Below are positions 1 to 64,000 of a stretch of DNA of 64,000 bases, piece after piece. How positions within the stretch are numbered: position 1 is the stretch's first letter; each line of letters begins with the position of its first letter. The notes under the pieces were generated by a model that did not search any database, was not told the DNA's origin, and was given only the letters and a program-made list of their open reading frames with translations. Source of the stretch: a virus; IMG/VR virus record IMGVR_UViG_3300020000_000010, positions 33,601 through 97,600 of that record; one strand, 5' to 3'. The position numbers were made by a program, and so were the translations under genes.

Positions 1-1
1 T

Positions 2-3000
2 TCTAGATATAAAGTAATGAAGTTAGAAGATAGATCTGAGTTAGAAAAACTAGATTTTGAATCTAATGAAAGTTATAATGAGGCTTTAGAACTATATACT
101 AAAGAATTAGAGGATATTAAAGATAAAATAGTTTTACAAACTATGGAATACTTTGGTTATCCTTTAAATCATAAAGACTATCAAAAATATATAGATAATC
201 CTAAAAAAGGGGAATTAAATAAGTTAGTTATTGATAATGAGATACTTGAAGCAAGATTAGGATTATTAACTAATTCTCATATTCAGAAAGAGATAGCACA
301 TGAAAAAACAAGTACTGATCCTTTTTCAGAAGAAGCAGACTTTATAGATGGTATTAAACCTATTCAGGAGGGCTTAAATGTTAAATATAGGAGTACTTCA
401 GACTTAGTTGGTAAGTTTATAGCTTTCTTAAAAAATGCTGCTGGAAAGAAAGGAATTGGGCCTGTTGCTAATTCTTTACAATTATTTACTTTATTATCTA
501 AAGCTAAAGCAAGATTAAATACTGATGCTTATAAACTAACAATAACTAGTAAAGATGATACAGTATATACTACTCAAAAGTTTAGAAACCTAAATACAGC
601 AGGAGAGAGAATAGTAGGTTTATTAGGAAGTCTATTAAATACAATGACTGATAATGCTAAAGATCCTATAGCAGGTAGAATGAATTTAAAGTTAAACCTT
701 TTAAATACTTATTCTATGCTATTAATGCAAGGATTAAGTAAAAGAAATTCTACTTTAATATTAAATGCTCCTATTATACAAGAGTATTCTAAAAAGAAAG
801 AAACTGCTACTTTTGGAGTTAAAACAGCTTTTGAGGCTAGTGAGAAATCTTGGCAAATTAAAAATAGTTTATATTCTAAATATTTAGGTAAAGAACTTAC
901 GGAAGAAGAAATAGAAGCAGAATTTAAAGATGTTACTTTTAATGCTAACCAAATAGAAGAACTTATTAAAGGAAATCTATCTAAAGAAGAATCAGATCTA
1001 TTAAATGCTCAACTATTTTATGCTTGGTTAAAGATTGAAGATCAAGCAGATACTTTATCTAATGTTAACTTTTTATTAAAATCTAATAAAGGTCTGCCTT
1101 CTAGCTTCAATGAATTAGAAAATGGTTTTAGTGAAGCTATAGGAGAATTAGGATTATCTGAATTAATAGGTTATCCTACTAAATTTGAGAATAAATCTCC
1201 TATAGATATGGTAGATATTATAAAAGGAGATAAACATACTTTAACTAATATGAAAATTATTAAGAAAGTATTAGAAGAAGCTCCTAATTTATTTATATCT
1301 CAATCTAAGGGTTTTAAAGAAGAATTTAATAAATTACTTACAAACCTTAAACCAGGTTCTATTCTTAAATCAGAAGTAAAGAAATCAATAGAAAGAGACT
1401 TCTTAGGATTCTTATCTACTAGAGCTTATAGAAATAAAATTAAAGAGATTATAGATAGTAAAGATACTAACGAAAATATGAAAGCTAGATTTACTAGAAA
1501 ACTAGCTAGTTTAAATGATTCTTTAGTTTTTCCTGAGTTAGATTCTACTAAACAAACATTGGCTAGAAGACTTTCAGAACTTAAAGGTTCTAATAATGAA
1601 TCTATTAGAACAAATGCTGCTATTAGACATCTTAATTATGAGTTTAAGTTTAGTAAGACTCCTGAAGGAATATTAGTTGAAAATAAAGATAATAAAAAGA
1701 AAAGAGATATAGTTACTACTAGAACTTGGGCTAAACCTTCTAAGACTTTAGTTAATGATATTATAGATGGTTTTAAACAATTATATTTAGTTCCAGAAAC
1801 TCATGATTTTGCTGTAGATATGTTTAACTATCTTATGGTTACTGATAATATGAGTTTTAGGTCTGGTAGTTTTGTTAAGTTTCTAGCCCCTTTTATGTTT
1901 AAAGAATTATCTGGAGGATTAGAAAGTCTTACTCAAGAATTGGCTAAAGAGAAACCTGATTATAAGAAAGTATTAGGAGAAGATATAAAACCTTTAGCTA
2001 AAGAGTTTAGGGAGATTTTTAATAGATATAAACCTAATTCTGATAAATTAATATATATAAATCCTAAAACAGTAACTAATATTATTAAAGAAGATAAATT
2101 AGTTTTTACTGAAATAAAGGATTCTGAAAAAGAATATTTAGGAAAGGTGTTAAAACAAGTAAAAGATAGTAAAGCTTTACAGTTTCCTGAATATATTAAA
2201 TATGGTAAAGAATATTATAAATTAGATCAATCTTTGAATGAAGAAGGAGAAAATACCATAGGTTATAGTTCTACTTATACTAAGACTTTTCCTTTTGGTT
2301 ATAGAGGATTAAGCCCTTATTATCAGAGTTTAGAGAATAATTTGAATACTTATGAGAGGACTTTTGGTAAAACTGAAGGTAAGAGTAAGGTAGATGAAAT
2401 TAAACTCCCTATAACTAATAAAATATTATTTGAAGAAGAACAGTCTTCAGGATATAGAGAAAGAACTATAAAAAATGCTTCAGCAGATGCTACTATTGCA
2501 TTGGCAGTAGATTTTAACAGTGCTGGAGAAAAATTAACAAAGTCTTCTGTAAAAGGACAAGATAAAAAATATATTCCTATAGACGCTAGTAGTTTGGAAA
2601 TAACTCAAGAAAGAGTAGGTAAAATTGTTGAATCTTTAAATTCTGTAAATGCTAAGTCTTTAAATATTGCAGGAAATGGTATATATACTATGAAAGGTAA
2701 ATATACTCAAGAAGAAGTTGACAAATTTACTTATGATTTATTAAAAGAGGTATTAGAGTCTTCTAATTTAAAGAATAAAATAGAATCTATAAGAACAGGA
2801 GGACAAACAGGATTTGATGAAGCTGGAGCTAAAGCAGGTATAAAATTAGGAATAAAGACTTTGGTTCTTGCTCCTAAAGGATGGAAATTTAGAAATGTAG
2901 AAGGAATTGATATTTCTAGTGAAGAACTGTTTAAAGAAAGATTTGAAGAAAATAATAATGATATAACACAATCAGATGTAGATAATCTACCTGATGTAAC

Positions 3001-3013
3001 AGAACCTTGTTAA
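2..3013 (+). CDS. Virion-associated RNA polymerase, C-terminal part (5'-truncated), ending in a SLOG/MoCo-carrier-like domain
   Basis: Frame is open upstream of the ATG at 17 to the window edge. Motifs GKKGIGPVANS and MTDNAKDPIAGRMNL resemble the crAss-like vRNAP region that follows the DxDxD motif, which is not in the window. The C-terminus has YRERT..N..ADAT, LNIAGN and TGGQTGFDEAG. Confidence 0.7.
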   Translation, partial: SRYKVMKLEDRSELEKLDFESNESYNEALELYTKELEDIKDKIVLQTMEYFGYPLNHKDYQKYIDNPKKGELNKLVIDNEILEARLGLLTNSHIQKEIAHEKTSTDPFSEEADFIDGIKPIQEGLNVKYRSTSDLVGKFIAFLKNAAGKKGIGPVANSLQLFTLLSKAKARLNTDAYKLTITSKDDTVYTTQKFRNLNTAGERIVGLLGSLLNTMTDNAKDPIAGRMNLKLNLLNTYSMLLMQGLSKRNSTLILNAPIIQEYSKKKETATFGVKTAFEASEKSWQIKNSLYSKYLGKELTEEEIEAEFKDVTFNANQIEELIKGNLSKEESDLLNAQLFYAWLKIEDQADTLSNVNFLLKSNKGLPSSFNELENGFSEAIGELGLSELIGYPTKFENKSPIDMVDIIKGDKHTLTNMKIIKKVLEEAPNLFISQSKGFKEEFNKLLTNLKPGSILKSEVKKSIERDFLGFLSTRAYRNKIKEIIDSKDTNENMKARFTRKLASLNDSLVFPELDSTKQTLARRLSELKGSNNESIRTNAAIRHLNYEFKFSKTPEGILVENKDNKKKRDIVTTRTWAKPSKTLVNDIIDGFKQLYLVPETHDFAVDMFNYLMVTDNMSFRSGSFVKFLAPFMFKELSGGLESLTQELAKEKPDYKKVLGEDIKPLAKEFREIFNRYKPNSDKLIYINPKTVTNIIKEDKLVFTEIKDSEKEYLGKVLKQVKDSKALQFPEYIKYGKEYYKLDQSLNEEGENTIGYSSTYTKTFPFGYRGLSPYYQSLENNLNTYERTFGKTEGKSKVDEIKLPITNKILFEEEQSSGYRERTIKNASADATIALAVDFNSAGEKLTKSSVKGQDKKYIPIDASSLEITQERVGKIVESLNSVNAKSLNIAGNGIYTMKGKYTQEEVDKFTYDLLKEVLESSNLKNKIESIRTGGQTGFDEAGAKAGIKLGIKTLVLAPKGWKFRNVEGIDISSEELFKERFEENNNDITQSDVDNLPDVTEPC

Positions 3014-3014
3014 T

Positions 3015-5822
3015 ATGGCAGATAAAAGTAAATGTAGAGTAAAGTATAAAAAGAATATTGACGAAGATATTAAGAAATCTATAGTTAAAAATGCTACTTC
3101 GTATAAAGTTGAAGAAGATAAAATTACTATACCTATTGGGGAAAATATAAAAACATTAGAGGCTACTAAATCTGTTGCTCAAAAACTTTCAGAAGAAGTT
3201 AATAATAAATATAATGCTGAAAAATATGGAGAAGTTACCTCTATAGAACCACATGAAGAAGGAACAGATATTAATATTCATATTCCAGATCTTCTATTAG
3301 ATGCTTATGAAGTTAAGTTTAATGAAAGAACTTTACAAGAACTAAGAGAAGCTAGAGAATCTAGTCCTTATAAGAAACAATATGTGTTCTTTACTAGGAG
3401 GTTAAAAGCATTAGAAAAAGATCTAAATAAATTGGATAAAGAATCTATAGAATATGAACAAAAATCTGTAGAAATAGATAATCTTTTAACCCAATTTGAA
3501 AGTGCTGTAGAATCTCAAGAACATGAACAATTTAGAGTTCTAGGAGCAGAAACATTAGATAGAGTAGAAGATTATATAACTAGAGTAGAAAAAGGAGAAC
3601 TTAAACTAACAAGTAAGAGTCTTGAATATTCTGAAGATGTAGCAGATACTTTTTCTGATTTTGAAGATTTATCAGATAGAGTTATTAAACTAAGAAAGAG
3701 ATTATATCCTTATATTAAAGAATTTACCTTAGATAGGATTAATAAATATAAAACAGAGAAAGAGGAGATTACTCAAGAAAAGGTAGATAATCAGAATAAA
3801 GATATAAATACTTTTACTAAAGGAACGGGTACTTTATCTGATTTAGCAAATTATATAGGAAGAACAATAGGACAGATTATTAAAGCTGCTCAAAATAGAG
3901 TTTCTACTAAAAATAAAAAGTTAACAGAAAAGATACAAAAAGAGATAGATCTTCTTTATGAGTATTCTAAGAAGAATAATATTCCTATACAGAATATGTA
4001 TGATATATTTATTCAAGAACATAAAGATACTTTGGTATTAACTAAACCTTTTTTAGATAAAGAAACAGAGAATCCTAATTATAAGAAAATTATAGAAACT
4101 CCTGAATTAAAGAGATTCTATAAATTCTACCAAGATACTATAGAAGAACATGAAAAATCTTTACCTATAAAAATGGGTAGATTCTTTATACCCAATATAA
4201 AGAAAAAGACTACTTTTGGTGTTATTAAATCTCTTATTCCTGTTAAAACTAATAAAGAAGGACAATTTGTGGGAGATGAAAATTTAATGGCTGATATATT
4301 AAATACTCAATATATCAAAAAGATTCCTTCAGATCAAAAATCAAGAGATTTAGGAGCTTCTTTATTACAGTTTGGAGCTTTTGCTAATAACTACGAAGAT
4401 ATGAGCAATATACTTCCTGAAACAAGATTATTACAGAAACAGTTAGAATATAAATATAATTCTGATGGTAAGCAAGTAGAAAGAACTTTTGTTAAATCAG
4501 CTGATCCTAGTAAAAGAGTTAATGGAAAAGAAAGTAATATATATAAGATGGTTGAAGGCTTTATAGAGATGCAGGTCAAAAATAATATGAAGCTTACGGA
4601 AGGTAAAATAAAAGTTGGAAATTTATATGATGAGGAGGGGAATCCTATAGGTGAAAAGTATATAAATGCATCAGATATTGCAGATACTGCCTTAAAATGG
4701 AACTCTTTATTAAGAATTGGATTTTCTCCAATTACAGCATTAAGCAACTGGTTATTTGGAGATGTGTCAAATATAATAGAAGCTGTAGGAGGAAGATTCT
4801 TTAATATAACACAATTACAACAAGCAACTAATATATTTTTTAATCAAAATTTTAATAAAGATTCTACCCTATATAAATGGTTAGAAAAACTTAATCCTTT
4901 AATGGAACTTGAAGATTTTGACCAAGTAGAAAAAGTTAAGTTAAAAACTTTAGAAAATAAAATGTCTCTTGAGAAATTTAAAGAATATTCTTATAGCATG
5001 CAAAAGAGTGGTGAAAAATTCTTACAATCAAGAACTATGCTTGCTGTATTAATAAAAGAAGGATATATTACGCCTAAAGGAGAAACTACTAAAGAAGGAG
5101 ATAATCTATCACAGAAAGAAATAGAGTTGTTAGCGGATAAAATTCAGAGGTTAAACCAAAGTATTCATGGTAGATATTCTAGCCGAGAATCAGCAGTTTT
5201 ACAACAATATACTTTATATAGACTTGTGTCACAATTTCGTAAATGGGTTCCAAGTGCTTTAGAATCAAGGTTTTCCAGTAAACATTTTGACGTGAGATTA
5301 GGTACAGAAATAGAGGGTAGATATGTTACTATGAAAAATCTTATAGTTAATTTATCTGATACTAGAAAAAGACTTTCTGAAGGTAAATTAACAGAATTAG
5401 AAATATATAATCTTAGGAAAACATTAACTGAAATTATATTAATGAGTGCTACATTCTTCTTATATGCTGGAATAAAAGGTTGGGATGATGATGAGAAAAA
5501 GAAAAGACTTAAAAATCCTTATGTTAAAGCAGGACTCTCATTACTAGGAAGAGTTAGTGGAGATATTGAATTCTTTTATAGTCCGGGAGAAGTAGTTAAA
5601 ATAACTTCTAATGCTATCCCTTTATCTAAAACAGTAGGTGATTTATTACAAGCTATTAAGTATTTGCCTGGAGCTTTAGGAGAAAAAGCATACTATAAAA
5701 CAGGAAGTAATAAAGGAAAACATAAATTTATTCATAAACTAGGAAGTGTAGTTCCTTTGGTAAAACCAGTACAAGATATTTTTAGAATAACCTCTGATAA
5801 TATACTTGAAGAACAACGCTAA
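3015..5822 (+). CDS. Large virion/ejection (cargo) protein
   Basis: 935 aa, largely helical, directly downstream of the vRNAP as in crAss-like gene order, with a hydrophobic segment near the C-terminus. Confidence 0.55.
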   Translation: MADKSKCRVKYKKNIDEDIKKSIVKNATSYKVEEDKITIPIGENIKTLEATKSVAQKLSEEVNNKYNAEKYGEVTSIEPHEEGTDINIHIPDLLLDAYEVKFNERTLQELREARESSPYKKQYVFFTRRLKALEKDLNKLDKESIEYEQKSVEIDNLLTQFESAVESQEHEQFRVLGAETLDRVEDYITRVEKGELKLTSKSLEYSEDVADTFSDFEDLSDRVIKLRKRLYPYIKEFTLDRINKYKTEKEEITQEKVDNQNKDINTFTKGTGTLSDLANYIGRTIGQIIKAAQNRVSTKNKKLTEKIQKEIDLLYEYSKKNNIPIQNMYDIFIQEHKDTLVLTKPFLDKETENPNYKKIIETPELKRFYKFYQDTIEEHEKSLPIKMGRFFIPNIKKKTTFGVIKSLIPVKTNKEGQFVGDENLMADILNTQYIKKIPSDQKSRDLGASLLQFGAFANNYEDMSNILPETRLLQKQLEYKYNSDGKQVERTFVKSADPSKRVNGKESNIYKMVEGFIEMQVKNNMKLTEGKIKVGNLYDEEGNPIGEKYINASDIADTALKWNSLLRIGFSPITALSNWLFGDVSNIIEAVGGRFFNITQLQQATNIFFNQNFNKDSTLYKWLEKLNPLMELEDFDQVEKVKLKTLENKMSLEKFKEYSYSMQKSGEKFLQSRTMLAVLIKEGYITPKGETTKEGDNLSQKEIELLADKIQRLNQSIHGRYSSRESAVLQQYTLYRLVSQFRKWVPSALESRFSSKHFDVRLGTEIEGRYVTMKNLIVNLSDTRKRLSEGKLTELEIYNLRKTLTEIILMSATFFLYAGIKGWDDDEKKKRLKNPYVKAGLSLLGRVSGDIEFFYSPGEVVKITSNAIPLSKTVGDLLQAIKYLPGALGEKAYYKTGSNKGKHKFIHKLGSVVPLVKPVQDIFRITSDNILEEQR

Positions 5823-5839
5823 TCCAAAGAAATAAAAAG

Positions 5840-5874
5840 TTATGAAAGGAGGATTTTTAGTTCTCCTTTCATAA
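5840..5874. terminator. Hairpin terminator between convergent blocks
   Basis: Perfect 12-bp inverted repeat TTATGAAAGGAG...CTCCTTTCATAA between the converging stops at 5822 and 5879. Confidence 0.8.
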
Positions 5875-5878
5875 ATCT

Positions 5879-7366
5879 CTAAATAATTTTCTTCAATCTT
5901 TCTCTAATTTCACTTAAAGAAGTTTGGTTATAAAATTTACCATCTTCAAAGATTGTTTGTAACAATCCCCCAGATTCTTCTTCTTGAGTACATTCTTGTT
6001 TTACATAGATCTGTTTTTTATCTTCAGATATATTAACCGCTAGTAATCCTTTTAACGATTTCTTAGTACCATCATCTGTTATAGGATCTTTATAAATATT
6101 AATTCCTTTACCATTATTTTCAAACCAAGCCCCTTTAGCCGCAAAACCAAAAGTATCTCTAGTATTATATTGATAAGTAAAAGAACCTACTCCTAATACA
6201 ATATTAGTAGCAGCAAAACCTTTAGTTGCTAATCTTTCATAGATTTGTACTTGTCTTTCTGTAGTAATAGAATCACCATAGATAGCTCCAATATGTGGAT
6301 CAAGAACTTTATATCCTTGCTCATTTACAGTTCCACCAAAAATATCCCAAAGAAGTTCTATTACTCCTTTAACTTCAGAGGTTCTTGGATTATCTAAATT
6401 ATGTGGAGAATCTGTACCACAAATAATATCTACAGGATCTCCAGAATCAGGTCTGATTACCAATTTACCATCTCTGGCTAAGATAAGTTTCTTAACTTTA
6501 GGATCAGCAATATACTCAGTAAGCAATTTCCATAGATCAAAAGTATCTGCTACAATTGAAAGAATTCCTTTTGGAAATTCTATTAACCAATCAATAATCA
6601 TTTGCTTTTCTCCAACTGTAAAAATTTTAGTTGTAGAAACAGAATGTTCAGAAGCATTTACTGAGTAAATACAAACTTTATCTTTTGGTTCATTATAAAA
6701 ATATCTTGCTCCTGGAATAACAATTAAAGTATCAGATCCACTATGGCTTGTAGCATGACCTAAACCACTAGATAACATATCCCAAGGAGATAGTCCTCTA
6801 GCAGAAAAATCATGGCACATATAATCAACTAACCAAAGATTAGCAGGATCTGTTTTCATTACCCACTCTATAGCATTTCTTTTATATTTTAAAGCTATAG
6901 TGGCAGAAGTACTTGGTTTCCATGCTAAACTACTAATTATTGTTTCAAGATATAAAGTTAACCATGCAAATCCATCAACGGTATTAATGAAAGTCATATG
7001 AGGAATATTAGGATCTGTTTCAATACCTTCAGGAAGAGCCTTAATTCTTATTGGCAAATATCCTAATGAATGTAAAGTATCAAAGTGTTTAGCATCATAA
7101 TCCATCATAAGATACATACTCATATCTTTTCCAAATTGTTGAGCTTCTTCTAAAGGTAATTTAAAGAAATTTTCTTCAAATTCATCCTTTAACCATATCA
7201 TAGTAAGTTGCTGACCACAAGAAACTATTTTAGTTACTCCTTTTGGAGCATATTTAGTACTTCTTGGAATCCAACTACCATATAGTTTAGTAGTTCCAGG
7301 AGCTAACATTTTTTTATGGCCCACTTTGTAACCATCAGTATAAAAAAGAGTGTTTGGTTTAAACAT
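5879..7366 (-). CDS. Nicotinamide phosphoribosyltransferase-family enzyme (Nampt/NadV-like, possibly Namat)
   Basis: TDGYKVGH, HDFSARG, ASEHS, SIVADTFD, VIRPDSGDP, IYGDSIT, GVGSFTYQYNTRDTFGFA, KDPITDDGTKKS. Confidence 0.92.
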   Translation of the reverse strand: MFKPNTLFYTDGYKVGHKKMLAPGTTKLYGSWIPRSTKYAPKGVTKIVSCGQQLTMIWLKDEFEENFFKLPLEEAQQFGKDMSMYLMMDYDAKHFDTLHSLGYLPIRIKALPEGIETDPNIPHMTFINTVDGFAWLTLYLETIISSLAWKPSTSATIALKYKRNAIEWVMKTDPANLWLVDYMCHDFSARGLSPWDMLSSGLGHATSHSGSDTLIVIPGARYFYNEPKDKVCIYSVNASEHSVSTTKIFTVGEKQMIIDWLIEFPKGILSIVADTFDLWKLLTEYIADPKVKKLILARDGKLVIRPDSGDPVDIICGTDSPHNLDNPRTSEVKGVIELLWDIFGGTVNEQGYKVLDPHIGAIYGDSITTERQVQIYERLATKGFAATNIVLGVGSFTYQYNTRDTFGFAAKGAWFENNGKGINIYKDPITDDGTKKSLKGLLAVNISEDKKQIYVKQECTQEEESGGLLQTIFEDGKFYNQTSLSEIRERLKKII

Positions 7367-7383
7367 ATTAATATTTTTTAATT

Positions 7384-7812
7384 TTAAGCAACATCTGCTA
7401 AGTTTTTATTTTCTTGTAAATAAGCTCTATATTTATACATACTTGTTTCAAGTATTGTACAAGCTTCATTTAATCCTCCTCTATCGTCTAAGAAGATATT
7501 TGCATAAATTTTTCCATTCTTCCCATAAGGAACATCTATAGGATTAATATTTATAGCATCTATTGGAAGTCTTAATTTTTCACAATATTCTTGTATTTCA
7601 GGATATCTTTCCTGATTACAGGCAGTAAATATTACAATATAAGCTCCTGTTTCTCTTGCTATTTTAATAAGATTAATAGTCCTATCTAATTCTTCTAAAT
7701 CTTGTTTGCTTTTAAATTTCCACGGAGAAATTGTATCATCAAAATCTACAGCAACTATAATTTTACCATGTAATTGCCATTCTTGGAATAATCTATCTAT
7801 ATATTTATTCAT
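7384..7812 (-). CDS. Small HAD-superfamily phosphohydrolase
   Basis: IIVAVDFDDTI (motif I), IFTA (II), KIYANIFLDDR (III/IV). Confidence 0.85.
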   Translation of the reverse strand: MNKYIDRLFQEWQLHGKIIVAVDFDDTISPWKFKSKQDLEELDRTINLIKIARETGAYIVIFTACNQERYPEIQEYCEKLRLPIDAININPIDVPYGKNGKIYANIFLDDRGGLNEACTILETSMYKYRAYLQENKNLADVA

Positions 7813-8703
7813 TTAAAATATGTTTAATTGTTTTAATATTTTTGATCCTATAGAAATACCATCATATTCATTATATTTTGGAATATCATTATAACTATTT
7901 GTACAATAAATACCATCAAAATATTTGGATAATTCTTCATAACCCTTACTAAAAATACCATGAGTTACTATAAGATAGATTTTAGGACAACTGTTTCCAA
8001 TATAATGATCTTTTATCTCCTTTGCTATATTAATAAAGGTAGCACCACCATCACAAATATCATCTATTATAATAAGATCTTTATTTCCTAAATTGCTTAG
8101 AGGAACTACACATTTAGTTAATTTGCCATCTTTATCTCTTTCCTTAGAACAAATAATAATATCTCCTTCAAATTCAAAAGATTCAGCAACTTTATATATT
8201 TTCTTAGAAGCTCCTGCGTCAGGAGATATTAAAACCATTCTAGAATTACCTTCATTGGAATCATAATCATAAATTTCACTTAAAGCAAACTTAACTACTT
8301 CTTCATTAGATATTCTTAGAAAATTAGATTTAATACAAGCTTCTAATACATCTGAATGAGGGTCTAAACAAGTTATTGAATAAAAATTAAGACTATTTAA
8401 AATAGGACAAATAACATCTTTTAAATAGTTATTAGACCCTTCTTCAAACTTTCTATCACTCCTAGAACCTAATATATACGGAGAATATAAATTAATTCCC
8501 CTAACATTTAATCCTTTTAGTGATTTTACAGCACAAATTAATATTTCTAGATCAATAAAATTATTAATTCTTGTTTTAATTTCTATATATTCGTTTAAAA
8601 GAGTTTTATCTAAAATTGTTAATTGATTTTGACCATCTGGAAATTTAGAAATTTTATATTTAATATCTGATTTTTCTGGATAAACCAGATTTAATATTTT
8701 CAT
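7813..8703 (-). CDS. Ribose-phosphate pyrophosphokinase-family enzyme (Prs-like, possibly Adps)
   Basis: KFPDGQ, PYILGSRSDR, LDPHS, SPDAGASKK, IIDDICDGGATF, VTHGIFSKG. Confidence 0.92.
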   Translation of the reverse strand: MKILNLVYPEKSDIKYKISKFPDGQNQLTILDKTLLNEYIEIKTRINNFIDLEILICAVKSLKGLNVRGINLYSPYILGSRSDRKFEEGSNNYLKDVICPILNSLNFYSITCLDPHSDVLEACIKSNFLRISNEEVVKFALSEIYDYDSNEGNSRMVLISPDAGASKKIYKVAESFEFEGDIIICSKERDKDGKLTKCVVPLSNLGNKDLIIIDDICDGGATFINIAKEIKDHYIGNSCPKIYLIVTHGIFSKGYEELSKYFDGIYCTNSYNDIPKYNEYDGISIGSKILKQLNIF

Positions 8704-8704
8704 T

Positions 8705-9223
8705 TTATTTTAGTTCTAATTTTAATTGTTCTTTAAGGTAATTATATTCCTTACTTTTATGTCCTTTAACATATTCTTCTAATTCTTTTTGATTATTAAT
8801 TCCCAATAACTGAAATAAAGAATACCAATTATATTCTGAATTAAACATTTTATTTTCAATATCTTCTTCAAATATCTTAAAAATATCATTTTTATTAAAA
8901 GATATATAATAATTTAAAGTAGGTTTATAAATATCTGTACAATTTACAAACCAGGGAAATCTAGGAGAGCCTTCTACTTCTATATTTATTACTAATAATA
9001 AATGCATTAACTCTTTCTCTTCTACTTTATAATAAGTATTTATAAGTTCTAATAGATCATCAAAACTTCTATATTTCTTCTTAGGACATTGTTCTTCTGT
9101 ACATTCTTTATCTTTATAGGTTTCTATAGAATAAACAGTATCTCCTGTTTCAGAATAAGAGAATAACCTTTCTAGAAAGTCTTTAGGACTATCGGGTATT
9201 TCAAAATTAACGTATATTGCCAT
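8705..9223 (-). CDS. Hypothetical protein (paralog of 9914-10375)
   Basis: Tightly packed ORF sharing the SxKDF...TVY...EEQxPxxKxRSxxD...YY pattern with 9914-10375. Confidence 0.7.
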   Translation of the reverse strand: MAIYVNFEIPDSPKDFLERLFSYSETGDTVYSIETYKDKECTEEQCPKKKYRSFDDLLELINTYYKVEEKELMHLLLVINIEVEGSPRFPWFVNCTDIYKPTLNYYISFNKNDIFKIFEEDIENKMFNSEYNWYSLFQLLGINNQKELEEYVKGHKSKEYNYLKEQLKLELK

Positions 9224-9237
9224 ATTTTATATTATTT

Positions 9238-9492
9238 TTACCAATCACTACCTGCTCCTCCTCCACCAAAAGATCCTCCTCCAAATCCATCAAAATCACT
9301 ATTACTTGAGAAACCTGAGGAAGAACTGCTAGAAGAATCTGAATCAAATAAACTACTTATAGCAGATCCTACTGCTAATCCTATTCCAATATCTATTAAA
9401 TCATCAATAATATCTGAATCTTCACAGTTAGAACAAGTATCGTATTTACTAGATACTTTTCTTCCACATTTGTTGCATTTATATTTATTCAT
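9238..9492 (-). CDS. Small Zn-ribbon protein with Ser/Gly-rich tail
   Basis: CxxC...CxxC, a hydrophobic stretch, and C-terminal FGGGSFGGGGAGSDW. Confidence 0.75.
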   Translation of the reverse strand: MNKYKCNKCGRKVSSKYDTCSNCEDSDIIDDLIDIGIGLAVGSAISSLFDSDSSSSSSSGFSSNSDFDGFGGGSFGGGGAGSDW

Positions 9493-9679
9493 TTTTAACC
9501 TTTTTAATCATTTTTGTTCTAACTAGGGGAATAAAATTCTTTAGTTTAACTAATCCCAAACCCAAACCTATTTTTTCAATAACATATGTTCTACCACATA
9601 ATTCTCTTTCAATATCTAATTCATTATATTTATTCCAAGATTTTTTTGCAATTACTTTGTCTCCAATTTTTAAAATCAT
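9485..9679 (-). CDS. Hypothetical protein
   Basis: Start and stop overlap the neighbouring ORFs. Confidence 0.6.
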   Translation of the reverse strand: MILKIGDKVIAKKSWNKYNELDIERELCGRTYVIEKIGLGLGLVKLKNFIPLVRTKMIKKVKNE

Positions 9680-9972
9680 ATAATTTTTTGTAAATATTGT
9701 GCTAAATAATAACCTGTATAAGTACCCAAACTAGCACCTAAACAATAAGCTATTTTCTCTTTAAAACGACTAAAAGCAATCTTTTGAACATTGTTAGTCC
9801 AAGTATAAGCTACTCCAAAACTTGATAGTAGTAATAAGGATAGTTTTCCATTAAATAGGAATATCATATTACATGCTACTAAACAGGTTTGGATAAAAGC
9901 CATTAAAAAGAGTTTAAACAATTTCTTTATTTCTATATTGTCCAGGTTTTCTTCCAAATTCATCTTTTTCAT
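9676..9972 (-). CDS. Small membrane protein
   Basis: Three hydrophobic segments, with GASLGTYTG. Confidence 0.65.
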   Translation of the reverse strand: MKKMNLEENLDNIEIKKLFKLFLMAFIQTCLVACNMIFLFNGKLSLLLLSSFGVAYTWTNNVQKIAFSRFKEKIAYCLGASLGTYTGYYLAQYLQKII

Positions 9973-10375
9973 CTATGTGCATAATTTCATCATTATCTGC
10001 AAAACTAAATACTCTCTTATTAATAGCTCTACACATTTGAGATTTAATTCTTTCCCCTTCTTCTATACTATCTAACTCTATTAACACTTCTTCAAAAGTA
10101 CAATTAGGGTAATAGTATTTACATATTCTAAAGATATCTCCTGCTGATCTTCTTTTTCCTTCAGGAGTTTGCTCTTCTTCAGAATCTACATATACTGTAG
10201 CAATTCTTTCATTAAAATCTCTTATAAATTTCCATATAAAATCCTTTAAAGAATGATCTTTTATATTCTTTTTCATAAAGGGTTTTAACCTTAATTTAGG
10301 CTCTTTTAAGAGATCTTTTTCAAATTCTCTTAAAGAAGTTCTATTTCCTCTATTTTCTGTTGTAAAATCTGCCAT
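9914..10375 (-). CDS. Hypothetical protein (paralog of 8705-9223)
   Basis: Shares a motif set with 8705-9223. Confidence 0.7.
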   Translation of the reverse strand: MADFTTENRGNRTSLREFEKDLLKEPKLRLKPFMKKNIKDHSLKDFIWKFIRDFNERIATVYVDSEEEQTPEGKRRSAGDIFRICKYYYPNCTFEEVLIELDSIEEGERIKSQMCRAINKRVFSFADNDEIMHIDEKDEFGRKPGQYRNKEIV

Positions 10376-10376
10376 T

Positions 10377-10772
10377 TTAGAGTTTTAATATATATAATTT
10401 TTGTTTTTCTAATCCATCTTCATTATGTCGGTAGTTTGAATATTCTGCTATTGTTTCAAATCCTAATTCAAAGAGGATAGGTTCATGTTTTTTTCTATAA
10501 TTATGCCCTAAAGTACATATAATAGCTCCAGCATCTTTAAATAAATTTTCTTTAATCTTCTCTAAAACCTCTTTAGCTTCATCTATATATTTCTTTTGTA
10601 TATTAATTACTCCAGACATTTGTACTATCCCACAACCAGTAATCATCCCACAAACGGTTAAATATCCACAACTTTGGTCTAAAGGATAAGTATTTTTATC
10701 ATTCCATCCTCCATAATGATAATATTCTTCTGGTTCAACATCAGGACTTTTCTTAATTTCTTCTTTTATCAT
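10377..10772 (-). CDS. Hypothetical protein
   Basis: Packed ORF. Its CGI and NxxHN motifs resemble 34086-34394. Confidence 0.65.
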   Translation of the reverse strand: MIKEEIKKSPDVEPEEYYHYGGWNDKNTYPLDQSCGYLTVCGMITGCGIVQMSGVINIQKKYIDEAKEVLEKIKENLFKDAGAIICTLGHNYRKKHEPILFELGFETIAEYSNYRHNEDGLEKQKLYILKL

Positions 10773-11188
10773 TAAACTAAAATATTTAAAGAATTCTTAA
10801 CTATTTCTATATAATCATCTGTTTCTACTATAAACCTATGTATACCATAATGTTTATCAGATACAGGATCTATATAAACACTATAACAAACAAAACTTAG
10901 ATTTACTAGTTTAGAAAAATCATTAGGATCACTTTCTAAAAATATATTTAAATCAAAAGTATCTATAGCTATTGCTTTATCTCCAAAACTATCATATCTA
11001 TAATACCTAGATTCTGGTATTTTTAGTCTTTTTAGAGTGTGATCTATAAATCTAGAATTAGGTTCATTAGAAATAAGATATAACTCTATTTCAGGCATTT
11101 GTTGTAGTTTCTCTATATAGTTTCTAAATATATCTATCTTCCAAGAATCTACTATTTCAAATCCTATTTTAATTTTCTTTTCTTCCAT
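10772..11188 (-). CDS. Degenerate HAD-like protein
   Basis: KIGFEIVD, LYLISN, K and IFLESD follow HAD motif spacing, but the nucleophile Asp is absent. Confidence 0.45.
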   Translation of the reverse strand: MEEKKIKIGFEIVDSWKIDIFRNYIEKLQQMPEIELYLISNEPNSRFIDHTLKRLKIPESRYYRYDSFGDKAIAIDTFDLNIFLESDPNDFSKLVNLSFVCYSVYIDPVSDKHYGIHRFIVETDDYIEIVKNSLNILV

Positions 11189-11378
11189 TTATTCTATTTA
11201 ATGTATCTTCAGATTTCTCATTAAAATTATCTACTAATCCCATAAGTTCTTCTTGTTTATTTATTCCAAGTATTTGTAATGCTTGACAAAATCTTATATC
11301 TAGATTATTATATAGAAATTCTTCAAGAACTTCTAAAATCTTAAAATTTGATTTTTGAGGATCTTTTACTTCTTCCAT
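11169..11378 (-). CDS. Hypothetical protein
   Basis: Packed ORF with the phage-type motif IRFCQAL...DNFNEKSEDTL. Confidence 0.6.
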   Translation of the reverse strand: MEEVKDPQKSNFKILEVLEEFLYNNLDIRFCQALQILGINKQEELMGLVDNFNEKSEDTLNRINGRKEN

Positions 11379-11389
11379 TTTATTTATTG

Positions 11390-11578
11390 TTATTCTGAAT
11401 ATTTACTTAATTCTTCACAATCTTCAATATCTCCCATTCTTTTTAGATAATCTAAACCTCCATCAACACTATATTCTTTTCCGTTTTTATCTATATGAAT
11501 TTTAAAATCATGTCTATGTTTAGATTCTATAATAGTTCCATCAGGAGTTTTTATAGCATTATATATTATTTTACTCAT
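11390..11578 (-). CDS. Conserved small phage protein
   Basis: [19 protein letters not shown]...[10 protein letters not shown] is a widespread phage motif of unknown function. Confidence 0.75.
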
Positions 11579-11581
11579 TAT

Positions 11582-11827
11582 TTAATTTATATATTCAATT
11601 TGATAAGTACTATAAGTTGTTTTAAATATATTCTTTTTATTTAACTTTTTAGTTACAATACTTGTATAAAGATAAGGATGTAATTTAGATAGATATAATA
11701 TAAACTCTTCTCCCTCTTTAGGTTTATGTATCATATATCCATCTCTAGTATAACCTTTGTTTATTCCATTAGGATGATTTCCACCAAAGATATCATCTGA
11801 TATTTTTGTTAATCTTATTTTTTTCAT
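11582..11827 (-). CDS. Hypothetical protein
   Basis: Packed ORF with HPNGI...G and TSIV...FKTTYSTY motifs. Confidence 0.65.
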   Translation of the reverse strand: MKKIRLTKISDDIFGGNHPNGINKGYTRDGYMIHKPKEGEEFILYLSKLHPYLYTSIVTKKLNKKNIFKTTYSTYQIEYIN

Positions 11828-11835
11828 TTTATATA

Positions 11836-11872
11836 ATAAAAAAGAAGCACCAGAAAATCTCTAGTGCTTCTT
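11836..11872 (-). terminator. Intrinsic terminator
   Basis: Minus strand reads AAGAAGCACTAGAG-loop-TTCTGGTGCTTCTT followed by a T-run. Confidence 0.8.
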
Positions 11873-11989
11873 GTGTTTATAATTAGGTACTTAAATAGTA
11901 GTTAAAGACGATCTAAATGGGTATCTCAAGGTTTCTTATCTACTATATTACTATAAACCTTTTTTCATGTACCTAGAACAAAATCCTAT

Positions 11990-12154
11990 TTAATAAGGAT
12001 TATTATAATATTCTTTAGCAGCTTTTATACTAGTAACAGTAGTATCATAGTAATTACCATTAATACATCTCCTTACTCTATAATTACCACTAGGAATTCT
12101 TTGAATACCTTTACTAATTTTTGTATAATTACCTGATTTTTTGTTATTTTTCAT
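11990..12154 (-). CDS. 54-aa AP2-like DNA-binding protein (not in the ORF track)
   Basis: Hand translation gives MKNNKKSGNYTKISKGIQRIPSGNYRVRRCINGNYYDTTVTSIKAAKEYYNNPY, a three-strand plus helix AP2-type pattern. Confidence 0.6.
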   Translation of the reverse strand: MKNNKKSGNYTKISKGIQRIPSGNYRVRRCINGNYYDTTVTSIKAAKEYYNNPY

Positions 12155-12218
12155 TTTTACTTTTTTATTTATTAATTATTATTTATCACTCTTTATTATC
12201 ACTCTTGCACTATCTTAA

Positions 12219-13238
12219 TTAATATTCTTTCCCATTAACTATTAGTCGGTTGTTTATATAAAATAAGGGCTCCACATGATAGAAACCATCTTTATCTAAT
12301 GTAACTAAACAACAAGCATTTAACCAACTATTCTTCATAGCTTTAGTAGCATAATTAAATATTGGAGCATTTATATCTCCTCCAAAACCCATATTAAACC
12401 CTCCTACTAATCCTTCAATATATATTTGAAATCTATGTGTATGAAAATACAATACTGATTTTCTATAAGTATCTATAGTCTTTTTAGCACTATGAGTATT
12501 TAAGAATTCTCCATGACAGATCTCTAAATGTTCCCCTAATTTAATAGAATCATTCTTCCAATCTTTATACACACAATAACCTCTTTCTAATAGCCTTAAT
12601 CCTTCTTCTGGAGACTTTAAAGCCTCACCATACTTAGATTCATCAGAATTAGAAAGTAATCTATTATATCTATCACAGTGATTGCCAAAGAGATAGTCTT
12701 TTGTTCCTTTTATATCTAACTCATCAAAGAGATCTAATAGTTTATTAGCCTCTCTATATTCCCAATCTAAGGTAACTCCTTTTAGTGGAATTTTACCTCT
12801 ATCGTGAGAACTTAATGAATTTAAATCTAAAAAATCTCCTGCTAGTATAATTCCTTGTAGTTTAACTTTTTCTGTTAAATACTTTAATACAGAATCATAC
12901 ATTTTCTTATTATGCCAGGGAGCATGTGTGCAACCTGTAATAAAATAAGTACCTGGAGTATTTCTTAAATTATCTTTTTTAATAGTATCTTTTTCAATAA
13001 ATTTTACATTTTCTATATAACAACCTAAGGAAAAACCTATTTTTTTGTTATTATACAAAGATAAAATCTCTTTTTCAGCACTATTTTGGAAAGGCTCCTT
13101 AATATTTTTATTAAGAAGATATATATAATCGCTTACATATTTCCTATGTTTACCAAACTTAGTACAAGCTATACTTAAAGCAACTCTATTATCAATAGAA
13201 TACTTTAATATGCTCTTTATCAACCCCTCTTTATTCAT
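12219..13238 (-). CDS. Metallophosphoesterase (calcineurin-like) with N-terminal extension
   Basis: GCTHAP, GDFLD, GNHCDR, CHG, FHTHR. Confidence 0.85.
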   Translation of the reverse strand: MNKEGLIKSILKYSIDNRVALSIACTKFGKHRKYVSDYIYLLNKNIKEPFQNSAEKEILSLYNNKKIGFSLGCYIENVKFIEKDTIKKDNLRNTPGTYFITGCTHAPWHNKKMYDSVLKYLTEKVKLQGIILAGDFLDLNSLSSHDRGKIPLKGVTLDWEYREANKLLDLFDELDIKGTKDYLFGNHCDRYNRLLSNSDESKYGEALKSPEEGLRLLERGYCVYKDWKNDSIKLGEHLEICHGEFLNTHSAKKTIDTYRKSVLYFHTHRFQIYIEGLVGGFNMGFGGDINAPIFNYATKAMKNSWLNACCLVTLDKDGFYHVEPLFYINNRLIVNGKEY

Positions 13239-13392
13239 CTATCTATTTTTAGTTAATATTGAATTAATCTCATTAACAACAGATTTAGGTAGTCCTCTAT
13301 CATCAATTTCATAATACTTATTCTTCTTTCTCTTTCTTTTAAATATTTTGAATATTTTACAACTTTTTATTATCACTTTTTCTAATTTTCTA

Positions 13393-13424
13393 CAAATATA
13401 TAACCTTTTTTAGATATATCCAAA
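13393..13424 (-). promoter_or_regulatory. Bacteroidota sigma70-type promoter
   Basis: Minus strand TTTG-N20-TATATTTG. Confidence 0.75.
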
Positions 13425-13439
13425 TAAATACGATAATAT

Positions 13440-14252
13440 TTATAAAGGTATATCTTTAAGACTATAGACACGCCTATATCCTACGTTATATCTCTGATTA
13501 TGCTTAGCATCAAATAAATAGGTTAATATACCTGCTTTATTTAGATCTCTAAAGTTTTCAAATTTATCATCCACCATAAGGTCTAAGCCCAATAATTGTG
13601 CTGCTTCTACCTTACTTTCATTAAATCCTAAACTAAAAACAGGAACTTCTGGAAATCCATGTTTACTTAACCATTCTTCTGTCCATTCTTTACAAATAGG
13701 TCTAGAAGTTATATAACAAGCAGGTTCAAAAGGAATATCTTTTGGATTAGTCTTTACTGGAATAGACATCCAAAATTCCTTATTATCCTTTAATTCTTCA
13801 AATTTTAATCTAATATCTCTATCAAAAGTCCAAAACTCTGGAATAGGTTTATTAAAGTATTTACACCAATAAGGTACAAAATCTGCTAATACATCATCAA
13901 TATCTAGTCCTATCCTCTTATTTTTTAGATAAGAGTGATCTCTATCATCAAGATGAGGAGCATGTTTATAGTAAGAAACTATTGCTAAACAATTCCATGC
14001 AGCATTAGCCATGTGATAAGTTCCTAGTTCAGGATCTATATCCTCTCCATTCTCAAAAGCAGCAATATGTCTTTTTAAACTAGCTAAACATTTACTCCAT
14101 TCCATTCCTTTTAACCAGTTCTTATCTCCATATTTTTCAGCACCTTTAGAAAAAATTTTAACTAATTGTTCCATAGCAAAAGGTTCTAGAAGGTCATATC
14201 TTAACTTTCCCTTATTAAACCTAGCTGCTAATTGTGGTTCTCTTTCTATCAT
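13440..14252 (-). CDS. dATP/dGTP diphosphohydrolase (DUF5664-like) fused to a HAD 5'-nucleotidase-like domain
   Basis: N-terminal GKLRYDLL..GAEKYG..NW.KG..SLKRH..GEDIDPE.G..H.A.AAWN. C-terminal IGLDIDDVLADF, ITSR, VDDK. Confidence 0.85.
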   Translation of the reverse strand: MIEREPQLAARFNKGKLRYDLLEPFAMEQLVKIFSKGAEKYGDKNWLKGMEWSKCLASLKRHIAAFENGEDIDPELGTYHMANAAWNCLAIVSYYKHAPHLDDRDHSYLKNKRIGLDIDDVLADFVPYWCKYFNKPIPEFWTFDRDIRLKFEELKDNKEFWMSIPVKTNPKDIPFEPACYITSRPICKEWTEEWLSKHGFPEVPVFSLGFNESKVEAAQLLGLDLMVDDKFENFRDLNKAGILTYLFDAKHNQRYNVGYRRVYSLKDIPL

Positions 14253-14374
14253 TTATAAAACTATTACAATAATCATAAATTTCTTTTTCTAACCAATCTT
14301 TATGTTCTTTATCTCCATGTTTTACTTTCTGAAAAAGAGATATGGCAAACTCTTTTAATAAAAATTCTTCATTT

Positions 14375-14926
14375 TCACTCATCTTTCTTAAATCTATCTA
14401 TATTAAATAACTCTTCTTTCATTATAGGTTTATCAAAAACCTCACTATAATCAGGTAACTTAAAATCTAGCTGTAAAATCTCTTCTAAAGCATCTAAATC
14501 CTTTCTAGTAGGATATAGTATCTTTTTAATATTTAAGTACTTCTCGTGATTATAATCCTTATATAATTCTAATAAATACTTCTTATATTCATCTCCAAAT
14601 TGTGTATATTTTCCTTCTACAAAACAGAAAAAGTTATCTGATTGATTATAAGGAACATCAAACCTATATATTTCATATAGATCTTTATATATTTTTTCAA
14701 TAAATTCAATATTATTTATTAGTTCTTTCTCTATTAAAAGATCTCTTACTTCTTTTAATTCTTCTTCTTTAAATTTAAATACTAAATATATACTTCTAGG
14801 ATCAGTAGAAATATAGGTATTATAGTAGTTAAGTGTAAATATTCTAGGATGAAAACCTAACATATCTCTAATAAAAGTAGTAGATTTTGTTAGTTTTCTT
14901 TCCTGATTAATATTTCTATCTCCCAC
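14375..14926 (-). CDS. Hypothetical protein
   Basis: 183-aa ORF in the replication block, with a GKYTQF motif. Confidence 0.65.
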   Translation of the reverse strand: MGDRNINQERKLTKSTTFIRDMLGFHPRIFTLNYYNTYISTDPRSIYLVFKFKEEELKEVRDLLIEKELINNIEFIEKIYKDLYEIYRFDVPYNQSDNFFCFVEGKYTQFGDEYKKYLLELYKDYNHEKYLNIKKILYPTRKDLDALEEILQLDFKLPDYSEVFDKPIMKEELFNIDRFKKDE

Positions 14927-14950
14927 ACATATCCTCCTTCTTTTTAATCA

Positions 14951-15748
14951 TTATTCTGGTAGTTCTATACTCTCTTTTTTATAATATCCTCTATATTTAA
15001 TAGGTTCTGGAACAACAAATCCTTCATAATCTTCTAAAATATATAAAGAATTGTAGTTTTTGTAAAATTCTTGAATTCCTTTATATTCTCCAAATTCTTG
15101 TATATATTCATTAAAGATTAAGGATTCTATAGGAACTCCTAAGTTTTCTTCTAAGAGTTTTTCTACATATTTAATTCCTTTACCTTTAATACCAACTATT
15201 CCGTCAGATTTATCTCCACAAATTACTGATTTCCAGAAGTATACCCTAGCATCTTCTTCTGAAATATTATAAAACTCTTTTTTTCTCCAATTATAAGATA
15301 AACCTTCTAAATTTAAAAGGTCTTTGTCTACACAAATTAGGAAAGAACCTGGAACCTTTTTCCTAGTAATCCTACAAGCATCATCTACCTCAATATCATT
15401 AACTTCTATAGCATTCCAATTATCTATTAAATATTGCTTAGTAAATTCCCAAAATTTTGGCTGTTCCTTACTACGGTTTTGCTTATAGTCTGGATTTATA
15501 GCCAATCTAGATTTAATAGTATTCTTACCTTTTACATAAGCTATATAATATTCTGATTTAGAACTAGTTAGAATTTCATTCATTATTTGATTAGCAGAAT
15601 TCTCTATTTCAAGTTCTGTTTTATCAAAATACTGATATAAACCCTCTTTTTTTATTGGTTGACCAAAGGTATCCAAAACTTTATTTGGATGCATAATTGA
15701 ATAGATAACCGAATCTAAATCTATGACTCCAACCCTCTTACTCTCCAT
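14951..15748 (-). CDS. 5'-3' exonuclease / flap endonuclease (PIN fold)
   Basis: IDLDS, YKQNR, EVDD, DKDL, GDKSDGIVGIKGKG (H3TH). Confidence 0.9.
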   Translation of the reverse strand: MESKRVGVIDLDSVIYSIMHPNKVLDTFGQPIKKEGLYQYFDKTELEIENSANQIMNEILTSSKSEYYIAYVKGKNTIKSRLAINPDYKQNRSKEQPKFWEFTKQYLIDNWNAIEVNDIEVDDACRITRKKVPGSFLICVDKDLLNLEGLSYNWRKKEFYNISEEDARVYFWKSVICGDKSDGIVGIKGKGIKYVEKLLEENLGVPIESLIFNEYIQEFGEYKGIQEFYKNYNSLYILEDYEGFVVPEPIKYRGYYKKESIELPE

Positions 15749-15912
15749 CTAAAAGATAATTATCTTTAATTAGTTTTACTATTTTGTTATTTTCTTGATA
15801 GTCTTCCCTCATATCGGAAGATATATGTTCTTGTATCATTAAGGAGGTTGTTGATCTATCTAATGCTTTAACTATTCTTTCTAATAATTCTGAACTTACT
15901 TTATACATATTA

Positions 15913-16248
15913 TTACCCTCCTAAAGCATCATTATCAAAAGAATCAAAAGCTTCTTTATCAAATTCCTCTTCTTCATTAATTTTAGTTGTTTCTAATAAA
16001 TTCTGTCCGTCCATTTGTTTTTCTACAATCATAATCCATTGATCATATAGAACATCTATCAGTTTTTCTTCATCTCTTGTTAATCCTCCTTCAAAATTAT
16101 CTAGGAGCTCAGATAAATAAGATCCTAAGAAATAATCATTCTTTCTTGCAAAAAGATTCATTTTCTTATCATTAGGAAAATTATCTTTAATAGTTTGAAT
16201 AAATTCTTCTGGATATTGTAGAATTAATTTTTGTTTTTGATCACTCAT
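15913..16248 (-). CDS. Acidic hypothetical protein
   Basis: 111-aa ORF with an acidic C-terminus. Confidence 0.6.
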   Translation of the reverse strand: MSDQKQKLILQYPEEFIQTIKDNFPNDKKMNLFARKNDYFLGSYLSELLDNFEGGLTRDEEKLIDVLYDQWIMIVEKQMDGQNLLETTKINEEEEFDKEAFDSFDNDALGG

Positions 16249-16251
16249 ATT

Positions 16252-16461
16252 TTATTTTAAATTGTAATTATTACCATCAAATATAAACCTATTGTTATTT
16301 TTAATAGCATTTGATAATTCTAATTTTGTTTTAATTTGTTGATATTCTCCTTCGTAATTAATAAAATATTCAAAATTTTTTTCATCTAAATAATTTCTTC
16401 CAAACAAAGGGCCATCCTCATCTATTGGTTCATCTAGCCAATTACTTCCAAATAGTGCCAT
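16252..16461 (-). CDS. Hypothetical protein with internal duplication
   Basis: LFGSNWLDE...LFGRNYLDE. Confidence 0.6.
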   Translation of the reverse strand: MALFGSNWLDEPIDEDGPLFGRNYLDEKNFEYFINYEGEYQQIKTKLELSNAIKNNNRFIFDGNNYNLK

Positions 16462-16473
16462 TATTTTAATAAA

Positions 16474-17058
16474 TTATATTTTATATATTGTAATTACTAA
16501 CTTATTATTCCTAGTATCGTCTATAGGTATAAAAGAACATGGTATTTCCTGTAAATATATAGGTTTATCATCTTCTATAATCCCTTTAAGAGCATCTAAA
16601 GAACATTTCCTATAGATTAATGAAAGATTATCAATATCTTGAGTTTCTTCATTAATTATATCATAAAATTCTAATAATACTCCTATAGGATAATCATCTC
16701 TTTTTAAAGGTTTTAGATTATTTTCCTTATAAATATCCTTAAAATAATTCTTTAAATCTCTAGCTATTTTTGCTCTAAGAAAGTGATCCATACCTGACCA
16801 AATATCATTTCCTCTAATCTTCTTAAATCTAGGAGTACCTGCCACTCTAGGATTTGCTATAATTTTAGAATCATCTTGTACATTTACAAGTATTCCTTTA
16901 CTATTAAAGTTAAAGAATTCCTCATTATGAAGATATTTTTTAGGTATTTTCTGTCCTTTCTTAAAGAACTTAGCTCTTCTTTGTTTACTCAACTGCACAT
17001 ATTTTATATAGTTTGGTATTTCTACCTTATATAAGATATTTCCTTCCTCTATTTTCAA
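16474..17058 (-). CDS. RusA-like Holliday junction resolvase
   Basis: DIDNL...K...DAL..IIEDD catalytic pattern. Confidence 0.75.
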   Translation of the reverse strand: MKIEEGNILYKVEIPNYIKYVQLSKQRRAKFFKKGQKIPKKYLHNEEFFNFNSKGILVNVQDDSKIIANPRVAGTPRFKKIRGNDIWSGMDHFLRAKIARDLKNYFKDIYKENNLKPLKRDDYPIGVLLEFYDIINEETQDIDNLSLIYRKCSLDALKGIIEDDKPIYLQEIPCSFIPIDDTRNNKLVITIYKI

Positions 17059-17070
17059 ATTGCTTATTTA

Positions 17071-17247
17071 TTAAGGCATTATTTCATCTAATGCATTTTC
17101 TACATCTTTTCCAGCAGATTTTATTAATTTTTTTGTATTTTCAGGATCTTCTCCTAAAACCACATCTATAGTATCTTTTACTATTACCACAGGAGTTAGT
17201 GCTAATTTAACTCCAGAACTTATTATATTTCCTATAAATCCAAACAT
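17071..17247 (-). CDS. 58-aa hypothetical protein (not in the ORF track)
   Basis: Hand translation MFGFIGNIISSGVKLALTPVVIVKD...DEIMP fills the gap between neighbours. Confidence 0.6.
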   Translation of the reverse strand: MFGFIGNIISSGVKLALTPVVIVKDTIDVVLGEDPENTKKLIKSAGKDVENALDEIMP

Positions 17248-17261
17248 ATTTAATTTATTTA

Positions 17262-17483
17262 TTATAATTCTTCTTCATTAACTAAAGATTTATAGTTTTC
17301 TAAAGCTTGTTTATGAATATTAGATCCTTCAAAAGTTTCTACAGATCCTGTACAATCTTCTCCCCAACCTTCTTCTTGTAAGTCTTCTTGTTTACTAGCA
17401 TCTTCTTGAGACAAATACCAATCTAAGGAAACAGATCCATCTCCTCCATTAAAACAAGCATAATATAGTGTTATTTTTTTCAT
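17262..17483 (-). CDS. Hypothetical protein
   Basis: NGGDGS and EGWGEDC motifs. Confidence 0.65.
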   Translation of the reverse strand: MKKITLYYACFNGGDGSVSLDWYLSQEDASKQEDLQEEGWGEDCTGSVETFEGSNIHKQALENYKSLVNEEEL

Positions 17484-17566
17484 ATTATTTATTTTATTCC
17501 TTTTTCAAACTCTATAAAATCTTGAGTTACTTTTACTACTTTTAATTTTTCCATTATATCAAACTA

Positions 17567-17842
17567 TTAATTAACTATAAATAATTCATTAAACTCTTCT
17601 AAAGTATATTCTTTCCTTTTTTGATCTTTTCTATATTTTGCCCAAAAAGAAATATCTTCCTTATTAGACTCTGCTATTTTAAGATCTTCTTCTAAAGGCA
17701 TATAAGAATGCCAATTTCCTTGAATATTGCTAAATTCAACAATTATTTTATCCCTTTCTGATTTAGTAAAACATGTAGTTATTAATAAAGAATAAGGAAT
17801 ATTATTATATTTAGAACTATCTTTAAAAAATAAATATTTCAT
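17567..17842 (-). CDS. Hypothetical protein
   Basis: ATGA overlap with the primase stop. Confidence 0.6.
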   Translation of the reverse strand: MKYLFFKDSSKYNNIPYSLLITTCFTKSERDKIIVEFSNIQGNWHSYMPLEEDLKIAESNKEDISFWAKYRKDQKRKEYTLEEFNELFIVN

Positions 17843-18870
17843 ATTAAACTATTAATTAAATCTTTAGCATATTCTAAACTATACTTTTTTACTACTTCTG
17901 ATATATCTTTACATCCCAGTTCTATAGGTATAAAGATTTCTTGTATATTATACATATTTGCTATTTTGTGTGATATTTCTATTCCTGTTACATCATTATC
18001 ATAAAAGAGTATTATATCCTTAAATCTATATTTAAGTTCATTATATTGAAGATTTTCAAGTAAAACACCCTCATTCATCAAAGATATAGAATCAAATCCT
18101 AACTTTTTCAAATAAAGTCTATCTTTTCTTGATTTGGTAATAAATAATAAATTTCCTTTTATAGGAAGTTTATTATATCCATCAATTATAGATTTATTTC
18201 CTGAATATAACCATTTCCATTGCTTTTTAGCAAAAGGACAATATATCTTATAAAATACTTCTTCGTGTACTATATACTTATAAGCATATATAGGATTATC
18301 ATTTGTATAAAATTTTATTAGTTTATCATTTAAATATACTAATTTACAGGAGATTACATCTTCTATAATATCAGATAACTCTAAAGGATTCCAATAATCT
18401 ATATCAACCTTGGTAAAAGGTTGTTCTTGTATAGTTATTTTACTTTCTTTTCTTGTACTATCAACATATCCCATAGGGCTACTCCCCAAAAGGAACTCAG
18501 AAGTAATATTCCTACTACTATATACCATATTTCCTGTGGATTTATTCCTAACATCTTTATATAGATTAAAATCATTAACTATTACTTTTATTGCTTCAGG
18601 TAAACTTAAATTATATTTCTTTTGAATAAATTGAAAACAATTAAATATCTCTCCTGTAGCCCAATCTTTACCTAATATTTTTCCTTTATATTCATTAAAT
18701 TTAAAAGAAGGATTATTTTCTTTTCTAAAAGGAGATAGAATATAAGAATTAAATTTAATAGATTGGTTTAAATAATATTCATATATTGTTTTTTGATCTA
18801 CTAAAGATAATACTTCTTCCATAGAAAAAGTTTTCTTTTTTTCTTCTACTTTTGAAAAGTTTAATATCAT
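17839..18870 (-). CDS. DNA primase (TOPRIM)
   Basis: SPFRKENNPSF and KDWATG in the N-terminal domain, then ITKSRKD, YDNDVTG and KDISE. Confidence 0.88.
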   Translation of the reverse strand: MILNFSKVEEKKKTFSMEEVLSLVDQKTIYEYYLNQSIKFNSYILSPFRKENNPSFKFNEYKGKILGKDWATGEIFNCFQFIQKKYNLSLPEAIKVIVNDFNLYKDVRNKSTGNMVYSSRNITSEFLLGSSPMGYVDSTRKESKITIQEQPFTKVDIDYWNPLELSDIIEDVISCKLVYLNDKLIKFYTNDNPIYAYKYIVHEEVFYKIYCPFAKKQWKWLYSGNKSIIDGYNKLPIKGNLLFITKSRKDRLYLKKLGFDSISLMNEGVLLENLQYNELKYRFKDIILFYDNDVTGIEISHKIANMYNIQEIFIPIELGCKDISEVVKKYSLEYAKDLINSLI

Positions 18871-19074
18871 TATCTTATTTCAACTAAAAGAACTTCACAT
18901 TCTTCTATTTTATTTTTTATTAAATCACAAATTACAAAAGTTTTATCATTATTTTCTTTCTTCTGAAGTTTTAAGTAAGTATCTTTAATTGCTTTTAAGA
19001 ATACTTTTAAATGATTTTTATAATCGTCTTTTCTTGCTAATATAGGCATTATATTTATTATATAAAAGAGTAGG

Positions 19075-19150
19075 CAGATAGTATAGGAGTCGAACCTATA
19101 TCTTCTAACCCGTGAGATCTAATGCTTTATCCTAATTAAGCTAACTACCC
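19075..19150 (-). tRNA. tRNA-like RNA with a degenerate anticodon arm (best reading CAC), enclosed in an extra 10-bp stem
   Basis: Acceptor GGGTAGT/ACTATCT, D-arm GCTT/AAGC, T-arm ATAGG-TTCGACT-CCTAT. The anticodon stem pairs poorly. Confidence 0.65.
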
Positions 19151-19184
19151 ACCTACTCTTATTTCTTTATATTATTCTAAAAAT

Positions 19185-19730
19185 TTAGAAAGGTAGATCA
19201 TCTACCATAGCACTAGCACTCTTTGGAGGAGTAGTAGTTGTAGTAGAACCTTCTAAAGGTTTATAATCATATCTACTTTCTTTATCTAATTTCAATTTTG
19301 TTTCATTTCTAGGTACAGAAATCTCTTCTGCAAAATCCCATAAACCAATAACAGCTCTTGTATAGATATTATCATCAGTTCCTCGGAATTCTTCAGCAGA
19401 GAACTTAATCCTTACCTTTTTACCTGTTAATAACTTATTAAACAGATCTAAACTCATATCTTTACTAACATCTTCTGGAGAAATACACCTAGAAGCTAAA
19501 GTATGTAGTTTTTGTAAAGTATATTTCATAGCACCACTTGAAAGACTCATTCTTTCTGTATGCTCTAATCCTCCTGTAGAAATAAATCCTACTTCAATTT
19601 GATCTTTTCCTCCTTGAGTTTTACTAGCTATAATACCAGTAATTGTACAATCTTCAATACTAAATCCTTTAATTTTTGTACTTTTTTTAACTTCTTTTTG
19701 TTCTACCTCACTAAAATTCAAATTTACCAT
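19185..19730 (-). CDS. Single-stranded DNA-binding protein (putative)
   Basis: Beta-rich core, low-complexity linker and C-terminal DDLPF, next to the AAA ATPase. Confidence 0.75.
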   Translation of the reverse strand: MVNLNFSEVEQKEVKKSTKIKGFSIEDCTITGIIASKTQGGKDQIEVGFISTGGLEHTERMSLSSGAMKYTLQKLHTLASRCISPEDVSKDMSLDLFNKLLTGKKVRIKFSAEEFRGTDDNIYTRAVIGLWDFAEEISVPRNETKLKLDKESRYDYKPLEGSTTTTTPPKSASAMVDDLPF

Positions 19731-19746
19731 TTTTCTTTCTTTTTTT

Positions 19747-20427
19747 TTAATTATTATATTTATTTATCTCACTTAGTACAAATACTAAATCATTAGGGAT
19801 TATTTTATCTGCAAACATTCCTCTTGGTGATTTACCAGTATTTGATCCATTATTTTGGGTTATAAAAACATAAGAAACCCCTTCATCATTCTTAATCACA
19901 TCTGTATATAAAACAATAGCAAACATTCCTTCAAATGTTATTACTGAATTTAACATTTTGCCAATTGTTTTAGCTCTTGTGATTTTATTACCATCAGCAT
20001 CTAAATCAGTTTCTGAATGGCACATAAATACTACTACTAAATCTTCCCTTAGATCTTTAACAGCATTTACTATACTCCAAGCATTTTGACCAATATCATT
20101 GAATTTTTTAAATCCAGTTTCATTAGTTCTACGCATATATTCATTACACATAACATATTGATAATCATCAATAATTATGGTTTTTATATCATCTCTTTTT
20201 TGTGATATATATTCTAATACTTTTAAAATATCTCCAGTATTATCTGTAGCTAAATAGTTTCCTCGAGGATTATCTTTACCAAAAGTACTATAATTAGCTT
20301 TCCATCCCTTAAAAGGTAATGGTTTCTTTGCTACATTAATTATAAATGTAGTCTTTGGATCTAACTTCTCCATTGAGGTACTTTTTCCTGTACCTGAGCC
20401 TCCCACAATTAGCAAGTCCTGCGCCAT
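19747..20427 (-). CDS. P-loop ATPase (AAA_24/Sak4-like)
   Basis: GGSGTGKSTS, IIIDDYQY, KTIGKML, KSPRGMF. Confidence 0.85.
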   Translation of the reverse strand: MAQDLLIVGGSGTGKSTSMEKLDPKTTFIINVAKKPLPFKGWKANYSTFGKDNPRGNYLATDNTGDILKVLEYISQKRDDIKTIIIDDYQYVMCNEYMRRTNETGFKKFNDIGQNAWSIVNAVKDLREDLVVVFMCHSETDLDADGNKITRAKTIGKMLNSVITFEGMFAIVLYTDVIKNDEGVSYVFITQNNGSNTGKSPRGMFADKIIPNDLVFVLSEINKYNN

Positions 20428-20457
20428 ATTCTCTCTCCTCTATCTTTCTTTTAATTA

Positions 20458-21555
20458 TTATTTATTATTTATTTTATCATATATTTCATTCGTCATATTC
20501 TCTTTTTTAGGTAATTCTTTGAAAAACCCAGTAGCTCCATCAAAATATAAAGGAACATAAGCATTTGCTAATCCATAATGTCTATCTTTAAGAAACTTAA
20601 TAAATCTTACTTTATCCCCTAATTTTCTTATATCATAACCTCTATATTCTTCAATATTATATCTATTTGGTGCAAATATACCTAAAACTAAGTCTGCCTC
20701 TCTCTGAATTTCCTTATTATTTGCTAATCCATCTAAACTAGGTTCTATCTTTTCTTCATTTATTTCTCCTTTATAAAAGTCCTTTCTTTCTTTAGCAGCC
20801 TCTTGTTGTTGTAAAATTACTGTTACACAATTATATCTTTTACAAAAACCTTTTAAAGCATACTCTTTACTAAAATGTCCCATACTATTCCAAAGATCCA
20901 TTTTGATCCCATCTCTAGATTCTGGAGATAATAAATTTATAGAATCTACTACAACAAAATAGTAAGTATCTGGAAAATTATGTTTATAACCTATAACTAT
21001 ATCTCTTCCTTCTTTATCCTTTTTTGTTATATTTTCTCCTATTTCTGGATTTTCAAAATATTCTCTAACATTCTTATATATTCCAAATCCATTATGAATA
21101 TAATACATTACTTCTACATAGTTAGAAAGCTCATCTACAACTTTTTCACATTCTTTTACTCTAAGTAAATGTTCATCTGATATAATATAGTTTCCTAAAG
21201 ACTTTAATTGAGCTGTAGATAATATTATATTAAATTCTTCATATAACATTGAAGAAATAAAAGATAACCAGAATTCATCTTCTGTTTCCTCTAGAGCAAA
21301 ATATTTAATCCTAGCTTTTATATCAGGATTTACCTTTATAAAATTATATATATGGATAATAGTAAGATATTTACATAGTTTGGTTTTACCAATTCCAGAA
21401 TTAGCAGTTATAATTGTAAATTTACCTTTTTCCCAACCTGGATATTTTTCAGCTAATCTAGGAAAAGGAGGACTAATTGTTGTAGATTTACCTTCTTTCT
21501 TTAATTGCTGATTATTCTTAATCTTTTCATATAATATATCAAATGTCTTCCCCAT
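20458..21555 (-). CDS. DnaB-like replicative helicase
   Basis: ANSGIGKT, FALEE, VVVDSINLL, LQQQ, READLVLG, LKDR. Confidence 0.88.
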   Translation of the reverse strand: MGKTFDILYEKIKNNQQLKKEGKSTTISPPFPRLAEKYPGWEKGKFTIITANSGIGKTKLCKYLTIIHIYNFIKVNPDIKARIKYFALEETEDEFWLSFISSMLYEEFNIILSTAQLKSLGNYIISDEHLLRVKECEKVVDELSNYVEVMYYIHNGFGIYKNVREYFENPEIGENITKKDKEGRDIVIGYKHNFPDTYYFVVVDSINLLSPESRDGIKMDLWNSMGHFSKEYALKGFCKRYNCVTVILQQQEAAKERKDFYKGEINEEKIEPSLDGLANNKEIQREADLVLGIFAPNRYNIEEYRGYDIRKLGDKVRFIKFLKDRHYGLANAYVPLYFDGATGFFKELPKKENMTNEIYDKINNK

Positions 21556-22144
21556 AATTTACAGCCTTCTCCTCTGCCTTTCCATTATTTATATTCTCCA
21601 TTCTATTAACAATATTTTCACACTCTCCAGAAAGCATTGAAATACCATCTTTTTCTATGAAATAAGGAGCTAATTTCATATATTGATAATCATTCTGCCT
21701 AGCAGTATTAATATAGTATTCTGTAGCCTTAAAAATGATTTCTTTATCATATTCAGGATGATCTTTACAGAACTTTATTAATTTCTTTAAACAACCATTC
21801 TTATCACACCTTATTGGATAACCTCCACTTCTAACTCTTTTTGGAAATAGATTATACCAATCATCTATCCAATTATGTACTTTTTCTTGTGGAGGAGATC
21901 CTCTTATTCCTTCTTTATAGTCTTGGAATAGACTTTTAAGCTTTTCTGTTATAATAAAACCATTTTTACCACCAGTTATAAATCCTTTTTTAACTAATGT
22001 ATTACAATCTTCTTCTGTAAAGAGTTCTATATTAGTTTCATATTCTTTTATAAAATCCTGTTTATTAGTATATAACAAAAAAGCAAGTAAATACTCCCTT
22101 GCTGTGAGAGTATTTACTATTAACTTTTCTATTAATTTATTCAT
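21539..22144 (-). CDS. Putative replication-associated protein (winged-helix-like N-terminus)
   Basis: Overlaps the helicase start. WYNLFP and YMKLAPYFI resemble phage initiator/loader C-terminal domains. Confidence 0.5.
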   Translation of the reverse strand: MNKLIEKLIVNTLTAREYLLAFLLYTNKQDFIKEYETNIELFTEEDCNTLVKKGFITGGKNGFIITEKLKSLFQDYKEGIRGSPPQEKVHNWIDDWYNLFPKRVRSGGYPIRCDKNGCLKKLIKFCKDHPEYDKEIIFKATEYYINTARQNDYQYMKLAPYFIEKDGISMLSGECENIVNRMENINNGKAEEKAVNYGEDI

Positions 22145-22295
22145 TTATTTTCCCAGGGTTGTGTTAGTTTATATAGCCAATATAATAACCAAATAAATAC
22201 AATTATTTCAATCATTTATCTTATCTTTATAATAATTAACTATTTCTACTGCTATAAGTAATCCTACAATTACTCCAACTAAGAATATAATAATA

Positions 22296-22538
22296 CTAAA
22301 CATTTTCTTCTAATTTTTGTTCATAATACTTAATAATCTTATTTGATTCTTCCTCAATCTTTTTAGAGATTATACCATTAATATATTCTATAATCATCTT
22401 TTTTCCTGTATTCTTATCAATATCCTCATCTAGATCCTTTATAAAGTTCTCTAAATCAATAACTTCTTCTTCTGTTAGCATAGGTATTAAATCTTTTATA
22501 AAAGTTAATATTTTATTATATTCTTCTCCTTCTAGCAT
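22296..22538 (-). CDS. Hypothetical protein
   Basis: TAATG coupling with the upstream ORF. Confidence 0.6.
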   Translation of the reverse strand: MLEGEEYNKILTFIKDLIPMLTEEEVIDLENFIKDLDEDIDKNTGKKMIIEYINGIISKKIEEESNKIIKYYEQKLEENV

Positions 22539-22753
22539 TAATAACGAATATTAAGTAATTTATAATAATCCATTAAAGCAGAAGTCTCAGATCCAAAATC
22601 AGGTTCAAAATAATCATCTATCTCTTCATCAGAAATACTAATTTGAAGATTTTCATCTCTTATTTTTCTTACTAACTTTTTATAATCTTTAACCAAAGGA
22701 GTATCTTCCTTTTTAGGCTTTACTTCTTTTGTTGCATAAGATATATTAGACAT
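22538..22753 (-). CDS. Hypothetical protein
   Basis: Packed ORF. Confidence 0.6.
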   Translation of the reverse strand: MSNISYATKEVKPKKEDTPLVKDYKKLVRKIRDENLQISISDEEIDDYFEPDFGSETSALMDYYKLLNIRY

Positions 22754-22764
22754 ATTTTAATAGA

Positions 22765-24051
22765 TTAGGTTACTAAATCTTCTTTTACCTTAATAAAGCT
22801 AATTCCAGCTTCTGTTTGATGTTTATATTCAATAATAGCATCCCTATCAAAGAAACCAAAAGGAACAAGTTCCATTCTATTTTTTTTACATCTAGCAGAT
22901 TTCTTTTCTATTTTCTTTAGAAAGCTTTTAGTAGGATTAGGTATTTCTGTTACCATTCTCTTATATTCAGAAAATTTTCTAGCATAAGTTTCCTTAGCAA
23001 AAATATCAAAGTTAGTCCTAATATCATATTCAGATAATAAGATTAAATCAACATTTTCTTTAATTTTCTTAACATAGATCTCAAACCTAGTTTTAAAACT
23101 CATAACCTCTACAATATCTCCCTTTTTAAACTTATTAAAGGCTATATTAGTCACTAAAAGTATTTGGTTATAGTTATACTCAGTAATTGCTATTTTTAAT
23201 GGTAGAGCTACAGAATTCTCTTTTTTATTAAAGAATCTTCCTAAAGCATTTTTCATCCCATCTAATAATCCTTTACCTTCTTCTTCATCTTCAGAATCAT
23301 CTTCTATTTCATTATTTGGTAAAATAAGATTAGAATTATTAGTTTCTTCTTTTTTAGCTTTATGCTCTTCCTCTTTAGGAACTATTGGATTAAAAGTAGA
23401 TAATACAACCTTATCTTCAACTCCTCCTACATTCCTTATAGAAGAATTACAATATCCTTTATTAGAAAAGAAATATCCAGAATCTTCAATAAATCCTTGA
23501 GAACAAACTAAACCTTTATCTGGAAATAGAATAACAATCTTATTCCATCCTAAAAATCCTATATTATCAAATACCATATCAAACTCTTCAGTATCCTCTT
23601 TAAAGAACTCTAAAAGATGTTTATTATTCATAAATTCATGAACAAAATGATAAGTATCTGAATATACTGAATTTTTATAAGCATATTCTCCAAATATTCC
23701 ATTATGAGCTAAAGTAGGTTTACTTACCCAGCCTTCTAATGTTAATATCTCATCTTGCTTAGTAGAAATAACAAAAGGATGGCAATTTAAATCATCTGTT
23801 TTACCACTAGTTCCTATTCTCATATGAACCATTAATTCATCATCTAATTGTAAATCAGCCTCTTCTAAAGAATTTAATAGATTTTTAATACTAAAATATC
23901 CTTTAGATATAAAAACTTCTTTATCATTTCCTGCTTTTTTATAGGAATATCCCATTCCTTGTGTATTACTAATAGCACCAGATCTAATAGAATCTATAAA
24001 AAACTTACTATATTTTTCTGTTCCCTTAGGAGCAACACATATTAAACACAT
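22765..24051 (-). CDS. Class II (Ntn) glutamine amidotransferase-like protein with C-terminal extension
   Basis: N-terminal MC, NTQGMG, HMRIGTSG, NCHPF, AHNG, SDT. Confidence 0.85.
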   Translation of the reverse strand: MCLICVAPKGTEKYSKFFIDSIRSGAISNTQGMGYSYKKAGNDKEVFISKGYFSIKNLLNSLEEADLQLDDELMVHMRIGTSGKTDDLNCHPFVISTKQDEILTLEGWVSKPTLAHNGIFGEYAYKNSVYSDTYHFVHEFMNNKHLLEFFKEDTEEFDMVFDNIGFLGWNKIVILFPDKGLVCSQGFIEDSGYFFSNKGYCNSSIRNVGGVEDKVVLSTFNPIVPKEEEHKAKKEETNNSNLILPNNEIEDDSEDEEEGKGLLDGMKNALGRFFNKKENSVALPLKIAITEYNYNQILLVTNIAFNKFKKGDIVEVMSFKTRFEIYVKKIKENVDLILLSEYDIRTNFDIFAKETYARKFSEYKRMVTEIPNPTKSFLKKIEKKSARCKKNRMELVPFGFFDRDAIIEYKHQTEAGISFIKVKEDLVT

Positions 24052-25493
24052 AATATTTCTTTTACTGTTAATTGTTTTATACTTGATAATTTTTGTTTAC
24101 CATATTCTTTAGCTTCTTCTTTCTGAGCCTCTAAAGAAGTAAATAGTTCCTTTCTTTTTTCAAAGTATTCAATTAGTTTATGTGTTCTTTCATTATCTCC
24201 AAAACAACATTCTAAAATTAAAGGAATAGTAATCTTTTGTATACCTTTTTCAGATTCAAAATATTCATTTTCTATCTCTTTTTGATAGTTTTCAACAAAT
24301 GATACAAAGGCTATACAAAATAATAACCAATTTTTAACTTTAACAAAGTTTGTAGTACCAGAATGGCATCTAAACTCTAAAGTATATGATTCATTTTCTC
24401 TAGTGTTAAATAAACATGGTATAAAATTTAACCAAGCATATCTAATATTAGAATGATCATAACCTACTTTAGCTCCTTTAGGATGATTAGTCTTTTTATT
24501 TAACTTATCATCAGGATTATATTTACATGCTTTTTTAAATATTTCATTGTAAATATCTGATAACCAGATATTATACTCTATTTTATTAGTTGTTTTACCT
24601 AAATACTTCTTTTCATATAAATTAGGTAACATCTGGCAATAGGTTGATCTAGACCTACTTGGAGGTAAATATTGAAATAAATCCTTTTGAATAGCCAATC
24701 CTAGTTTATAGGCAAAGACTATAAAAGTCTTATTAAAATCTATATTTCCTAGATGAATATGAATACTCGTTTTCTTGTCTACAGTACATCTTTTTGATAG
24801 TTCCATACATATCTTCTGAAGATGTAATAAACCATTATTACCTGAAAGAATTCCAGTAATATATTCTCCTGAAATAGGATCTCCTCCGCCTTCAGGTCTC
24901 AAAGATCCATCATATTCACAAGATATATTTAAATCATTCTCTAGGTATTCTGGAATATATCCAGAAGCTGTTTCTAGCTCTACTCCAAAAGTATACTTTT
25001 TATTTCCTGTTAATAGAAAATTATTATTTTTCTCAGGAAGGTTTGGATATGTATTATTAAAAGTTCTATATTTAGCAGATCCAGCATAATAGTTTGAAAT
25101 ATATTTTAAATACTCTTCCTCAAGAGGTATAGGATAGAAAAATCCCCATTTTAAATCCTCTCTAATATTTTCATCTTTAAAAACATCTCTAGAAATATAA
25201 GCAAAACTATTATTTCCAATATATAATAAAGGATACTTTTTAGCCTTACTACTATAAAACTCATCAAGAATCTTAATAGCGTTTTTTTCTAAAGTATAAG
25301 AATGTACTATAGGATTTAATTTATATTTTTTTGTTAATACTCCTGTTTCAACATCTAGAACTTCTGTATCATCTAAACCTTTATAAAGGGCTTTTTCATT
25401 CATTTCTTTCTTATTAAATATTTTTAAAAAATAATTGAAAAACTTAAATATCAACATGTTCTTCTTGTTGAGAAGCTTCTGTAATAATTTCAT
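24042..25493 (-). CDS. Putative amidoligase (glutamine synthetase/GCS-like COOH-NH2 ligase); start may be 25403
   Basis: FGVELE, YDGSL, EYIT, SIHIH, RYAWLN, TLEFR. Confidence 0.85.
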   Translation of the reverse strand: MKLLQKLLNKKNMLIFKFFNYFLKIFNKKEMNEKALYKGLDDTEVLDVETGVLTKKYKLNPIVHSYTLEKNAIKILDEFYSSKAKKYPLLYIGNNSFAYISRDVFKDENIREDLKWGFFYPIPLEEEYLKYISNYYAGSAKYRTFNNTYPNLPEKNNNFLLTGNKKYTFGVELETASGYIPEYLENDLNISCEYDGSLRPEGGGDPISGEYITGILSGNNGLLHLQKICMELSKRCTVDKKTSIHIHLGNIDFNKTFIVFAYKLGLAIQKDLFQYLPPSRSRSTYCQMLPNLYEKKYLGKTTNKIEYNIWLSDIYNEIFKKACKYNPDDKLNKKTNHPKGAKVGYDHSNIRYAWLNFIPCLFNTRENESYTLEFRCHSGTTNFVKVKNWLLFCIAFVSFVENYQKEIENEYFESEKGIQKITIPLILECCFGDNERTHKLIEYFEKRKELFTSLEAQKEEAKEYGKQKLSSIKQLTVKEILCV

Positions 25494-27054
25494 TAAATTC
25501 TAGTTTAATAGTATCTCTTAAAGCCTCTATTCCTTCTTTAACCATTAGAATTTCAGCAGAACTCATAATATAGTTTTCTGTTCCTATCTTTGAGGATTCT
25601 ATAACCTTAAGAATATTATCTAAACTAATAATAGCAGCTTCTTCAACTTCTTTTACTTTTTCCACATTTATTTTTTTTGTTTTATTATTCTTTTTTTTTT
25701 CTATCTTTTCTAGATAATCTTTTATTTCATCTTTAGAAGCAGGTCTTAGATAAGTATCATTAACAACAACACTTCTTCCTGTTAATTCATTTCTAATATC
25801 TCTTCTATTATCATGATTATGAACCATGATTTTACAAATATCTCCTTTATTTACAGCAGGTTTATCCTTATCTTCACCATCAACATATACTAGACTACTT
25901 GTTACAAACACATATATAATATCATTAAGATTATACATTTCATTATAATAAAACCAGAAGGGATTTACTTTAACTCTATCTAATTTCTCATCAATAATAT
26001 AGACTTCTTCTAAATTTTTATCATTATTAAGTTTAGCTACTCCAGTACAGAAATACCAGTTATCTCTTATTAAAGAAATATCTTGTCCTCCAGCTCTAGT
26101 AGTTGTTGCTTGACACTTTAACCATCTATTAACTACTTCTTTTCCTCTATAAGTATATTGTAGATTAAAAGTTTTTATAGGAGTAGAAATAATAGGTTTC
26201 TGTTCTACAAAAGAGTTATTATTATGATTTTCTCCTTGTAGTTCTTCTAACCATTCATCATAATGATTATTTCTATTTCTCCAATTATTATTAGTATTAG
26301 TTTTTGGTAAAATTCCAGGAAAAGGCTTTTTAGCTATTTTAAACTGGTTTTTTACTTTACCATTCTTAATAATATATAAATAGTCTTCTTTAAACTCTAT
26401 AATATTCTTACAGTTTATTGATTTTAAAGATTTCTCTATAGAAGAAATATACATTCCTTCGTCTCCTATACCTCTATATAAAGGTCTTTCTTTGTTTCTA
26501 TATACATAAAGAGTATCGGGAGTATTTGTATCTGTAAAAATTAATGCTGCTGCTCCTTCAAATTTACTTAAACAGTATAAATTCTGTTCTTTATTTAAAG
26601 ATGCTGCTAGTATCATACTATCTACATCATAATCTCTACTAGATAAACCTAGGTTGCCACAAAGTATCCAGGGATTATCTAAAGTTCCATTATGTGCTAA
26701 AACAATATTACCATATTGAAAAGGATGAGCATTATTAAGGCTATTAACACCATAAGTTGCTTGTCTAACATGTCCTATTAATACACTATCTTGTTGTATT
26801 TCATTATAGAAGTCTGAAGTAATATATTCGCTAGATTTCTTTAATGATTTCTTTATTCCTGTTTTAGGAGTATAAATGCCTGTAGCATCTTTACCTCTTT
26901 CTTCATTCCAGAATAATAATTGAGCTATTTTACTTTTATCAAAGAGATAATCTATAGCTGAAAACCCAACTAGACCACAGCCTAATTGGGATTGAAGTTT
27001 TTTAGATCCAAAGATAAATTGAATAAAATAACTTATTGTTATTAATAATAACAT
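25444..27054 (-). CDS. Class II (Ntn) glutamine amidotransferase with a 25-aa N-terminal leader
   Basis: CGLVG at residue 26, RGKDATG, GHVRQAT, NAHPF, AHNGTL, VDS, RNKERPL. Confidence 0.88.
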   Translation of the reverse strand: MLLLITISYFIQFIFGSKKLQSQLGCGLVGFSAIDYLFDKSKIAQLLFWNEERGKDATGIYTPKTGIKKSLKKSSEYITSDFYNEIQQDSVLIGHVRQATYGVNSLNNAHPFQYGNIVLAHNGTLDNPWILCGNLGLSSRDYDVDSMILAASLNKEQNLYCLSKFEGAAALIFTDTNTPDTLYVYRNKERPLYRGIGDEGMYISSIEKSLKSINCKNIIEFKEDYLYIIKNGKVKNQFKIAKKPFPGILPKTNTNNNWRNRNNHYDEWLEELQGENHNNNSFVEQKPIISTPIKTFNLQYTYRGKEVVNRWLKCQATTTRAGGQDISLIRDNWYFCTGVAKLNNDKNLEEVYIIDEKLDRVKVNPFWFYYNEMYNLNDIIYVFVTSSLVYVDGEDKDKPAVNKGDICKIMVHNHDNRRDIRNELTGRSVVVNDTYLRPASKDEIKDYLEKIEKKKNNKTKKINVEKVKEVEEAAIISLDNILKVIESSKIGTENYIMSSAEILMVKEGIEALRDTIKLEFNEIITEASQQEEHVDI

Positions 27055-27074
27055 ATTTTTATTTGTTTTATAGA

Positions 27075-27976
27075 TTATAAATCTTCAAGATCTCTCATTC
27101 TTGCTCTATGATGTTCTAAGATATTTTGCATTGCTTCTTGTTGCCTTCTTTCTATTTCATTTGCTTCTCTAAATTCTACATCATTATTGATTACAAGAGG
27201 TTCTACTGGTGGTACAACTCCATCAAAAAATCTAACAGGATTATAAATTCTAGCCTCAGGTTCTAGGTAAATATCTTGCATTAAATCTTTAATATAACTT
27301 TCATTAAATTTCGCAAAAGCACTATTCTTATCCTTTTTCTTATTTAAATCAGGAACAGGAATCTTATATTTCTTAATTAGTTTTTCTGCTAATTCTTTAT
27401 CTTGAGTGTTAATACAAGAAACTATATTTTCTTTTTCTTTTTCTATTAATTTATCAAAATTCTTATTGTTATTAATAAAATCAATAGCATTATGGACATT
27501 GTTGAATACCCATTCTATTAGGTTATCATTAAAGATCCAGAAGTTGCTTAATACCCTAAATTCTAAGCCAAACTTTGGGAATCTTATTTCTCCAGCTTTA
27601 CCATACATTTTCCTTCTTTCTTTATCTTCATCATAAAGAATAGAAGGTACTCCTAAAAATAAATCAAAAGCTTTTGCAATTCTTAAACTATCATCTAAAT
27701 TAGGATTATCATATCCACAGTGCAAATGTCCGCCCGAACATCTGTAGTTACCATTAGGTTTTGGAGATCTGTTTTCACAACATTCCCAAGCATTAATAGA
27801 TCCTTCACAACCAAAAATTTTTGCTTGTTTATGCTCTAAATATTTAGGATCAAATTCAGCACTAGGAGAAGGATCAATAACCAAAGTATTTGGTAGTTTA
27901 TTCTTTCTTACATAATCTAAAACATAATTTATAGAGGCTATTAACTCTTCACTACTCCTACTTGGAGGTATATTAA
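27075..27976 (-). CDS. phiEco32-like COOH-NH2 ligase type 2, exon 2
   Basis: Frame is open from 27976 (..NIPPSRSS..), with FGCE, RCSGGHLHCG, RRKMYGKAG and EFRVLSNFW. Confidence 0.9.
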
Positions 27977-28131
27977 CAACTAGTTTCTTTCTAGCCAGAC
28001 TATCCCTTCATCCCTAAGGATGGATCTATTATAGTCGTTGCACGTCTCTTTATTTAATATATCATCAAATAAACAATCACATTTTTTCCTTGTTTATTTT
28101 CAATATTAAAATAGATTTCGCTCAGGATTCC

Positions 28132-28968
28132 TTACGCTGGTTCCCTGAATTTAAGATCTTTTTTTAATTTATAATTACTTATAAACTGAGCTTTAAGATA
28201 TTTTCTTTCTAGATAAATATCTGCGTTTTTATATAAAAATTCGATTAACATTTTACAATTTACAAAATTTATAATATGTATTCGATATAAATTTTTATAT
28301 AAATATAGTCTGTTTTTAATTAAATTATCATCAAAAAATTTTTTAATTTTATCAATAAATAATTTACTTGCAGAAACTATACTTATACAACAATTATACT
28401 CTTTTTTGTTTTTGTTTTTAAAAAAAGAAATACAACCATCTCCGTCTATTACTCCTCTTAAAAAATCCCAAGTTATTGGTATTTTTATATCAAGAGTTTT
28501 AGATTTATTTCTGGTTATTCCTAAATTTATAAGAAAATTAGTAACACTTATAGAAGAAAAACTAAAATTAGACATAAAGTGTCCTTTATATTTAGAATGT
28601 TCTGTTTTATAAATAGGCAAATTACTATTTATAAAAATTTTATATTTTTCAATATGTTCTAAATCTTTGGAATTTAATCCTAAAGTTATTCTATTTCTAT
28701 AAATTCCGCCATCTGTTGCTAATAATCCTAACCAATATTGAGTTTCTCTATCCTCTAAATTAATGAATGGATTATGTTTTACATTTCTTATTTTATCCAT
28801 TCCTCTTCTTCTATTAGAATCGGCTCTTTCTTTTATATTATTCCAAACATTATATTTAATACAAATATCTTTAAGTGTCTCATATGCAACCTTATATTTA
28901 TATTTAATATCCTGAATGTTTACTTTATCATTATAATCTTTAATTAAATCTTCCTCTCTTCCAACCAT
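28132..28968 (-). CDS. Double-motif LAGLIDADG homing endonuclease
   Basis: YWLGLLATDGGI and FLRGVIDGDGCI, plus YLERKY. Lies inside the intron. Confidence 0.93.
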   Translation of the reverse strand: MVGREEDLIKDYNDKVNIQDIKYKYKVAYETLKDICIKYNVWNNIKERADSNRRRGMDKIRNVKHNPFINLEDRETQYWLGLLATDGGIYRNRITLGLNSKDLEHIEKYKIFINSNLPIYKTEHSKYKGHFMSNFSFSSISVTNFLINLGITRNKSKTLDIKIPITWDFLRGVIDGDGCISFFKNKNKKEYNCCISIVSASKLFIDKIKKFFDDNLIKNRLYLYKNLYRIHIINFVNCKMLIEFLYKNADIYLERKYLKAQFISNYKLKKDLKFREPA

Positions 28969-28987
28969 TTTTTATTAATTTTGACCA

Positions 28988-29019
28988 CAAAGATAACTAT
29001 AATTTTTCACAAAAACAAA
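28988..29019 (-). promoter_or_regulatory. Intron-internal Bacteroidota-type promoter for the endonuclease
   Basis: Minus strand TTTG-N20-TATCTTTG, about 20 nt upstream of the ATG at 28968. Confidence 0.8.
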
Positions 29020-29045
29020 TTTTTATATAGTTATTTAATTAGTTT

Positions 29046-29232
29046 ACTCTCCTGCTACCCCATCTTCCTGTAAAGCATATCCTGTTTTTCCTTCAGGACT
29101 TATATCAATTGGTTCTTTTTTAGTACCTCCTATTAATCCAATTGCAGGGATAAATTCCCCGGTATTCTTATTCTTTAAAAAAAACTCAGGATCTCCTCCT
29201 ATAGTTATATTTTCAATTTTATTTCTACTCAT
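29046..29232 (-). CDS. phiEco32-like COOH-NH2 ligase type 2, exon 1 (spliced product 362 aa)
   Basis: TIGGDPEFFL, GLIGGTKKEP, LQEDGVAGE. Confidence 0.9.
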
Positions 29233-29237
29233 ATTAA

Positions 29238-29870
29238 TTATTCTTTATTTAATAATTCTAACACTAATCCTTGCATATATTTTACTGTATCACAGTTTAG
29301 ATCCATCCATTCAGGATGAGATTGTATTCCTAAACATTTAGTTTTAGGAAAGAATATAATCTCTACTTCTTTCTTATCTTTCATATCTATTTCTTCATCC
29401 TTACCATTTAAATAAGTATGAGAGAAGTTTGGTGCCCAACCAAGTATTTGAAAGTCTTCTTCTGGAAGATTATAAGGATAGGCCATCTGATGATGAGAAC
29501 TTGTTACAGGTAATATTTTACCATCAAAAGTAAGAATATTATGTGAGGAGTTATGAGACATATGCTGGATTAACTTGCCAGAATTCATAACTACTAAAAA
29601 TTGATTTCCTCTACAAGCCCCTAGGCATGGGATTTTCAACTCTAAAGCCTTATTAAAACATATTTGTTCAAAATCATCTCTCCTTTTATTAAAAGAAGTA
29701 TATTTTCCTTTCTGTTCTCCATAAAGTTCTGGACATATATCTTCTCCTCCTGTAAATAGTACAAGATCTGCTTCTTCTAGCTTACTAGCAAAGATATAAC
29801 CTATTGGATGTAACCAATTAGCATAATCTAAAGAATTTCCTACTACATATACTTTTTTTTTATTGCTCAT
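29238..29870 (-). CDS. Class I glutamine amidotransferase / peptidase C26 (PuuD-like)
   Basis: FTGGEDI.P..Y, RD, GACRGNQ, SSHHQ, QSHPE. Confidence 0.9.
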   Translation of the reverse strand: MSNKKKVYVVGNSLDYANWLHPIGYIFASKLEEADLVLFTGGEDICPELYGEQKGKYTSFNKRRDDFEQICFNKALELKIPCLGACRGNQFLVVMNSGKLIQHMSHNSSHNILTFDGKILPVTSSHHQMAYPYNLPEEDFQILGWAPNFSHTYLNGKDEEIDMKDKKEVEIIFFPKTKCLGIQSHPEWMDLNCDTVKYMQGLVLELLNKE

Positions 29871-30525
29871 TTATTCCTTCCATTATTTTTTTATATTTAC
29901 CTTGTTTATATAGTTCTCTAAGTTCATTAAAGTTTTGTTCTTCTTTATTATTAAAAAAACTATGAATATTTGTATGATTTGCTTTTAATAGTAAATCAAA
30001 TAAATCTTCAGGTTTATCATAGAATTTAGCTTCTCCACTAACCAAAGCATGATTACTATTATAAATACTAAAAGAAGTACTATAATGAGCTAATATCAAA
30101 AGATTTAATTTATTTATATCTTCTATTTCTTCTATTAACCTAAACCATTCTTCAATTATAGGTTTTGAAGTATTTTCATATAAATATCTAAGTAAAGTTA
30201 AAGTTATCTTTAAAATTATAGGATTTTTATCATTAATAACTTTAATTCCAAAATATTTTTTATTATTATGAATAATATCTCCTAATATTTCAGATTCAAA
30301 TCCTAATTCTTTTAATAAATTTATATACTTTTCTGTATCTTCTAAAGAATATTCACAATATTTATCTTGGATATGATTTTTATACCTATCTATTAGTAAA
30401 GTTACATATTCTATATTTTTTAAAGTATCACTATGAAAAATAACTCTAAAACAAATATTATCAATATCTGCTCTTTCTACCTCTTCTCCGTTATGTTTAT
30501 ATAAAAAACTAGTGCTGTAACTCAT
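29860..30525 (-). CDS. Hypothetical protein within the amidoligase cluster
   Basis: Overlaps both neighbours, with LLRYLYE and NSNH. Confidence 0.65.
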   Translation of the reverse strand: MSYSTSFLYKHNGEEVERADIDNICFRVIFHSDTLKNIEYVTLLIDRYKNHIQDKYCEYSLEDTEKYINLLKELGFESEILGDIIHNNKKYFGIKVINDKNPIILKITLTLLRYLYENTSKPIIEEWFRLIEEIEDINKLNLLILAHYSTSFSIYNSNHALVSGEAKFYDKPEDLFDLLLKANHTNIHSFFNNKEEQNFNELRELYKQGKYKKIMEGINEQ

Positions 30526-31369
30526 ATTTCTTCATTAGAATTTTAGGAATTTGTTCTTTGTATTTTTGTAAAGTAATTTCACCAAAGCTGGGAGCTGATG
30601 CAGACTCGCAAATATTCCATTTAGGATTATCTCTTTCTTCCCCATTTTTAGATCCTTGAACCATAACGTCAAAAGCTCCAATATCCAATTTTAGAGATTT
30701 TAATGCTTTAACACAATCTTCTACAATTAAATTCCAGTTATTAGGTTTTTTAAATGTAGGATTACTTTCTAAAGCCCAAGAACAAACACTATCATGTTTT
30801 TGCCAAGTGCCTTCAGGAGCATCATTTTTAAGCAATTTCCTACATGTATAAAAACAACCATCTTCTGTAATATGAAGCCTATATTCTCTAAAATATTTTA
30901 CAAAAACTTCCAGTATATAGTTATTCATATCTTTGTCTCTCATCCAAGTTTCTAATTCTTGTTGAGTATCCAATTTATAATTTCCTGTGCCTCTAGAACC
31001 ATAGATATGCTTAGCTATAATTGGATATGGTAGTTGTGAAATATTTGTAATATTATTAGGATTATTTTCTTTAACAAAAGATCCTTCGTTATTTTTAACC
31101 CACCAATCTGCTGTTTTTACTTTTTCATTTGTAAAACAGTTTTTCATCCTAAACTTATTAGCAGAATTTCTAACTCCTTCTATAGAGTTACATTCAATTC
31201 TATCAGCTTCAGCATTAGTAGTACTTCCTAACCTTACCACAGACCTAAAAGGAAAGTATCCTAAAGCTCCTTTTTCTCTAAGAGGGCTATGTGATCCATG
31301 CCTGGATAGGATTAATGGCCTGAATTTAGTAAAAACCTTATTTAAAGGTTTCTTTTTATTTTTTATCAT
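30509..31369 (-). CDS. ATP-grasp ligase (RimK/YheCD-like)
   Basis: NK, PIIAK..GSRGTG, EYRLH, GAFDV, ICESASAPS. Confidence 0.85.
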   Translation of the reverse strand: MIKNKKKPLNKVFTKFRPLILSRHGSHSPLREKGALGYFPFRSVVRLGSTTNAEADRIECNSIEGVRNSANKFRMKNCFTNEKVKTADWWVKNNEGSFVKENNPNNITNISQLPYPIIAKHIYGSRGTGNYKLDTQQELETWMRDKDMNNYILEVFVKYFREYRLHITEDGCFYTCRKLLKNDAPEGTWQKHDSVCSWALESNPTFKKPNNWNLIVEDCVKALKSLKLDIGAFDVMVQGSKNGEERDNPKWNICESASAPSFGEITLQKYKEQIPKILMKKYELQH

Positions 31370-32063
31370 TGAATATTAATTTAAAATTTTTTCTATAATC
31401 TTTATATTCTATTCCTGTTTTAGTATCTACTGTTGTAATTATAGAAGATCTTTTAGGATAACCCATAGGATTAAGACCATCAATCTTTATAATAACCCTA
31501 CTAATAGATTTATCTATTTTATCATCTATTCCTTTATATCTAACTACTCTGTTTATTTTATATGTTTTATCTCTTTTAGGTTCTCTATTTAGGTTAGGAC
31601 TAATATATTCACACTCAGAATGTAAAAAAGTTAAATTACCATATTCTGTTTCTATTACCAAACAATCTAAAGTCTTATTTAGCTTTTTACTATGTTTAGC
31701 TTCATCTCTTTTATAGTTAGAATATATTTTATTAGTACAATTCTTTTTCTTTATTCTAAATCCATATACTTCCGCACTTTCTTTATAATCTAATACTTTT
31801 ACTTTATTAAATAAAGGACTTAAATCTTTTTGTTGAGCTGTAGGTAATTCTTGTATTCTTGAACTTTCTATACAAACATATTCAAAAAGATTACTATTTA
31901 TCCTACAATAAACAAAGCTTTTATCTTGTACTCCTATTTCTTTAACATCTTTAATAAAGATACAATATAAACTAGAAGAAATATTTACTCCTAATTTTAA
32001 TTCACAGGACATTGTAAATTCGTTTGTAACTTTATAATTAATAATATCTCCTTTTTTTATCAC
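31356..32063 (-). CDS. Hypothetical protein
   Basis: 235-aa ORF between PolB and the ATP-grasp gene. Confidence 0.6.
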   Translation of the reverse strand: MIKKGDIINYKVTNEFTMSCELKLGVNISSSLYCIFIKDVKEIGVQDKSFVYCRINSNLFEYVCIESSRIQELPTAQQKDLSPLFNKVKVLDYKESAEVYGFRIKKKNCTNKIYSNYKRDEAKHSKKLNKTLDCLVIETEYGNLTFLHSECEYISPNLNREPKRDKTYKINRVVRYKGIDDKIDKSISRVIIKIDGLNPMGYPKRSSIITTVDTKTGIEYKDYRKNFKLIFNDKK

Positions 32064-32065
32064 AA

Positions 32066-34123
32066 TTATCCAAATATTAATTCTTGTTGTTTATTCTCTT
32101 CTTTTTTATTTTCTATATTTCCTTTTTCAATTAAATTGATTATTTTATAACATTCGTTAAAATAAAAATCATATTTAATCTTGTAATTAGCTGGATGTAA
32201 ATCAGTTACCATATTTAAAATAGTAACTTTTTCATTAGCAATCATAGAAATTAGTTGTTCTTTTTCTACTTCTTCTAAATCAAATATAGATATCTGATTA
32301 GAATTATCCTCTTTTTTAGCTATTTTCTTTCGTTTAAAGATATATCCTCCTTCTTCTGATATAAAGTACCTATTTGTTTTTTGAAGTGATTCTATAGAAG
32401 ATTTTCCATATTTATCAAAAATATGTAATTCTGCTTTCATTTCTCCTCCTACTTTTTGAGAAGCACAAAAATCTAATATATCTTCTGAACTTAGGATAGT
32501 TTCTTCAATAGGTATTTCATTAACAAAATATTCTTTTAGGGCCTTATAGATAATAGCAAAATCTGTAGATTTGTTTATTGTTTTTTCTGTTTCAAAGTCT
32601 CCTTTTTCTTTAACTTTTCTAGTAACAATTCCAGATACTCTATCTTTTGTTTCTGAAATAGCATAATAACAGTTTATATCTCTAAAAATTAAGGATTTAT
32701 ATTCTCCTACTTCTAGTTCAAATCCTGTTTTATTTTGCCAATTACCAAGAATATCATAATATAAACCTATTTTTGATTCATTAACTATACATTCTATACC
32801 ATCAGTATTTGAGCTAATAACTTTAATTCCATAGTTTTCTAAATCTTCTATTAGCATTAATAGAAAGAACTGACAATTAATAGTTACCCTATATGCTGCT
32901 AAAGGATCATATAACCAAGAGAATTTAGATAGAAATTTACCAAAAAAGGAATTAATGACAATCTTTAATCCTTCAGATTCTGATACTCTTTTGTTCTTTT
33001 TAGCCTCTAATCTTTTATTTTTGATATTATTTATTACTTCTACAATCCTATTATTTAAATGATTAGGATATATATTATTATTAATAATATTACTAGGGTA
33101 ATAGGATACTACATCACATGTTAAGATCTTATTTAACCTTTCTTTTTCATCTATTGTTTGATTATATATACTGGGTTTAGTTTCTGAGTGTAATCCTCCT
33201 AATCCTACTACATGAGTTGTAGAACCTATTGTGATCTTGCCTAATTCATTAGATTTTCCATCTCCTTCTTTAGAAGATTCTCCTACTTTTATAGTTTTTC
33301 TTGCTATTTCTTTAAGAAAATTATTTAAGCTAGAGCTTTTAAATTTAATATTACCATAAAATAAAATATCAGAAATATGTATATTCTCTCTTATTGTTCT
33401 TTTATCTTTAAAATCTTCTAAGGATAATCCAGATATAATACTATACTCTTTTTCAAGTATTTTATTACATATAGAAGAATTACTTTCATTCATAAGGTTT
33501 AACCCATAGAACTTACTTAAATCCTTCCTGAGAGTTAATATCTCATTAGAATATTCTCTTAATCTGTTTGTTATTAATACATCATTTTCATTATATTCTA
33601 ATATAAGATCTATCTGTTCTTCCTTAATTTCACTATCAAAAGGAATAGGAAGATCTTGTATTTTAGGCCATTTTAGATTAACAGCACATGCTTTTAGTGA
33701 TTTATAAGGTACTTTATCTAAATATAGTACCTTTTGTAGGTTTATTGTATTAAATAAATTGTGATATTTATATTTGCTTAATCTGTTTAATCCTGTTTTT
33801 TGAATTATATCATTTGAAAATAACCATAGATTATAACATAAATCTAGATAGTTATTATATTTTTTGCTATTTATAGTTAACCATGAGATAATTAAATCAT
33901 CATAGTTAGAATTATTATAACCACATAACCAAAGATCTTTAGTATTTAGAATAAAGCTTTCTAAATCTAAATATTCATTCTTCCTTAATGAAATCTCAAA
34001 TACTTTTTTATCTAAGGTTATGTGGTTATAAAAGGTCACACAAAATAAATTCCTATAAACCTCCACATCATAACACCAAAGGTTATTATTTTTTTCTACC
34101 ATTTTTAAAGTTTTTCTTACCAA
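32066..34123 (-). CDS. polB: Family B DNA polymerase
   Basis: Exo I YDVE, Exo II GYNNSNYDD, Exo III YNENDV; polymerase motifs DVVSYYP, KIVINSFFGK and NTDG. Confidence 0.93.
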   Translation of the reverse strand: MVRKTLKMVEKNNNLWCYDVEVYRNLFCVTFYNHITLDKKVFEISLRKNEYLDLESFILNTKDLWLCGYNNSNYDDLIISWLTINSKKYNNYLDLCYNLWLFSNDIIQKTGLNRLSKYKYHNLFNTINLQKVLYLDKVPYKSLKACAVNLKWPKIQDLPIPFDSEIKEEQIDLILEYNENDVLITNRLREYSNEILTLRKDLSKFYGLNLMNESNSSICNKILEKEYSIISGLSLEDFKDKRTIRENIHISDILFYGNIKFKSSSLNNFLKEIARKTIKVGESSKEGDGKSNELGKITIGSTTHVVGLGGLHSETKPSIYNQTIDEKERLNKILTCDVVSYYPSNIINNNIYPNHLNNRIVEVINNIKNKRLEAKKNKRVSESEGLKIVINSFFGKFLSKFSWLYDPLAAYRVTINCQFFLLMLIEDLENYGIKVISSNTDGIECIVNESKIGLYYDILGNWQNKTGFELEVGEYKSLIFRDINCYYAISETKDRVSGIVTRKVKEKGDFETEKTINKSTDFAIIYKALKEYFVNEIPIEETILSSEDILDFCASQKVGGEMKAELHIFDKYGKSSIESLQKTNRYFISEEGGYIFKRKKIAKKEDNSNQISIFDLEEVEKEQLISMIANEKVTILNMVTDLHPANYKIKYDFYFNECYKIINLIEKGNIENKKEENKQQELIFG

Positions 34124-34394
34124 ATAAATATATATAAGAATTATGATTAGGATGATAAGATCTTGAATATAGTTTATATTCTCTTTCTTTTAATATATCT
34201 TTCATAATTTTATATTGATCTTGATTAATACTAATTAATAATAAAGCTTTTTCAGAATACCATCTTTCATTAGTATTTAGGAATTCTTTTATTTGTTCTA
34301 TTGTATATTTAGTTTGATCTAAAGCAGTATTTGTATTACCAAAATTACTAAATATTTTTATACCACAACAATAAGGAAATTCATTACTTTGCAT
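34086..34394 (-). CDS. Hypothetical protein
   Basis: CCGI...HPNHN, coupled to its neighbours. Confidence 0.65.
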   Translation of the reverse strand: MQSNEFPYCCGIKIFSNFGNTNTALDQTKYTIEQIKEFLNTNERWYSEKALLLISINQDQYKIMKDILKEREYKLYSRSYHPNHNSYIYLFGKKNFKNGRKK

Positions 34395-34993
34395 TATTCT
34401 TCTAATTTAGTAATTATTTTTTCTAGTAATGGTAGATCTATAGTAAATTTATCTTCAAAACCCCCATTTAAGAATTTTATTTGTCCTTTTTTCATTAAAT
34501 GAAGTAATGTTTTTAATTCAAATAAAGAATATTCAACATTATTAACTTCAATTTTTGAATGATGATAAGGAATTTGTTTTATAAATATAATAGAGGCTTC
34601 TCCAACTCTTATAGGTTCTTTTTCTTTATAAACAGGTTCAAACCAATCCATAATCCCTAATTCTTTAATTTTAGGAAGATAGTAAGAAATCATACCTGCT
34701 ATTATAAAAGGATCATAAGCAGTTTTGTTATATAATTGTAGGGCTTCTATAGCTACTTTTTCATATTCTGGTTTTACCAGTTTATATCCTATAATTTCTT
34801 TTTCCATAGTTTTAAGTTTTTGTTGTTTTTGATATTCTCTTTCTAATTCAACACTTCCTTCTAATATTTCTGTATTAAAAAAATAACTAACTAGATACCA
34901 AGAATAATAATTATTAGAATATTCTTTCCTTATATAATAATTAGAGTTTATTATAAGAACATCTTCTTTTATTAATTTTTTTCTAAAAAACAT
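34394..34993 (-). CDS. Hypothetical protein, apparent fusion of two small genes
   Basis: Internal ...KLKT-M at 34807 carries the shared start motif. Confidence 0.65.
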   Translation of the reverse strand: MFFRKKLIKEDVLIINSNYYIRKEYSNNYYSWYLVSYFFNTEILEGSVELEREYQKQQKLKTMEKEIIGYKLVKPEYEKVAIEALQLYNKTAYDPFIIAGMISYYLPKIKELGIMDWFEPVYKEKEPIRVGEASIIFIKQIPYHHSKIEVNNVEYSLFELKTLLHLMKKGQIKFLNGGFEDKFTIDLPLLEKIITKLEE

Positions 34994-36162
34994 ATTATTT
35001 TTTATTTATATCCTTCTATTATATGATTACAATATTTACATTGTTTTATCCTTATAATAGATATTTTCTTTTTAGTAAACCAATGTAATCCTAGCTTACA
35101 AGTAATATATTGTTGCCAGTTATCTGTATTAAATTTCAGACAAATAAATTCTTTAATCCAAAGGAATATCAATAAACTACTCAATATTCCTACTAAAATA
35201 AATTTATATGATTGTTCCATAGTTTAAGGTTTTTAAATTAATTTTTCACCTATAATATCAAATTTATCATTTAACACTTCTTCATCAGAAATATTTCTTA
35301 GTTGCCATTCTATAATAGCTTCTGTATTTTCTATTTGTTCTTTCATATTTTTATTTTTTTTAAAAGTTATTTGGATATTCTTTTTTTAAAATATTAAAAG
35401 AGGAAATAAAGAAATTAATTAAACTCCAGAGAAATATTGTAATAATCATTGTAAAATACCAATAATGTCTTACACCCCAATCCCAAGATCTGTCTATACC
35501 CATATTATTTATAGGATCTACTAATTTATCTCCAAAAAAGTTTCTTAAATGTTCTGGTAAATAAGAACCAAAAATTCCTATTCCAAATAAAAGCAATATT
35601 CTTAATATTACTCCAAAATATACTTTATTTTTCATTTCTCTAATATTTTAAAGTTTTTAATTTCACAGGCATACTCTCCTTCATAATTATAAGGAGAGTA
35701 TATACAGCCTTTATGTAATACTATATCACAGGGAATATAACATATAGTATCTTTCTCTCCAGAATAGTATTCTACTTCTACATTAAGAAGTTTGGGAGAA
35801 CAAGAAAATATACTAAATATTGATAGTATTAATATTAATTGTTTCATGTTGTTCTTAAATTTGTTATTATTAGTCTTAATTTATTTAAAAAAATAAGAGA
35901 TAAATCTTTAGCTTTTCCAATTCTTGAGGGAATTGTTTCATTTAAACAAGAAAGATCGTATAACATTTCTAATTCTTCTTTAGATTCTATAGATAAACAA
36001 ATAGATATTGGTTTAAATATAGTAGTTTTTTCTGCTAATTCTATTTTCATGTTAGTTATAAGTTAAATATAAGGTTGCTAAAGCTATAAATATACAAAAT
36101 ACTCCTAAACTAAAGGAAATAATAGTATCTTCTAAGTCTTTATTATTCATTTTATACCACAT

Positions 36163-36429
36163 TTATTCTATTGTAATTAGGTTATTTTTAATAATTTCCA
36201 TAAATCTTTTACCTATAATATCTGTTTGTAGGATAGATTCTGTATAGGAACAATTCTTTTTTCTTGCTCTTCCTTCAGCAATAATTCTTCCTTTGGATTT
36301 AATAAATTGATCTTTTAAAGAACATTTAGCAAATCCAATCTTTAATTGTGAATTTTCCACAATTCCTGCATATGTAATGCGGTTTTTACCTTTTTCAGGT
36401 TTAGTATGATGATAATAAGTCTTACTCAT
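36163..36429 (-). CDS. Small basic phage protein with a GxAxCxxxDxFxxxxGxxIAxxRA motif
   Basis: GFAKCSLKDQFIKSKGRIIAEGRA. Confidence 0.7.
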   Translation of the reverse strand: MSKTYYHHTKPEKGKNRITYAGIVENSQLKIGFAKCSLKDQFIKSKGRIIAEGRARKKNCSYTESILQTDIIGKRFMEIIKNNLITIE

Positions 36430-36445
36430 AATTTTTAGTTTTTAA

Positions 36446-36679
36446 TTAGTATCCATATCCATATCCATATCCATTTCCATTTCCATTTCCATTTCCATTT
36501 CCATATCCATTTCCATTTCCATATCCATATCCATATCCATTTCCATATCCATATCCATTTCCATTTCCATTTCCATTTCCATTTCCATATCCATTTCCAT
36601 TTCCATTTCCATATCCATTTCCATTTCCTATATGGTGGCTATCTTCAAAATTTTCGGCAATTTTTAAATTCCTGACCAT
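36446..36679 (-). CDS. Gly-Asn/Gly-Tyr repeat protein
   Basis: ATG at 36679 and about 30 G(N/Y) dipeptides. Confidence 0.65.
   Translation of the reverse strand: MVRNLKIAENFEDSHHIGNGNGYGNGNGNGYGNGNGNGNGNGYGYGNGYGYGYGNGNGYGNGNGNGNGNGYGYGYGY
36450..36627. repeat. Coding hexamer tandem repeat (CCATTT/CCATAT)n
   Basis: Directly visible. Encodes GN/GY on the minus strand. Confidence 0.95.
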
Positions 36680-37017
36680 TTTTCCTCCTTTACAGAAATA
36701 GTATGAATTACTGTTAACCAATCAAACTCAATAACTCCTTCACATTTATCAAGAATTGTAGAATTTGTAGCACCATTAACTAATTCTTGAAGACCTTTTG
36801 TAGTACCCCAAGTTCTAATACAAAAAGCATTTTCAAGTTTACATAAACCTTCTTTGTTTTTAGAAAATCTACCTATATAAACCCATCCTCGTTGTAAAAC
36901 TACAATTTTAATATCTCCAGAATAATTAGGAGATTTGTTCATAAGATTTTCCGGAAGATATGTTTTTCCATTAACTACTACTTTTCCGTCTGTTATTAAT
37001 ATACTTTCTTTTGACAT
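36664..37017 (-). CDS. Conserved phage protein (DUF6948-like)
   Basis: IVVLQRGWVYIG...LENAFCIRTWGTTKGLQEL..G, a family usually found next to GxGxG repeat proteins. Confidence 0.65.
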   Translation of the reverse strand: MSKESILITDGKVVVNGKTYLPENLMNKSPNYSGDIKIVVLQRGWVYIGRFSKNKEGLCKLENAFCIRTWGTTKGLQELVNGATNSTILDKCEGVIEFDWLTVIHTISVKEEKWSGI

Positions 37018-37227
37018 TTTTATTAGTTTTTTTATTATTTAAATTTTAAAGATTTTAATTATTTTTTTTGATAAAATATTAATTTTCTTTTTAATTCTGT
37101 TATTTCTTCTCTTTGCTCTTTTACTACAGAAATTAGATTATTTATTTTTTCTCCTAGTAAAACTAAAGGTTCTAGACATATTTTAGGCCCAGTAATATTT
37201 AGAATTTTTTCTGTGATCTTTATCATT

Positions 37228-37599
37228 TTATAAATATCTTTTTATATAGCTTGCGATATAATTAAAGGATTTTCCTTTATCATTAAGTCTTGATAATTTA
37301 TCATTAATAGTTTGAGATATATCATCTAATCCTCTTAGTAAAGAAGGAAGTGCTTTTGAATCATTATTTTGTAAGTCTTGTGGTAATTCTCTATCATATA
37401 GTATACTTTTATTTATTTTTACAATAGCACAAGCAACTCCTAAACAACAATATTCTTCTTTACTATTATAATTACATAAAAGATAATCTTCTCCTTGTTT
37501 ATATTTTCCGCTTTTAAGAGCTTTTATCCATTTGTTTTTAAACATTTTAGGAAGCCTATAATCTTTTAATTTATTTGTTTTTGGATTTATTATTTTCAT
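37228..37599 (-). CDS. Conserved phage hypothetical protein
   Basis: WIKALKSGKYKQG, CCLGVAC, LND...SF..IA..I. Confidence 0.7.
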   Translation of the reverse strand: MKIINPKTNKLKDYRLPKMFKNKWIKALKSGKYKQGEDYLLCNYNSKEEYCCLGVACAIVKINKSILYDRELPQDLQNNDSKALPSLLRGLDDISQTINDKLSRLNDKGKSFNYIASYIKRYL

Positions 37600-38702
37600 T
37601 TGATTAATATTATTATCCCTTCATATACATGTTGAATATTCTGTAAACTCTTCAACTTAAGTCTATAAGTATAAATACTTTGTTGATCATTATATCCAGA
37701 CCATAATTCATCTCTGTTTTGAGTATGGAATATAACTTGCCCTGCTCTATTAAATACCTCTAACTCATATTCTTTAATACCAAATATAATAGGTAAGAAA
37801 TAATCATTTAAAGCATCTCCATTAGGTGTAAATGCATTAGGTATATAAAGATATATACATTGGCACTCAGAAGGAGCAGATTCAATATTTATAGGTTCTA
37901 TTACAAATACTTTAACTATATTATTACAAGACTCTTTACCATTAGTATAAGTTACTGTATATTGATTATCTCTGGTAGGTGCTACAGTTATATAATAGTT
38001 TGATTTTGAGGGATTTGTGTTCCAAGAATATTTATATCCCGGAATATCTAGTACTAAAGAAATATCATCTATTCCCCAAGTATCAAATCCTACACCATCA
38101 GAATCTTTTTGAATCCATCTAATCTTAGTATGATTAGTTAATGCTTCTTCTGGAATATCTATACAATATTTATTCCAATTGGTTAATATACTATCCATAC
38201 CTCCTTTAGGATCATAGTATTCTATTGTGTTCCAAGAAGTTGTAAAGTATTCTAAGTAAATTCCTTCTGTATTCTTTTCTATACCTTCACAAGGATCATG
38301 AGGATCTCCATTAGCTTTTTGTAATCCATACTTCATTCTAAAGCATAAAGTAGCTTTTGTAGCACCATTCTTTGTTAAATCTAAAGGTTTTGATTCTATG
38401 TATCTAGGATTATCAATACTATTGTTCATAAATAGATAATGTTTCCCTTCAGGACTTAATCCAAAACAAGGATAATTAGAAGTATCAGCTATAGTAGCAT
38501 TAGAGCTAGTTTCTAGTAAAGGATCTATAATACCATTATTAAAATTAATGAATAAAGGTTTTATAGTATCCTTATAAGCAGATAATAACACAGAATCTCC
38601 ACAATATATTGTAATAGAGCTATCTTTTACATGAACTGGACATTGTGTATATCCAGATAGAAAAGATAGCTGTAATAGAAGAATTAATATGTATTTTTTC
38701 AT
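37596..38702 (-). CDS. Secreted protein with a Reelin-like domain and a T9SS type B sorting domain (CHU_C/gliding motility-associated CTD)
   Basis: Signal peptide MKKYILILLLQLSFLSGYTQ; EGIYLEY..W..IPEEALTNHTKIRWIQ..DTWGIDDI; C-terminal YIPNAFTPNGDALNDYF..VFNRAGQVIF..W.G..YTYRL. Confidence 0.85.
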   Translation of the reverse strand: MKKYILILLLQLSFLSGYTQCPVHVKDSSITIYCGDSVLLSAYKDTIKPLFINFNNGIIDPLLETSSNATIADTSNYPCFGLSPEGKHYLFMNNSIDNPRYIESKPLDLTKNGATKATLCFRMKYGLQKANGDPHDPCEGIEKNTEGIYLEYFTTSWNTIEYYDPKGGMDSILTNWNKYCIDIPEEALTNHTKIRWIQKDSDGVGFDTWGIDDISLVLDIPGYKYSWNTNPSKSNYYITVAPTRDNQYTVTYTNGKESCNNIVKVFVIEPINIESAPSECQCIYLYIPNAFTPNGDALNDYFLPIIFGIKEYELEVFNRAGQVIFHTQNRDELWSGYNDQQSIYTYRLKLKSLQNIQHVYEGIIILIK

Positions 38703-40586
38703 ATTATTTTGTTTTTCTAGATTATTCTGTAATAATATTTTCCATTATTTTATTATAAATCCAACTTTTTAATCCTATATTTGTTTTATTAGTAAGATCT
38801 ATAACTAAAATATTATTGTTAATATCGGGCAATCTTCTTACTAAAGTCATTAAACCTATTTCAAGAACATTATGTGCTAAAATGATAATTTCTTCAGAAT
38901 CATATTTAGATTTAATAATAGTATATTTTATTTCTTCTTTTTCCATATCTAAAAATATAATCTCTCATTACTAATTGGTTTATTTGAAAGATAGGTGAGA
39001 TATTTTCCTATTTCTTCAAAACTTTTACATCTTAAACAAGCAATAAAAGCAATTTTTGTTTCTATAATAGAATCTTTTGAAATAATCATAGTATTGATTT
39101 CTTCATACATAAAATCAAAAAGATCAAAATTATTTTCATATTTATCCATTAATTGATCAAACATATCATCTTTTAGGATGTTAAGTTCTTTGGCTATATT
39201 TAATAACCATTTAACTTTTCCTAGTTTATCTGTTGGTTTGGTTATTATTTCCATAGTTTTAGGTTTTAACGTTTTTCGCAAATTTCTTCTAAAGTATCAT
39301 AATAAAAGATAACAGTATTGGCTTTATTATCAATAAAACAAACAATACTTCCCATTAACCATTTTATAGTAACAGTAGTTCCTTCTTCAAAAAAACCATA
39401 TTCGTCTTTTATTTCTGTAAGTAAAACTACAGAATCTTTCTGTTTTAAATATTTTCTTCTTTCTTTTGTTTTAATATAAGCCATAGTTTTAGGTTTTTAA
39501 GTTAGAATTTGCTCTTTCATAAGCTTTTTGTTTATCTTCTTGTGCTTTAATTCTATTTTTTTCAATTTTTTCTCTTCCATTATTATAAATTTTTGTTTGT
39601 TCTTTTTCAAATTCCTTTATTTTTTCATAGGAGGAGAATTTTTGTTTTTCATGATCAAAATTACCATTTCCTAGTTTATGATTAATTTCTCCCCAAGTCC
39701 AATTTTCACCTCCAAATAAAGGACTACTTGCAGCACAAACACTTTTCCAAGTAAAGCCTCCATTAATAGAATATCTATATCTAATATAATCGCTTGAAAA
39801 CAAAGCAGGTTCTATTTTTAATATAAATTCATTACTTTTTGGAAATATTGGTTTCTTACTATGATATTTATATAGGATTATCCCAATAATTAATAATATA
39901 AAATAAATCATTTGTTTAAGTTTTAGGAATATGATTAACTCTAATAGTTTTAATTTCTTTTAAAGAAGAAACATAAAGATCTTTTCTATCGTGAAATATT
40001 TGATGGATAATTTCTCTTTTAATATCATCTTCTGTAATTTCATATCTATCTGTTACTTTTGTAATAAAAATTTCTCCTTTAGTAGGAAACATAGTATTTT
40101 CAGAATCAACATGTTTTACTACATATTTATATAATTTTTTCATATTTTTATTTCTTTTATGTTTACATTAATTGAGTTGTCTAAAAACATTGAAGTAAAC
40201 CAGGGATTTTTTGTTATTTTTAAAGATTTTTTAATTTCTTTATTTGTTCCTATACTAATTAATATACGGTCTAATAATTTTCCAAAAAATGTTTCTCCTC
40301 CTTCTAAAGTATTAGCTTCAATATATTGTCCTCTTGTTTGAGAATTTAAATCTTTTTTTAAAGAGTTTATCTCATATTTTCCTAATTTGTTTAAATCAAT
40401 ATCTATAATTAGTCTAAATTTTTTCATAGTTTTAAAATTTAATTATTGTAGGGTTTGTTTTATCGTTTATTGAAAGAACATAATATCCAAAATTATTTTT
40501 ATAAAATAGATATAACTTATGTCTTTTAGCATATTTAAACCATTTTATAAATTCTTTCATTGTTTTAAGTTTTAAGGATTTAAAAT

Positions 40587-40616
40587 AAAGGGAATAAGAT
40601 TTCTCCTATTCCCTTT
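40587..40616. terminator. Hairpin terminator after 40628-41164
   Basis: AAAGGGAATA...TATTCCCTTT, with a T-rich tail on the minus strand. Confidence 0.8.
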
Positions 40617-40627
40617 TTATTACTTAA

Positions 40628-41164
40628 TTATGCTTGTATAGCAGCAGCTAAAGGAGCAGCAGCAGCAACTTCTTCAAGTTGTGCTTTAGCTTCATTTAGA
40701 GGCACTAAAGCAGTATGAGCAAGGAAAGTGTGTTTAGCTTCTCCAAGTACAATAGTACTATTAGAAAAGATAAATCCATTTGCATTACGCAAATACTGAG
40801 TTACACCATCTTTATTAACATATTGCTTAGCACTAGCTAAAGCATTAGCTTTTTGATATTCTGAAGGAGTATTGGTTTCAGTAATTTGAACACTCAAAGC
40901 CAATCCTTCAATCATAGGATTTTCAATAGAAACTTCTACAGGAGATCCTACTTTAATATCTTTACAAGAGATAGCAAAATATTTTTCAATCTGAGAAGGT
41001 TCTGCTACCATCCAAGCTTTTCTAGCTTTAGCTTGATTAAACCTATCATCTCCTACATTTAGAAGAGCCAATAGATTTGTAGTTTTACCAACTACTTGTG
41101 AGATTTCAATTTCATACTTTCCACCTTTTACTGCCCTTACACGGGTTAATGTTGCATTTTTCAT
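40628..41164 (-). CDS. Hypothetical protein, probably highly expressed
   Basis: 178 aa, Ala-rich, with its own terminator and a long structured region upstream. Confidence 0.75.
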   Translation of the reverse strand: MKNATLTRVRAVKGGKYEIEISQVVGKTTNLLALLNVGDDRFNQAKARKAWMVAEPSQIEKYFAISCKDIKVGSPVEVSIENPMIEGLALSVQITETNTPSEYQKANALASAKQYVNKDGVTQYLRNANGFIFSNSTIVLGEAKHTFLAHTALVPLNEAKAQLEEVAAAAPLAAAIQA

Positions 41165-41216
41165 GTTAATTTGTATTATTTATTATGTTATTTTCATTTT
41201 ATTTTGGCTAAAATGA

Positions 41217-41411
41217 GATTCCTTAGCATCTTTGATTGCTATAAACATACTTTCTCTTCAAGATATGTTTTATGAGGGCTTAGAACCTCTCTATAGGTTT
41301 AGAACTTTCTTTTATTAACTATAGAGCCTTTTAGAGGGAGGAATATTTCCCCAACTACCCTCCTCCCAATGGTAGCAACTTAAAACCCTTAACTTTAGGC
41401 GTTAAGGAACC
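41217..41411 (-). ncRNA. Putative ~195-nt structured RNA with an H-type pseudoknot
   Basis: Closing stem GGTTCCTTA/TAAGGAATC. A CTACC/GGTAG stem has loop GGGAGGA that pairs with TCCTCCC. Also CTCTATAG/CTATAGAG and further hairpins. Confidence 0.55.
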
Positions 41412-42102
41412 GTAGGTTATTCAAAATATTTATCATACATTATTTCTCCTAATATATAACAAATAATTAATGGAGAAAATAAATATATAATAAATATTTT
41501 AATACTGTTAAGTTCTTCTTTTTCTTTGTCTATACAACTAATAAAACCTAGTCCTATTAGATATAAAATTATTATTTCTATCATAATTCAAGTTTTAATT
41601 GGTTTTTAATAGCTTCTTTAACACTAGGAAATAAATTAATAATTCTATTTCCCATTTTATTCCTATAGTTTATCTCTTGGTTTAAACACTTAATCCAAGT
41701 ATCTTTTGGATAGGCTCCAAAAGTATTTTTATTAGATCTCTTTATAATCCCTATAATATGATATATATGAGGAGTAGAAAGTTCTTCAATCTTTTTTGGT
41801 TGCTTATTTAAAGGCTTCCAATACATTTCTGTTCTTTGTTTTTCATATAGATTCATAAGATTTGGGGTTTTAGTTATTTATAGATTCTTTAAATAAAAAT
41901 TCATAAGTTTTATATCCTATTGTCATAGATGTTACAATTGGAGAAAATAATATACAAAAAAACCATAAAATTAATTCAGGTTCTTTATTAGTATCTTCTT
42001 GATAATGTAATAACATTCTAGAACAGAATCCTATACATATGAAATATACAATAGTTATTAAAAAAGGTATCATTTTTTAAGTTTTAAAAGGTTAATAATT
42101 AA

Positions 42103-42213
42103 AAAGAATATTAAATACTATTTCTAGGAATCGAACCTAAATAGAAACCATATAACATTAAATTACAAGTAATTATTGTAGTTATTATTCTTAAACAATA
42201 TCTAATATTCTTT
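42103..42213 (-). ncRNA. tRNA-like RNA: T-arm inside a 21-bp closing stem
   Basis: 21-bp stem with three G-U pairs on the minus strand, TAGG-TTCGATT-CCTA, and TACAA-7nt-TTGTA. Confidence 0.6.
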
Positions 42214-42217
42214 GTAC

Positions 42218-42370
42218 TAGTTCTAATGAGACTCAAACTCATGCCCTCCTATTTTCTTCAAGTTTTCACAATAGGTTCTTGACTAATCAATCTACTATTG
42301 TAGTTAACGTCTTTTTGTATACTATTTAATGAAGTAGGTGCTCTACCAACAAAAACTGAGCTATAGAACT
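42218..42370 (-). tRNA. tRNA(CAT)-like gene with a ~74-nt insertion in the anticodon loop
   Basis: Acceptor AGTTCTA/TAGAACT, D GCTC/GAGC, CCTAC-TT-CAT, insert, AA-ATAGG, variable AGGGC, T-arm ATGAG-TTTGAGT-CTCAT. Confidence 0.7.
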
Positions 42371-42689
42371 TATGGGTTTACTTTTCATCTTTATTTATTT
42401 TATAACAGAAATATAAAAATCCTATTATAATAATTGTACTAGAAACTATATCTAGTATTTGTTTTGCTAGTAATAATTTTATGAAATTCATTATTTTATG
42501 GTTTTAATTAGTTATAATAATCCTTCTCTTTGCTTTCTTTCATGTTTATCATTAAGAAAATTACCAAAGCTATTTGTATCATCCATACTTTCTGTACCTA
42601 TAAAATCATCCTTTTTTATATTTTTTGATTTTAAAGTTTTGCTTTTATCAGGTTTCTTTTTAATTTTCATTATTTTAAGTTTTAGTTAG

Positions 42690-42765
42690 TACCCCAGGTA
42701 GGATTCAAACCTACATATGTTCAGTTATGCACCTTCTGTTTAGAAAACAGGGCCAATACAAGGGC
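42690..42765 (-). tRNA. Non-canonical tRNA-Arg(TCT) lacking a D-arm
   Basis: Acceptor GCCCTTG/CTGGGGT, anticodon arm CTGT-TTTCTAA-ACAG, ~20-nt variable region, T-arm GTAGG-TTTGAAT-CCTAC. Confidence 0.65.
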
Positions 42766-44663
42766 ATATAGATTTAAAAACCCCTATCTTACTATTAATT
42801 CAAATAGAGGTTTAATATAAAAAATGTATTATTGGGTATTATCACCTAATGTCTTCTTTCATAGAAAGATATTTTTTTTGCTTCCGCTTCTAAACTAAAT
42901 ACATTTTTATTGTAAGCCTTTTACGTTATTTCTTACAGGAAGGTTATTTACTATTACCTACAAAAGTTTCTCTTAAGAACTAAAAGAATATTTCAACTGA
43001 CGATAGACTTTTCTACCTTTAGTTGAAGTTCTATTATTTCTCCTATATTCTATTTCAATCTCTCCTTTTATATTAATAAAAGTATTTTCATTTCTTAACC
43101 TTCTATTAAAGAAAGTATTATTATGAAAAGGGTTTTCTTTGGTTATAGGATTTAATAGAATAGGTTTACCATAATTAGGATTAGACATATCTAAATCCAT
43201 ATCAAATTGTTTTACATAGGGCTGGTTTTTCATAGTTTTAAGTTATTATTTGGTTAGTAATATCTATTTGTTCTAAAATATCTGATTTCTTATAACAAAT
43301 TTGAGATTTTCCAGATTTTCCAAAATATGTTCTTATTTTGTAAATTCTAAATCCTTCTTTAATTAGTTTTAATAGTTCTGAATATTCTATGTGTCTATAG
43401 ATTTGGGTTACTCTTTTAAAAGCACAGAAATCATCTAAATTATGTATATAATCTGGTATATCATAATGAGGAGTTTCTAATTTATTACAACATTTTGTAG
43501 TATTTGTTATTCTTTTGTGTTTCTCTGAATAGAAAATCCCCAATCCATCTGAATCTTCTATTCTATATATCCACATACTGTTTAAGTTTTAAGTTTAAAT
43601 ACAACTATTAAGACTAATATCAAAGATATAAATATAGTTACACAATTAAGAATTATTAATACCAAAGATAAATCTTTTGAAGAATTATCCATATTATTAA
43701 CAACTGTTTCTTTAGTATCTATATAATATATGTTGTTTTTATCATTCTCTTTAGCTTGATTTAAGGTACATTGATTAGAAGTATCTCTTTGGTGTAAAGT
43801 ATCTTGATAAGTGATATTTGGAGGTTTTTCTTGGTATTTCTGACAACTAGTTAATCCTGATAATATAGACAATATTAACATAATTAAAAAGAAGAATTTT
43901 ATAGGGTTTTTCATGGTTAATTAAGTTAATTTGGTTTTATATTTTGTTATTATATAATCTCTAATTCCAAATAGAATTAATAATAGTAAAATATATTCTG
44001 GTTCTATTTGGATTATCATGGTTATTATGGTTTTAACTATTTCTTATTAGTGATTTTTGATATTCGTTTTCAAGGTTATCAATATACCCTACATATTCTT
44101 CAACAAGAGACATATCCCATCTATACCATTTAAAAGAAAGATCATTAAATTCCTCTCTATTATAATAACAATTCTCATTTATCAATAAAACAGTTTCTAG
44201 TTTTGTTCTTATTTTCATGGTTATTGTTTTTTAAAGGTTATTATATCTCCTATATTATATTTACCACAAGTATCTATAATATGTGACTTCATTGGTAGTA
44301 ATACATCATTAAAATTTGTATATTTACAATATCCTTTTCCAAGATCTTCAATATCTGTTATTTTTAAACTAATTGAAGGTATTCTAGTACAGCTATTTAA
44401 TCCAATTAGGATAGATAGTATTAAAATTAGTTTTTTCATGGTTTTATAGATTTTGTATATTTTAAAGATTAAAAAGTTCCAATAGCCATATATGTTAAAA
44501 TAAACATTTGGGAAATATCCATTAATAAATGGTTTTTTCATAGTTTTAAATTGATTTCTTAATAAGTATTAGAGGCTTCTATATATTCCAATAGATATTT
44601 TATTACCTCTAATACTAGTACAACAAACGGCTATTTGTGTATTATTACCTAATACTAGGCTAA

Positions 44664-45056
44664 TGGTGGAGGTGGTGGCATATGCTAGCCACGTTATTCC
44701 ATAATAAGTAATAGTGTTCTACAAGTTTAGTATTTAGATTTCTCCTAATACAGGATAATTACTATTAGTAGTAATCACTCTATCTGCTATAATTTTAATT
44801 CTTCCCAGATAACTAGAATTTTCCTAAATTTAGTTAAGCTAATACTAAATCTGCTTTAGGAGCAGTTACTGATTTAACAGTTTTAACAGAGCTTGATGGT
44901 TTTACAACCCAATTAGAACAGTCTGCTACTGTACCTACTTCGTTGGTTATTACACATTTGTCATTTATGACTTTGAATACATAGATTAATGAGATAGTAT
45001 ACATCTCTCAACTTGCTTGTTATTAATTATATATAGAATGCTTACTGTTCACCCCC
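44664..45056 (-). ncRNA. ssrA: tmRNA (393 nt)
   Basis: 5' GGGGGTG pairs with CACCTCC-A-CCA and gives G3-U. GCAAG/CTTGT helix within TAAACTTGTAGAA, ATAAAT-GAC resume context, and an open tag frame 44962-44834 ending LVLA-stop. Confidence 0.9.
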
Positions 45057-45267
45057 ATATATTATTGTAACCAATATTTAAATAGTAGTTTTCCTTCTAA
45101 ATATATTGATTGTGTATTGTTTAATTGGTTGTAAACTATTAGTTTCATAGTATTTTAAGTTTGGGTTTAAACAAGTATTGATAGATAGATAGTAACTCTA
45201 CTTTTTACGCCTCTAAACTTAGGATACAATCTAAGATTTATTTCAAGGATCTATCAATACTATATTA

Positions 45268-45909
45268 TTAATTAAGATTTTCTTCAATCCATTTATCACG
45301 ATCTTTATTATTATATTCCATTCTAGCATATTTACTAAAGGATTTACATAATAATTTAACAACTTCATTTCTTGAATAATCTTTAAATTGTCTTATTATA
45401 ACTGTATTATCTTCTCTTGTTTTGAGTTTGTAAATATCAGGGGCTTCACAAATTCCTATACAATTACAACTTAAGCCTTTAGACTTTAAACAATCAATCT
45501 TATCAGTTTCTTCCCACTCTAATTGAACTTCAGTAATAGGATTATCTTCATTATAGGCTTTTATGTAAGCTTTAATAAATGATTCAGGAATTGATGGTAA
45601 TTCTAATGAGTTATCTGTTGAAGCTATTATTTTACCCATATTACCAGTCCAACTAAAATCTCCTTTTTTATAAATAAATCCAGATGTATTTTGTTTAATT
45701 TCTATGATATAATTTTTATTATCTTTATACATCCAATCTCCTTCTTTAATTTCATCATTAGATAAAATATAAAGTTCATAATATTGACAATCATTATAAC
45801 TTATATTGCTTTCTGAATTAAAAATTAGTTTACTTTGTTTCCATTCAGTAAACATCTTTGCTTTTCTATTATTAGTAGGAAGCATGATAATTTTATTTGT
45901 TGTTATCAT
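45268..45909 (-). CDS. Conserved Bacteroidota-phage hypothetical protein
   Basis: LYILSNDEIKEGDW, KIIASTD, LPSIPESFIKAYI. Confidence 0.7.
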   Translation of the reverse strand: MITTNKIIMLPTNNRKAKMFTEWKQSKLIFNSESNISYNDCQYYELYILSNDEIKEGDWMYKDNKNYIIEIKQNTSGFIYKKGDFSWTGNMGKIIASTDNSLELPSIPESFIKAYIKAYNEDNPITEVQLEWEETDKIDCLKSKGLSCNCIGICEAPDIYKLKTREDNTVIIRQFKDYSRNEVVKLLCKSFSKYARMEYNNKDRDKWIEENLN

Positions 45910-46565
45910 TGTGAGTGTTTTAAGTTAATAATTAAGATCTCTTCTGGTTTTAATTTTATTCCACTTGGTTTATTAAACAAATAACCACATTTAATACACC
46001 AAGTAATACCAAAAGTATTATCTCTTAGTTTATGTTTATCTGGTTTACAAGTTTCCATGTGTTTGGGATTTAAAAAGATAACTAAAAGAAATAGTAAAGT
46101 GTTAGCAGAGTTATCACTCTTTATGTATACTAATATAATACTATTTGTTGAACTATTATACTACCGTTCGAGTATTCTATAGTTATATTATTTAATCAAA
46201 TTCTTTAATGCCCAATATTCAGGATTTATAAATTTGGTTATAGTATCTTCTATACTCATTAAAGAAACTAGTAGAAATATTAACCATAATATAAATAAGG
46301 CTATCATTATTATTTCTGTTCCATCATCTTCAAAATATTTAGTGTATTCTTTATTATAACCATATTCTTTTTTACTAAATTGTTTATGATATTTATAAAG
46401 AATAACTCCAGAGATAATTACTATTAAATAGTAAAATAAATCTGTAATAGCACTTATTTGTGCTTGTTTAATCAAAATACTCCACAAGTATTCTGCTTTT
46501 GTACCAAGTTTGTTGGTAATTTCTCTTAAAAAAGAGATAATTTGGGTTTCCATAAGTTTTAGGTT

Positions 46566-47213
46566 TTAAAATTGTTTGTTTATAAAATCAATAATTATAT
46601 TTATTAATTGTTGATTTTTTTGGTTTTTAGCAGCAGCATCAGCAGCAGCAGCATCAGCAGCATAAGCAGCAGCAGCATCAGCAGCATAAGCAGCATAAGC
46701 AGCAGCATCAGCAGCATAAGCAGCAGCAGCAGCAGCATAAGCAGCAGCATAAGCAGCATCAGCAGCATCAGCAGCATAAGCAGCATCAGCAGTATCAGCA
46801 GCAGCATCAGCAGCATCAGCAGCATAAGCAGCATCAGCAGTATCAGCAGCAGCATCAGCAGCATCAGCAGCAGCTCTTCTAAATTCTAATAATTTTTCTT
46901 TTGTTATAGGATTATTATTAAAATCTTTAATTGCTTTTATACAATCTTTTACTCTATTATCAGAAGGATATCTTTCATTGTAAATATGAGAAACATTTTC
47001 TGCTAATAAATAAGATAATTCTTTTTTTTGATCTAAAGTTAAATCTGATTTTTTAAATAAAAACCAAATTTTATCTTTTGTAGGCATTTCTGAATTTATT
47101 ATATCTAATATAGTAATTTCAGTATTATTAATGAAAGATAAAGAATTAACTTGATTTATATCATAGCATCCTTTATTATCAATAATATATTTCTTTGTGA
47201 ATTCTTTTTTCAT
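46566..47213 (-). CDS. Protein with an Ala/Asp/Tyr low-complexity repeat
   Basis: Globular N-terminus (YPSDNRVKDCI), then (AADAAY)n. Confidence 0.75.
   Translation of the reverse strand: MKKEFTKKYIIDNKGCYDINQVNSLSFINNTEITILDIINSEMPTKDKIWFLFKKSDLTLDQKKELSYLLAENVSHIYNERYPSDNRVKDCIKAIKDFNNNPITKEKLLEFRRAAADAADAAADTADAAYAADAADAAADTADAAYAADAADAAYAAAYAAAAAAYAADAAAYAAYAADAAAAYAADAAAADAAAKNQKNQQLINIIIDFINKQF
46629..46874. repeat. Coding GCA-rich tandem repeat
   Basis: GCAGCATCA/GCAGCATAA units, which read A/D/Y on the minus strand. Confidence 0.95.
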
Positions 47214-49021
47214 TGTTTTAAGGTTATTTGGGTTTATATTAAGTTTTAATAGTAATTAGATTTCTAATCCTTATTACTACTAGAAAATAGATATTATAGA
47301 ACATTAGTCTATATATATCTATTCTATCTAACAGGCTACTTCAATAGCTGCTACCTATTTATAAGATTTGAAGATCTTATTTATCAGGGTTTTACTAGAG
47401 TTTTATGTATATTTACTTTCTTCTCTCAGAAACACCGTTTACACCACTTTATAATAACCTTTGTTAATTAAAAATAAAGCCTTCCCAACTAGTATATAAC
47501 CGCGTTAGCACTTGGTACAACTAGAGGAAGACTTATGTTGTTAAATGAATATTTGTGATATTGGATATAAATGAGTTGAAAAATTATCATCTGTTATAAC
47601 CCATAAAGCTATTGTTTCTGGTTCAGAATAATCTTCATTCTCAAATCTTCTTCTAAATGATATAGTATTATCAAGAGTTCTATTCTCAAATATACGAGTT
47701 TTTTCATTTTTTATTATACCATTAATAGAGTTATTATCTCTATCTTTGATAATACAAGTTGTACCATGAAAATTACTATGTATATATTCAATTAAATCTC
47801 TTTCAATTTGATTACATTTATATACAAACTCAAATCTATCTGATTGATGATAACCTTCTATTTTACTAAGCATTTGCTTAATAATATTATGACAGTTATC
47901 ATTCTTGTTCAAAAAGCTATTTAGTTTGCTATTACCATTATATTCTTCAATTAGTTCTTTGGTTTGTTTATTTATTAGCTCTTCAATAGACTTCATGGGA
48001 TTAAGTTTTAAGTTGGTTTATGATTGGGGATTAATTAAAGAATTCATCAACAAAATCCCAGAGTTCTTCTAGGGATTCAATAGAATAATTATATTTGGAC
48101 ATTTGATTAAAAATTTGTGGTTAATATTTATAAAAAGAACATTCTGCTAAGGTTTATATTAATTGCAACTCACTCACCATACATATAATATAAAGAGCTT
48201 AGTCTAAAAGAATGTTCTTAATTAGCTATCAAATAAGATGCTGATAGTTTTTAGGTTTTTGGGAAAATTGAGATTGTTGGGTGGAGGTTCTAGGTTACTG
48301 ATTACCAATACTTTAACCAAATATATAAATATAACAATTTCTGGATCTTTACCAGCCTTCTATTATACTAAGCCTCTTATTTAAAAGTCAGCAAGAGTTT
48401 TTTACTTTATTGTTATATTTAATACTTTAGTAACCATTTCCATCAAAATAATCTCTTTCAAGATCATAATCTGATTGTTCTTTCTTCTGTTTCTTTCTTT
48501 CCAAATGCTTATCTATTTCATTGAAAGCCCAAACAGCAGCAAAAGGAAATAGTATAAATAGTGCTTTCATATTTAGTATTTTAATTGTTAAAAACTATCA
48601 TCTCCATCATCAAAGTTGGAGAGAAATCTGTATACTCCATAGATTATTAAGGATAGGCATAATCCAGGAATAGTAATGTATAAAAGTGTTATCATTTTTG
48701 TTGGTTTTAAGTTGGTTAATAAATAATAGAACAAAGGATTAACCATGATTATTGAGAAAACAATTAATCCAGTGTCCTATTAATCTTCCTATGAAGAAGA
48801 TCTTTAATTCAAATAATACCAAATAGTCTCCAAAGAATCTGTATACAAACTCCTACAAGGATCAGGATCTACTTGATTGTGTTTAAACCCTTTAAAAGGA
48901 TAAGTATCAGAGTTATAGTTCTTTTCTATCTCTATTTTCTGGTTTCTAGCCTCTATTAATACTTTAATGAGATCTAGGTTAGGTTCTTGGTTTAACATAG
49001 TTTAGGTTTTAAATAATAGTT

Positions 49022-49055
49022 AAAACAAAGAACTAGCCCCGAAGGACTAGCTCTT
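49022..49055 (-). terminator. Strong intrinsic terminator with a C(UUCG)G loop
   Basis: Minus strand AAGAGCTAGTCC-TTCG-GGGCTAGTTCTT-TGTTTT. Confidence 0.88.
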
Positions 49056-49065
49056 AGAATTAGAA

Positions 49066-49380
49066 TTAAGACATACTGAAAGTAGGAGTGATGCCCTTAG
49101 AAATAAGGTGATCCATAATCTCCATAGTAGAGTGCTTCTTAACAATCTGCTTACCACAACCAAGGAAGTTATTACCATCCTTCTGAAGTATTCCTTCAGT
49201 CTTGTCCTTCTTAACATATTTATCACCAGCTTTCTTTGATTCATAACAGATAATCTCTGCATTAGTATCAAATTGTGATTTTGGTGCCCAAACAGTAGCT
49301 CCAGACATTGTTGTAACAATATACTGTTCTTTACCATCAACAGTTACAAGTTTCCAAGAAGCAATAATTTCGTTTTTCAT
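49066..49380 (-). CDS. First gene of the leftward block, small beta-rich hypothetical protein
   Basis: 104 aa with its own terminator. Confidence 0.75.
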   Translation of the reverse strand: MKNEIIASWKLVTVDGKEQYIVTTMSGATVWAPKSQFDTNAEIICYESKKAGDKYVKKDKTEGILQKDGNNFLGCGKQIVKKHSTMEIMDHLISKGITPTFSMS

Positions 49381-49506
49381 GTTAGTTTGTTTTAAGTTAG
49401 TATTTTACTGGAGGGGTATTTTCCAGCTCAGTTATTGGGTGGGGTGGTTTTTTTAAGCAAGAGACTGATTATCAACACACTAAAGTTTAAAAAAATATGA
49501 AAAAAA

Positions 49507-49538
49507 TTTGGAAATTAAAAATATTTTACCTACCTTTG
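49507..49538 (+). promoter_or_regulatory. Bacteroidota sigma70-type promoter
   Basis: TTTG-N20-TACCTTTG upstream of the ATG at 49561. Confidence 0.85.
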
Positions 49539-49560
49539 TATTCAAATTAAATATTAAAAT

Positions 49561-50151
49561 ATGATAAAATATTACATTTATGCATTATGTGAACCAGAAA
49601 CAGAAGTAATTAGGTATATAGGGCAGACCAGACAAACTCTTAAACAGAGATATAAGAATCATATAAGCAGTTCTAAAACAGAAAAACTATATAAAGCCTA
49701 TTGGATTAAAAAACTACTGTCTAATGGAGAAAAACCAACATTAATGGTATTAGATATACTATACGTAGATAATATATCTAAAGAAAATCAACTATTTATA
49801 GATAAATGGGAATATTTCTATATTCAAAAATATAAAAAATTAACAAGGTTAACAAACGATAGGGAAATAGAAGGCTTTAGAAAGACTAAAAGAGAAACAA
49901 GAGGTAATTCAAGAAAAACAATGTTAAAAATATCTAAAGAGAAAGGTTGGTGTAAGTCTATAAAACTCAGACACATAGAAACAGGAGAGATCTTTGAATT
50001 TGCTTCTGTAAGAGAAGCATGGAAGACTTTGGGTATGAGAGAAGAACAATTAAGATTGTTAAGAAAAGGTTGGAATATGGTTAAACAATCAGGAAAACTA
50101 TATAAAAAGATAATAAAACAATGTAAAGGATATGAAATAGTTATAGATTAG
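49561..50151 (+). CDS. Free-standing GIY-YIG endonuclease with a NUMOD1-like C-terminus
   Basis: YIYAL...RYIGQT...RYKNH...E, and TGEIFEFASVREAWKTLG. Confidence 0.88.
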   Translation: MIKYYIYALCEPETEVIRYIGQTRQTLKQRYKNHISSSKTEKLYKAYWIKKLLSNGEKPTLMVLDILYVDNISKENQLFIDKWEYFYIQKYKKLTRLTNDREIEGFRKTKRETRGNSRKTMLKISKEKGWCKSIKLRHIETGEIFEFASVREAWKTLGMREEQLRLLRKGWNMVKQSGKLYKKIIKQCKGYEIVID

Positions 50152-50203
50152 CTATATAATAATGATCCAAATATCATTTTTTATAAAAATAAGTGAAAAT
50201 AAA

Positions 50204-50235
50204 TTTGGAGATAACAAAAATATGTATTACTTTTG
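50204..50235 (+). promoter_or_regulatory. Bacteroidota sigma70-type promoter
   Basis: TTTG-N20-TACTTTTG, with no credible ORF for about 400 nt downstream. Confidence 0.8.
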
Positions 50236-50240
50236 TGTCC

Positions 50241-50540
50241 ATAAGAATATAGTAGCAATATTATATTTCAACCAGTAATGGTTTAGAAGTTGGGTTGTAA
50301 GAAGTAACTTTAGGTTTAATAACCTGTAATAGTGAAAATGAGATGTCCCCAATACTTATAAAAAACGAATATCTTATATAGAGTGTGGGCTAGGATAAAT
50401 ACCTTGAGAAAGTACCTAGGGAGGTTTGGGAAGACGCAGAACACTTAAAAGGATATTTAATCTAACAGTTTATCTGTTTCTAAAAAGATAAAACTTTTTG
50501 AAGGGCTTCCCATGTTCCTTCTGCAAACAACAGGTAAAAT
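50241..50540 (+). ncRNA. Putative ~300-nt structured RNA
   Basis: Follows its own promoter. GNRA-capped hairpins (GCAA, GTAA, GAGA) and nested stems AATATCTT/AGGATATT, AGTGT/ACACT, CTAGG/CCTAG and TTTATCTGTT/AACAGGTAAA. Confidence 0.6.
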
Positions 50541-50597
50541 TATTCTTCCTGATATACAGTAACTTAACCAAGTTATAATAAAAAACATTATAAAAAA

Positions 50598-50629
50598 TTT
50601 GGAAGTTATAATAATTATTATTATCTTTG
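50598..50629 (+). promoter_or_regulatory. Bacteroidota sigma70-type promoter
   Basis: TTTG-N20-TATCTTTG. Confidence 0.82.
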
Positions 50630-50650
50630 TACTCGAAAATTAGAATACTA

Positions 50651-51028
50651 ATGATAGTAAATATTCCAACAACAAAAGATAGACTTTTCAAACAATATTT
50701 AACTATATTAAATTCTGTATTAACGAAGAATCAGAAATTAACTATATTAGAGATTGAGGTTATGAGTAAATTCTTGTTTATAAAGGATCTTTATAATAGG
50801 TTAGGCTCTGAGTTATCAAATAAGATTTGCTTCCATAAGGAGACTAAAAAACGTATTATAATCTCTATTAAGGAAGAGAGTAATATACAAATATCTATTA
50901 ATAGTCTTAATAATATAATCCTTAGTTTAAGGAAGAAGGGTTTCCTAAAAGAGAGAAGAGTAGAACATATTCCGGTATTTACTAAAGAGGGTAATATAGA
51001 GTTGGTATTTAATTTAAATTTGGTTTAA
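50651..51028 (+). CDS. Winged-helix-like DNA-binding protein (start reassigned to ATG 50651)
   Basis: LTILEIEV...SLNNIILSLRKKGFL. The track's TTG start at 50627 lies inside the promoter. Confidence 0.6.
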   Translation: MIVNIPTTKDRLFKQYLTILNSVLTKNQKLTILEIEVMSKFLFIKDLYNRLGSELSNKICFHKETKKRIIISIKEESNIQISINSLNNIILSLRKKGFLKERRVEHIPVFTKEGNIELVFNLNLV

Positions 51029-51214
51029 TGACTGAAAAACATATATTAATGAACTGGATAAAAAGATCTCAATTAAGAACAATTTATAATTATGAAAAAG
51101 GAAAAGGAAACCTACATAAAGACTTTACTTTTGAAGAATATGTAGAAAGAGCAAGGAGAGTTCTAATAGAATTTCCAAATGGAACTAAAGAAATACACGA
51201 AAGGGTAATAATAG

Positions 51215-51700
51215 ATGATGAGGAATAAGATAGAAGAAGAAAAAGAATTATATAAGAGAATAAATAAGGATTATTATATTCCTTTTCTAGACGAAATATG
51301 TATTAATTTTGAATATGAACTAAGGGAAATTAAAGATAATAAAGAAGAATGGATAAAAATTAATGATTTTACCAATGCTTATGAGTATGAAGATAGTTGT
51401 TTTTATGGATATTATAAGGACTGGAATAATGGTAAAATAAGAGTTAAATACCTAGATAAACAAGATATAGAAGAGTTAGGATTTAAACCTTCACCAGATG
51501 AACCTGAAGAATGGTTTTTATGGAAGGATTCTTATGATAGTTACCAACTATATTTTGATGATAAAACTAGAGATGAACTTAAAAATATGGGTATTGGAAT
51601 AACTATTTATGATAAAGATAGTTCTGATAGAATATTTAATGGTTATATAAAGAATAAAAGCGAATTAAAAAAATTAATGAAACAGTTAGATATAGTATAA
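51215..51700 (+). CDS. Hypothetical protein
   Basis: RVKYLDKQDIEELGF and FNGYIKNKSELKKLMKQL are phage-type motifs. Confidence 0.7.
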   Translation: MMRNKIEEEKELYKRINKDYYIPFLDEICINFEYELREIKDNKEEWIKINDFTNAYEYEDSCFYGYYKDWNNGKIRVKYLDKQDIEELGFKPSPDEPEEWFLWKDSYDSYQLYFDDKTRDELKNMGIGITIYDKDSSDRIFNGYIKNKSELKKLMKQLDIV

Positions 51701-51993
51701 TGATTATACCTAGGGAAATTAAGCTTTTTAATCAAACTATTAAAGTGATATATTCTAGAACTCTTATGGACAAAGAGAATGCATTTGGTCTATGGAGATG
51801 CAGAAATCATACTATATATCTTCAACAATCTACAAGAAAGAATAAACTAACAAAAGAACAAATAGAGGCAACTTTTATACATGAATTAACCCATGCTTGT
51901 TTATATGTAATGGGAGAAGATAAATTATCTAGTAATGAAAAATTTGTATCTACTTTTAGTAATCTAATACACCAATTTATAGAACAAATATAA
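51700..51993 (+). CDS. Small zincin-like metalloprotein
   Basis: TFIHELTHA...NEKFV. Confidence 0.75.
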   Translation: MIIPREIKLFNQTIKVIYSRTLMDKENAFGLWRCRNHTIYLQQSTRKNKLTKEQIEATFIHELTHACLYVMGEDKLSSNEKFVSTFSNLIHQFIEQI

Positions 51994-52277
51994 TGCAAAA
52001 AGAAGTAGATATTATAATAGAGAAAATTGCATTAAAGCATAGACTACCTAAACAAGTAGTTTCTTTAATCTTTGATAGTCAGTTAAGAACTACTAGAGAT
52101 ATTATTAAAGATTCTATAAAGAATAACCATAAAGAAATAGAAGTTTTACCTGTAGTTATGTGGCCTAAATGGGGAAAGTTTATACCAAATATGAAGAGGT
52201 TTAATAAAGTTAAAGAGTTTATAATAAATAGAGATAAAAATGATAGCAATGAGCAAGGAAATAACATTAAAGACTAA
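51993..52277 (+). CDS. HU/IHF-like DNA-binding protein
   Basis: IIEKIA...LPKQVV..I..SQ...V.WPKWGKF, in the position typical of crAss-like late blocks. Confidence 0.65.
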   Translation: MQKEVDIIIEKIALKHRLPKQVVSLIFDSQLRTTRDIIKDSIKNNHKEIEVLPVVMWPKWGKFIPNMKRFNKVKEFIINRDKNDSNEQGNNIKD

Positions 52278-52737
52278 CAAATCTATAGTAGATTTACCTC
52301 CTATAGATACTATAGAGTTTGATGTTTATTTAATGGATAAACATACAGAAGTAATAAAAGCAGATAAAACTAGAATAGTTCTATATGAAAATTTCTTAGA
52401 ATACTATACAAATTATGTTATTGAGCAAGAGTTTGTATATACTAAAGATACCAATACTGATGATGAAGAGCTTTCTAGGTTATTAGAAGACGCTAATACT
52501 GAGCCTAAAAGGATTAAGATAGAAGATCAAGGAGTATTAGCAAAAGATAATATTTATATTAGTAGGTTAATGGAGAATCTACTAAATGAACCTGGAGAAG
52601 GTACTACTTTATTCTATAAGATTATTATAGAGTATTTAAATACTAGTATAGAGTTTACTTTTAAGACTAGGAAAGAACAAACAGAAATTTATAATAAGTT
52701 GATTAACTGGCAAATAAAACAGAATAAATGGAAGTAA
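52240..52737 (+). CDS. Hypothetical protein
   Basis: Packed ORF. Confidence 0.6.
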   Translation: MIAMSKEITLKTNKSIVDLPPIDTIEFDVYLMDKHTEVIKADKTRIVLYENFLEYYTNYVIEQEFVYTKDTNTDDEELSRLLEDANTEPKRIKIEDQGVLAKDNIYISRLMENLLNEPGEGTTLFYKIIIEYLNTSIEFTFKTRKEQTEIYNKLINWQIKQNKWK

Positions 52738-53050
52738 TTAAGAAAATAAAAGACAATATTAGATTATATTTTTTAAAGAATTTTAACTATAAAATAACTT
52801 TAAAAATTTGGAAAGAAAAATGGAATTGGTCTTCTTTAGAAATATATGATCTTCATGAATCTTTAAAAAAAACAAATAAATTACATAAAGAAAAGAATAT
52901 AACAAAGTTTGATGAAAATATATATAATGATATTCAAAAGTATAAAAAAGCAGTATCTGAAAGTTTAGTGTGTTTAGATACTAAAGGAATGAAAGATGCT
53001 TTAGATTCAGAGACTTTATATAAAGGAGTAACTAATAACTTTATAAAAGA

Positions 53051-53278
53051 ATGTTAATGGAAGAGAAAAACACTTTACTAGAAAAACTAAAACTAATCAA
53101 AGAAGGTTGGGGAAACCTTATATGGGAGAATGAAGAGGTAGAAAAGGTTGCTAATATGAGGGCTGTAATATGTGCAGGATGTGATCAAAATAAAGGAGGA
53201 GTGTGTTTTTCCTGCGGCTGTATATTAATATCTAAAACAAGATCTCCTAAAGCAAATTGCCCGCTACAAAAATGGTAA
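53051..53278 (+). CDS. Cys-rich small protein
   Basis: RxxICxxC...CxxCGC...K......CPxxKW. Confidence 0.75.
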   Translation: MLMEEKNTLLEKLKLIKEGWGNLIWENEEVEKVANMRAVICAGCDQNKGGVCFSCGCILISKTRSPKANCPLQKW

Positions 53279-53447
53279 CCCTAATTAATATAGAACCAAT
53301 AACCATCAAATTAGAACTAGAATTTAACGGTATTAAAGCAGATTCTGATATAATCCTAGATAAGGATTCAGATAAAGAGTTAATAGCTTATATAAAAGAA
53401 AAAGGGTATAAAATTGGAGATTTAATAAAGTAATAAAATAAATAAAT

Positions 53448-53939
53448 ATGAAAAATAAAGAAAAAGCAGAAACTAAAGAATTAAATACAGCAAATTATGT
53501 ACATGTTGATGGAGATATGCATTTTGATAAACCAGTGTTAACAACAACCTATAGTTCAACAGGATATGAAGTAAAACATATGCAAACTTCTGAATTTAAG
53601 AAAGAACCAAAAACAATTAATTATAAACCAGCAGGTAAATATATTCTATTAAAAACTAAAGATAAAACAGATTCTGGTATTTTACTACCTAGTAATCTAA
53701 AATCCAATAGTTTAGCTTTAGAAGTAGTATGTGTTGGTAATAAAGTAGAAGATACTAAAGTAGGAGATATGATAGTATTTGATGGAGGAGCATTTGCTTG
53801 GACTATAGATGGAGAGAATTATTATCAGATACATGAATCAGGTATTGCAGGATATGTGTTACATGGAGCAGATATTACTCAAACATCTCAAGATAAGTTA
53901 TTAGAATCTAAAGAACCTACAGAACATTATAACGGATAA
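53448..53939 (+). CDS. GroES/Cpn10-like co-chaperonin with extensions
   Basis: KPAGKYILL..KTDSGILLP..EVVCVG..KVGDMIVF..IDGENY..IHESGI. Confidence 0.8.
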   Translation: MKNKEKAETKELNTANYVHVDGDMHFDKPVLTTTYSSTGYEVKHMQTSEFKKEPKTINYKPAGKYILLKTKDKTDSGILLPSNLKSNSLALEVVCVGNKVEDTKVGDMIVFDGGAFAWTIDGENYYQIHESGIAGYVLHGADITQTSQDKLLESKEPTEHYNG

Positions 53940-54714
53940 AATGAAATATTTTAGTAAGCAAATAAAAGTTATAAAAGATTTTGGAAATTTTGAAAGAGCC
54001 GAACTGCTTGTATTAAAATCACAAGTTAATAGAATAAATAATAATAATTTTAATAAAATAGGAGACTTTTTTCAATATGAAATAGATTTAGTTAAAGAAC
54101 AAGGAGAAGATTTAACAAGGTATATTCTATTTAAATATTTACCTGGTAATTTACAAAGACCATTAGAAGATGAAAAAAAAATAGTAAGTAATATAGATGG
54201 ATATGAATTATTATTATTGGAAAAAGAAACAAAAGAAAAATTAGATAAACAATATTATGGTGTTTAATTTATTTAAAAAGAAAGATAAACCAATACATAT
54301 ATTTTCTCCTAAAAAGTTAAAGAAAGAATATGAGATAGAAGTGGGAAATGTTCCTTTCTATGTTTATATAGAATCTAAAGGAGAACATAATATTACTTTA
54401 AGTAAAATACTTGAAGAAGAACTAGATATAACATTTAAAAATTATGATAGACAAAATAAAGAAAGAGAATATGAAAAAAAAGAAGAATACTACCGATTTA
54501 GAACCTAAAATAGAGAAATTTTGGGATGTTAAATTTAAAGAAGATAATTATGCTTCACAACATGCTTGGGATAGTTTAACAGAAGAAAAGAGAATTTCTT
54601 GGATCTTAGAACAGATAGATCTTATGAAATATAGGATTTTAGTATTTGAAAAGGCTATTGCTATGATTAAAGTACCAACTATTGTTAAAGAAGAATTAAA
54701 AGTAGTAGAATAAA

Positions 54715-55362
54715 ATGTGTAAAAATAATGTAATTTCTAAATATCTTAATATTTCTATAGGATCTAAATTTCAAAAACTAACAATTCTTTCATATTCTCA
54801 TACAACAGCAAAACCAAGAAAGAAAGATAATCAATCTTATTTTTATCATTACTATAACTGTATATGTGATTGTGGAAAAGAATGTGTTAAAAGAATAGAT
54901 TATATAACAAAAGGAAGATGTATCTCTTGTGGATGTTTTGCTAAAGAAAAAGCATACGAAATAGCAAACAAATATTTAGTAACATATAGTAAAACAAGAA
55001 GTCTTGATATTGATAAGCAAAAAGATAGTGCTTTTAATTTAATCTATCAAGAATATAAAAACAATGTTCATAAAAGAGAATTTTCTATAACAAAAAAAGA
55101 ATTTAAAGAATTAATTAATAAAAACTGTCATTATTGCAATTTACCACCTAGTAATAAGAAAACTACAAAAAATAAAAAGGGAATATATTATTATAGCGGG
55201 TTAGATAGAGTGAACACTACTGGAGGATATCACTTAGATAATGTTGTTCCTTGTTGTAAATATTGCAATACTGCAAAAAGAGATAGAAAAAGAGAAGACT
55301 TTATAGAGTGGATTAAGGATATTTATAATAAAACAATATTACAAAATGAGTTTATTAACTAA
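54715..55362 (+). CDS. HNH homing endonuclease
   Basis: CICDCG, SCGC, CHYC, GLDRVN..GGYHLDNVVPCCKYCN.AK. Confidence 0.9.
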   Translation: MCKNNVISKYLNISIGSKFQKLTILSYSHTTAKPRKKDNQSYFYHYYNCICDCGKECVKRIDYITKGRCISCGCFAKEKAYEIANKYLVTYSKTRSLDIDKQKDSAFNLIYQEYKNNVHKREFSITKKEFKELINKNCHYCNLPPSNKKTTKNKKGIYYYSGLDRVNTTGGYHLDNVVPCCKYCNTAKRDRKREDFIEWIKDIYNKTILQNEFIN

Positions 55363-55879
55363 TTTTGATATAGATTCTAATTTCTGGAAAAATAATCCAC
55401 AATTGATTATTCCTAAGGAATTAAACAAACTATATAAAGAAGATAAATCTAAAGATAAAACAAATAGCTCCCAGATAATGTGGGCTATTTGTTTATTTCT
55501 TGATCTTTCTGAAGAAAATAAGTTTAGAAATTTTCCAGAAGAAGATAGAAAGAAACTAATTATAGAAGATTATCTACAAGATCCTAAGTTTAAGTTTGAG
55601 AATTATAAACCAATAATAGATTGGTATATAGAAGGATTATATAGTCCTGCTCAAAGAGGAATATTAAACTGGAGAAGGAAGCTAGAAGAGAGAGATCTAT
55701 TTATAGCAGATACTCCTTATGAATTAGAAACAGCAGAAAAATTAGATAAAGTATTAGCTTCAACAGATAAACTTTATTCTCAGTTAGAAAGACTAGAAAA
55801 GCAATACCAAAAAGAGAATCTTGAAGGTAAAGATAAAGGAGGAGCTACAGCTTCTCTTAGTGATAAAGGTCTTATCTAA
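55346..55879 (+). CDS. Probable terminase small subunit
   Basis: Immediately upstream of TerL and TAATG-coupled to it. Helical, with a C-terminal KGG. Confidence 0.55.
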   Translation: MSLLTNFDIDSNFWKNNPQLIIPKELNKLYKEDKSKDKTNSSQIMWAICLFLDLSEENKFRNFPEEDRKKLIIEDYLQDPKFKFENYKPIIDWYIEGLYSPAQRGILNWRRKLEERDLFIADTPYELETAEKLDKVLASTDKLYSQLERLEKQYQKENLEGKDKGGATASLSDKGLI

Positions 55880-58083
55880 TGTATATAAATAACGAAAACT
55901 TTATAATTAAAGAAATACCAAGATTCATTCCAGAATCCTCTAAACATATAGAATGGTGGAGAGATGAAAAAAGGAAATGTATTGAAGGTACTTGGGTTTC
56001 AGGGAAATATATGCCCGGAGTTACATTCTTTTATGTAAATTTTTGGTATATTAAATTAAAAAAGTCTGAATTTTCTAAGAATGAGATTACTTCTAGACCT
56101 ATGTTAAGAGATCTAGAATGGGAGAAAGGGTATTTATATATAGAAGCTAGAGGTTTTAGTGGATTTTCTTTAGATAAAGAATATACATGTAATGATTTTT
56201 ATAAACCAGAAGTTAGAGAAGTTAATGAAGGACTAGAGATAATTCCTAAAAACAATCTAATTTATGTACATCCTAGAGAATATCTAAGGAAGATTCATAA
56301 AACAAATTTAGGAAAACCTATATATGAAAATGAAGCTAAGAATATAGTTGATATAGAAAGCAGAGGAGGAGGAAAATCATATTTTGCAGCAGCAGTAGCA
56401 GGACATAATTTCTTATTTGATGGTGCCACAGATTATGATGATTATATAAAGGCTAAACAAAATAAAACATTATATTCTTCAGAAACTCTTATAGCCGCAA
56501 TTGATACTAAATATACTAGTCCTTTAATTAATAAATTTTGGTTAGGTATATCAGAACTTCCTGGAAAACAGGAATATAATGGTAGGAAGTTTGCTTCTCC
56601 TTTATATTTAGAACATAAGGGTTCTTTATCTAAATCAAATGATTATATAGAAGCTATTAGAGAGGTTAAATATGGTAATAATTGGGTAGAGGAAGGAAGT
56701 AGATCAAAGGTTCATCATAGAAGCTTTAGAGATAATCCACAGGCAGGAAATGGTATTAGACCAAATCTTATATTTCTAGAAGAAGTTGGATTTATGGGAA
56801 ATCTAGAAGATGCTTTAGGTTCTTTAAGAGATTGTACTATGAATGGTACTTTTAAGTTTGGAACTATATGGATGTTTGGCACAGGAGGAGACATGGAAGG
56901 TGGTAGTACTCAAGCAGTTAAGAATGTTTTTTATAATCCAGAAGAAAATGATTGTTTAGTATTTGAAGATGAATATGAGAATAAAGGGAAGATAGGATAT
57001 TTTGTTCCTGCACATATGACCTTTAATGATTGTAAAGACTCTGAGGGAATAACAGATAAAGAAAAAGCTAAGAAAAAAATAAAAAGACAAAGAGATAAGG
57101 TTAAAGATAGTCCTAAAGCTTTTATTAAAGAACTAGAAAATAAACCTGAAAAACCTTCTGAGGCTTTCTTAACTTCAGATAGTAATATGTTTCCTGTTAG
57201 AGACTGTGAAGATAGATTGGCAGAGTTAGAAACTACTAAATCTATATTAGATGGAACCTGGCAAGGAAGATTAACAATAGATGAAGAGGGAAATGTTAAA
57301 TATAAATTATCAGAAGATAGGGTTATATTTGATTTCCCATTAAAAGATAAATTAAACACAAAAGGAGCTGTTCATATATTTGAACATCCTTATGATGAAG
57401 GAGGAAGACCTCCTAAAGGTCTATATTTGGCAGGATTTGACACAATAGATGATGATGGAATATCAGGATCTCTAATGAGTATTTGGGTTGCCAATACTTT
57501 AACTAATAGAATAGTAGCAGAATATACAGGCAGACATAATCTTGCAGAAGAAGGGTTTGAAATAGTGAGAAGGCTTATTTTATATTATAATGCTGAATGT
57601 AACTATGAGAATCAGAAAAAGGGATTCTATGCATATATGGATAAGAAGAATTGTAATCATATGTTAGCAGATACTCCAAAAATCCTAAAAGATGTAGATA
57701 ATTTAACAATACATGATACTGGAAATAATAAATCTAAAGGAACTAATGCTACAGAAAAGATTAATATATATGCTAGAAGTTGTTTTAAACATTGGTTATT
57801 AAAGAATGCTTATACAACAACAGGAGATGCTGATTATAATAATATTAAAACTATAAAATCTCCAGCTCTTTTAAAAGAGATTATTAACTGGAATCCTAAA
57901 GGAAATTTTGATAGAATTTCTGGCATAGGAATGCTCATGATTCTTATGGAAGATAAATATAAGATTTCTGTAGGAAGATCTTTTGAAGAAGAGGAAGAAG
58001 AAAAAGACGGATATTTTGAAAGACATTGGAACCAAAACAGCTATATAGATCATAAATTTCCAACCTATAATAATGAAAATTAA
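55879..58083 (+). CDS. terL: Terminase large subunit
   Basis: SRGGGKS (Walker A), FLEEVG (Walker B), FGTGGD, nuclease AGFDTIDDD, NYENQKKG and GNFDRIS. Confidence 0.95.
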   Translation: MYINNENFIIKEIPRFIPESSKHIEWWRDEKRKCIEGTWVSGKYMPGVTFFYVNFWYIKLKKSEFSKNEITSRPMLRDLEWEKGYLYIEARGFSGFSLDKEYTCNDFYKPEVREVNEGLEIIPKNNLIYVHPREYLRKIHKTNLGKPIYENEAKNIVDIESRGGGKSYFAAAVAGHNFLFDGATDYDDYIKAKQNKTLYSSETLIAAIDTKYTSPLINKFWLGISELPGKQEYNGRKFASPLYLEHKGSLSKSNDYIEAIREVKYGNNWVEEGSRSKVHHRSFRDNPQAGNGIRPNLIFLEEVGFMGNLEDALGSLRDCTMNGTFKFGTIWMFGTGGDMEGGSTQAVKNVFYNPEENDCLVFEDEYENKGKIGYFVPAHMTFNDCKDSEGITDKEKAKKKIKRQRDKVKDSPKAFIKELENKPEKPSEAFLTSDSNMFPVRDCEDRLAELETTKSILDGTWQGRLTIDEEGNVKYKLSEDRVIFDFPLKDKLNTKGAVHIFEHPYDEGGRPPKGLYLAGFDTIDDDGISGSLMSIWVANTLTNRIVAEYTGRHNLAEEGFEIVRRLILYYNAECNYENQKKGFYAYMDKKNCNHMLADTPKILKDVDNLTIHDTGNNKSKGTNATEKINIYARSCFKHWLLKNAYTTTGDADYNNIKTIKSPALLKEIINWNPKGNFDRISGIGMLMILMEDKYKISVGRSFEEEEEEKDGYFERHWNQNSYIDHKFPTYNNEN

Positions 58084-58133
58084 CCAAAAATACAATATTT
58101 TATACCTAACTTTGTATTTTCCAATAATATAAA

Positions 58134-60656
58134 ATGAGTAGTCCTATAAGTTTGAAGGTAATGCCTTCACAAAAGAAAGCAGATTCAGAAAAAATAGCAG
58201 ATGATTATAAGTGGGGAAAAGACTGTATAGATGGAGCAGAAGGTATGATCCTTCTACAAAATGATTTTATAAGAGCTTCTAGATATAGAAAACAAGTAAA
58301 TTATGATCTATATAATGGTAAGTTACATCCTACAGATATAGAGAGGATTATGAATCCTATGGGATTAAAGAATGTAACTTTTCCAGCACAACTTCAGAAT
58401 CATCCTATTACTAATCCTTATATAAAATGTTTAGTAGGAGATGAGATAGGTAGAAGATTTGATTGGAATCTAAAGGTTACTAATGATGATGCTATATCTG
58501 AAAAGGAGAAAGAGAAATCAGAAGTAGCAAATGAAGAACTAAAATCTATATTATTACAAGGTTTAGAACAACCTCAAGATCCTAATAACCAACAGGCTAA
58601 CCAACAATATGAACAAGAAGTTCAACAAAGGTTAGATCAACTTAATAAAAAGGTAAATCAAAATTATCAAGATAAAAGAGAAATAGCAGGTACTCATTTA
58701 CTTAATCATTACCAAAGAGTTTGTAATATTAAAAATATAAGAACTAGAGGTTGGGAAGATGCTTTATTAGTAGGAGAAGAAATCTATTGTGTAGATATTA
58801 TTAATAATGAACCTATAGTAAGAAAGTGTAATCCATCTAATACCTATTATTTGATTGCTCCTGATAGTTATATGATTGAGGATGCAGATATGATAGTTGA
58901 AGAATATTATGTACCTGTAGCAAGAGTTATTGATGATTATTATGATTATTTAACCCCTAAAGATATAGACTATTTAGAATCTAAAACAAGATATAAAGGA
59001 CAGGCTTCTTATGGTAATTTAGTTAACTATGAATTACAAGATCCTATTTTTGCTATTCCTTTGGGTGCTACCCAGGGGATTGATATTAATACTCTTAATA
59101 CAGGAGCTACGGGATTAACTCCTTTTGATACTCAAGCAAATGTAAGAGTTTTAAAAGCTGTTTGGAGAAGTCTTAGAAAGATTGGTATTCTAACTTATAT
59201 AGATGATAATGGAGAATCACAAGAGAAGAATGTACATGAAGATTATGTAGTACAGAAAGAACTAGGAGAATCTATTAGATATGTATGGATAGGGGAATGG
59301 TGGGAAGGTACTAAAATAGCTAATGAAATCTATATAAAGATTCAGCCAAGACCTGTACAATTTAGAAAACTTAATAATATATCTATATGTGCTTCAGGTT
59401 ATACTGGTACATTATATAAAACAAATGCTAGTCAGGTTCAATCATTATTTGATTTAATGAAGCCTTATCAGTATAAATATAATGTTTATTATCACAGGTT
59501 AGAGAAACTTATGATTAATAATATAGGTAAGGTTGCTAAATTAGATCTAGCTAAAGTTCCTGATGGATGGCAAGTAGATAAATGGCTTTACTATGCTAAA
59601 GAGATGAATATAGCAGTAGTAGATTCTTTTAAGGAAGCTAAAAAGGGAGCAGCTACTGGTAAGTTAGCAGGTAATATGGCAGATAATTCTAATGTTATAG
59701 ACTTATCCTTAGGTACTGAGATTCAACAACATATACATGCTATTGAATATATAAAGTCTGAATTAGATCTTATAACAGGTATTACTCCTCAAAGAAGAGG
59801 ACAGATAAAAACTGCTGATCAAGGATTAGGAGTTACTAATCAAGCAATTGCTTCTTCTTCAACTATTACAGAGTGGTATTTTAAATTACATGATGAAACA
59901 GGATTAAGATTAATGTCTACTGTATTAGAAACAGCAAAATACTGTATGAGAAATGGTAATAAGAATATCCAATATATTACTGATGATATGGACTCTGTGA
60001 TCTATAATTTAGATGGAGAACTTATTAATGAGGCAGAGTATGGATTAACTATGGTAGATAGTACTCAAGATGCTAAAGCTAGACAGAGTTTACAAGCAGC
60101 TTCAGAATTAGCTATTCAAACAGGACAGATAGATCTTATTCAGATGATGGATATTAACTCTAATCAAAGTTATTCTGCTATTAGAAGGAAGATAGAGAAG
60201 TCTATTATGGATAAGCAAGCACAGTTAGAACAAGCAAGAAAAGAAGAGAATCAGATTAAGCAGCAAGAATTAGCAGATAAGAAAGAACTAGAACAACAAA
60301 AGTTGGAACTTGCTAGATATAAGATAGATACAGAAGCTGGTGTAGATTTGAGAAAAGCTGAATTAAGTGCTTTATCTTTTGATGAGGGAGTAGATACTCC
60401 TGAAATAGTAAATACTGCTGAACATGCACTTAATGAAAGAGAATTAATGATTAAACAGTATGATATAGATAAAGCACATAAGATAGAACATCTAAAGATA
60501 GATTCTAATGAAAATATAAAAGAGAAAGAAAGACTAATAAAAGAAAAGGAATTAAAGTTTAAAGAGAAAGAATTAAAAGTAAAAAAAGAGATTGAAGAAC
60601 TTAAAGCACGCACGTCTTTAAAAAATAAAGTCTCAGGCGAGGGTAAAAAGAAGTAA
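58134..60656 (+). CDS. Portal protein
   Basis: Follows TerL. NYDLYNG, WIGEWWEGTKI, SLFDLMKPYQY.Y and ITGITPQRRG match crAss-like portals. Confidence 0.9.
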   Translation: MSSPISLKVMPSQKKADSEKIADDYKWGKDCIDGAEGMILLQNDFIRASRYRKQVNYDLYNGKLHPTDIERIMNPMGLKNVTFPAQLQNHPITNPYIKCLVGDEIGRRFDWNLKVTNDDAISEKEKEKSEVANEELKSILLQGLEQPQDPNNQQANQQYEQEVQQRLDQLNKKVNQNYQDKREIAGTHLLNHYQRVCNIKNIRTRGWEDALLVGEEIYCVDIINNEPIVRKCNPSNTYYLIAPDSYMIEDADMIVEEYYVPVARVIDDYYDYLTPKDIDYLESKTRYKGQASYGNLVNYELQDPIFAIPLGATQGIDINTLNTGATGLTPFDTQANVRVLKAVWRSLRKIGILTYIDDNGESQEKNVHEDYVVQKELGESIRYVWIGEWWEGTKIANEIYIKIQPRPVQFRKLNNISICASGYTGTLYKTNASQVQSLFDLMKPYQYKYNVYYHRLEKLMINNIGKVAKLDLAKVPDGWQVDKWLYYAKEMNIAVVDSFKEAKKGAATGKLAGNMADNSNVIDLSLGTEIQQHIHAIEYIKSELDLITGITPQRRGQIKTADQGLGVTNQAIASSSTITEWYFKLHDETGLRLMSTVLETAKYCMRNGNKNIQYITDDMDSVIYNLDGELINEAEYGLTMVDSTQDAKARQSLQAASELAIQTGQIDLIQMMDINSNQSYSAIRRKIEKSIMDKQAQLEQARKEENQIKQQELADKKELEQQKLELARYKIDTEAGVDLRKAELSALSFDEGVDTPEIVNTAEHALNERELMIKQYDIDKAHKIEHLKIDSNENIKEKERLIKEKELKFKEKELKVKKEIEELKARTSLKNKVSGEGKKK

Positions 60657-60777
60657 AAATATAATAATTTTTATTATATAAATTAAAATAAAAGCTATAA
60701 TAATCAAAACTAACCAGATACAAACTGCTTGATATTCAAAAAATTATTAAGAACTTTGTATCATAATTTAATAAATA

Positions 60778-62004
60778 ATGACCAATACTAACACAACAGA
60801 ATTATTTGCAGGATTAACAAATTTAGTATCTAATAATATGGAAACAGTTATTAATACTGAAGAGAATACAGAAAAAGAAGTGAGTTTTACTTTAGAAGAA
60901 CTAGAGACTAAAATGAAACCTTTAGAAGATACTACTGAAAAAACAGAGATTGATTTAATAAAAGAAGCAAAAGCTAAAGGAACCAAAGTAGATCCTAAGA
61001 TTGAAAAAACACCTGAAGAAATTGCTGCTGAAACAGAAAATGTTGAAGACAAAGAAGATACTACAGGAACAGAAACTGATGATACTAAATTAGAGGTTTA
61101 TAGTTCTTTATCCGCTTTACTTAGAGAAGAAGGAGTACTAGATAAAGATTTTACCTCAATGGATGAAATGTTTACTTTATTCTCAGAAAAGGTAACAGCA
61201 GAAGCTAATGAACTATTAAATGAAGAATTAGAATCTAGGCCAGAAGAACTTCAAGAACTTATTAAAAACTATAAAGAAGGTGTTCCTTTTGATGAATTAC
61301 TTAAAACAAAGTCTAATCAAATGAGATATTCTAATATAGAACTATCTAAGATAGAAGAAGATGAAGACCTTCAAAAAGAACTAGTTACAGAATATTTAAA
61401 GAAAACTACTAAGTTTTCAGAAGATAAGATTAAAAAAGAAGTTAAAAGACTCTCAGACCTCGGAGAATTATCTGATGAGGCTAAGGGTGCTAAAACAGAA
61501 TTGGTTGCATTAGAGAAAGAATTTGAGGCTAATTTAAAGAAAGAAACTAAGGTTAGACAAGAGACTGAAAGAAAAGAAAATGAAAAGATAGTTAAAGAGA
61601 TTCATAAACAAGTAGCTTCTGTTAGGGAAGTAATTCCTGGAATTAAAGTTACAGAGAAAGAATCTAATGAACTATTTAAAATGATTACAACTCCTGTAGA
61701 AATCAGAGGAAATCAACCAGTTTCTTATGCTATGCAAGTTAGGGAACAAGATCCTATTAAGTTTGATCTTACTTTAAATTATTTGATTAAGCAAGGAGCT
61801 TTTGAAGGAAAATGGGATTTTGTTAGTAAGAAAGCAACTACTAAGGCTGTTTCTAATCTAGAAAAGCAAGTAGAAGAAGCAGCTGCTAAGTTAATTAATA
61901 AGGGGGGTAAACCTGCTGATATTCAAGATAATGATAAATCAAAAAGAACAATAAGTGGTTTAGAATCAGCAATGACTAAACTAAAGAAAGAAAGAATGCA
62001 ATAA
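60778..62004 (+). CDS. Acidic scaffolding-like capsid assembly protein
   Basis: Glu-rich coiled-coil protein between the portal and the MCP. Confidence 0.65.
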   Translation: MTNTNTTELFAGLTNLVSNNMETVINTEENTEKEVSFTLEELETKMKPLEDTTEKTEIDLIKEAKAKGTKVDPKIEKTPEEIAAETENVEDKEDTTGTETDDTKLEVYSSLSALLREEGVLDKDFTSMDEMFTLFSEKVTAEANELLNEELESRPEELQELIKNYKEGVPFDELLKTKSNQMRYSNIELSKIEEDEDLQKELVTEYLKKTTKFSEDKIKKEVKRLSDLGELSDEAKGAKTELVALEKEFEANLKKETKVRQETERKENEKIVKEIHKQVASVREVIPGIKVTEKESNELFKMITTPVEIRGNQPVSYAMQVREQDPIKFDLTLNYLIKQGAFEGKWDFVSKKATTKAVSNLEKQVEEAAAKLINKGGKPADIQDNDKSKRTISGLESAMTKLKKERMQ

Positions 62005-62040
62005 TAAGAGTACAATTAACCTTTAAATATAAATAAAAAC

Positions 62041-63525
62041 ATGAGTTACGGTAAAATTTCACCACTACAAAAATTTGAGCCTAAAGATTGGTCAGGCTTA
62101 ACCACAGAGAACCACTTAGGAGCTATGTGGGGACAACAGCCAATTCTCATCAATGATACTATAGAGAATATCTTTGATGTTAACGTAGGTTTAGACCTAG
62201 ATAGGTTTATGGATCAATTCCCTACATTTGAAATCAATGATGATCTACCTTTTGAATGGTTGCTTAATACACAATCTCCATTTAAGAGTCTTCCTCTAAT
62301 TAATTACTACGATAGTACTTTATCTAGTCAACCAGCACAAGCGGGTATTGGGCTAAGTGATTTCTGGTTAGAATTTCCAGATAAGATCTTTGCTGAGATT
62401 GATGTAATTGCTCCAGCAAGTTATGATAAAGAGATTTATCAATTGAAAATTAAAGAATGGAGACCAAATGGTTCTAACCATCTTTATAGAGTTTCTTTTA
62501 TTGCAGGAGATCATAACCTATTTATGCCAGCAGCTAGTTTAGCAGGTGGTACTAGATTTGTTAAAATGTTTGCTCCAGTAGAACAAACTTTATCACAAAG
62601 AGGATCTGACAGTATTGTACATTCTTCTCCTTTTAGGATGCAGAATCGTTGTTCTATGATTAGAGCAGAATACAAAGTACCTGGAAATATGATTGATAAG
62701 AAGGAAAATGCTCCTCTTGGATTCTATTTTGTAGATGCTTCGGGAAATAAACATACTACTTGGTTATCTAAATTAGACTATGATTTCATGGTTCAGTTTA
62801 AACGTCAGAAAGCAATGTTAGGTCTTTATGCTAAAAACAATAAGACTTCACAAGGAACTTATGATGTTAAAGGAGAATCAGGATATGAAGTAAAAATGGG
62901 TTCAGGAGTTTATGAACAAATTTCTCCTTCAAATGTCCATTACTATTCTAGTTTTAATATTGATGTTGTATCAGATATTCTATTAACCTTATCTGTTGGT
63001 AAATTACCAGAAGATAAACGTAGATTTGTACTTGGTACAGGAGAATATGGAATGAGAGCTTTCCACAGAGCAGTAGAAACTAAATCTGTAACTTATGGCC
63101 CTAACAGGACTGAAAGTAGGATTGGTGGAAAAGGCTTTGAAATGTCTTATGGAGGTCAGTTCAAGAAATATTCATTTATTAATGGTATTGAAATTGAACT
63201 AATGTATATTCCTTTCTTGGATGATCCAAGTTTGTGTTCTGTACAACATCCTGATGGAGGTTTATTAAGTTCATATGAATATTTAATTTTAGATTTTGGT
63301 ACTCAACAAGGAAGACCTAATATTCAAAAAGTTTCTGTAAAAGGACAACAAGAAGGTATGAGATATATTCCTGGTTTAAGAGATCCTTTTACTCCTAATA
63401 ACCCTGTTAAGCCTTCAATGACTGTTTCTAAAGTAGATGGTTATGAGATTATGAAGTGGTATATTGGTGGTGTAAAAATCCATAATCCAATGAGAATTGC
63501 ACGATTGATTCCTAATATTTCATAA
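62041..63525 (+). CDS. Major capsid protein
   Basis: WSGLTTENHLG, MGSGVYEQI, TGEYG..FH and YIPGLRDPF. Size and position match the crAss-like MCP. Confidence 0.92.
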   Translation: MSYGKISPLQKFEPKDWSGLTTENHLGAMWGQQPILINDTIENIFDVNVGLDLDRFMDQFPTFEINDDLPFEWLLNTQSPFKSLPLINYYDSTLSSQPAQAGIGLSDFWLEFPDKIFAEIDVIAPASYDKEIYQLKIKEWRPNGSNHLYRVSFIAGDHNLFMPAASLAGGTRFVKMFAPVEQTLSQRGSDSIVHSSPFRMQNRCSMIRAEYKVPGNMIDKKENAPLGFYFVDASGNKHTTWLSKLDYDFMVQFKRQKAMLGLYAKNNKTSQGTYDVKGESGYEVKMGSGVYEQISPSNVHYYSSFNIDVVSDILLTLSVGKLPEDKRRFVLGTGEYGMRAFHRAVETKSVTYGPNRTESRIGGKGFEMSYGGQFKKYSFINGIEIELMYIPFLDDPSLCSVQHPDGGLLSSYEYLILDFGTQQGRPNIQKVSVKGQQEGMRYIPGLRDPFTPNNPVKPSMTVSKVDGYEIMKWYIGGVKIHNPMRIARLIPNIS

Positions 63526-63543
63526 ATTAGCTATCAGAAAGAT

Positions 63544-63576
63544 AAAAAAGAGTAGGCTAAAACCTGCTCTTTTTTT
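63544..63576 (+). terminator. Intrinsic terminator after the MCP
   Basis: AAAAAAGAGTAGG-loop-CCTGCTCTTTTTTT. Confidence 0.88.
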
Positions 63577-63605
63577 GTTTATATCAAAACTTCTTCTTAA
63601 CTTTG
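63574..63605 (+). promoter_or_regulatory. Bacteroidota sigma70-type promoter overlapping the terminator tail
   Basis: TTTG-N20-TAACTTTG. Confidence 0.75.
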
Positions 63606-63630
63606 TGCTATAATAAACTAAAAAAAGAAC

Positions 63631-64000
63631 ATGGAAGAAATTAAAGCTGTATTAAAAACTTTGGAATTAAGAGATATTCTTATTGATAAGAAGGTTAAAG
63701 TAGAACCTATTAAAAGGGGTAATGAGTGGCTACCTACTGGACATGATGGTGAATTTATGTATACTGATGCAATGTGGAGTATGGATTTACCTGTTATTGC
63801 TAGTACTGGAATGAGGAGAGCTATTTTCACTAGAGAAGAGCAAAAACTTATTGAGAAAGAACTTAATCTACCCGAAGGAGATTTATCCTTTTATGATAAA
63901 GATAAAGGATTCTGGGCTACAAATAAGAAGGCTAGAGTGTCTTTAGGCAAGGAAGGATTAGTATTAAATCTAATGGATCTTATGGATCTTATTAAATATA
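63631..64000 (+). CDS. Conserved crAss-like protein downstream of the MCP (3'-truncated, not in the ORF track)
   Basis: Hand translation MEEIKAVLKTLELRD...HDGEFMY...FW..., open to the window end. Confidence 0.75.
   Translation, partial: MEEIKAVLKTLELRDILIDKKVKVEPIKRGNEWLPTGHDGEFMYTDAMWSMDLPVIASTGMRRAIFTREEQKLIEKELNLPEGDLSFYDKDKGFWATNKKARVSLGKEGLVLNLMDLMDLIKY

Follow-up and report, generated by a model that had tools for sequence, protein, structure and literature searches.

Organization of the amide-ligase cassette

The stretch of DNA analysed, referred to here as the window, comprises 64,000 nucleotides of a viral record (IMGVR_UViG_3300020000_000010, positions 33,601–97,600), and its source is an uncultured crAss-like phage of 97.6 kb with a probable host in the Bacteroidota. 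A seven-gene amide-ligase block occupies positions 22765–31369 of the window on the minus strand, its ORFs spanning exactly 31369 to 22765. The block and its flanks contain the following features.

32066–34123, PolB, flank of the cassette
30509–31369, minus, ATP-grasp ligase, RimK-family-like, 286 aa (PHROG 2599, 6e-23)
29860–30525, minus, 221-aa protein of a cassette-linked family (profile and phmmer relatives)
29238–29870, minus, class-I glutamine amidotransferase (GATase)/Peptidase C26, 210 aa (Pfam, PHROG)
29046–29232, minus, COOH-NH2 ligase type 2, exon 1 (PHROG 3815, 2e-10; tblastn with phi14:2 g039)
27977–29045, minus, group-I-like intron, 1,069 nt (gap between homology blocks)
28132–28968, minus, LAGLIDADG homing-endonuclease ORF within the intron, 278 aa (LAGLIDADG_3, PHROG 4645)
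27075–27976, minus, COOH-NH2 ligase type 2, exon 2 (Pfam PF14395, 5e-8; PHROG 3815, 9e-46)
25444–27054, minus, Ntn (class II) GATase, 536 aa (Pfam GATase_6, 3e-15; AF2 model)
24042–25493, minus, Amidoligase_2, glutamine-synthetase (GS)-like ligase, 483-aa ORF (Pfam PF12224, 1.2e-9; PHROG 2443)
22765–24051, minus, second Ntn amidohydrolase, 428 aa (AF2 model, Foldseek, VIA)
20458–21555, DnaB-like helicase, other flank of the cassette

The genes are ordered ATP-grasp, 221-aa protein, class-I GATase/C26, COOH-NH2 ligase, Ntn GATase, Amidoligase_2 and second Ntn GATase. They encode three ATP-dependent carboxylate–amine ligases (RimK-like ATP-grasp, GCS2-like COOH-NH2 ligase and GS-like Amidoligase_2), three glutamine/gamma-glutamyl amidohydrolases with a Cys nucleophile (one C26/class-I and two Ntn) and one protein of a cassette-specific family. 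The initial annotation had described a seven-gene ligase/GATase cluster between PolB and the helicase, and both the order and the families were confirmed by the ORFs, Pfam, PHROG and structural models. A small ORF of 235 aa lies in the PolB-side gap, and ORFs of 71, 80, 31 and 201 aa lie in the helicase-side gap.

The cassette genes are co-directional and tightly packed, neighbours overlapping or nearly touching, and no terminator-like site was found on the coding strand within the cassette. All cassette ORFs are intact. Degeneracy of the catalytic residues, which according to the initial annotation would refute its proposal, was checked for; the residues are kept in the cassette enzymes, with the Asn of the ATP-grasp ExN motif (Ala here) as the single exception. 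The locus looks expressed and holds an intact phiEco32/LUZ24-type amide-ligase cassette, situated in the replication module.

The ATP-grasp ligase and the 221-aa protein

A profile of 48 homologues of the ATP-grasp ligase matched PurT, PurK, Ddl, cyanophycin synthase, RimK and LysX in the PDB (best 2e-8), and the match to the NCBIfam rimK_fam model (3.5e-6, 26.6 bits) lies far below its cut-off of 143. Residues K72, K120, the GSxGxG loop, E162-x-R164, D234 and E255 are kept; judged by its ExR motif, the enzyme belongs to the peptide-bond-forming ATP-grasp clades (PMC4431377). The Asn of ExN is replaced by Ala257, and activity is uncertain because this Mg-binding residue is lost. The same position is Cys or Ala in the nine most similar homologues (50–62% identical), which fits tolerance under selection.

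The 221-aa protein had no match in Pfam, PHROG or the PDB, and an exhaustive phmmer search found 14 distant relatives. These matches fall inside the cassette in six of the seven loci hit, and in three loci (L029, L036 and L040) they occupy the slot between ATP-grasp and GATase. With a profile built from slot proteins of relatives, the 221-aa protein scored 26 bits (E 3e-8), the top of 116 ORFs in the window. Residues C25, R113, H147 and H159 are invariant. Judged by these sequence matches, the gene initially annotated as unknown is a member of a cassette-linked family of ∼220–330 aa, which is a new detail.

An intron in the COOH-NH2 ligase gene

The COOH-NH2 ligase gene is interrupted by the group-I-like intron, whose ORF matches LAGLIDADG_3 in Pfam (5e-9) and the PHROG 4645 endonuclease (5e-41). 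Joining the exons restores the conserved AEF|NIPP, the terminal T of exon 1 completing the Phe codon, with U just before the 5' splice site and G as the last intron nucleotide. The 3' part of the intron has a fold z of −2.25 and contains a P7-like pairing (GACUAU...AUAGUC); an Rfam scan of the intron gave no Intron_gpI match. The ligase is 42–46% identical to those of cr108_1 and Lbo-JY46 and keeps E16, E62, H146, H148, E201 and R203 (spliced numbering). Its C-terminus carries ∼90 additional residues that are not in three homologues.

The GATases and the amidoligase

The class-I GATase matches Pfam Peptidase_C26 (1.5e-17), GATase (1.7e-5) and PHROG 7218 (1e-36), and its triad Cys86-His185-Glu187 is conserved over 69 homologues. 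The nearest NCBIfam families are gamma-glutamyl-CDP-amidate hydrolase, which is the top match, and PuuD, both far under their curated cut-offs. The protein appears nearer to gamma-glutamyl-X hydrolases than to ammonia-channelling subunits, at scores far below the cut-offs.

The 536-aa Ntn GATase is built from a 25-aa hydrophobic leader, a glutaminase domain, two SH3-like barrels and helices (AF2 model, pLDDT 79). The model superimposes on the GlmS glutaminase domain 1xff with a VIA Z of 26.7 (rmsd 2.4 over 211 residues), residue 26 of the model aligning with chain residue 1 of 1xff. C26, R97, N122-G123 and D145 are invariant, and the catalytic Cys26 is not N-terminal. A hydrophobic leader immediately before the catalytic Cys, likewise a new detail, occurs in 27 of 73 Ntn GATases, including those of phi14:2 and the present phage, and is absent from the other 46; where present, it consists of a strongly hydrophobic segment (median best 15-residue hydropathy 2.6) followed by a basic stretch, which fits a transient membrane anchor. 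Neither the AF2 model nor the structure matches revealed a fused synthase domain, so a partner must act in trans.

The Amidoligase_2 protein keeps E172, E174, H245, H247, E373, R375 and H377, and 74–79% of its Atlas neighbours are Amidoligase_2. Its ORF shares 50 nt with the upstream gene; a later ATG may be the true start.

The second Ntn protein starts with MC and has an Ntn domain (residues 1–205), a disordered acidic linker and an SH3-like barrel (292–353). Its AF2 model (pLDDT 73) matched the GFAT/GlmS glutaminase in Foldseek (8e-6) and 1xff in VIA (Z 14.5), and 23 homologues share C2, R78, N117-G118 and D132 without exception. For both Ntn proteins, EgtC ranks among the best structural matches (Z 23.1 for the 536-aa protein and 13.6 for the second). 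An Ntn–linker–SH3-like layout common to both, a further new detail, is suggested by the models; the SH3-like matches of the 536-aa protein reach Z 6.5–8.9 at most, and for both proteins the values are at a level that the tool itself calls common.

Co-occurrence of the cassette genes in viral loci

The genes of the cassette co-occur in relatives, a point on which the initial annotation had made its proposal depend. Among 52 viral loci with complete flanks, which are not phylogenetically independent, the COOH-NH2 ligase is present in 52, the Ntn GATase in 51, the amidoligase in 49 and ATP-grasp in 46, followed by the class-I GATase (43), GGCT (30) and the second Ntn protein (16). The same families, order and strand recur in dozens of independent viral contigs, indicating that the arrangement is beyond chance. 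Class-I GATase, GGCT and second Ntn protein are never all absent from a locus that has the four-gene core; chance alone would give about two loci without any of the three, and none was seen, a difference that is statistically not strong.

In 55 of 63 loci no more than 30 nt separate the Ntn GATase from the amidoligase, and these two form the only near-obligate ligase–GATase pair. In 23 of 24 loci a homologue of the second Ntn protein follows the amidoligase downstream at a distance of no more than 30 nt. The initial annotation had taken two ligase–GATase pairs to suggest two successive amidation steps. That reading is weakened: the class-I GATase is absent from 9 of the 52 loci, and its nearest families, at scores far below the cut-offs, are gamma-glutamyl-X hydrolases.

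Possible function of the cassette

We consider it somewhat better than an even bet (roughly 55%) that this phiEco32/LUZ24-type cassette carries out gamma-glutamyl/amide build-and-trim chemistry on a small acceptor, a chemistry suggested by distant family resemblance. The GS-like and GCS-like ligases would activate a glutamate-type carboxylate and couple it to an amine, and the ATP-grasp enzyme would append a further residue, following the logic of GshA/GshB in glutathione synthesis. The Ntn GATase and amidoligase would work as one unit, either supplying glutamine-derived ammonia or passing on an amine carried as its gamma-glutamyl derivative. The interchangeable extra hydrolases (C26 and the second Ntn protein here, GGCT in relatives) could then strip gamma-glutamyl groups as PuuD, EgtC and BtrG do. 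During phage replication, such a pathway would yield a small amide or peptide derived from glutamate/glutamine, or would place such a group on a host molecule.

Envelope modification, one of the targets listed in the initial annotation, is a possible but rather doubtful alternative. Here the GATase–ligase pairs would be glutamine-dependent amidotransferases and the ATP-grasp enzyme a side-chain ligase, together amidating or extending carboxylates on precursors of peptidoglycan or on some other component of the envelope. It would resemble MurT/GatD, AsnB/LtsA or D-aspartate ligase and could benefit the phage through superinfection exclusion or lysis control. Cell-wall modification was suggested by the 2009 analysis discussed below, according to a passage in PMC10580990. 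The anchor-like leader of 27 Ntn GATases is consistent with this role, and so are the hosts: in a set of 308 cultured-phage records that carry the COOH-NH2 ligase, the 60 sampled rows that name a host all give a Gram-negative one, and the ten most frequent groups likewise infect Gram-negative hosts. The SH3-like barrels on both Ntn proteins, with a weak match to the SH3b domain of a gamma-D-glutamyl-L-diamino-acid endopeptidase (Z 5.8), point the same way, but such Z values are common by the tool's own grading and 46 of the 73 Ntn GATases have no leader. Moreover, the loci compared show no linkage of the cassette to genes for a Mur ligase, a transpeptidase or a lipid carrier, the class-I GATase is of the C26 rather than the GatD-type GATase_3 kind, and amidoligase–GATase pairs have been reported from archaeal viruses whose hosts lack peptidoglycan (PMC11706807). 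Protein modification, with the RimK-like ATP-grasp enzyme and the ligases attaching glutamate or some other residue to a protein of the host or the phage and the hydrolases trimming the added group, is unlikely. RimK acting on ribosomal protein S6 and LysX acting on the carrier LysW would be the models. The PHROG and NCBIfam labels indicate the RimK family and the ExR motif a peptide-bond-forming clade (PMC4431377), but the RimK-family score is 26.6 bits against a cut-off of 143. Docking of proteins by the SH3-like barrels is conceivable, the 221-aa family could serve as scaffold or substrate, and a haloarchaeal-symbiont virus reportedly encodes a standalone glutaminase domain and an ATP-grasp enzyme alongside a LysW carrier; near the present cassette, however, there is no LysW-like small carrier or acidic-tailed protein. 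To our knowledge, GS- and GCS-like ligases of known substrate act on small molecules, which also counts against a protein target.

Its constant site, always adjoining PolB, helicase, primase or UDG genes, would be explained if the cassette decorated a base or the nucleotide pool, and the top NCBIfam match of the class-I GATase works on a nucleotide-linked glutamine (gamma-glutamyl-CDP-amidate). DNA modification is nevertheless unlikely, and markedly so. Base hypermodification in phages has two known entry points, ThyA-family pyrimidine hydroxymethylase and TGT/DpdA; the complete genome has neither, and the cassette proteins show no nucleic-acid-binding or glycosylase-type domain. We also know of no modified bases reported for the well-studied carriers phiEco32 and LUZ24. 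It is very improbable indeed that the present cassette is a decaying or partly inactive remnant, non-functional in this phage, as the interrupted ligase gene, the masked Cys26 and the loss of the ExN Asn might suggest. The ORFs are all intact with the remaining catalytic residues kept, and the intron junction rebuilds the conserved motif exactly. Leaders of conserved physico-chemical character are found in 27 homologues, and the Asn replacement is common to the nine closest homologues.

Comparison with known systems

The phiEco32/LUZ24-PaP3-tf type of phage amidoligase cassette, shared by hundreds of phages, was predicted from comparative genomics by Iyer, Abhiman, Burroughs and Aravind in 2009, as related in PMC10580990, PMC11706807 and PMC7824862. 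Papers of 2014–2025 give no product for the cassette and still cite the 2009 prediction alone, in agreement with the initial annotation, which knew of none. The cassette has been annotated in LUZ24-like phages (PMC3890496) as well as in cr108_1, Cellulophaga phage phi14:2, Lbo-JY46 and Xanthomonas phage DES1; it is already known, including in Crassvirales, and the present copy is an ordinary find. The resemblance to phiEco32-type clusters, noted from the outset, is borne out: COOH-NH2_lig type 2, Amidoligase_2, Ntn GATase and ATP-grasp, the four core families, lie in one co-directional block by replication genes. In contrast to that type, the present genome has no GGCT/AIG2 gene, and its cassette adds the second Ntn amidohydrolase with an SH3-like tail, a member of the cassette-linked ∼220–330-aa family, the ligase-gene intron and the hydrophobic leader on the Ntn GATase.

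The Crassvirales/Steigviridae copies (cr108_1 gp028–gp034 and phi14:2 g037–g041) share the order ATP-grasp, (slot proteins), class-I GATase, COOH-NH2 ligase, Ntn GATase, amidoligase. The cr108_1 slot proteins gp029 and gp030 fall in the same clusters as the relatives whose profile detects the 221-aa protein. Their cassettes lie after the primase and are followed by UDG, whereas the present one lies in the PolB–helicase interval with the second Ntn gene last. Their ligase genes have no intron, and phi14:2 has GGCT and no class-I GATase, the reverse of the present phage.

Gamma-glutamyl chemistry is carried out by the same folds in PuuA/PuuD (putrescine), EgtA/EgtC (ergothioneine), BtrJ/BtrG (butirosin) and GshA/GshB (glutathione). 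In each of them a ligase of the GS-/GCS-like or ATP-grasp kind is paired with a C26, Ntn or GGCT enzyme, which takes the gamma-glutamyl group off at a later stage. The scores of the cassette proteins to their families are all far below the cut-offs; the likeness is one of possible working logic, not of membership, and none of the intervening pathway enzymes (oxidases, sulfoxide synthase, carrier protein) is present at the cassette. The MurT/GatD lipid II amidotransferase is built from different folds, a Mur ligase and a GATase_3-type subunit as opposed to GS/GCS-like ligases with Ntn and C26 GATases; with its two subunits it amidates a carboxylate at the membrane at the expense of glutamine and ATP, which is the logic proposed here for the coupled Ntn GATase–amidoligase pair.

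An intact amidoligase cassette in a crAss-like phage genome

ORFs on the minus strand fill 31369 to 22765 without a break, and checking each assignment confirmed the gene identities and order of the initial annotation. The cassette is real and intact, its genes co-occur strongly in related phages, and it represents a known cassette type with lineage-specific additions.

Features of the cassette and its upstream flank
31356-32063, minus strand, 235-aa ORF in the PolB/ATP-grasp interval, overlapping the ATP-grasp start by 14 nt
30509-31369, minus strand, ATP-grasp protein (PHROG 2599, 6e-23)
29238-29870, minus strand, class-I GATase / Peptidase_C26 (Pfam, 64.6 bits against a cut-off of 20.5)
29232-29046, minus strand, COOH-NH2 ligase exon 1 (tblastn, three uninterrupted homologues)
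27977-29045, minus strand, intron of 1,069 nt with a LAGLIDADG ORF inside
27976-27075, minus strand, COOH-NH2 ligase exon 2 (tblastn, three uninterrupted homologues)
25444-27054, minus strand, 536-aa Ntn GATase (Pfam GATase_6, 3e-15)
24042-25493, minus strand, Amidoligase_2 (PF12224; Pfam, 38.8 bits against a cut-off of 22)
22765-24051, minus strand, 428-aa second Ntn protein with a Met-Cys start

The window covers bases 33601-97600 of a 97.6-kb IMG/VR virus record, which CheckV estimates to be complete. The window has a G+C content of ∼26% and codes for terminase, portal and major head proteins (PHROG families), together with a family-B DNA polymerase, a DnaB-like helicase, a Sak4-like protein and a primase for replication. 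The proteins of the cluster find their best matches in two Crassvirales phages, cr108_1 (Steigviridae) and Cellulophaga phage phi14:2, and we therefore read the genome as that of a crAss-like phage. A scan for sigma-70 promoters stayed at chance level (108 found, 109 expected). No homologue of the 235-aa ORF occurs in 83 related loci, and the ORF is left out of the cassette; its only Pfam match is a sub-threshold one to ApeA_NTD1 (E 0.0037). The sole RNA family match in the window at Rfam gathering thresholds is a tRNA (43.8 bits; 19075-19150, minus strand), flanked by the primase and by an ORF of 181 aa. Elsewhere on the minus strand, a nicotinamide phosphoribosyltransferase (5879-7366; PHROG 448, 2.5e-158) lies near a ribose-phosphate pyrophosphokinase (7813-8703; PHROG 619, 1.3e-56), a pair that looks like an NAD+ salvage module. 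In Leptolyngbya phage Lbo-JY46, the genes immediately upstream of the cassette copy encode PncB and PrsA.

Active sites of the cassette proteins

Catalytic residues were checked in alignments of 23 to 80 homologues from related viral loci, using columns conserved in at least 85% of the sequences. All such columns at known catalytic or metal-binding positions are kept in the window proteins, the Asn of the ATP-grasp ExN motif being the one exception. Degenerate catalytic residues, which would have refuted the initial annotation, are thus not what the alignments show, and decay of the cassette is made unlikely by its unbroken ORFs and retained residues.

The ATP-grasp protein gave no Pfam match, and a PDB search by single-sequence phmmer was also negative. 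Only a profile, made from 48 homologues, matches PurT, PurK, Ddl, cyanophycin synthase, RimK and LysX structures, down to 2e-8. The features of the superfamily (two lysines, a glycine-rich loop, ExR and an acidic residue; PMC4431377) are kept as K72, K120, G124-S-x-G-x-G129, E162-x-R164 and D234. The terminal ExN metal-binding motif is absent, E255-S-A257 standing in its place. The Asn position is occupied by Asn in 37, Cys in 8 and Ala in 2 of the 48 homologues, and the Cys and Ala forms are the nine closest to the window protein (50-62% identity). For this reason the replacement looks like a tolerated change rather than decay, with activity not assured. The sub-clade comprises the window protein (motif at 30599-30607) and those of related IMG/VR loci L036, L040, L009, L077, L015, L068, L038, L010 and L005; it carries Cys in eight members and Ala in two, the window included, and keeps the other active-site residues.

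The class-I GATase contains the C86, H185 and E187 triad within GxCxGxQ and HPE motifs, conserved in at least 85% of 69 homologues. Its closest named families are gamma-glutamyl-X hydrolases, with scores far under their cut-offs.

The AF2 model of the 536-aa Ntn GATase (pLDDT 79) superposes on the GlmS glutaminase 1xff with a VIA Z of 26.7 (211 residues, rmsd 2.4), placing residue 26 on residue 1 of the 1xff chain; C26, R97, N122, G123 and D145 are invariant across 51 sequences. Its gene adjoins and overlaps that of the Amidoligase_2 protein. The second Ntn GATase of the initial annotation also proved genuine, given its Met-Cys start and the structural matches of its model to GlmS/GFAT glutaminase domains (Foldseek 8e-6; VIA Z 14.5 over 187 residues, rmsd 4.5); Pfam GATase_4 matches it only at E 0.12. 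C2, R78, N117, G118 and D132 are invariant in its homologue alignment. Both Ntn proteins also have EgtC high among their structural matches (VIA Z 13.6 for the 428-aa protein). In the models, both share a layout of a glutaminase domain, a disordered linker, one or more SH3-like barrels and helices, with no fused synthase domain; the SH3-like matches score Z 5-9, a level that the tool calls common.

The spliced COOH-NH2 ligase ORF encodes 362 residues of the type 2 family (PF14395, 32.9 bits against a cut-off of 25; PHROG 3815, 9e-46) and keeps the conserved E/H/R residues. Joining the two exons re-forms a conserved AEF|NIPP motif. The intron has a U before the 5′ splice site and a terminal G, and its 3′ part is structured (z -2.25), with a GACUAU/AUAGUC pairing that resembles a group I P7 core; it has no Rfam Intron_gpI match at gathering thresholds or at E up to 1. 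The ligase is longer than in most related viral loci (mostly 256-286 aa), and its C-terminus (27075-27350, minus strand) carries ∼90 extra residues relative to cr108_1, phi14:2 and Lbo-JY46. This group of phages seems rich in introns. A LAGLIDADG ORF lies within the amidoligase gene of L029 (L029:12889-13869), split matches occur for the amidoligase in L009 (L009:6142-7842) and the ATP-grasp in L013 (L013:4240-5579), and PolB is split in L013, L049, L062 and L066.

Conservation of the cassette in related loci

Neither a megablast search of cultured phages with the 10-kb block nor a single-protein amidoligase scan of viral contigs gave a match; relatives were reached only with an alignment. Scanning IMG/VR with the ligase alignment confirmed at least 546 relatives, of which 80 loci were kept, and the window proteins, GGCT and other neighbours from annotated relatives were mapped onto them. 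The recurrent order is co-directional, [GGCT] - ATP-grasp - [slot proteins / second C26] - C26 GATase - COOH-NH2 ligase - Ntn GATase - amidoligase - [second Ntn], where the slot is the place between the ATP-grasp and class-I GATase genes, and the cassette adjoins the helicase or PolB. The window's PolB to helicase order is found again in L018, L028, L029, L036, L040, L038 and L066.

Family counts in the 52 loci with complete flanks
COOH-NH2 ligase, 52/52
Ntn GATase, 51/52
Amidoligase, 49/52
ATP-grasp, 46/52
C26 GATase, 43/52
GGCT, 30/52
Second Ntn, 16/52

The four core families (COOH-NH2 ligase, Ntn GATase, amidoligase and ATP-grasp) occur in 46-52 of the 52 complete loci, and four of these loci have the exact gene set of the window. 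Lack of co-occurrence in relatives, the other outcome that would have refuted the initial annotation, is thus not what the loci show. Distances of at most 30 nt separate the Ntn GATase from the amidoligase in 55/63 loci, the amidoligase from the second Ntn in 23/24, and the C26 GATase from the COOH-NH2 ligase in 37/63. The Ntn GATase-amidoligase pair is a near-obligate unit. GGCT, present in only 30 of the 52 loci, is a frequent but optional member; the complete 97.6-kb genome has no GGCT/AIG2 (PF06094) match, and nine control genomes do match. Every locus with the four-gene core holds at least one of C26, GGCT and the second Ntn. This hints that the three substitute for one another, although the statistics are weak, with about two exceptions expected by chance.

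A hydrophobic leader ahead of the catalytic cysteine

The catalytic Cys of the 536-aa Ntn GATase is residue 26, preceded by 25 residues and with no start codon directly before it. Leaders of this kind, 23-48 aa long, are present in 27 of 73 Ntn GATase homologues from several lineages, phi14:2 included; the other 46 have a Met-Cys start. The leaders are alike in properties, not in sequence: each has a very hydrophobic 15-mer (median hydropathy 2.6), after which comes a segment that contains two Lys/Arg and lacks acidic residues. The window leader lies at 26980-27054 (minus strand), and similar ones are found in L004, L007, L009, L018, L022, L028, L053 and others.

Catalysis by Ntn glutaminases requires a free N-terminal Cys, and the leader-bearing Ntn GATases would therefore have to be processed. 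Bacillus PurF is a known precedent for a propeptide removed by self-cleavage; a propeptide resembling a membrane anchor is not known to have a precedent. The leader's composition suggests that it either anchors the protein to the membrane for a time or is a propeptide removed by self-cleavage.

A cassette-specific family between the ATP-grasp and GATase genes

The 221-aa protein, listed as unknown in the initial annotation, found no homologue by Pfam, PHROG, NCBIfam, tblastn or word-based search; its Atlas model is of low confidence and uninformative, and its profile matched nothing credible in the PDB. Exhaustive phmmer detected 14 distant relatives (E 1e-6 to 1e-3), whose matches lie inside the cassette in 6 of the 7 loci hit and, in L029, L036 and L040, exactly between the ATP-grasp and class-I GATase genes. 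A profile of the slot proteins of related cassettes, including the cr108_1 gp029 and gp030 families, scores the protein at 26 bits (E 3e-8), by far the top of 116 window ORFs. Cys25, Arg113, His147 and His159 are invariant in the family. By these sequence matches, the link coming solely from exhaustive phmmer and the positional profile, the 221-aa protein is a member of a cassette-specific family and not an orphan.

Proposed chemistry and target of the cassette

From the observed family memberships and linkage we infer a pathway in which the ligases would build a glutamate/glutamine-derived amide or short peptide, the Ntn GATase and amidoligase would operate as a single unit, and gamma-glutamyl groups would be trimmed within the same pathway. 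Several known gamma-glutamyl systems pair the same folds: GS-like PuuA with C26 PuuD, GCS-like EgtA with Ntn EgtC, ATP-grasp BtrJ with GGCT-like BtrG, and GCS GshA with ATP-grasp GshB. These pairings, the nearest families of the class-I GATase and the EgtC structural matches make such a build-and-trim pathway the favoured reading. The initial annotation had taken two ligase-GATase pairs to suggest two successive amidations. The cassette may work in this way, but the case is weaker now that 9 of the 52 complete loci prove to do without the class-I GATase, an enzyme that is seemingly interchangeable with GGCT, which cannot supply ammonia.

Less favoured readings direct the chemistry at the cell envelope, a protein or DNA. 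Modification of the envelope has some support from the hydrophobic leader of the Ntn GATases, and more from the hosts: the COOH-NH2 ligase occurs in 308 cultured-phage records, whose ten commonest groups all have Gram-negative hosts, and 60 of 60 sampled rows naming a host are phages of Gram-negative bacteria. The lack of any linked cell-wall gene speaks against it, as does the occurrence of cassette components in archaeal viruses (PMC11706807). The RimK-like label of the ATP-grasp protein suggests protein modification, yet no carrier or acidic-tailed protein lies near the cassette; a LysW-like carrier was considered and rejected, as the small downstream ORFs have neither Cys pairs nor an acidic C-terminal tail. 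DNA modification is suggested by the location in the replication module. The known entry enzymes of phage DNA hypermodification are the ThyA-family pyrimidine hydroxymethylase and the DpdA/TGT transglycosylase; the complete genome lacks both (PF00303 and PF01702), whereas control genomes match, which argues against this target.

A more specific form of the envelope reading, which we consider unlikely, is chemistry on envelope precursors at the inner membrane. The Ntn GATase would be a membrane-anchored pro-enzyme that cleaves itself after the transmembrane-like leader, freeing the catalytic Cys; tandem SH3-like barrels would dock it to a target or partner, and the slot family with its invariant Cys/Arg/His/His would contribute a new enzyme or scaffold to the pathway. 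If so, remodelling of the cell envelope would be the task of a widespread phage module, so far seen here only among phages of Gram-negative hosts, and would proceed via a self-activating amidotransferase of a new kind.

Relation to known phage cassettes

A literature search for an experimentally identified product of the cassette found none. Publications of 2012 to 2025 name no product and cite only a comparative-genomics prediction of 2009, which proposed that the cassette modifies the cell wall, makes secondary metabolites or confers superinfection immunity (PMC3517423, PMC10580990, PMC11706807). The cassette is among the most widespread phage enzyme modules without a known product, and the product's discovery would explain a function common to crAss-like, phiEco32-like and LUZ24-like phages. 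Cultured carriers exist in Cellulophaga phage phi14:2, LUZ24 and phiEco32; the uncultured window phage offers no easier route to the product.

The phiEco32/LUZ24-type core of a COOH-NH2 ligase, Amidoligase_2 with an Ntn GATase, and an ATP-grasp protein, all co-directional, is present in the window. The cassette is annotated in cr108_1 (gp028-gp034) and phi14:2 (g037-g041), and the same block in Lbo-JY46, Xanthomonas phage DES1 and the LUZ24-like phage UFV-P2 (ORF21-29; PMC3890496). To these the window adds the Ntn GATase-amidoligase pair as a unit, seemingly interchangeable hydrolases, a leader that masks the catalytic Cys and, by sequence profile, a further cassette-specific family.

Follow-up and report, generated by a model that had tools for sequence, protein, structure and literature searches.

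Non-canonical tRNA-like RNAs and a divergent tmRNA gene are clustered among the early genes of a crAss-like phage

The window analysed here is a stretch of 64,000 nucleotides from the IMG/VR record IMGVR_UViG_3300020000_000010. The record represents a soil phage, a relative of Cellulophaga phage phi14:2 among the crAss-like phages of Bacteroidota, with a genome of 97.6 kb and a G+C content of 25%. A cluster of four RNA elements lies within 3 kb among the early genes; all four are encoded on the minus strand and are co-oriented with the flanking early ORFs. An earlier note on this DNA had described four tRNA-family elements within 3 kb, and each of them was found where it had been placed, on the minus strand. 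The four elements and the one tRNA gene called by standard tools are:

44664..45056, minus strand: tmRNA-like gene, one-piece, 393 nt (Rfam RF00023, MFE fold)
42690..42765, minus strand: tRNA-like RNA without a D arm, 76 nt (RF00005, T-arm scan, fold)
42218..42370, minus strand: 153-nt tRNA body whose anticodon arm is remodelled (direct reading, constrained fold, scan for T arms with acceptor closure)
42101..42213, minus strand: T-arm-bearing RNA closed by a 21-bp helix, 113 nt (fold z -4.51)
19073..19150, minus strand: tRNA-Val(CAC) (ARAGORN; Rfam 43.8 bits, above gathering)

The tmRNA is a real gene, full-length but divergent. It matches RF00023 from end to end (model positions 1-374) with an E-value of 2.2e-9 and a score of 29.7 bits, which is under the gathering threshold of 47 bits. 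Acceptor (7 bp), T arm and the long helix 2 all formed in an unconstrained free-energy fold (z -3.29). ARAGORN missed the gene at 44664-45056 and with a relaxed threshold picked only the last 9 codons of the tag frame. Its parts are located as follows:

45050-45056 and 44668-44674, minus strand: 5′ and 3′ acceptor strands
45012-45039 with 44696-44725, minus strand: helix 2 (MFE fold and model alignment)
44975-45011, minus strand: PK1 region
44834..44962, minus strand: candidate tag frame of 42 codons (RF00023 alignment, ORF list)
44675-44692, minus strand: T arm with the 8-nt loop UAGCAUAU
44664-44667, minus strand: encoded ACCA

Direct reading of the sequence showed a complete alanine-type acceptor end with a 7-bp stem, G3-U70, the discriminator A and CCA. 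The PK1 hairpin is present, and its second stem, read by eye, has merely 4 bp. The T arm has a 5-bp stem and an 8-nt loop instead of a 7-nt loop of the UUCRA type. The D-loop GG is absent, the 5′ region reading CAG versus UGG in three comparator phages. Since T loop and D-loop GG make the elbow that is touched by SmpB and the ribosome, a tmRNA without both may be impaired. The candidate tag frame opens with GAC (44960-44962), which is placed at the resume codon in the covariance-model alignment, and stops at UAA (44834-44836), and the peptide has the hydrophobic end ...ADLVLA. An open frame as long as these 42 codons was found in 200 of 3000 shuffles (6.7%), and the tag length is uncertain. 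A search with the tag peptide against phages gave no match, and a custom scan of 80 related loci for tmRNA-type ends found only the tmRNA itself.

In the 76-nt RNA four nucleotides stand in place of a D arm of about 15 nt. The comparison with RF00005 yielded 26.1 bits (E 0.024), and the gathering threshold of 29 was not reached. Its fold is as stable as those of shuffled sequences (z about 0). The following parts can be distinguished:

42759-42765 with 42691-42697, minus strand: acceptor, with one U-U and two G-U
42735-42751, minus strand: anticodon-like hairpin with the loop UUUCUAA (UCU)
42715-42734, minus strand: variable region of 20 nt
42698-42714, minus strand: T arm with the loop UUUGAAU

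The insert-bearing gene has flawless stems, with 7/7 acceptor, 4/4 D and 5/5 T pairs, all 16 being Watson-Crick. The 17-nt anticodon arm is replaced by an arm of 91 nt:

42364-42370 with 42219-42225, minus strand: acceptor
42340-42361, minus strand: D arm with a 14-nt loop containing GG
42248-42338, minus strand: 91-nt arm in place of the anticodon arm
42329-42331, minus strand: CAU within the 91-nt arm, partly paired
42226-42242, minus strand: T arm with the loop UUUGAGU

The constrained tRNA fold has an energy of -27.1 kcal/mol versus -28.3 kcal/mol for the MFE fold, and the stability again equals that of shuffles (z about 0). Rfam did not report this gene and ARAGORN did not call it, either at the default threshold or with the intron option; calls were obtained only with relaxed thresholds and had different boundaries. 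In addition, 660 trial deletions of the insert yielded no tRNA that ARAGORN accepts. The insert is flanked at both ends by the short direct repeat AAAUAG. We rejected a group I intron as its source: the insert is about 85-91 nt long and matched no intron family in Rfam at E-values up to 10, and the self-splicing core of group I introns (P3-P8) usually takes 200 nt or more.

The 113-nt RNA starts 4 nt beyond the insert-bearing gene. Its 21-bp helix (42193-42213 with 42103-42123) consists of 18 Watson-Crick and three G-U pairs with zero mismatches, and the G-U exceptions pair only on the minus-strand RNA. With its canonical UUCGAUU loop, the T arm (42124-42140, minus strand) directly adjoins the 3′ strand of the helix, and a U-run comes after the helix. 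The T-arm-forming fold lies 3.6 kcal/mol above the MFE and is hence not the lowest-energy fold. The RNA has no Rfam match and is not called by ARAGORN at the default threshold.

A strict T-arm motif occurs four times in the whole 97.6-kb genome, always on the minus strand, and three of the occurrences lie within 600 nt in the cluster. Shuffled sequences lead to an expectation of 0.94, which supports tRNA-family genes rather than chance matches. Two of the T loops in the cluster have U56. The description in the earlier note of acceptor and T stems that are well paired agrees with our data, the D and anticodon parts being altered. The statement that the window contains no ordinary tRNA was too strong: tRNA-Val(CAC) at 19073-19150 passes both ARAGORN and the Rfam gathering threshold. 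It is the only tRNA called by standard tools in the whole phage genome, and among the RNAs tested it alone combines a cloverleaf with a gathering score. Its anticodon stem is irregular (six rows, including one A-A and three G-U), and its codon GTG makes up 3.5% of the valine codons. The dominant Arg and Ile codons of the phage are AGA and ATA, which makes UCU and CAU tRNA genes plausible ancestors of the tRNA-like RNAs. The three tRNA-like RNAs do not belong to the class of nuclease-evading anticodon-loop variants, as none of them is canonical and in two of them the anticodon loop is not free.

The ORFs between the RNAs matched no Pfam family. Each RNA has an early-gene start motif and a start codon 9-30 nt downstream. 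No promoter motif was common to the regions upstream of the RNAs, and consensus scans for sigma-70 promoters and terminators gave no information, the DNA being A+T-rich. Directly upstream of the D-arm-less RNA there is a hairpin carrying a U-run, an arrangement more in keeping with separate transcription units than with simple punctuation. Searches of the phage genome for RtcB, a T4-type RNA ligase, a splicing endonuclease and SmpB found none of them, and no defence-related neighbour of the cluster was found. An alternative genetic code was rejected because reading through TAG or TGA barely alters ORF lengths.

No near relative of the phage was present in any collection searched. Blastn with a 3.2-kb stretch against 50,697 phage records gave no match, protein-anchored and pattern scans of IMG/VR found only a chance coding match or distant phages with 43-45% G+C, and when the insert-bearing gene's T arm was scanned against metagenomes, only unrelated or chance matches came back. 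In a search of 5.8 billion proteins the 178-aa neighbour protein matched only itself, and the best relative of PolB was 50% identical and located on a 2-kb contig; other PolB relatives were 37-40% identical. Neither repeats nor copies of any element or of the insert turned up in the genome or in any of the loci by blastn-short. The phage sequence was found in runs from five studies, and DNA contigs with it came from soil and freshwater runs; no RNA run was among those listed for the stretch. All these copies are 100% identical and therefore offer no variants for covariation. The four cluster genes themselves have no covariation or conservation support, near relatives being absent from the collections searched.

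Selected and expressed counterparts exist in related phages. In phi14:2 ARAGORN calls one tmRNA (NC_021806, 4031-4502; 46 bits, E 2.6e-16) and no tRNA. This tmRNA is located in the g005-g006 stretch, whose transcription is reported to be early, stable and above that of most genes (bioRxiv 10.1101/2020.03.07.982082). phi14:2 has two early "long non-coding RNA" stretches with high expression, and an unannotated tmRNA overlaps one of them. A further RNA of phi14:2 (L091:1760-1850) forms a tRNA-shaped cloverleaf of about 91 nt with a closed hairpin replacing the anticodon loop. Compared with the copy in Maribacter phage Panino (L101:3498-3589), eight of its 25 pairs have changed at both partners, and in no pair did one partner change by itself. 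A covariance model built from this RNA detected no homologue either in the window or among 85 loci; its sole match was a weak, generic one to tRNA-Val. Flavobacterium phage FpV4 contains an unannotated tmRNA with an acceptor stem identical to that of the cluster tmRNA. In the 80 related IMG/VR loci, T arms not called by ARAGORN close into insert-bearing tRNA-shaped RNAs (for example in L087, L089 and L063). The earlier note had named canonical versions with scattered mutations in relatives as one sign against its proposal; phi14:2 does not carry canonical versions, having no ARAGORN-detectable tRNA, one tmRNA and the covarying non-decoding RNA.

The explanation we favour, with about an even chance of being right, is that the cluster combines a working phage tmRNA with non-decoding tRNA-shaped RNAs that keep the acceptor and T "top half". 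The tmRNA retains what the host needs for alanine charging (G3-U70, the discriminator A and the encoded CCA) and could be charged by the host and, together with host SmpB, carry out trans-translation during infection, adding a phage-specific and probably long tag. Its tRNA-like elbow is remodelled, with the D-loop GG and the T-loop UUCGA both lost. The three tRNA-like RNAs are probably derived from tRNA genes, two of them from Arg-UCU and Met/Ile-CAU genes, and are presumably non-decoding, a usable D arm or anticodon loop having been lost. They could serve as stable handles for RNase P, RNase Z and the CCA-adding enzyme of the host. Host enzymes would then excise them from early transcripts and in this way also define where the small mRNAs next to them begin and end, and the 21-bp hairpin with its U-run would close the unit.

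The tmRNA might also be the only functional member, with the three tRNA-like elements being dying genes (a D-arm deletion, an insertion and a remnant) and the hairpin only a terminator. Calls by Rfam and ARAGORN that are below threshold or absent agree with such decay, as do the U-U in an acceptor stem, the two T loops with U56, z-scores near 0 for the two middle RNAs and the AAAUAG direct repeat, which bounds the insert as an insertion event would leave it. The sole callable tRNA, moreover, reads a codon hardly used by the phage. In decaying genes, however, mismatches should scatter, yet the stems are flawless (16/16 pairs for the insert-bearing gene, 21/21 for the hairpin), and all elements have retained the same half of the tRNA. 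Comparable non-decoding shapes are under compensatory selection in related phages. The 100% identity of the phage sequence in the runs of five studies also speaks against decay but says little about age. Altogether we consider decay rather unlikely. A prophage origin, in which the elements are partial tRNA and tmRNA copies left as attP of a temperate phage, is scarcely credible. Phages often integrate at tRNA and tmRNA genes, and the 3′ part of such a gene is then found in the phage (PMC11590407). Both acceptor-stem strands are present in every element here, so that these are not 3′ fragments, and the tmRNA is full-length. No integrase was noticed among the ORFs examined, and a lytic organisation is the norm in crAss-like phages.

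According to the inference of the earlier note, the tRNA-like RNAs belong to a counter-defence and translation-rescue kit, as decoys for tRNA-targeting nucleases and toxins or as nuclease-proof adaptors, with the tmRNA clearing ribosomes stalled by cleavage. Evasion of anticodon nucleases has been proposed for phage tRNAs whose anticodon loops are altered (eLife 2023, PMC10264068). UCU and CAU correspond to the Arg and Ile codons that this phage uses most, the RNAs are co-located with a tmRNA, and non-canonical shapes are maintained in relatives. Against this, a free anticodon loop is missing from two of the three tRNA-like RNAs, and these two are thus neither similar to nuclease targets nor usable as adaptors. 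We know of no D-arm-less tRNA that works on bacterial ribosomes. The genome has no RNA repair enzyme, and no neighbour related to defence was found. The rescue half of the proposal fits the tmRNA, but nothing ties the four RNAs into one system, and we regard the kit as improbable. Still less probable are working decoders, with the 153-nt gene as an intron-bearing tRNA-Met/Ile2 and the 76-nt RNA as an odd tRNA-Arg(UCU) supplying ATA and AGA codons. The heavy use of AGA and ATA and the intact acceptor, D and T frame of the 153-nt gene would agree with this, and "enigmatic introns" have been described in tRNAs of Bacteroidota phages (PMC6784885). The insert is, however, too short for a group I intron and has no intron match in Rfam at E-values up to 10. 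The phage has no splicing endonuclease or RNA ligase, and to our knowledge bacteria do not have the archaeal-type splicing enzyme. None of the 660 trial excisions was accepted by ARAGORN, position 37 would be a pyrimidine, and the 76-nt RNA has no D arm.

A bolder reading, which we hold to be improbable, is that a Flavobacteriia-type crAss-like lineage dropped its decoding tRNAs and that tRNA mimics and an elbow-rebuilt tmRNA jointly act on tRNA handling and ribosome rescue of the host. If this is true, the targets titrated by mimics and tmRNA would include for instance RNase P or Z, the CCA-adding enzyme, SmpB or a defence nuclease directed against tRNAs, and stalled host proteins would be re-tagged with a long phage tag. 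Non-decoding tRNA-like RNAs of phages have been sighted for decades and have no assigned function, and phage tmRNAs are annotated but not understood. The phage described here appears to carry almost exclusively remodelled RNAs.

Small stable tRNA-like RNAs, comparable in description to those of the cluster, are known from the tRNA regions of phages T4 (rnaC/rnaD) and T5 (RNA1/RNA2); these T-even and T5 RNAs come from different phage groups and hosts. The three-armed shape of the 76-nt RNA is shared with D-arm-less tRNAs of animal mitochondria, which use specialised mitochondrial factors. For bacteria or phages we know of no established example of a D-arm-less tRNA. tRNAs of Lak megaphages, which are Bacteroidota phages with about 26% G+C, have short inserts of no known intron class in the anticodon region; they are called in the eukaryote mode of tRNAscan, and some have insert-free alleles (PMC6784885). 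The insert-bearing gene of the cluster differs in that no excision is callable and no allele is known.

A tmRNA is carried by about 2.3% of phage genomes (PMC9004378). With the one-piece bacterial tmRNA (SsrA) the cluster tmRNA shares the acceptor end, helix 2, a PK1-like hairpin and a candidate tag frame with hydrophobic end and UAA. Its closest known phage-borne counterparts are the tmRNAs of Cellulophaga phage phi14:2, Flavobacterium phage FpV4, Cellulophaga phage Calle_1 and the mycobacteriophage Bxz1 group. Three comparator phage tmRNAs keep the UUCGA T loop and the D-loop GG, whereas the cluster tmRNA has neither, and the GNxTxN start and EANM core common to the long tags of the comparator phages are absent from its candidate tag. 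The tmRNAs of phi14:2 and the cluster are both located in the early region upstream of PolB. The tRNA-shaped RNA of phi14:2 and Panino resembles the cluster RNAs in being encoded in the early region of phages of Flavobacteriia hosts, unannotated and missed by ARAGORN. It keeps the acceptor, D and T arms, has no sequence homology to the cluster elements and, unlike them, has covariation support. As this cultured relative has a similar set, the cluster appears to be a phage RNA island that is kept for reasons still unexplained, and not a demonstrated anti-defence system. phi14:2 and its host offer a cultured crAss-like model for tRNA shells and long-tag translation.

tRNA-Val(CAC) (19073-19150) is the sole tRNA that ARAGORN calls in the whole genome at default settings, and Rfam gives the same result at its gathering thresholds. 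GTG, the codon of this tRNA, accounts for only 3.5% of the valine codons. The statement in the earlier note that the window holds no ordinary tRNA is too strong, since this gene passes both ARAGORN and Rfam, although the anticodon stem is unusual. When Rfam was run permissively on 41.5-45.6 kb, two further minus-strand matches appeared, one to tmRNA and one to tRNA. The other two elements of the cluster (42218-42370 and 42101-42213) are called by neither ARAGORN nor Rfam at standard settings. The cluster consists of the following RNAs:

42101-42213, minus strand: T-arm RNA; a 21-bp helix whose 3′ strand directly adjoins a canonical T arm
42218-42370, minus strand: insert-bearing tRNA body, read from the sequence
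42690-42765, minus strand: D-arm-less tRNA-like RNA (Rfam tRNA, 26.1 bits against a gathering threshold of 29, E 0.024)
44664-45056, minus strand: tmRNA (Rfam end-to-end alignment, 29.7 bits against a gathering threshold of 47, E 2.2e-9)

As a control for chance, a strict T-arm motif (5-bp stem, G53-C61 closure, loop TTYRANN) was counted. It occurs four times in the whole genome, always on the minus strand, compared with 0.94 in shuffles; three of the four lie within 600 nt in the cluster and the remaining one in tRNA-Val. The cluster is therefore real and tRNA-derived.

The window covers bases 33601-97600 of a 97.6-kb virus record, which is rated complete. Terminase, portal and major head protein match PHROG families typical of crAss-like phages; among cultured phages, Cellulophaga phage phi14:2 (Crassvirales, Steigviridae) matches best, with 36% terminase identity. 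The phage has a G+C content of approximately 25% and fits the standard genetic code. Identical copies (100%) are present in contigs from soil and freshwater runs of five studies; a near relative was not found in phage records, IMG/VR or a JGI metagenome scan, and the best relative of PolB in a set of 5.8 billion proteins is 50% identical. Minus-strand genes span approximately 5.9 kb to 49.4 kb, and the RNA cluster sits among small early-type ORFs, approximately 8-11 kb upstream of PolB. At the strand switch, a plus-strand ORF (49561-50151) has an N-terminus that by eye resembles a GIY-YIG homing endonuclease; its PHROG match is weak. The C-terminal half of a minus-strand ORF (46566-47213) carries a long low-complexity Ala/Asp/Tyr repeat. 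On the same strand, an ORF-free and relatively G+C-rich stretch of 250 nt (41165-41416) contains several hairpins, among them a terminator-like stem with a U-run (41386-41408); its fold z-score is only −1.6.

The D-arm-less RNA has only 4 nt at the D-arm position and a variable region of 20 nt. In the insert-bearing RNA, the acceptor stem (7 bp) and the T arm are perfect, and the D stem has 4 bp and a loop that contains GG; a 91-nt arm replaces the 17-nt anticodon arm, and a CAU within this 91-nt arm is partly paired. The 21-bp helix of the T-arm RNA consists of 18 Watson-Crick and three G-U pairs without mismatch (fold z-score −4.5). The half of the tRNA that these three RNAs keep is exactly the one recognised by RNase P, RNase Z and the CCA-adding enzyme. 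Because this half is kept and features required by the ribosome are lost, we rank first the reading that all three are non-decoding, processed, stable tRNA-shaped RNAs. Their ancestors were plausibly tRNA-Arg(UCU) and tRNA-Met/Ile(CAU), since AGA and ATA dominate the codon use of the phage.

The main rival is plain decay of tRNA-like elements, but the stems are flawless and one pattern is common to all elements. The 153-nt insert-bearing RNA could also be a decoder with an intron; this lacks any splicing route, as Rfam detected no group I signature, no endonuclease or ligase was found in the phage and none of the trial excisions gave a product callable as a tRNA. The counter-defence kit suggested in the earlier note is a less likely possibility that gained no support in this analysis; two of the three tRNA-like RNAs offer no anticodon loop, and repair genes and defence-related neighbours were not found.

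The non-decoding reading has a parallel in related phages. One more strict T arm, at position 1826 of phi14:2, is part of an unannotated 91-nt cloverleaf (1760-1850) in which a closed hairpin occupies the position of the anticodon loop. Maribacter phage Panino carries a copy (locus L101, 3498-3589) in a gap that its record leaves unannotated, giving a length of 91-92 nt in the two phages. In a comparison of the two, eight of the 25 pairs are changed at both positions and none at one position only; overall, 98% of cells pair (slid controls, 0-1). These two-sided changes show that structural selection maintains non-decoding tRNA-shaped RNAs in phages of this host group. A covariance model built from this RNA found no homologue in the window. 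Across 80 loci from IMG/VR that surround related PolB genes (1.3 Mb in all), we counted 53 strict T arms and 24 acceptor closures, compared with about 13 and 3 in shuffles; the loci contain 15 canonical tRNAs as well as tRNA frames with 30-110-nt inserts (e.g., loci L087, L089 and L063).

The unconstrained fold of the phage tmRNA (z −3.29) shows a 7-bp acceptor stem with G3-U70, a T stem and a long helix 2, and the gene encodes ACCA. Its T loop is abnormal (8 nt, without UUCGA), and the usual pairing partner of this loop, a GG in the 5′ region, is missing. Counted from the resume position that the model aligns (GAC), the frame is open for 42 codons to UAA and ends in ...ADLVLA; the tag length is not proven, since 6.7% of dinucleotide shuffles give an equally long frame. 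SmpB was not found in the phage genome. The tmRNA is probably functional and would rely on the host both for charging (AlaRS) and for SmpB, with the altered elbow as a caveat. Immediately 3′ of the gene (44600-44660), a word of 16-18 nt (TATTACCT..AATACTAG on the plus strand) is present as a direct repeat, its two copies 25 nt apart. A mini-ORF of 28 codons (about 45066-45155) stops 7 nt short of the 5′ end of the tmRNA, and a perfect 13-bp inverted repeat around 62 nt (45174-45261) lies between the tmRNA and the upstream ORF.

In the whole phi14:2 genome, ARAGORN calls no tRNA and one tmRNA (4031-4500; Rfam 46 bits, E 2.6e-16), located between g005 and g006, where RefSeq record NC_021806 annotates no RNA (4031-4502). 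The g004-g005 and g005-g006 junctions are reported to show early, stable transcription above most genes, and the transcripts, very abundant for g005-g006, were named long non-coding RNAs of unknown function (Drobysheva et al., bioRxiv 10.1101/2020.03.07.982082). Flavobacterium phage FpV4 (NC_041872) has an unannotated tmRNA (locus L094, 2959-3373; Rfam 58 bits) in a 2.3-kb CDS-free gap. ARAGORN misses this tmRNA; its T stem has an A-U closing pair, and its acceptor stem matches that of our phage exactly. The tmRNA of Cellulophaga phage Calle_1 is already annotated (PMC8776804). In these three, frames of 30-38 codons are open from the model-aligned resume codon (L091:4114-4227, L094:3049-3153 and L095:2089-2178; L-numbers denote the loci). 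A GNxTxN start and an (E/K)ANM core are common to all three, so that long tags appear to be conserved as peptides among phages of Flavobacteriia. The frame of our phage, in contrast, has only length and a hydrophobic end in common with them.

Downstream of every RNA of the cluster, within 9-30 nt, come AACTTAAAA and a start codon, which fits RNAs that set mRNA ends. AACTTAAAA occurs 16 times (6.9 expected); 12 of these copies immediately precede start codons on the minus strand in the early region (34810-49398), and the motif is also repeated before g005 in phi14:2. It may serve as a promoter of early genes or as a signal for translation start. The 76-nt D-arm-less RNA is directly preceded by a hairpin with a U-run, which argues for some independent transcription units.

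The combination is unusual in that nearly all tRNA-family genes of the phage are remodelled and neither partner of the elbow contact is left in the tmRNA. tmRNAs are found in approximately 2.3% of phage genomes (PMC9004378; see also PMC4131195), and insert-bearing tRNAs have been reported for Lak megaphages (PMC6784885). We rate the remodelled RNA set as an unusual form of a known but unexplained kind.

Follow-up and report, generated by a model that had tools for sequence, protein, structure and literature searches.

A CAU tRNA gene split in its anticodon loop by a 74-nt insert in a soil-derived crAss-like phage

Short inserts in tRNA anticodon loops

Group I self-splicing introns sit in bacterial and phage tRNA anticodon loops, as in the tRNA-Ile(CAU) of Azoarcus and in cyanobacterial tRNA-Leu and tRNA-fMet. 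The tRNA clusters of phages also contain pseudogenes of tRNAs and scars left by insertions, as is seen near free-standing homing endonucleases like SegB of T4. Protein-dependent tRNA splicing is not known to us from bacteria, and a literature search turned up no report of it. Introns of the bulge-helix-bulge type are described for archaeal and eukaryotic tRNAs in the available part of a published account (PMC4090602). The closest described system is that of the Lak megaphages of Prevotella, whose tRNA genes carry introns of 23-141 nt in the anticodon loop that were called 'enigmatic' (Devoto et al. 2019, PMC6784885). According to that report, these introns recur in different cohorts, often with an identical sequence, and some alleles have the intron while others lack it. 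Short, non-self-splicing inserts in phage tRNA genes have been in print since 2019 with no mechanism proposed, and the literature search yielded no later explanation. If even one such insert were shown to be removed, bacteria would have an undescribed tRNA-splicing pathway.

Here, we describe a split tRNA gene that is a lone new example of this published, unexplained kind. It was found in a crAss-like, soil-derived phage genome of 97.6 kb and 27.5% G+C (IMG/VR record IMGVR_UViG_3300020000_000010), which encodes the Crassvirales capsid, portal, terminase and tail-ring proteins and a giant virion RNA polymerase. The window, that is, the whole stretch of DNA that was analysed, comprises 64,000 nt (positions 33,601 to 97,600 of the record), and coordinates below refer to it unless stated otherwise. 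One ORF in the window (37596-38702, minus strand) combines a Reelin subrepeat-B domain with a C-terminal CHU_C type IX secretion sorting domain and resembles a host-like surface protein. The sorting domain points to a probable Bacteroidota host.

We compared the locus with the Lak introns as the available excerpts describe them (PMC6784885). As in the Lak case, the phage is AT-rich and, judging by the sorting domain, probably infects a Bacteroidota host. In both cases the anticodon loop is interrupted directly after the anticodon, on its 3' side. The 74 nt of the insert described here fall within the range of 23-141 nt, and the insert belongs to none of the known intron classes. The Lak introns are shared across cohorts, whereas the split gene comes from one genome and no relative of it was found. 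The one Lak example examined showed no boundary repeat, whereas the insert described here is flanked by AAATAG, and the split gene, unlike the Lak genes, has additional defects in the form of a 14-nt D-loop and U56. What the locus contributes is an example from a crAss-like phage of soil that has a boundary repeat and a clear motive for the tRNA, namely the ATA usage of the phage. As a lone case with further defects, it does not by itself advance the question. It could just as well be an ordinary dead gene.

Anatomy, identity and detection of the split gene

The tRNA-shaped gene, read directly from the sequence, spans 153 nt on the minus strand (42370 to 42218). It lies within a 424-nt non-coding gap and is co-oriented with a long block of minus-strand genes. 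Its parts and the direct repeat at the insert boundaries are listed here, with nt numbers counted along the gene.

42329..42370, minus strand: 5' part of the tRNA (nt 1-42), with the acceptor 5' strand, U8, the D arm, CCTAC, TT and the anticodon CAT at 42329-42331, as placed by sequence, cloverleaf scan and alignment
42255..42328, minus strand: 74-nt insert (nt 43-116), with a hairpin at nt 71-103 (42268-42300) and TGAAG at 42256-42260
42322..42327, minus strand: first copy of the direct repeat AAATAG (nt 44-49), near the start of the insert, from the sequence
42249..42254, minus strand: second copy of AAATAG (nt 117-122), at the start of the 3' part, covering loop positions 37-38 and most of the 3' strand of the anticodon stem
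42218..42254, minus strand: 3' part of the tRNA (nt 117-153), with AA, ATAGG, AGGGC, the T arm at 42226-42242, the acceptor 3' strand at 42219-42225 and the discriminator at 42218

The preliminary description of this DNA had reported a tRNA(CAT) with perfect acceptor, D and T stems and about 74 nt inserted after the CAT, and we confirmed both points. The acceptor stem (AGTTCTA/TAGAACT, with TA next after the 5' strand) forms seven of seven Watson-Crick pairs, the D stem (GCTC/GAGC, enclosing the 14-nt loop AGTTTTTGTTGGTA and followed by A) four of four, and the T arm (ATGAG-TTTGAGT-CTCAT) five of five. The anticodon loop begins with TTCAT, and AA and then ATAGG resume after the 74-nt insert, giving a loop of 81 nt in total compared with the canonical 7 nt. 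The variable loop is AGGGC, the discriminator is A and CCA is not encoded. Inspection of the sequence also revealed U8, A14, G15/C48, G18G19, A21, U33, G53-C61 and A58. The exception in this otherwise nearly complete set of invariant bases is position 56 in the T loop (TTTGAGT), which is U instead of C. Together with the long D-loop and a single mismatch in the anticodon stem (C31.A39; CCTAC/ATAGG, four of five pairs), U56 makes three departures from a normal tRNA, besides the insert, that had not been described before. The split gene is a genuine class I tRNA with the anticodon CAU, and the observation of a genuine tRNA body interrupted in its anticodon loop is confirmed.

The sole ARAGORN call in the window and in the whole genome was a tRNA-Val at 19073-19150; there was no call at the split gene. 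The intron mode of ARAGORN, a check that had been proposed earlier, reported nothing at 42218-42370 with default settings. After excision of the insert in silico, ARAGORN made no call at any of four junction choices, down to 90% of the default threshold. Rfam, including RF00005, gave no match at the locus, neither at gathering thresholds nor at E<=10. Our own cloverleaf scan, in which D-loops of 7-15 nt and anticodon loops of as many as 200 nt were permitted, found exactly one locus in the 97.6-kb genome, the split gene, and one match in 100 first-order Markov genomes, a chance figure that is optimistic because the criteria were chosen after the feature was known. Eight tRNAs from viral contigs with the same acceptor and D stems represented three distinct sequences, two of tRNA-Ile(GAT) and one of tRNA-Val(TAC). 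Both exons of the split gene align with these three sequences, and its D-loop is about 5-6 nt longer than theirs.

An assembly artefact is unlikely, because two soil samples, each from a different study, contain the same sequence; comparison of one of these with the window showed 0 differences. Matching sequence was present in six sequencing runs, all of soil DNA. The four that were compared contained identical fragments, only one of which spans the tRNA, and there was no RNA run with the locus among the six listed.

We then considered which codon the gene would serve. Its acceptor stem is of the Ile/Val type, which makes a tRNA-Ile2 that reads ATA the likeliest identity, with an elongator tRNA-Met as the alternative. 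Two of the three distinct viral tRNAs with the same acceptor stem are tRNA-Ile. The anticodon CAU would read ATA after lysidine modification. ATA is the commonest Ile codon of the phage (1,034 of 2,042 Ile codons, or 51%; 42 per 1,000 codons), and the genome yielded neither a second CAU tRNA nor a UAU tRNA, so the loss of this CAU tRNA should be costly. AGA accounts for 82% of the Arg codons of the phage, and a tRNA-Arg(UCU)-like gene is present at 42690-42765 (minus strand). In this neighbour, which scored 26.1 bits against an Rfam threshold of 29, the anticodon and T arms are good, 5 nt replace the D arm, the variable region has 20 nt and position 56 is U. We argue that the CAU of the split gene and the UCU of the Arg-like gene are anticodons that suit an AT-rich phage. 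The fit between anticodon and codon usage speaks for a split gene that is, or recently was, a working decoder, and is silent on splicing.

The insert and the origin of the split gene

The insert has a G+C content of 27%, compared with 38% for the exons and 27.5% for the genome. It is single-copy in the genome, where its best other match is 16 nt long. A structured insert had been proposed before, and the hairpin drawn at that time (ACAATAG/CTATTGT around TTGA-TTAG-TCAA) is the minimum-energy fold of the insert alone, at -9.1 kcal/mol. This fold was, however, within chance: compared with 500 shuffles it had a z-score of -1.14, and 12.4% of the shuffles folded as well. The whole RNA, constrained to the cloverleaf, reached -27.5 kcal/mol, which is 1.2 kcal/mol above the free minimum (z -1.79; 5.4% of shuffles as good). 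The pairing of CUUCA with UGAAG, through which the insert was thought to mask the anticodon, does occur in this constrained fold, but 318 of 500 shuffled inserts also paired at least two anticodon bases. Because both are within chance in the shuffles, neither the structure nor the anticodon masking is evidence of design.

The AAATAG repeat that flanks the insert is of the kind that DNA insertions usually leave behind. A junction repeat of at least 6 nt was obtained for 1,848 of 200,000 random 74-mers of this genome (about 0.9%). Excising one copy of AAATAG together with the intervening DNA leaves an 8-nt loop. A 7-nt loop results only from removing nt 43-116 or nt 44-117, and exact removal of nt 43-116 produces the textbook loop UUCAUAA. 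Within the insert, nt 44-67 are an inverted near-copy (20 of 24 positions) of 41945-41968 in the next ORF. This was the best antisense site genome-wide, and 11 of 200 shuffles scored equally. We rejected a miniature transposable element, as the insert is single-copy with no terminal inverted repeat visible by eye, and only the 6-nt flanking repeat fits.

Taking these results together, the explanation that we favour, tentatively and with less than even confidence, is that the split gene is a young inactivated copy or insertion scar within a small cluster of irregular tRNA-family genes, and not a spliced RNA. An insertion of 73-74 nt of DNA, arising by target-site or microhomology duplication at AAATAG, would have split the anticodon loop of a genuine CAU tRNA gene, and the RNA made from it would not be repaired afterwards. 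Since the insert splits the anticodon loop, the gene as encoded cannot read a codon. The features that speak for a dead gene are the extra defects, the rejection by ARAGORN even after excision, the genome-like G+C content, the chance-level fold and the AAATAG repeat. The inverted near-copy in the next ORF, the lack of any Rfam match and the failure to find RtcB, an RNA ligase or a splicing endonuclease in the phage are also in its favour, as are the irregular neighbours, namely the Arg(UCU)-like gene that has no D arm and a T-loop-like hairpin in the rod directly after the tRNA. Like the pseudogenes and scars in phage tRNA clusters, the locus has a short junction repeat, an insert of local composition, irregular tRNA-like neighbours and homing-endonuclease genes elsewhere in the phage. 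Unlike them, it has no endonuclease remnant in or beside the insert, and its stems are without decay.

Several observations stand against a dead gene. The acceptor, D and T stems consist entirely of Watson-Crick pairs, 16 in number, and almost none of the invariant bases has been lost, so that inactivation, if it took place, must be recent. In addition, excision restores UUCAUAA, ATA is heavily used, and the same allele occurs in two soil samples. Short inserts at the same site are conserved in the Lak megaphages, according to the available excerpts (PMC6784885). In the preliminary description, a simple pseudogene appeared only as the case that would refute an intron. In view of the three further departures, the genome-like composition of the insert and the direct repeat, we judge it to be at least as likely as an intron.

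The insert could also be read as carrying a type V-A (Cas12a) CRISPR repeat-like unit within a tRNA, acting as an RNA anti-CRISPR or a mini crRNA. Its nt 68-81 read CTAC-AATA-GTAGAT, which is the stem-loop outline of V-A repeats. However, of the 18 positions conserved in the consensus from 120 real arrays with the outline CTAC-N4-GTAGAT, 6 are different in the insert. Among the 40 consensuses listed of these 120, T stood directly before CTAC in all 40 and TT in 39, and the loop began with T. Identity upstream of the outline was at most 12 of 22 positions (mean 6.3), and in none of 185,579 species genomes did the exact 14-mer occur twice in one array. On the conserved-position mismatches and the array search, this barely credible reading was rejected and is close to refuted.

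Splicing, tRNA-framed RNAs and the surroundings of the locus

An intron interpretation of the insert is possible. The insert would then behave like an intron that some undescribed pathway of the host takes out, and the rejoined halves would form a tRNA-Ile2(CAU) or tRNA-Met for the ATA-rich phage. The precursor would form a cloverleaf with its anticodon stem extended by CUUCA/UGAAG, the junctions would lie in single-stranded bulges beside AAAUAG, and a host endonuclease and an RtcB-type ligase would carry out the reaction. We consider this course of events conceivable but somewhat doubtful. It accords with the position of the insert exactly 3' of the anticodon and with a canonical 7-nt loop, including U33 and A37, after excision. 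The perfect stems, the closeness of the constrained fold to the unconstrained minimum, the 51% share of ATA among Ile codons and the Ile identity of two of the three viral tRNAs with the same acceptor stem are in line with it as well. A precedent is provided by the Lak megaphages, with inserts of 23-141 nt that the available excerpts describe as conserved across cohorts (PMC6784885). RtcB, the proposed ligase, was identified in two of five Bacteroidota genomes tested, both of them Bacteroidales, and in the control genome of Bacteroides thetaiotaomicron.

The phage itself was searched for splicing enzymes by six-frame family searches. Neither RtcB nor any RNA ligase was found in the phage genome, so that the search for an RtcB/Rnl ligase suggested in the preliminary description came out negative there. 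The splicing endonuclease family PF01974 had no match in the phage at E<=1. Pfam scans of the phage ORFs, covering all but one of 132 called ORFs of at least 45 aa, agreed with these searches. The splicing endonuclease was over the cut-off in none of the five Bacteroidota genomes, and a single match (E 0.29) was at chance level. Within this scope, the earlier statement that an archaeal-type splicing endonuclease is lacking was borne out.

The fold at the junctions is also at odds with known splicing substrates. In the constrained fold, one junction falls in a 4-nt bulge and the other in a 4x7 internal loop, with a helix of 5 bp between them. As in the bulge-helix-bulge introns of archaeal and eukaryotic tRNAs, to the extent that the available account describes them (PMC4090602), the insert lies next to the anticodon and pairs with it, and the junctions are unpaired beside a short helix. 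Unlike in those introns, the helix has 5 bp instead of 4, and a 4-nt bulge and a 4x7 loop replace the two bulges of 3 nt. The splicing endonuclease on which such introns depend was found neither in the phage nor in the five Bacteroidota genomes tested. A bulge-helix-bulge intron was rejected, as the geometry is not the 3-4-3 motif.

The preliminary description had also considered the insert too small to be an intron of group I or II. Its 74 nt and the absence of any Rfam family at E<=10 agree with this. Like a group I intron, the insert directly follows the CAU of a CAU tRNA, and a U.G wobble can be drawn between U42 and G102. Unlike in group I introns, its 74 nt cannot hold the P3-P9 catalytic core, and the candidate guide lies 60 nt into the insert, not near the 5' end. 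The base before the 3' junction that yields a 7-nt loop is A, not G. On its length, this base and the lack of an Rfam match, a group I intron was rejected.

The removal of the insert by a host route is further weakened by the fact that protein-dependent tRNA splicing in bacteria is neither known to us nor found in the literature search, and by junctions and endonuclease searches that do not fit the known pathway. The 14-nt D-loop, U56 and C31.A39 would persist after splicing, the fold and the anticodon masking are within chance, and no relatives were found. A true protein-spliced intron, in which a Bacteroidota endonuclease would cut both unpaired stretches by the CUUCA/UGAAG helix, each beside AAAUAG, and RtcB would rejoin the tRNA-Ile2, is in our view unlikely. 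If true, it would mean that bacteria possess a tRNA-splicing route exploited by phages.

We also examined 16 related crAss-like records. An Rfam tRNA match was present in four of them, and the anticodon domain was irregular in all four. The four share a conserved Leu-type outer frame that recurs at at least 134 viral loci and surrounds hypervariable centres. These Leu-frame RNAs have total lengths of 61-169 nt and occur in up to six copies within 2.4 kb. For 111 of the 145 listed copies with a placeable acceptor partner, ARAGORN made no tRNA call. The family shows that RNAs with a tRNA frame but no decoding function are nothing unusual among these phages.

The split gene might accordingly be viewed as a non-decoding tRNA look-alike that works unspliced, whose frame would give processing, stability or the binding of a protein that handles tRNAs and whose centre would be a decoy, a sponge or a hairpin scaffold. 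It resembles the Leu-frame family in having an intact outer tRNA frame and a centre unable to read codons, and in belonging to the same phage group. Departures at the elbow, such as U56 and the long D-loop, would matter less than in a decoding tRNA. However, it is not a member of the family by sequence, as the Leu-frame T arm and acceptor sequence had no match in the window with up to three mismatches. Unlike the Leu-frame RNAs, the split gene keeps the anticodon stem and both halves of the normal loop, and its insert is not detectably structured. Its anticodon also matches the codon needs of the phage, a fit for which a look-alike has no reason. Weighing these points, we regard a working look-alike as rather improbable, and retain the young inactivated copy or insertion scar as our tentative explanation.

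Relatives of the locus itself were searched for in several ways. With 50,697 phage records as targets, neither a 3-kb query nor the 153 nt of the gene produced a BLAST match. Exact patterns based on T-arm, exon and acceptor-frame sequence occurred in no viral contig and no metagenome contig, and a 19-mer pattern had four matches, all within an unrelated protein gene. Protein anchors adjoining the locus led to no relatives, the best non-self DNA polymerase being 50% identical. Three complete relatives, with capsid identities of 67-68%, were not syntenic at the locus (4 weak matches from 28 ORFs). They contained no similar DNA, and a relaxed cloverleaf scan of them gave chance-level matches only.

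The surroundings of the split gene contain further irregular elements. Directly after the tRNA, a 117-nt rod (42100-42216, minus strand) has a 21-bp basal stem and a z-score of -3.37, with 0 of 200 shuffles as good. TTCGATT, a perfect T-loop sequence, is part of its inner hairpin. One could take the basal stem for an acceptor stem (ATTGTTT/AAATAGT), but neither a D arm nor an anticodon arm can be drawn. Two copies of a 28-nt direct repeat, with 21 of 28 positions identical, are separated by 250 nt on the minus strand. The copy at 42443-42470 lies upstream of the tRNA, and the copy at 42193-42220 begins at its last 3 bases. The 17-mer core of this repeat is mismatch-free at those two sites only in the window. 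The repeat could be a promoter-like element or a trace of a duplicated tRNA unit. A promoter and terminator scan returned 36 sites, with 34.1 expected. The non-coding region at 41225-41415 (minus strand), which is relatively rich in G+C, has a weak match to the twister-P3 ribozyme (score 20.6 bits, threshold 39.9, E 0.66), and its fold is within chance (z -0.95).

Elsewhere in the window, the tRNA-Val called by ARAGORN (19073-19150, minus strand) has the anticodon CAC and a weak anticodon stem of 2 Watson-Crick and 3 G.U pairs with 1 mismatch. It would read GTG, the rarest Val codon of the phage (1.8 per 1,000). A free-standing homing-endonuclease gene of the LAGLIDADG type is located at 28132-28968, inside the region of an amide-ligase cassette. 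Another, of the GIY-YIG/NUMOD1 type, lies among the tail-ring genes outside the window, at 14779-15516 of the genome.

Follow-up and report, generated by a model that had tools for sequence, protein, structure and literature searches.

A tmRNA gene in a crAss-like phage with a predicted 42-codon tag and an altered, possibly remodelled elbow

Can an RNA that lacks the usual T-loop, and that contains a tag frame about four times longer than usual, still be a working tmRNA? The question is raised by a locus within a 64-kb stretch of viral DNA (called here the window: 64,000 nucleotides, the right-hand part of an IMG/VR virus record that is 97.6 kb long and is rated complete). An initial annotation, made from the letters alone, read the locus as a phage tmRNA, and the reading is taken up here with homologues, RNA models and a comparison of phage tmRNAs.

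The window has a G+C content of about 26%, and its phage possesses crAss-like genes for the terminase, portal, major capsid and DNA polymerase. The best matches of the terminase are to Cellulophaga phage phi14:2 (36%), IAS virus and crAss-like phages of the gut, and soil metagenomes contain DNA nearly identical to that of the window. The annotation had found no smpB in the window. The absence extends to the whole 97.6-kb phage genome, nor were genes for ClpP or SspB found in the phage.

The gene, its homologues and its detection

Judged by its structure, its alignment to the Rfam tmRNA model RF00023 and the covariation of its homologues, the locus holds a real one-piece tmRNA gene, which belongs to a crAss-like phage and runs from 45056 to 44664 on the minus strand (Table 1), and the identity, coordinates and strand first given to it are exact. 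RNA positions 1-7 pair with 383-389 to form a 7-bp acceptor stem with G3:U, so the alanine-type end (G3:U, A, CCA) noticed initially is plain in the sequence. All 5 bp of the T-stem (GUGGC/GCCAC) are matched, and the loop that they close has 8 nt, as opposed to the usual 7-nt UUCRANY. The minimum-free-energy fold recovers the acceptor stem, the long helix 2, the hairpin of the first pseudoknot and the T-arm, with a z-score of -3.3 relative to shuffled sequences. The hairpins 3' of the tag are variable, and no conserved pseudoknot of the 2-4 region could be aligned there.

Table 1. Parts of the tmRNA gene, with positions in the window
Feature	Position	Strand	Basis
Whole one-piece tmRNA gene, 393 nt including encoded CCA	44664..45056	-	RF00023 alignment over 1-374 at those ends; homologue covariation; MFE fold
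Acceptor stem, 5' strand (G1-G7), with G3 of G3:U	45050..45056	-	7/7 pairs with 44668-44674; homologues covary
Shortened D-loop, 10 nt, AG where tmRNAs have GG	45040..45049	-	Same AG in L133, L196, L182, L238
Helix 2, 5' strand	45011..45039	-	Pairs with 44696-44726
Pseudoknot 1, two stems	44974..45010	-	Stems P3 and P4 paired across homologues
In-frame ATG, not conserved, inside pseudoknot 1	45002-45004	-	In relatives a stop comes after it or it is out of frame
Single-stranded spacer, 11 nt, U at -5, A at -4	44963..44973	-	Equal spacing and position in all homologues
Tag reading frame (predicted), 42 codons from GAC, end LVLA	44837..44962	-	Open frame in homologues; motif selection
UAA stop in loop of helix-5-like hairpin (about 44828-44850)	44834..44836	-	Sequence and fold
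3' domain reduced to some 105 nt, hairpins apparently taking the place of pseudoknots 2-4	44727..44833	-	Hypervariable among homologues
Helix 2, 3' strand, including a family-conserved segment	44696..44726	-	Pairing with 45011-45039; homologue alignment
T-arm: 5-bp stem and 8-nt non-canonical loop (44680-44687), core AGCAU	44675..44692	-	T-stem covariation; identical in independent sample
Acceptor stem, 3' strand, discriminator A, encoded CCA	44664..44674	-	Sequence and 7/7 pairing

Homologues were sought with the 56-aa protein that can be translated from the tag region, which led to three proteins and then to DNA loci: six in IMG/VR and four metagenome contigs, one of which repeats an IMG/VR locus (one of the four contigs is cut at its 3' end). 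Every complete homologue found in this way, through the tag alone, turns out to have a full tmRNA gene. There are six different acceptor stems amongst them, all fully complementary, and G3:U is present in all but L128. In an alignment of nine sequences, 81% of the cells are paired and 26 of 40 pairs exhibit double changes; none of 500 shuffles did as well, and slid registers likewise came nowhere near. The inner 6 bp of helix 2 are 100% paired, with one compensatory swap of A:U to U:A. In pseudoknot 1, stem P3 is 100% paired with double changes in all five pairs, and stem P4 is 81% paired. Four of the five pairs of the T-stem have double changes across homologues. The exceptional L128 (5945-6346, the same as L185) has G3:U in neither register of its acceptor and C as its discriminator, and its tag of 43 codons is intact.

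It might be thought that the locus is nothing but an ordinary small protein gene of 56 aa, read from the ATG at 45004. The open reading frame does exist: public protein collections hold 44834-45004 on the minus strand as a predicted 56-aa protein, together with three homologues predicted to be 55-56 aa. However, the ATG is followed by a stop codon in L127 and L129, out of frame in L130-L132 and absent from L128, while the frame from the GAC codon discussed below is kept in all, and the flanks fold into a covarying tRNA-like domain. With the ATG inside pseudoknot 1 and its role as a start not conserved, an ordinary reading frame is highly improbable. The 55-56-aa proteins are gene-caller artefacts of tmRNA genes.

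A second alternative considers how phages commonly come to carry parts of ssrA. Many temperate phages integrate into that gene and bear its 3' end, and the locus could be a fragment of a host's tmRNA carried as attP. But the gene is complete, with both halves, and resides in a crAss-like genome of the lytic type. The tag motif was not found in a tmRNA context by two pattern scans over bacterial and archaeal genomes, one for each of 185,579 species (the 63 matches of the second bacterial scan are unrelated and without helix-2 motifs), and the tags of chromosomal Bacteroidota tmRNAs have 8-10 residues. The chance that the gene is an attP fragment is negligible. The terminases of the phages carrying homologues are only 27-33% identical to that of the window phage, and with carriers so distant, the tmRNA gene must be old or mobile among these phages.

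How could such a gene be overlooked? RF00023 aligns end to end at 45056-44664, but with a score of 29.7 bits (E = 6e-10 in a search of 1.1 kb) as against a gathering score of 47, the match being strong at the ends and weak in the middle. There is no match when the model is run over the whole phage with strict filters. Neither ARAGORN nor Rfam at its gathering threshold reports a tmRNA at the locus; one and the same tRNA is the only call of either in the window. The initial annotation had proposed these tools as a check; at their thresholds the window copy does not pass, and several homologues do: ARAGORN calls a tmRNA in five of them, and Rfam gives 59.8-81.2 bits to L129, L130 and L131, and 43 to L133. 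ARAGORN is used by common phage annotation pipelines. Because it called none of the nine genes with variant T-loops given to it, and because the tag region is taken for a 56-aa protein, tmRNAs of this kind are systematically missed or mis-annotated, and standard pipelines will under-count them.

Other searches concern the surroundings and occurrence of the gene. The adjoining 213-aa protein has no useful relatives, the small flanking open reading frames have no match in Pfam, and a scan for sigma-70 promoters did no better than on shuffled sequences, leaving no promoter to assign. The only blastn match among 50,697 phage records is one of 41 nt, at chance level. No tmRNA was found in the flanks of TerL relatives (41-44% identity), and viral contigs scanned with the 16-mer of the tmRNA's 3' end gave unspecific matches. 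The one contig from a metatranscriptome library (X14, 314 nt, less than 90% identical to window 44730-44989) is the tmRNA of a relative and lies wholly inside the gene, a weak hint of the expression or abundance of such RNAs; runs X4 and X5 cover parts of the tmRNA gene only. In the homologous locus L132 (1675-2258), the tmRNA sits inside a cluster of tRNA genes, a tRNA-Arg ending 4 nt before it and another tRNA starting about 35 nt after it.

Tag length and the resume codon

The initial annotation described a 42-residue tag containing two cysteines and a tryptophan. The frame from GAC (44962) to the codon preceding UAA (44836-44834) does have 42 codons and encodes the peptide as then written. 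None of the ten DNA homologues has a stop codon in this frame, against 1-8 stops in the other two, and it is also open in three further database proteins. Differences in length amongst the homologues leave it open. GAC, which starts this internal frame without SD or AUG, is 11 nt after pseudoknot 1, and the corresponding codon lies at nt 94-98 in the homologues, compared to nt 90-103 for the resume codon in 31 chromosomal Bacteroidota tmRNAs.

A wider family was collected by means of a helix-2 pattern. Its tags have about 38-44 codons, an ITNEVG-type motif soon after their first codon and an ending of the ELELAA type. For the family, the proposed resume codons are GAC, GGN and GCA, kinds that are common at this place in tmRNAs (PMC1168896); nearly all have U at -5 and A at -4. 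ITNEVG, at codons 5-10, is kept in 17 distinct tags of the family while its synonymous codons vary, giving a pN/pS of 0.083, as compared with 0.44 for the last 11 residues and 0.72 for the middle of the tag, whose weak constraint counts against the long tag. In its extended form the conserved N-terminal motif is ITNEVG..AD. The C-terminus is LVLA in the window and mostly LAA in other members, a hydrophobic-alanine end with the look of a protease degron.

There is another way to read the frame. ARAGORN gives relatives a tag of 11-12 residues in the same frame but starting 31 codons downstream, with tags of the type APKAVELELAA in five of them. By this account, translation in the window RNA resumes about 31 codons downstream at GCU and adds 11 residues, and the frame upstream of that point is structural RNA. 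The APK segment does lie in a conserved small hairpin, and the tag would be as long as ordinary ones. But ARAGORN's choice is a heuristic one, it is GAC and not GCU that has U and A at -5 and -4 and stands 11 nt after pseudoknot 1, and chromosomal tmRNAs resume at the nucleotide position of GAC. The frame is also open in all homologues, where the others are closed by stops. ITNEVG lies upstream of ARAGORN's start, and a motif under such strong selection at the level of the peptide, with variation amongst synonymous codons, must be translated. I consider the short tag quite unlikely. The long tag, with its 42 codons, is very probably the one translated. Of the possible resume points, the one near GAC has the best support; a much later start, such as ARAGORN prefers, is what the initial annotation had named as evidence against its reading.

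It had also been supposed that the phage appends something more than a plain degron. Strong purifying selection on the N-terminal motif, together with the degron-like C-terminal end, supports this and suggests a role for the tag beyond marking proteins for degradation. An analogy is the tag of E. coli, which has a separate part that binds an adaptor.

Coupled changes in the T-loop and D-loop

The T-loop of the window gene, 8 nt with the core AGCAU, is without U54, U55 and A58, and its D-loop has AG, not GG. The initial annotation was right to call the T-loop non-canonical: a contig from a different soil sample and a different study is identical over 44600-45096, and an assembly error is thereby ruled out as the source of the odd sequence. 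In all close homologues except L133, the T-loop is canonical and the D-loop has GG, from which it follows that the window's T-loop is derived. Canonical loops are customary in tmRNAs but do not define them, and with the closest homologues canonical, membership in the tmRNAs by descent stands despite the non-canonical loops.

The tertiary pairs of the tRNA elbow are G18-Psi55 and G19-C56. Loop classes were defined from 66 distinct phage tmRNAs, all with the helix-2 motif in common and all retained by a filter on the acceptor and T-stem. The T-loop is canonical UUCRA in 51 of these, and the D-loop has GG in 51 of the 51. Five (the window gene, L133, L196, L182 and L238) have a T-loop with the core RGCRK, and in all five the D-loop has AG. 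Three (L190, L217 and L247) have UUURA, and in all three the D-loop has GA. Six with other T-loop variants keep GG, and the remaining one, L231, has a D-arm-like hairpin of its own.

These combinations fit the prediction from the two textbook contacts. In the UUURA group, G19:C56 would be replaced by A:U. In the RGCRK group, I infer that G18-U55 is replaced by A18-G55, with C56 and its G partner kept. For the window gene itself, the register of the 8-nt T-loop relative to the 7-nt RGCRK loops is ambiguous, and an alternative register keeps U54-A58 and loses C56.

A tree was made from the molecule without its D-loop, T-arm and 3' strand of the acceptor. On well-supported branches of this tree the RGCRK type must have arisen three times or more, and its placement in one clade is rejected with a p-AU of 2e-37 (the group having been named after the data were seen). 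The D-loop and T-loop change together in seven of seven phylogenetically independent contrasts (sign test, p = 0.016). The altered T-loop is no lone oddity but half of a coupled exchange that recurs in several lineages of phage tmRNAs. The window copy is in the minority of the long-tag family with both loops exchanged. L182, which combines RGCRK with AG, is the short-tag tmRNA of a 152-kb phage, recognized with confidence at 86.9 bits, and L238 also has a short tag, so the exchange at the elbow is independent of the long tag.

A changed elbow could impair the RNA, and it may be asked whether the window copy is decaying or inactive, a relic or a decoy whose damaged T-loop and D-loop block SmpB binding or entry into the ribosome. 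A non-canonical T-loop, the loss of GG from the D-loop and the low Rfam score are what one would look for in such a case, and the interaction between the loops is needed for SmpB function (PMC3968760). On the other hand, the window copy shows no damage in its acceptor stem, G3:U, T-stem, pseudoknot 1 or 42-codon frame. L133 and L196, with the same type of loop, keep an open tag frame, and the compensatory changes by which acceptor stems and T-stems differ within the RGCRK class, theirs included, argue for maintained function and against decay. That the same combination of loops occurs in so confident a tmRNA as L182, and that the two loops change together in every independent contrast, is the pattern of a maintained contact. 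Decay is on balance unlikely. The recurrence of the coupled exchange, with a contact of the G19:C56 type kept, points to an elbow that is remodelled and still folded, not destroyed. By reading of the sequences, the G that follows the D-loop dinucleotide is apparently kept in the variant class. The G at this place in E. coli tmRNA (G19, E. coli numbering) packs against SmpB (PMC8363625).

Other departures were seen along the way. In L231 (a contig of the IMGVR_UViG_3300031772 type), the D region can form a small hairpin and the T-loop is UUGGAAU, a third departure from the canonical elbow. L168, L187 and L210 are long-tag tmRNAs that have in common the T-loop AUCGUAC, in which U54 and A58 have been exchanged for A54 and U58, and keep GG in the D-loop; all three were missed by ARAGORN, and Rfam gives L168 28.7 bits. 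Two tRNA-like sequences lie on the minus strand of the window itself. That at 42690-42765 scores 26.1 bits against Rfam's 29, with 4 nt for a D-arm, a long extra region, the T-loop UUUGAAU (U for C56) and the anticodon UCU by the Rfam alignment. That at 42218-42370, called by neither ARAGORN nor Rfam, has the anticodon CAT, an interruption of about 70 nt after the anticodon and the T-loop UUUGAGU. In the phage of L182, 17 tRNA genes occupy the 9 kb upstream, and a partial match to GOLLD RNA (L182:10411-10837; 73 bits, threshold 150) is found about 630 nt downstream of the tmRNA. The long-tag RGCRK tmRNA of L196 has, at a distance of a few kb (L196:4032-5063), two matches to the group I intron model, of 77.9 and 48.7 bits.

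A proposed mechanism and its relation to known systems

I propose that the gene produces a functional one-piece tmRNA, encoded by the phage, with a 42-codon tag and a remodelled elbow, that works through host factors, and I regard this as likely. By analogy with known systems, the RNA would be transcribed from the minus strand along with the block of early or middle genes and be trimmed as tRNAs are, host AlaRS would charge it with alanine by virtue of G3:U and A73, and it would enter stalled ribosomes with host SmpB and EF-Tu. Translation would resume at GAC, a step strongly supported by the homologues, adding 42 encoded residues to the nascent protein. The tag would have ITNEVG..AD as its N-terminal motif and, at the C-terminus, a hydrophobic-alanine sequence such as host proteases recognize as a degron. 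Having no SmpB, ClpP or SspB of its own, the phage must depend on the host's AlaRS, SmpB, EF-Tu and proteases, according to the known mechanism (PMC3968760, PMC8363625).

At the elbow, covariation suggests that A18-G55 stands for G18-U55 and a purine for U54, with the G19:C56-type contact kept. The exchange would remove the two uridines modified by host TrmA and TruB, enzymes that act on uridines in tmRNA (PMC3968760), and this loss may be the purpose of the exchange or a mere consequence. A bolder idea is that the alternative elbow has evolved repeatedly because it escapes host readers of U54 and U55 (TrmA, TruB or a defence nuclease that recognizes the T-loop) while still passing RNase P, EF-Tu, SmpB and the ribosome, and that the tag motif sends the proteins of rescued ribosomes, by way of an adaptor or partner, to a fate of the phage's choosing and not to plain degradation. 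This is speculative, and as a whole rather improbable. The suggestions in the initial annotation that the RNA answers defence RNases and that its T-loop evades host nucleases are likewise unsupported.

tmRNA is usually taken to be a nearly invariant machine, and this family of phages would supply two natural departures from it, of interest to the study of both trans-translation and tRNA architecture. A tag of at least 42 residues whose peptide motif is under selection implies that phages change what becomes of the proteins that stalled ribosomes release. A coupled exchange at the elbow with several origins amounts to a mutational experiment made by nature, on the features of the tRNA-like domain that are needed by SmpB, RNase P, EF-Tu and the ribosome. 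Reviews describe the T-loop of tmRNA as universally tRNA-like, with m5U and pseudouridine, and its contact with the D-loop as needed for SmpB. A search of the accessible literature found no tmRNA described in crAss-like phages (the two occur together only in methods sections that name ARAGORN), no tag of this length, no non-canonical T-loop in a phage tmRNA and no A18/G55 elbow. The present analysis adds the coupled exchange of T-loop and D-loop and its recurrence in phage tmRNAs.

The published tmRNAs of phages, those of the mycobacteriophages Bxz1, Cali, Catera and others and of Bacillus phage G (PMC4131195), resemble the present gene in being complete ssrA genes on lytic phages without smpB of their own. 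They differ in host phylum and in the order of the phage, here crAss-like.

The tmRNAs on the chromosomes of Bacteroidota (RF00023) are alike in G3:U, A73, CCA, helix 2 and pseudoknot 1, in the 11-nt spacer (U at -5, A at -4), in resumption near nt 95, and in a hydrophobic-alanine end of the tag with the stop codon in a hairpin loop. They are unlike in that tags in the 31 genomes sampled have only 8-10 residues as opposed to 42 codons, in that all 31 have canonical T-loops and D-loops, and in that the 3' domain of the window gene is reduced to about 105 nt. The tag also exceeds the range of 8-35 residues given by a review of 2014 (PMC3968760).

Finally, the variant RNAs resemble the textbook tRNA elbow in that their D-loops and T-loops covary as predicted: GG with UUC, GA with UUU and AG with RGC. 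The class to which the window gene belongs departs from it in the putative pairing of A18 with G55 and a purine at 54, a combination of which I know of no description.
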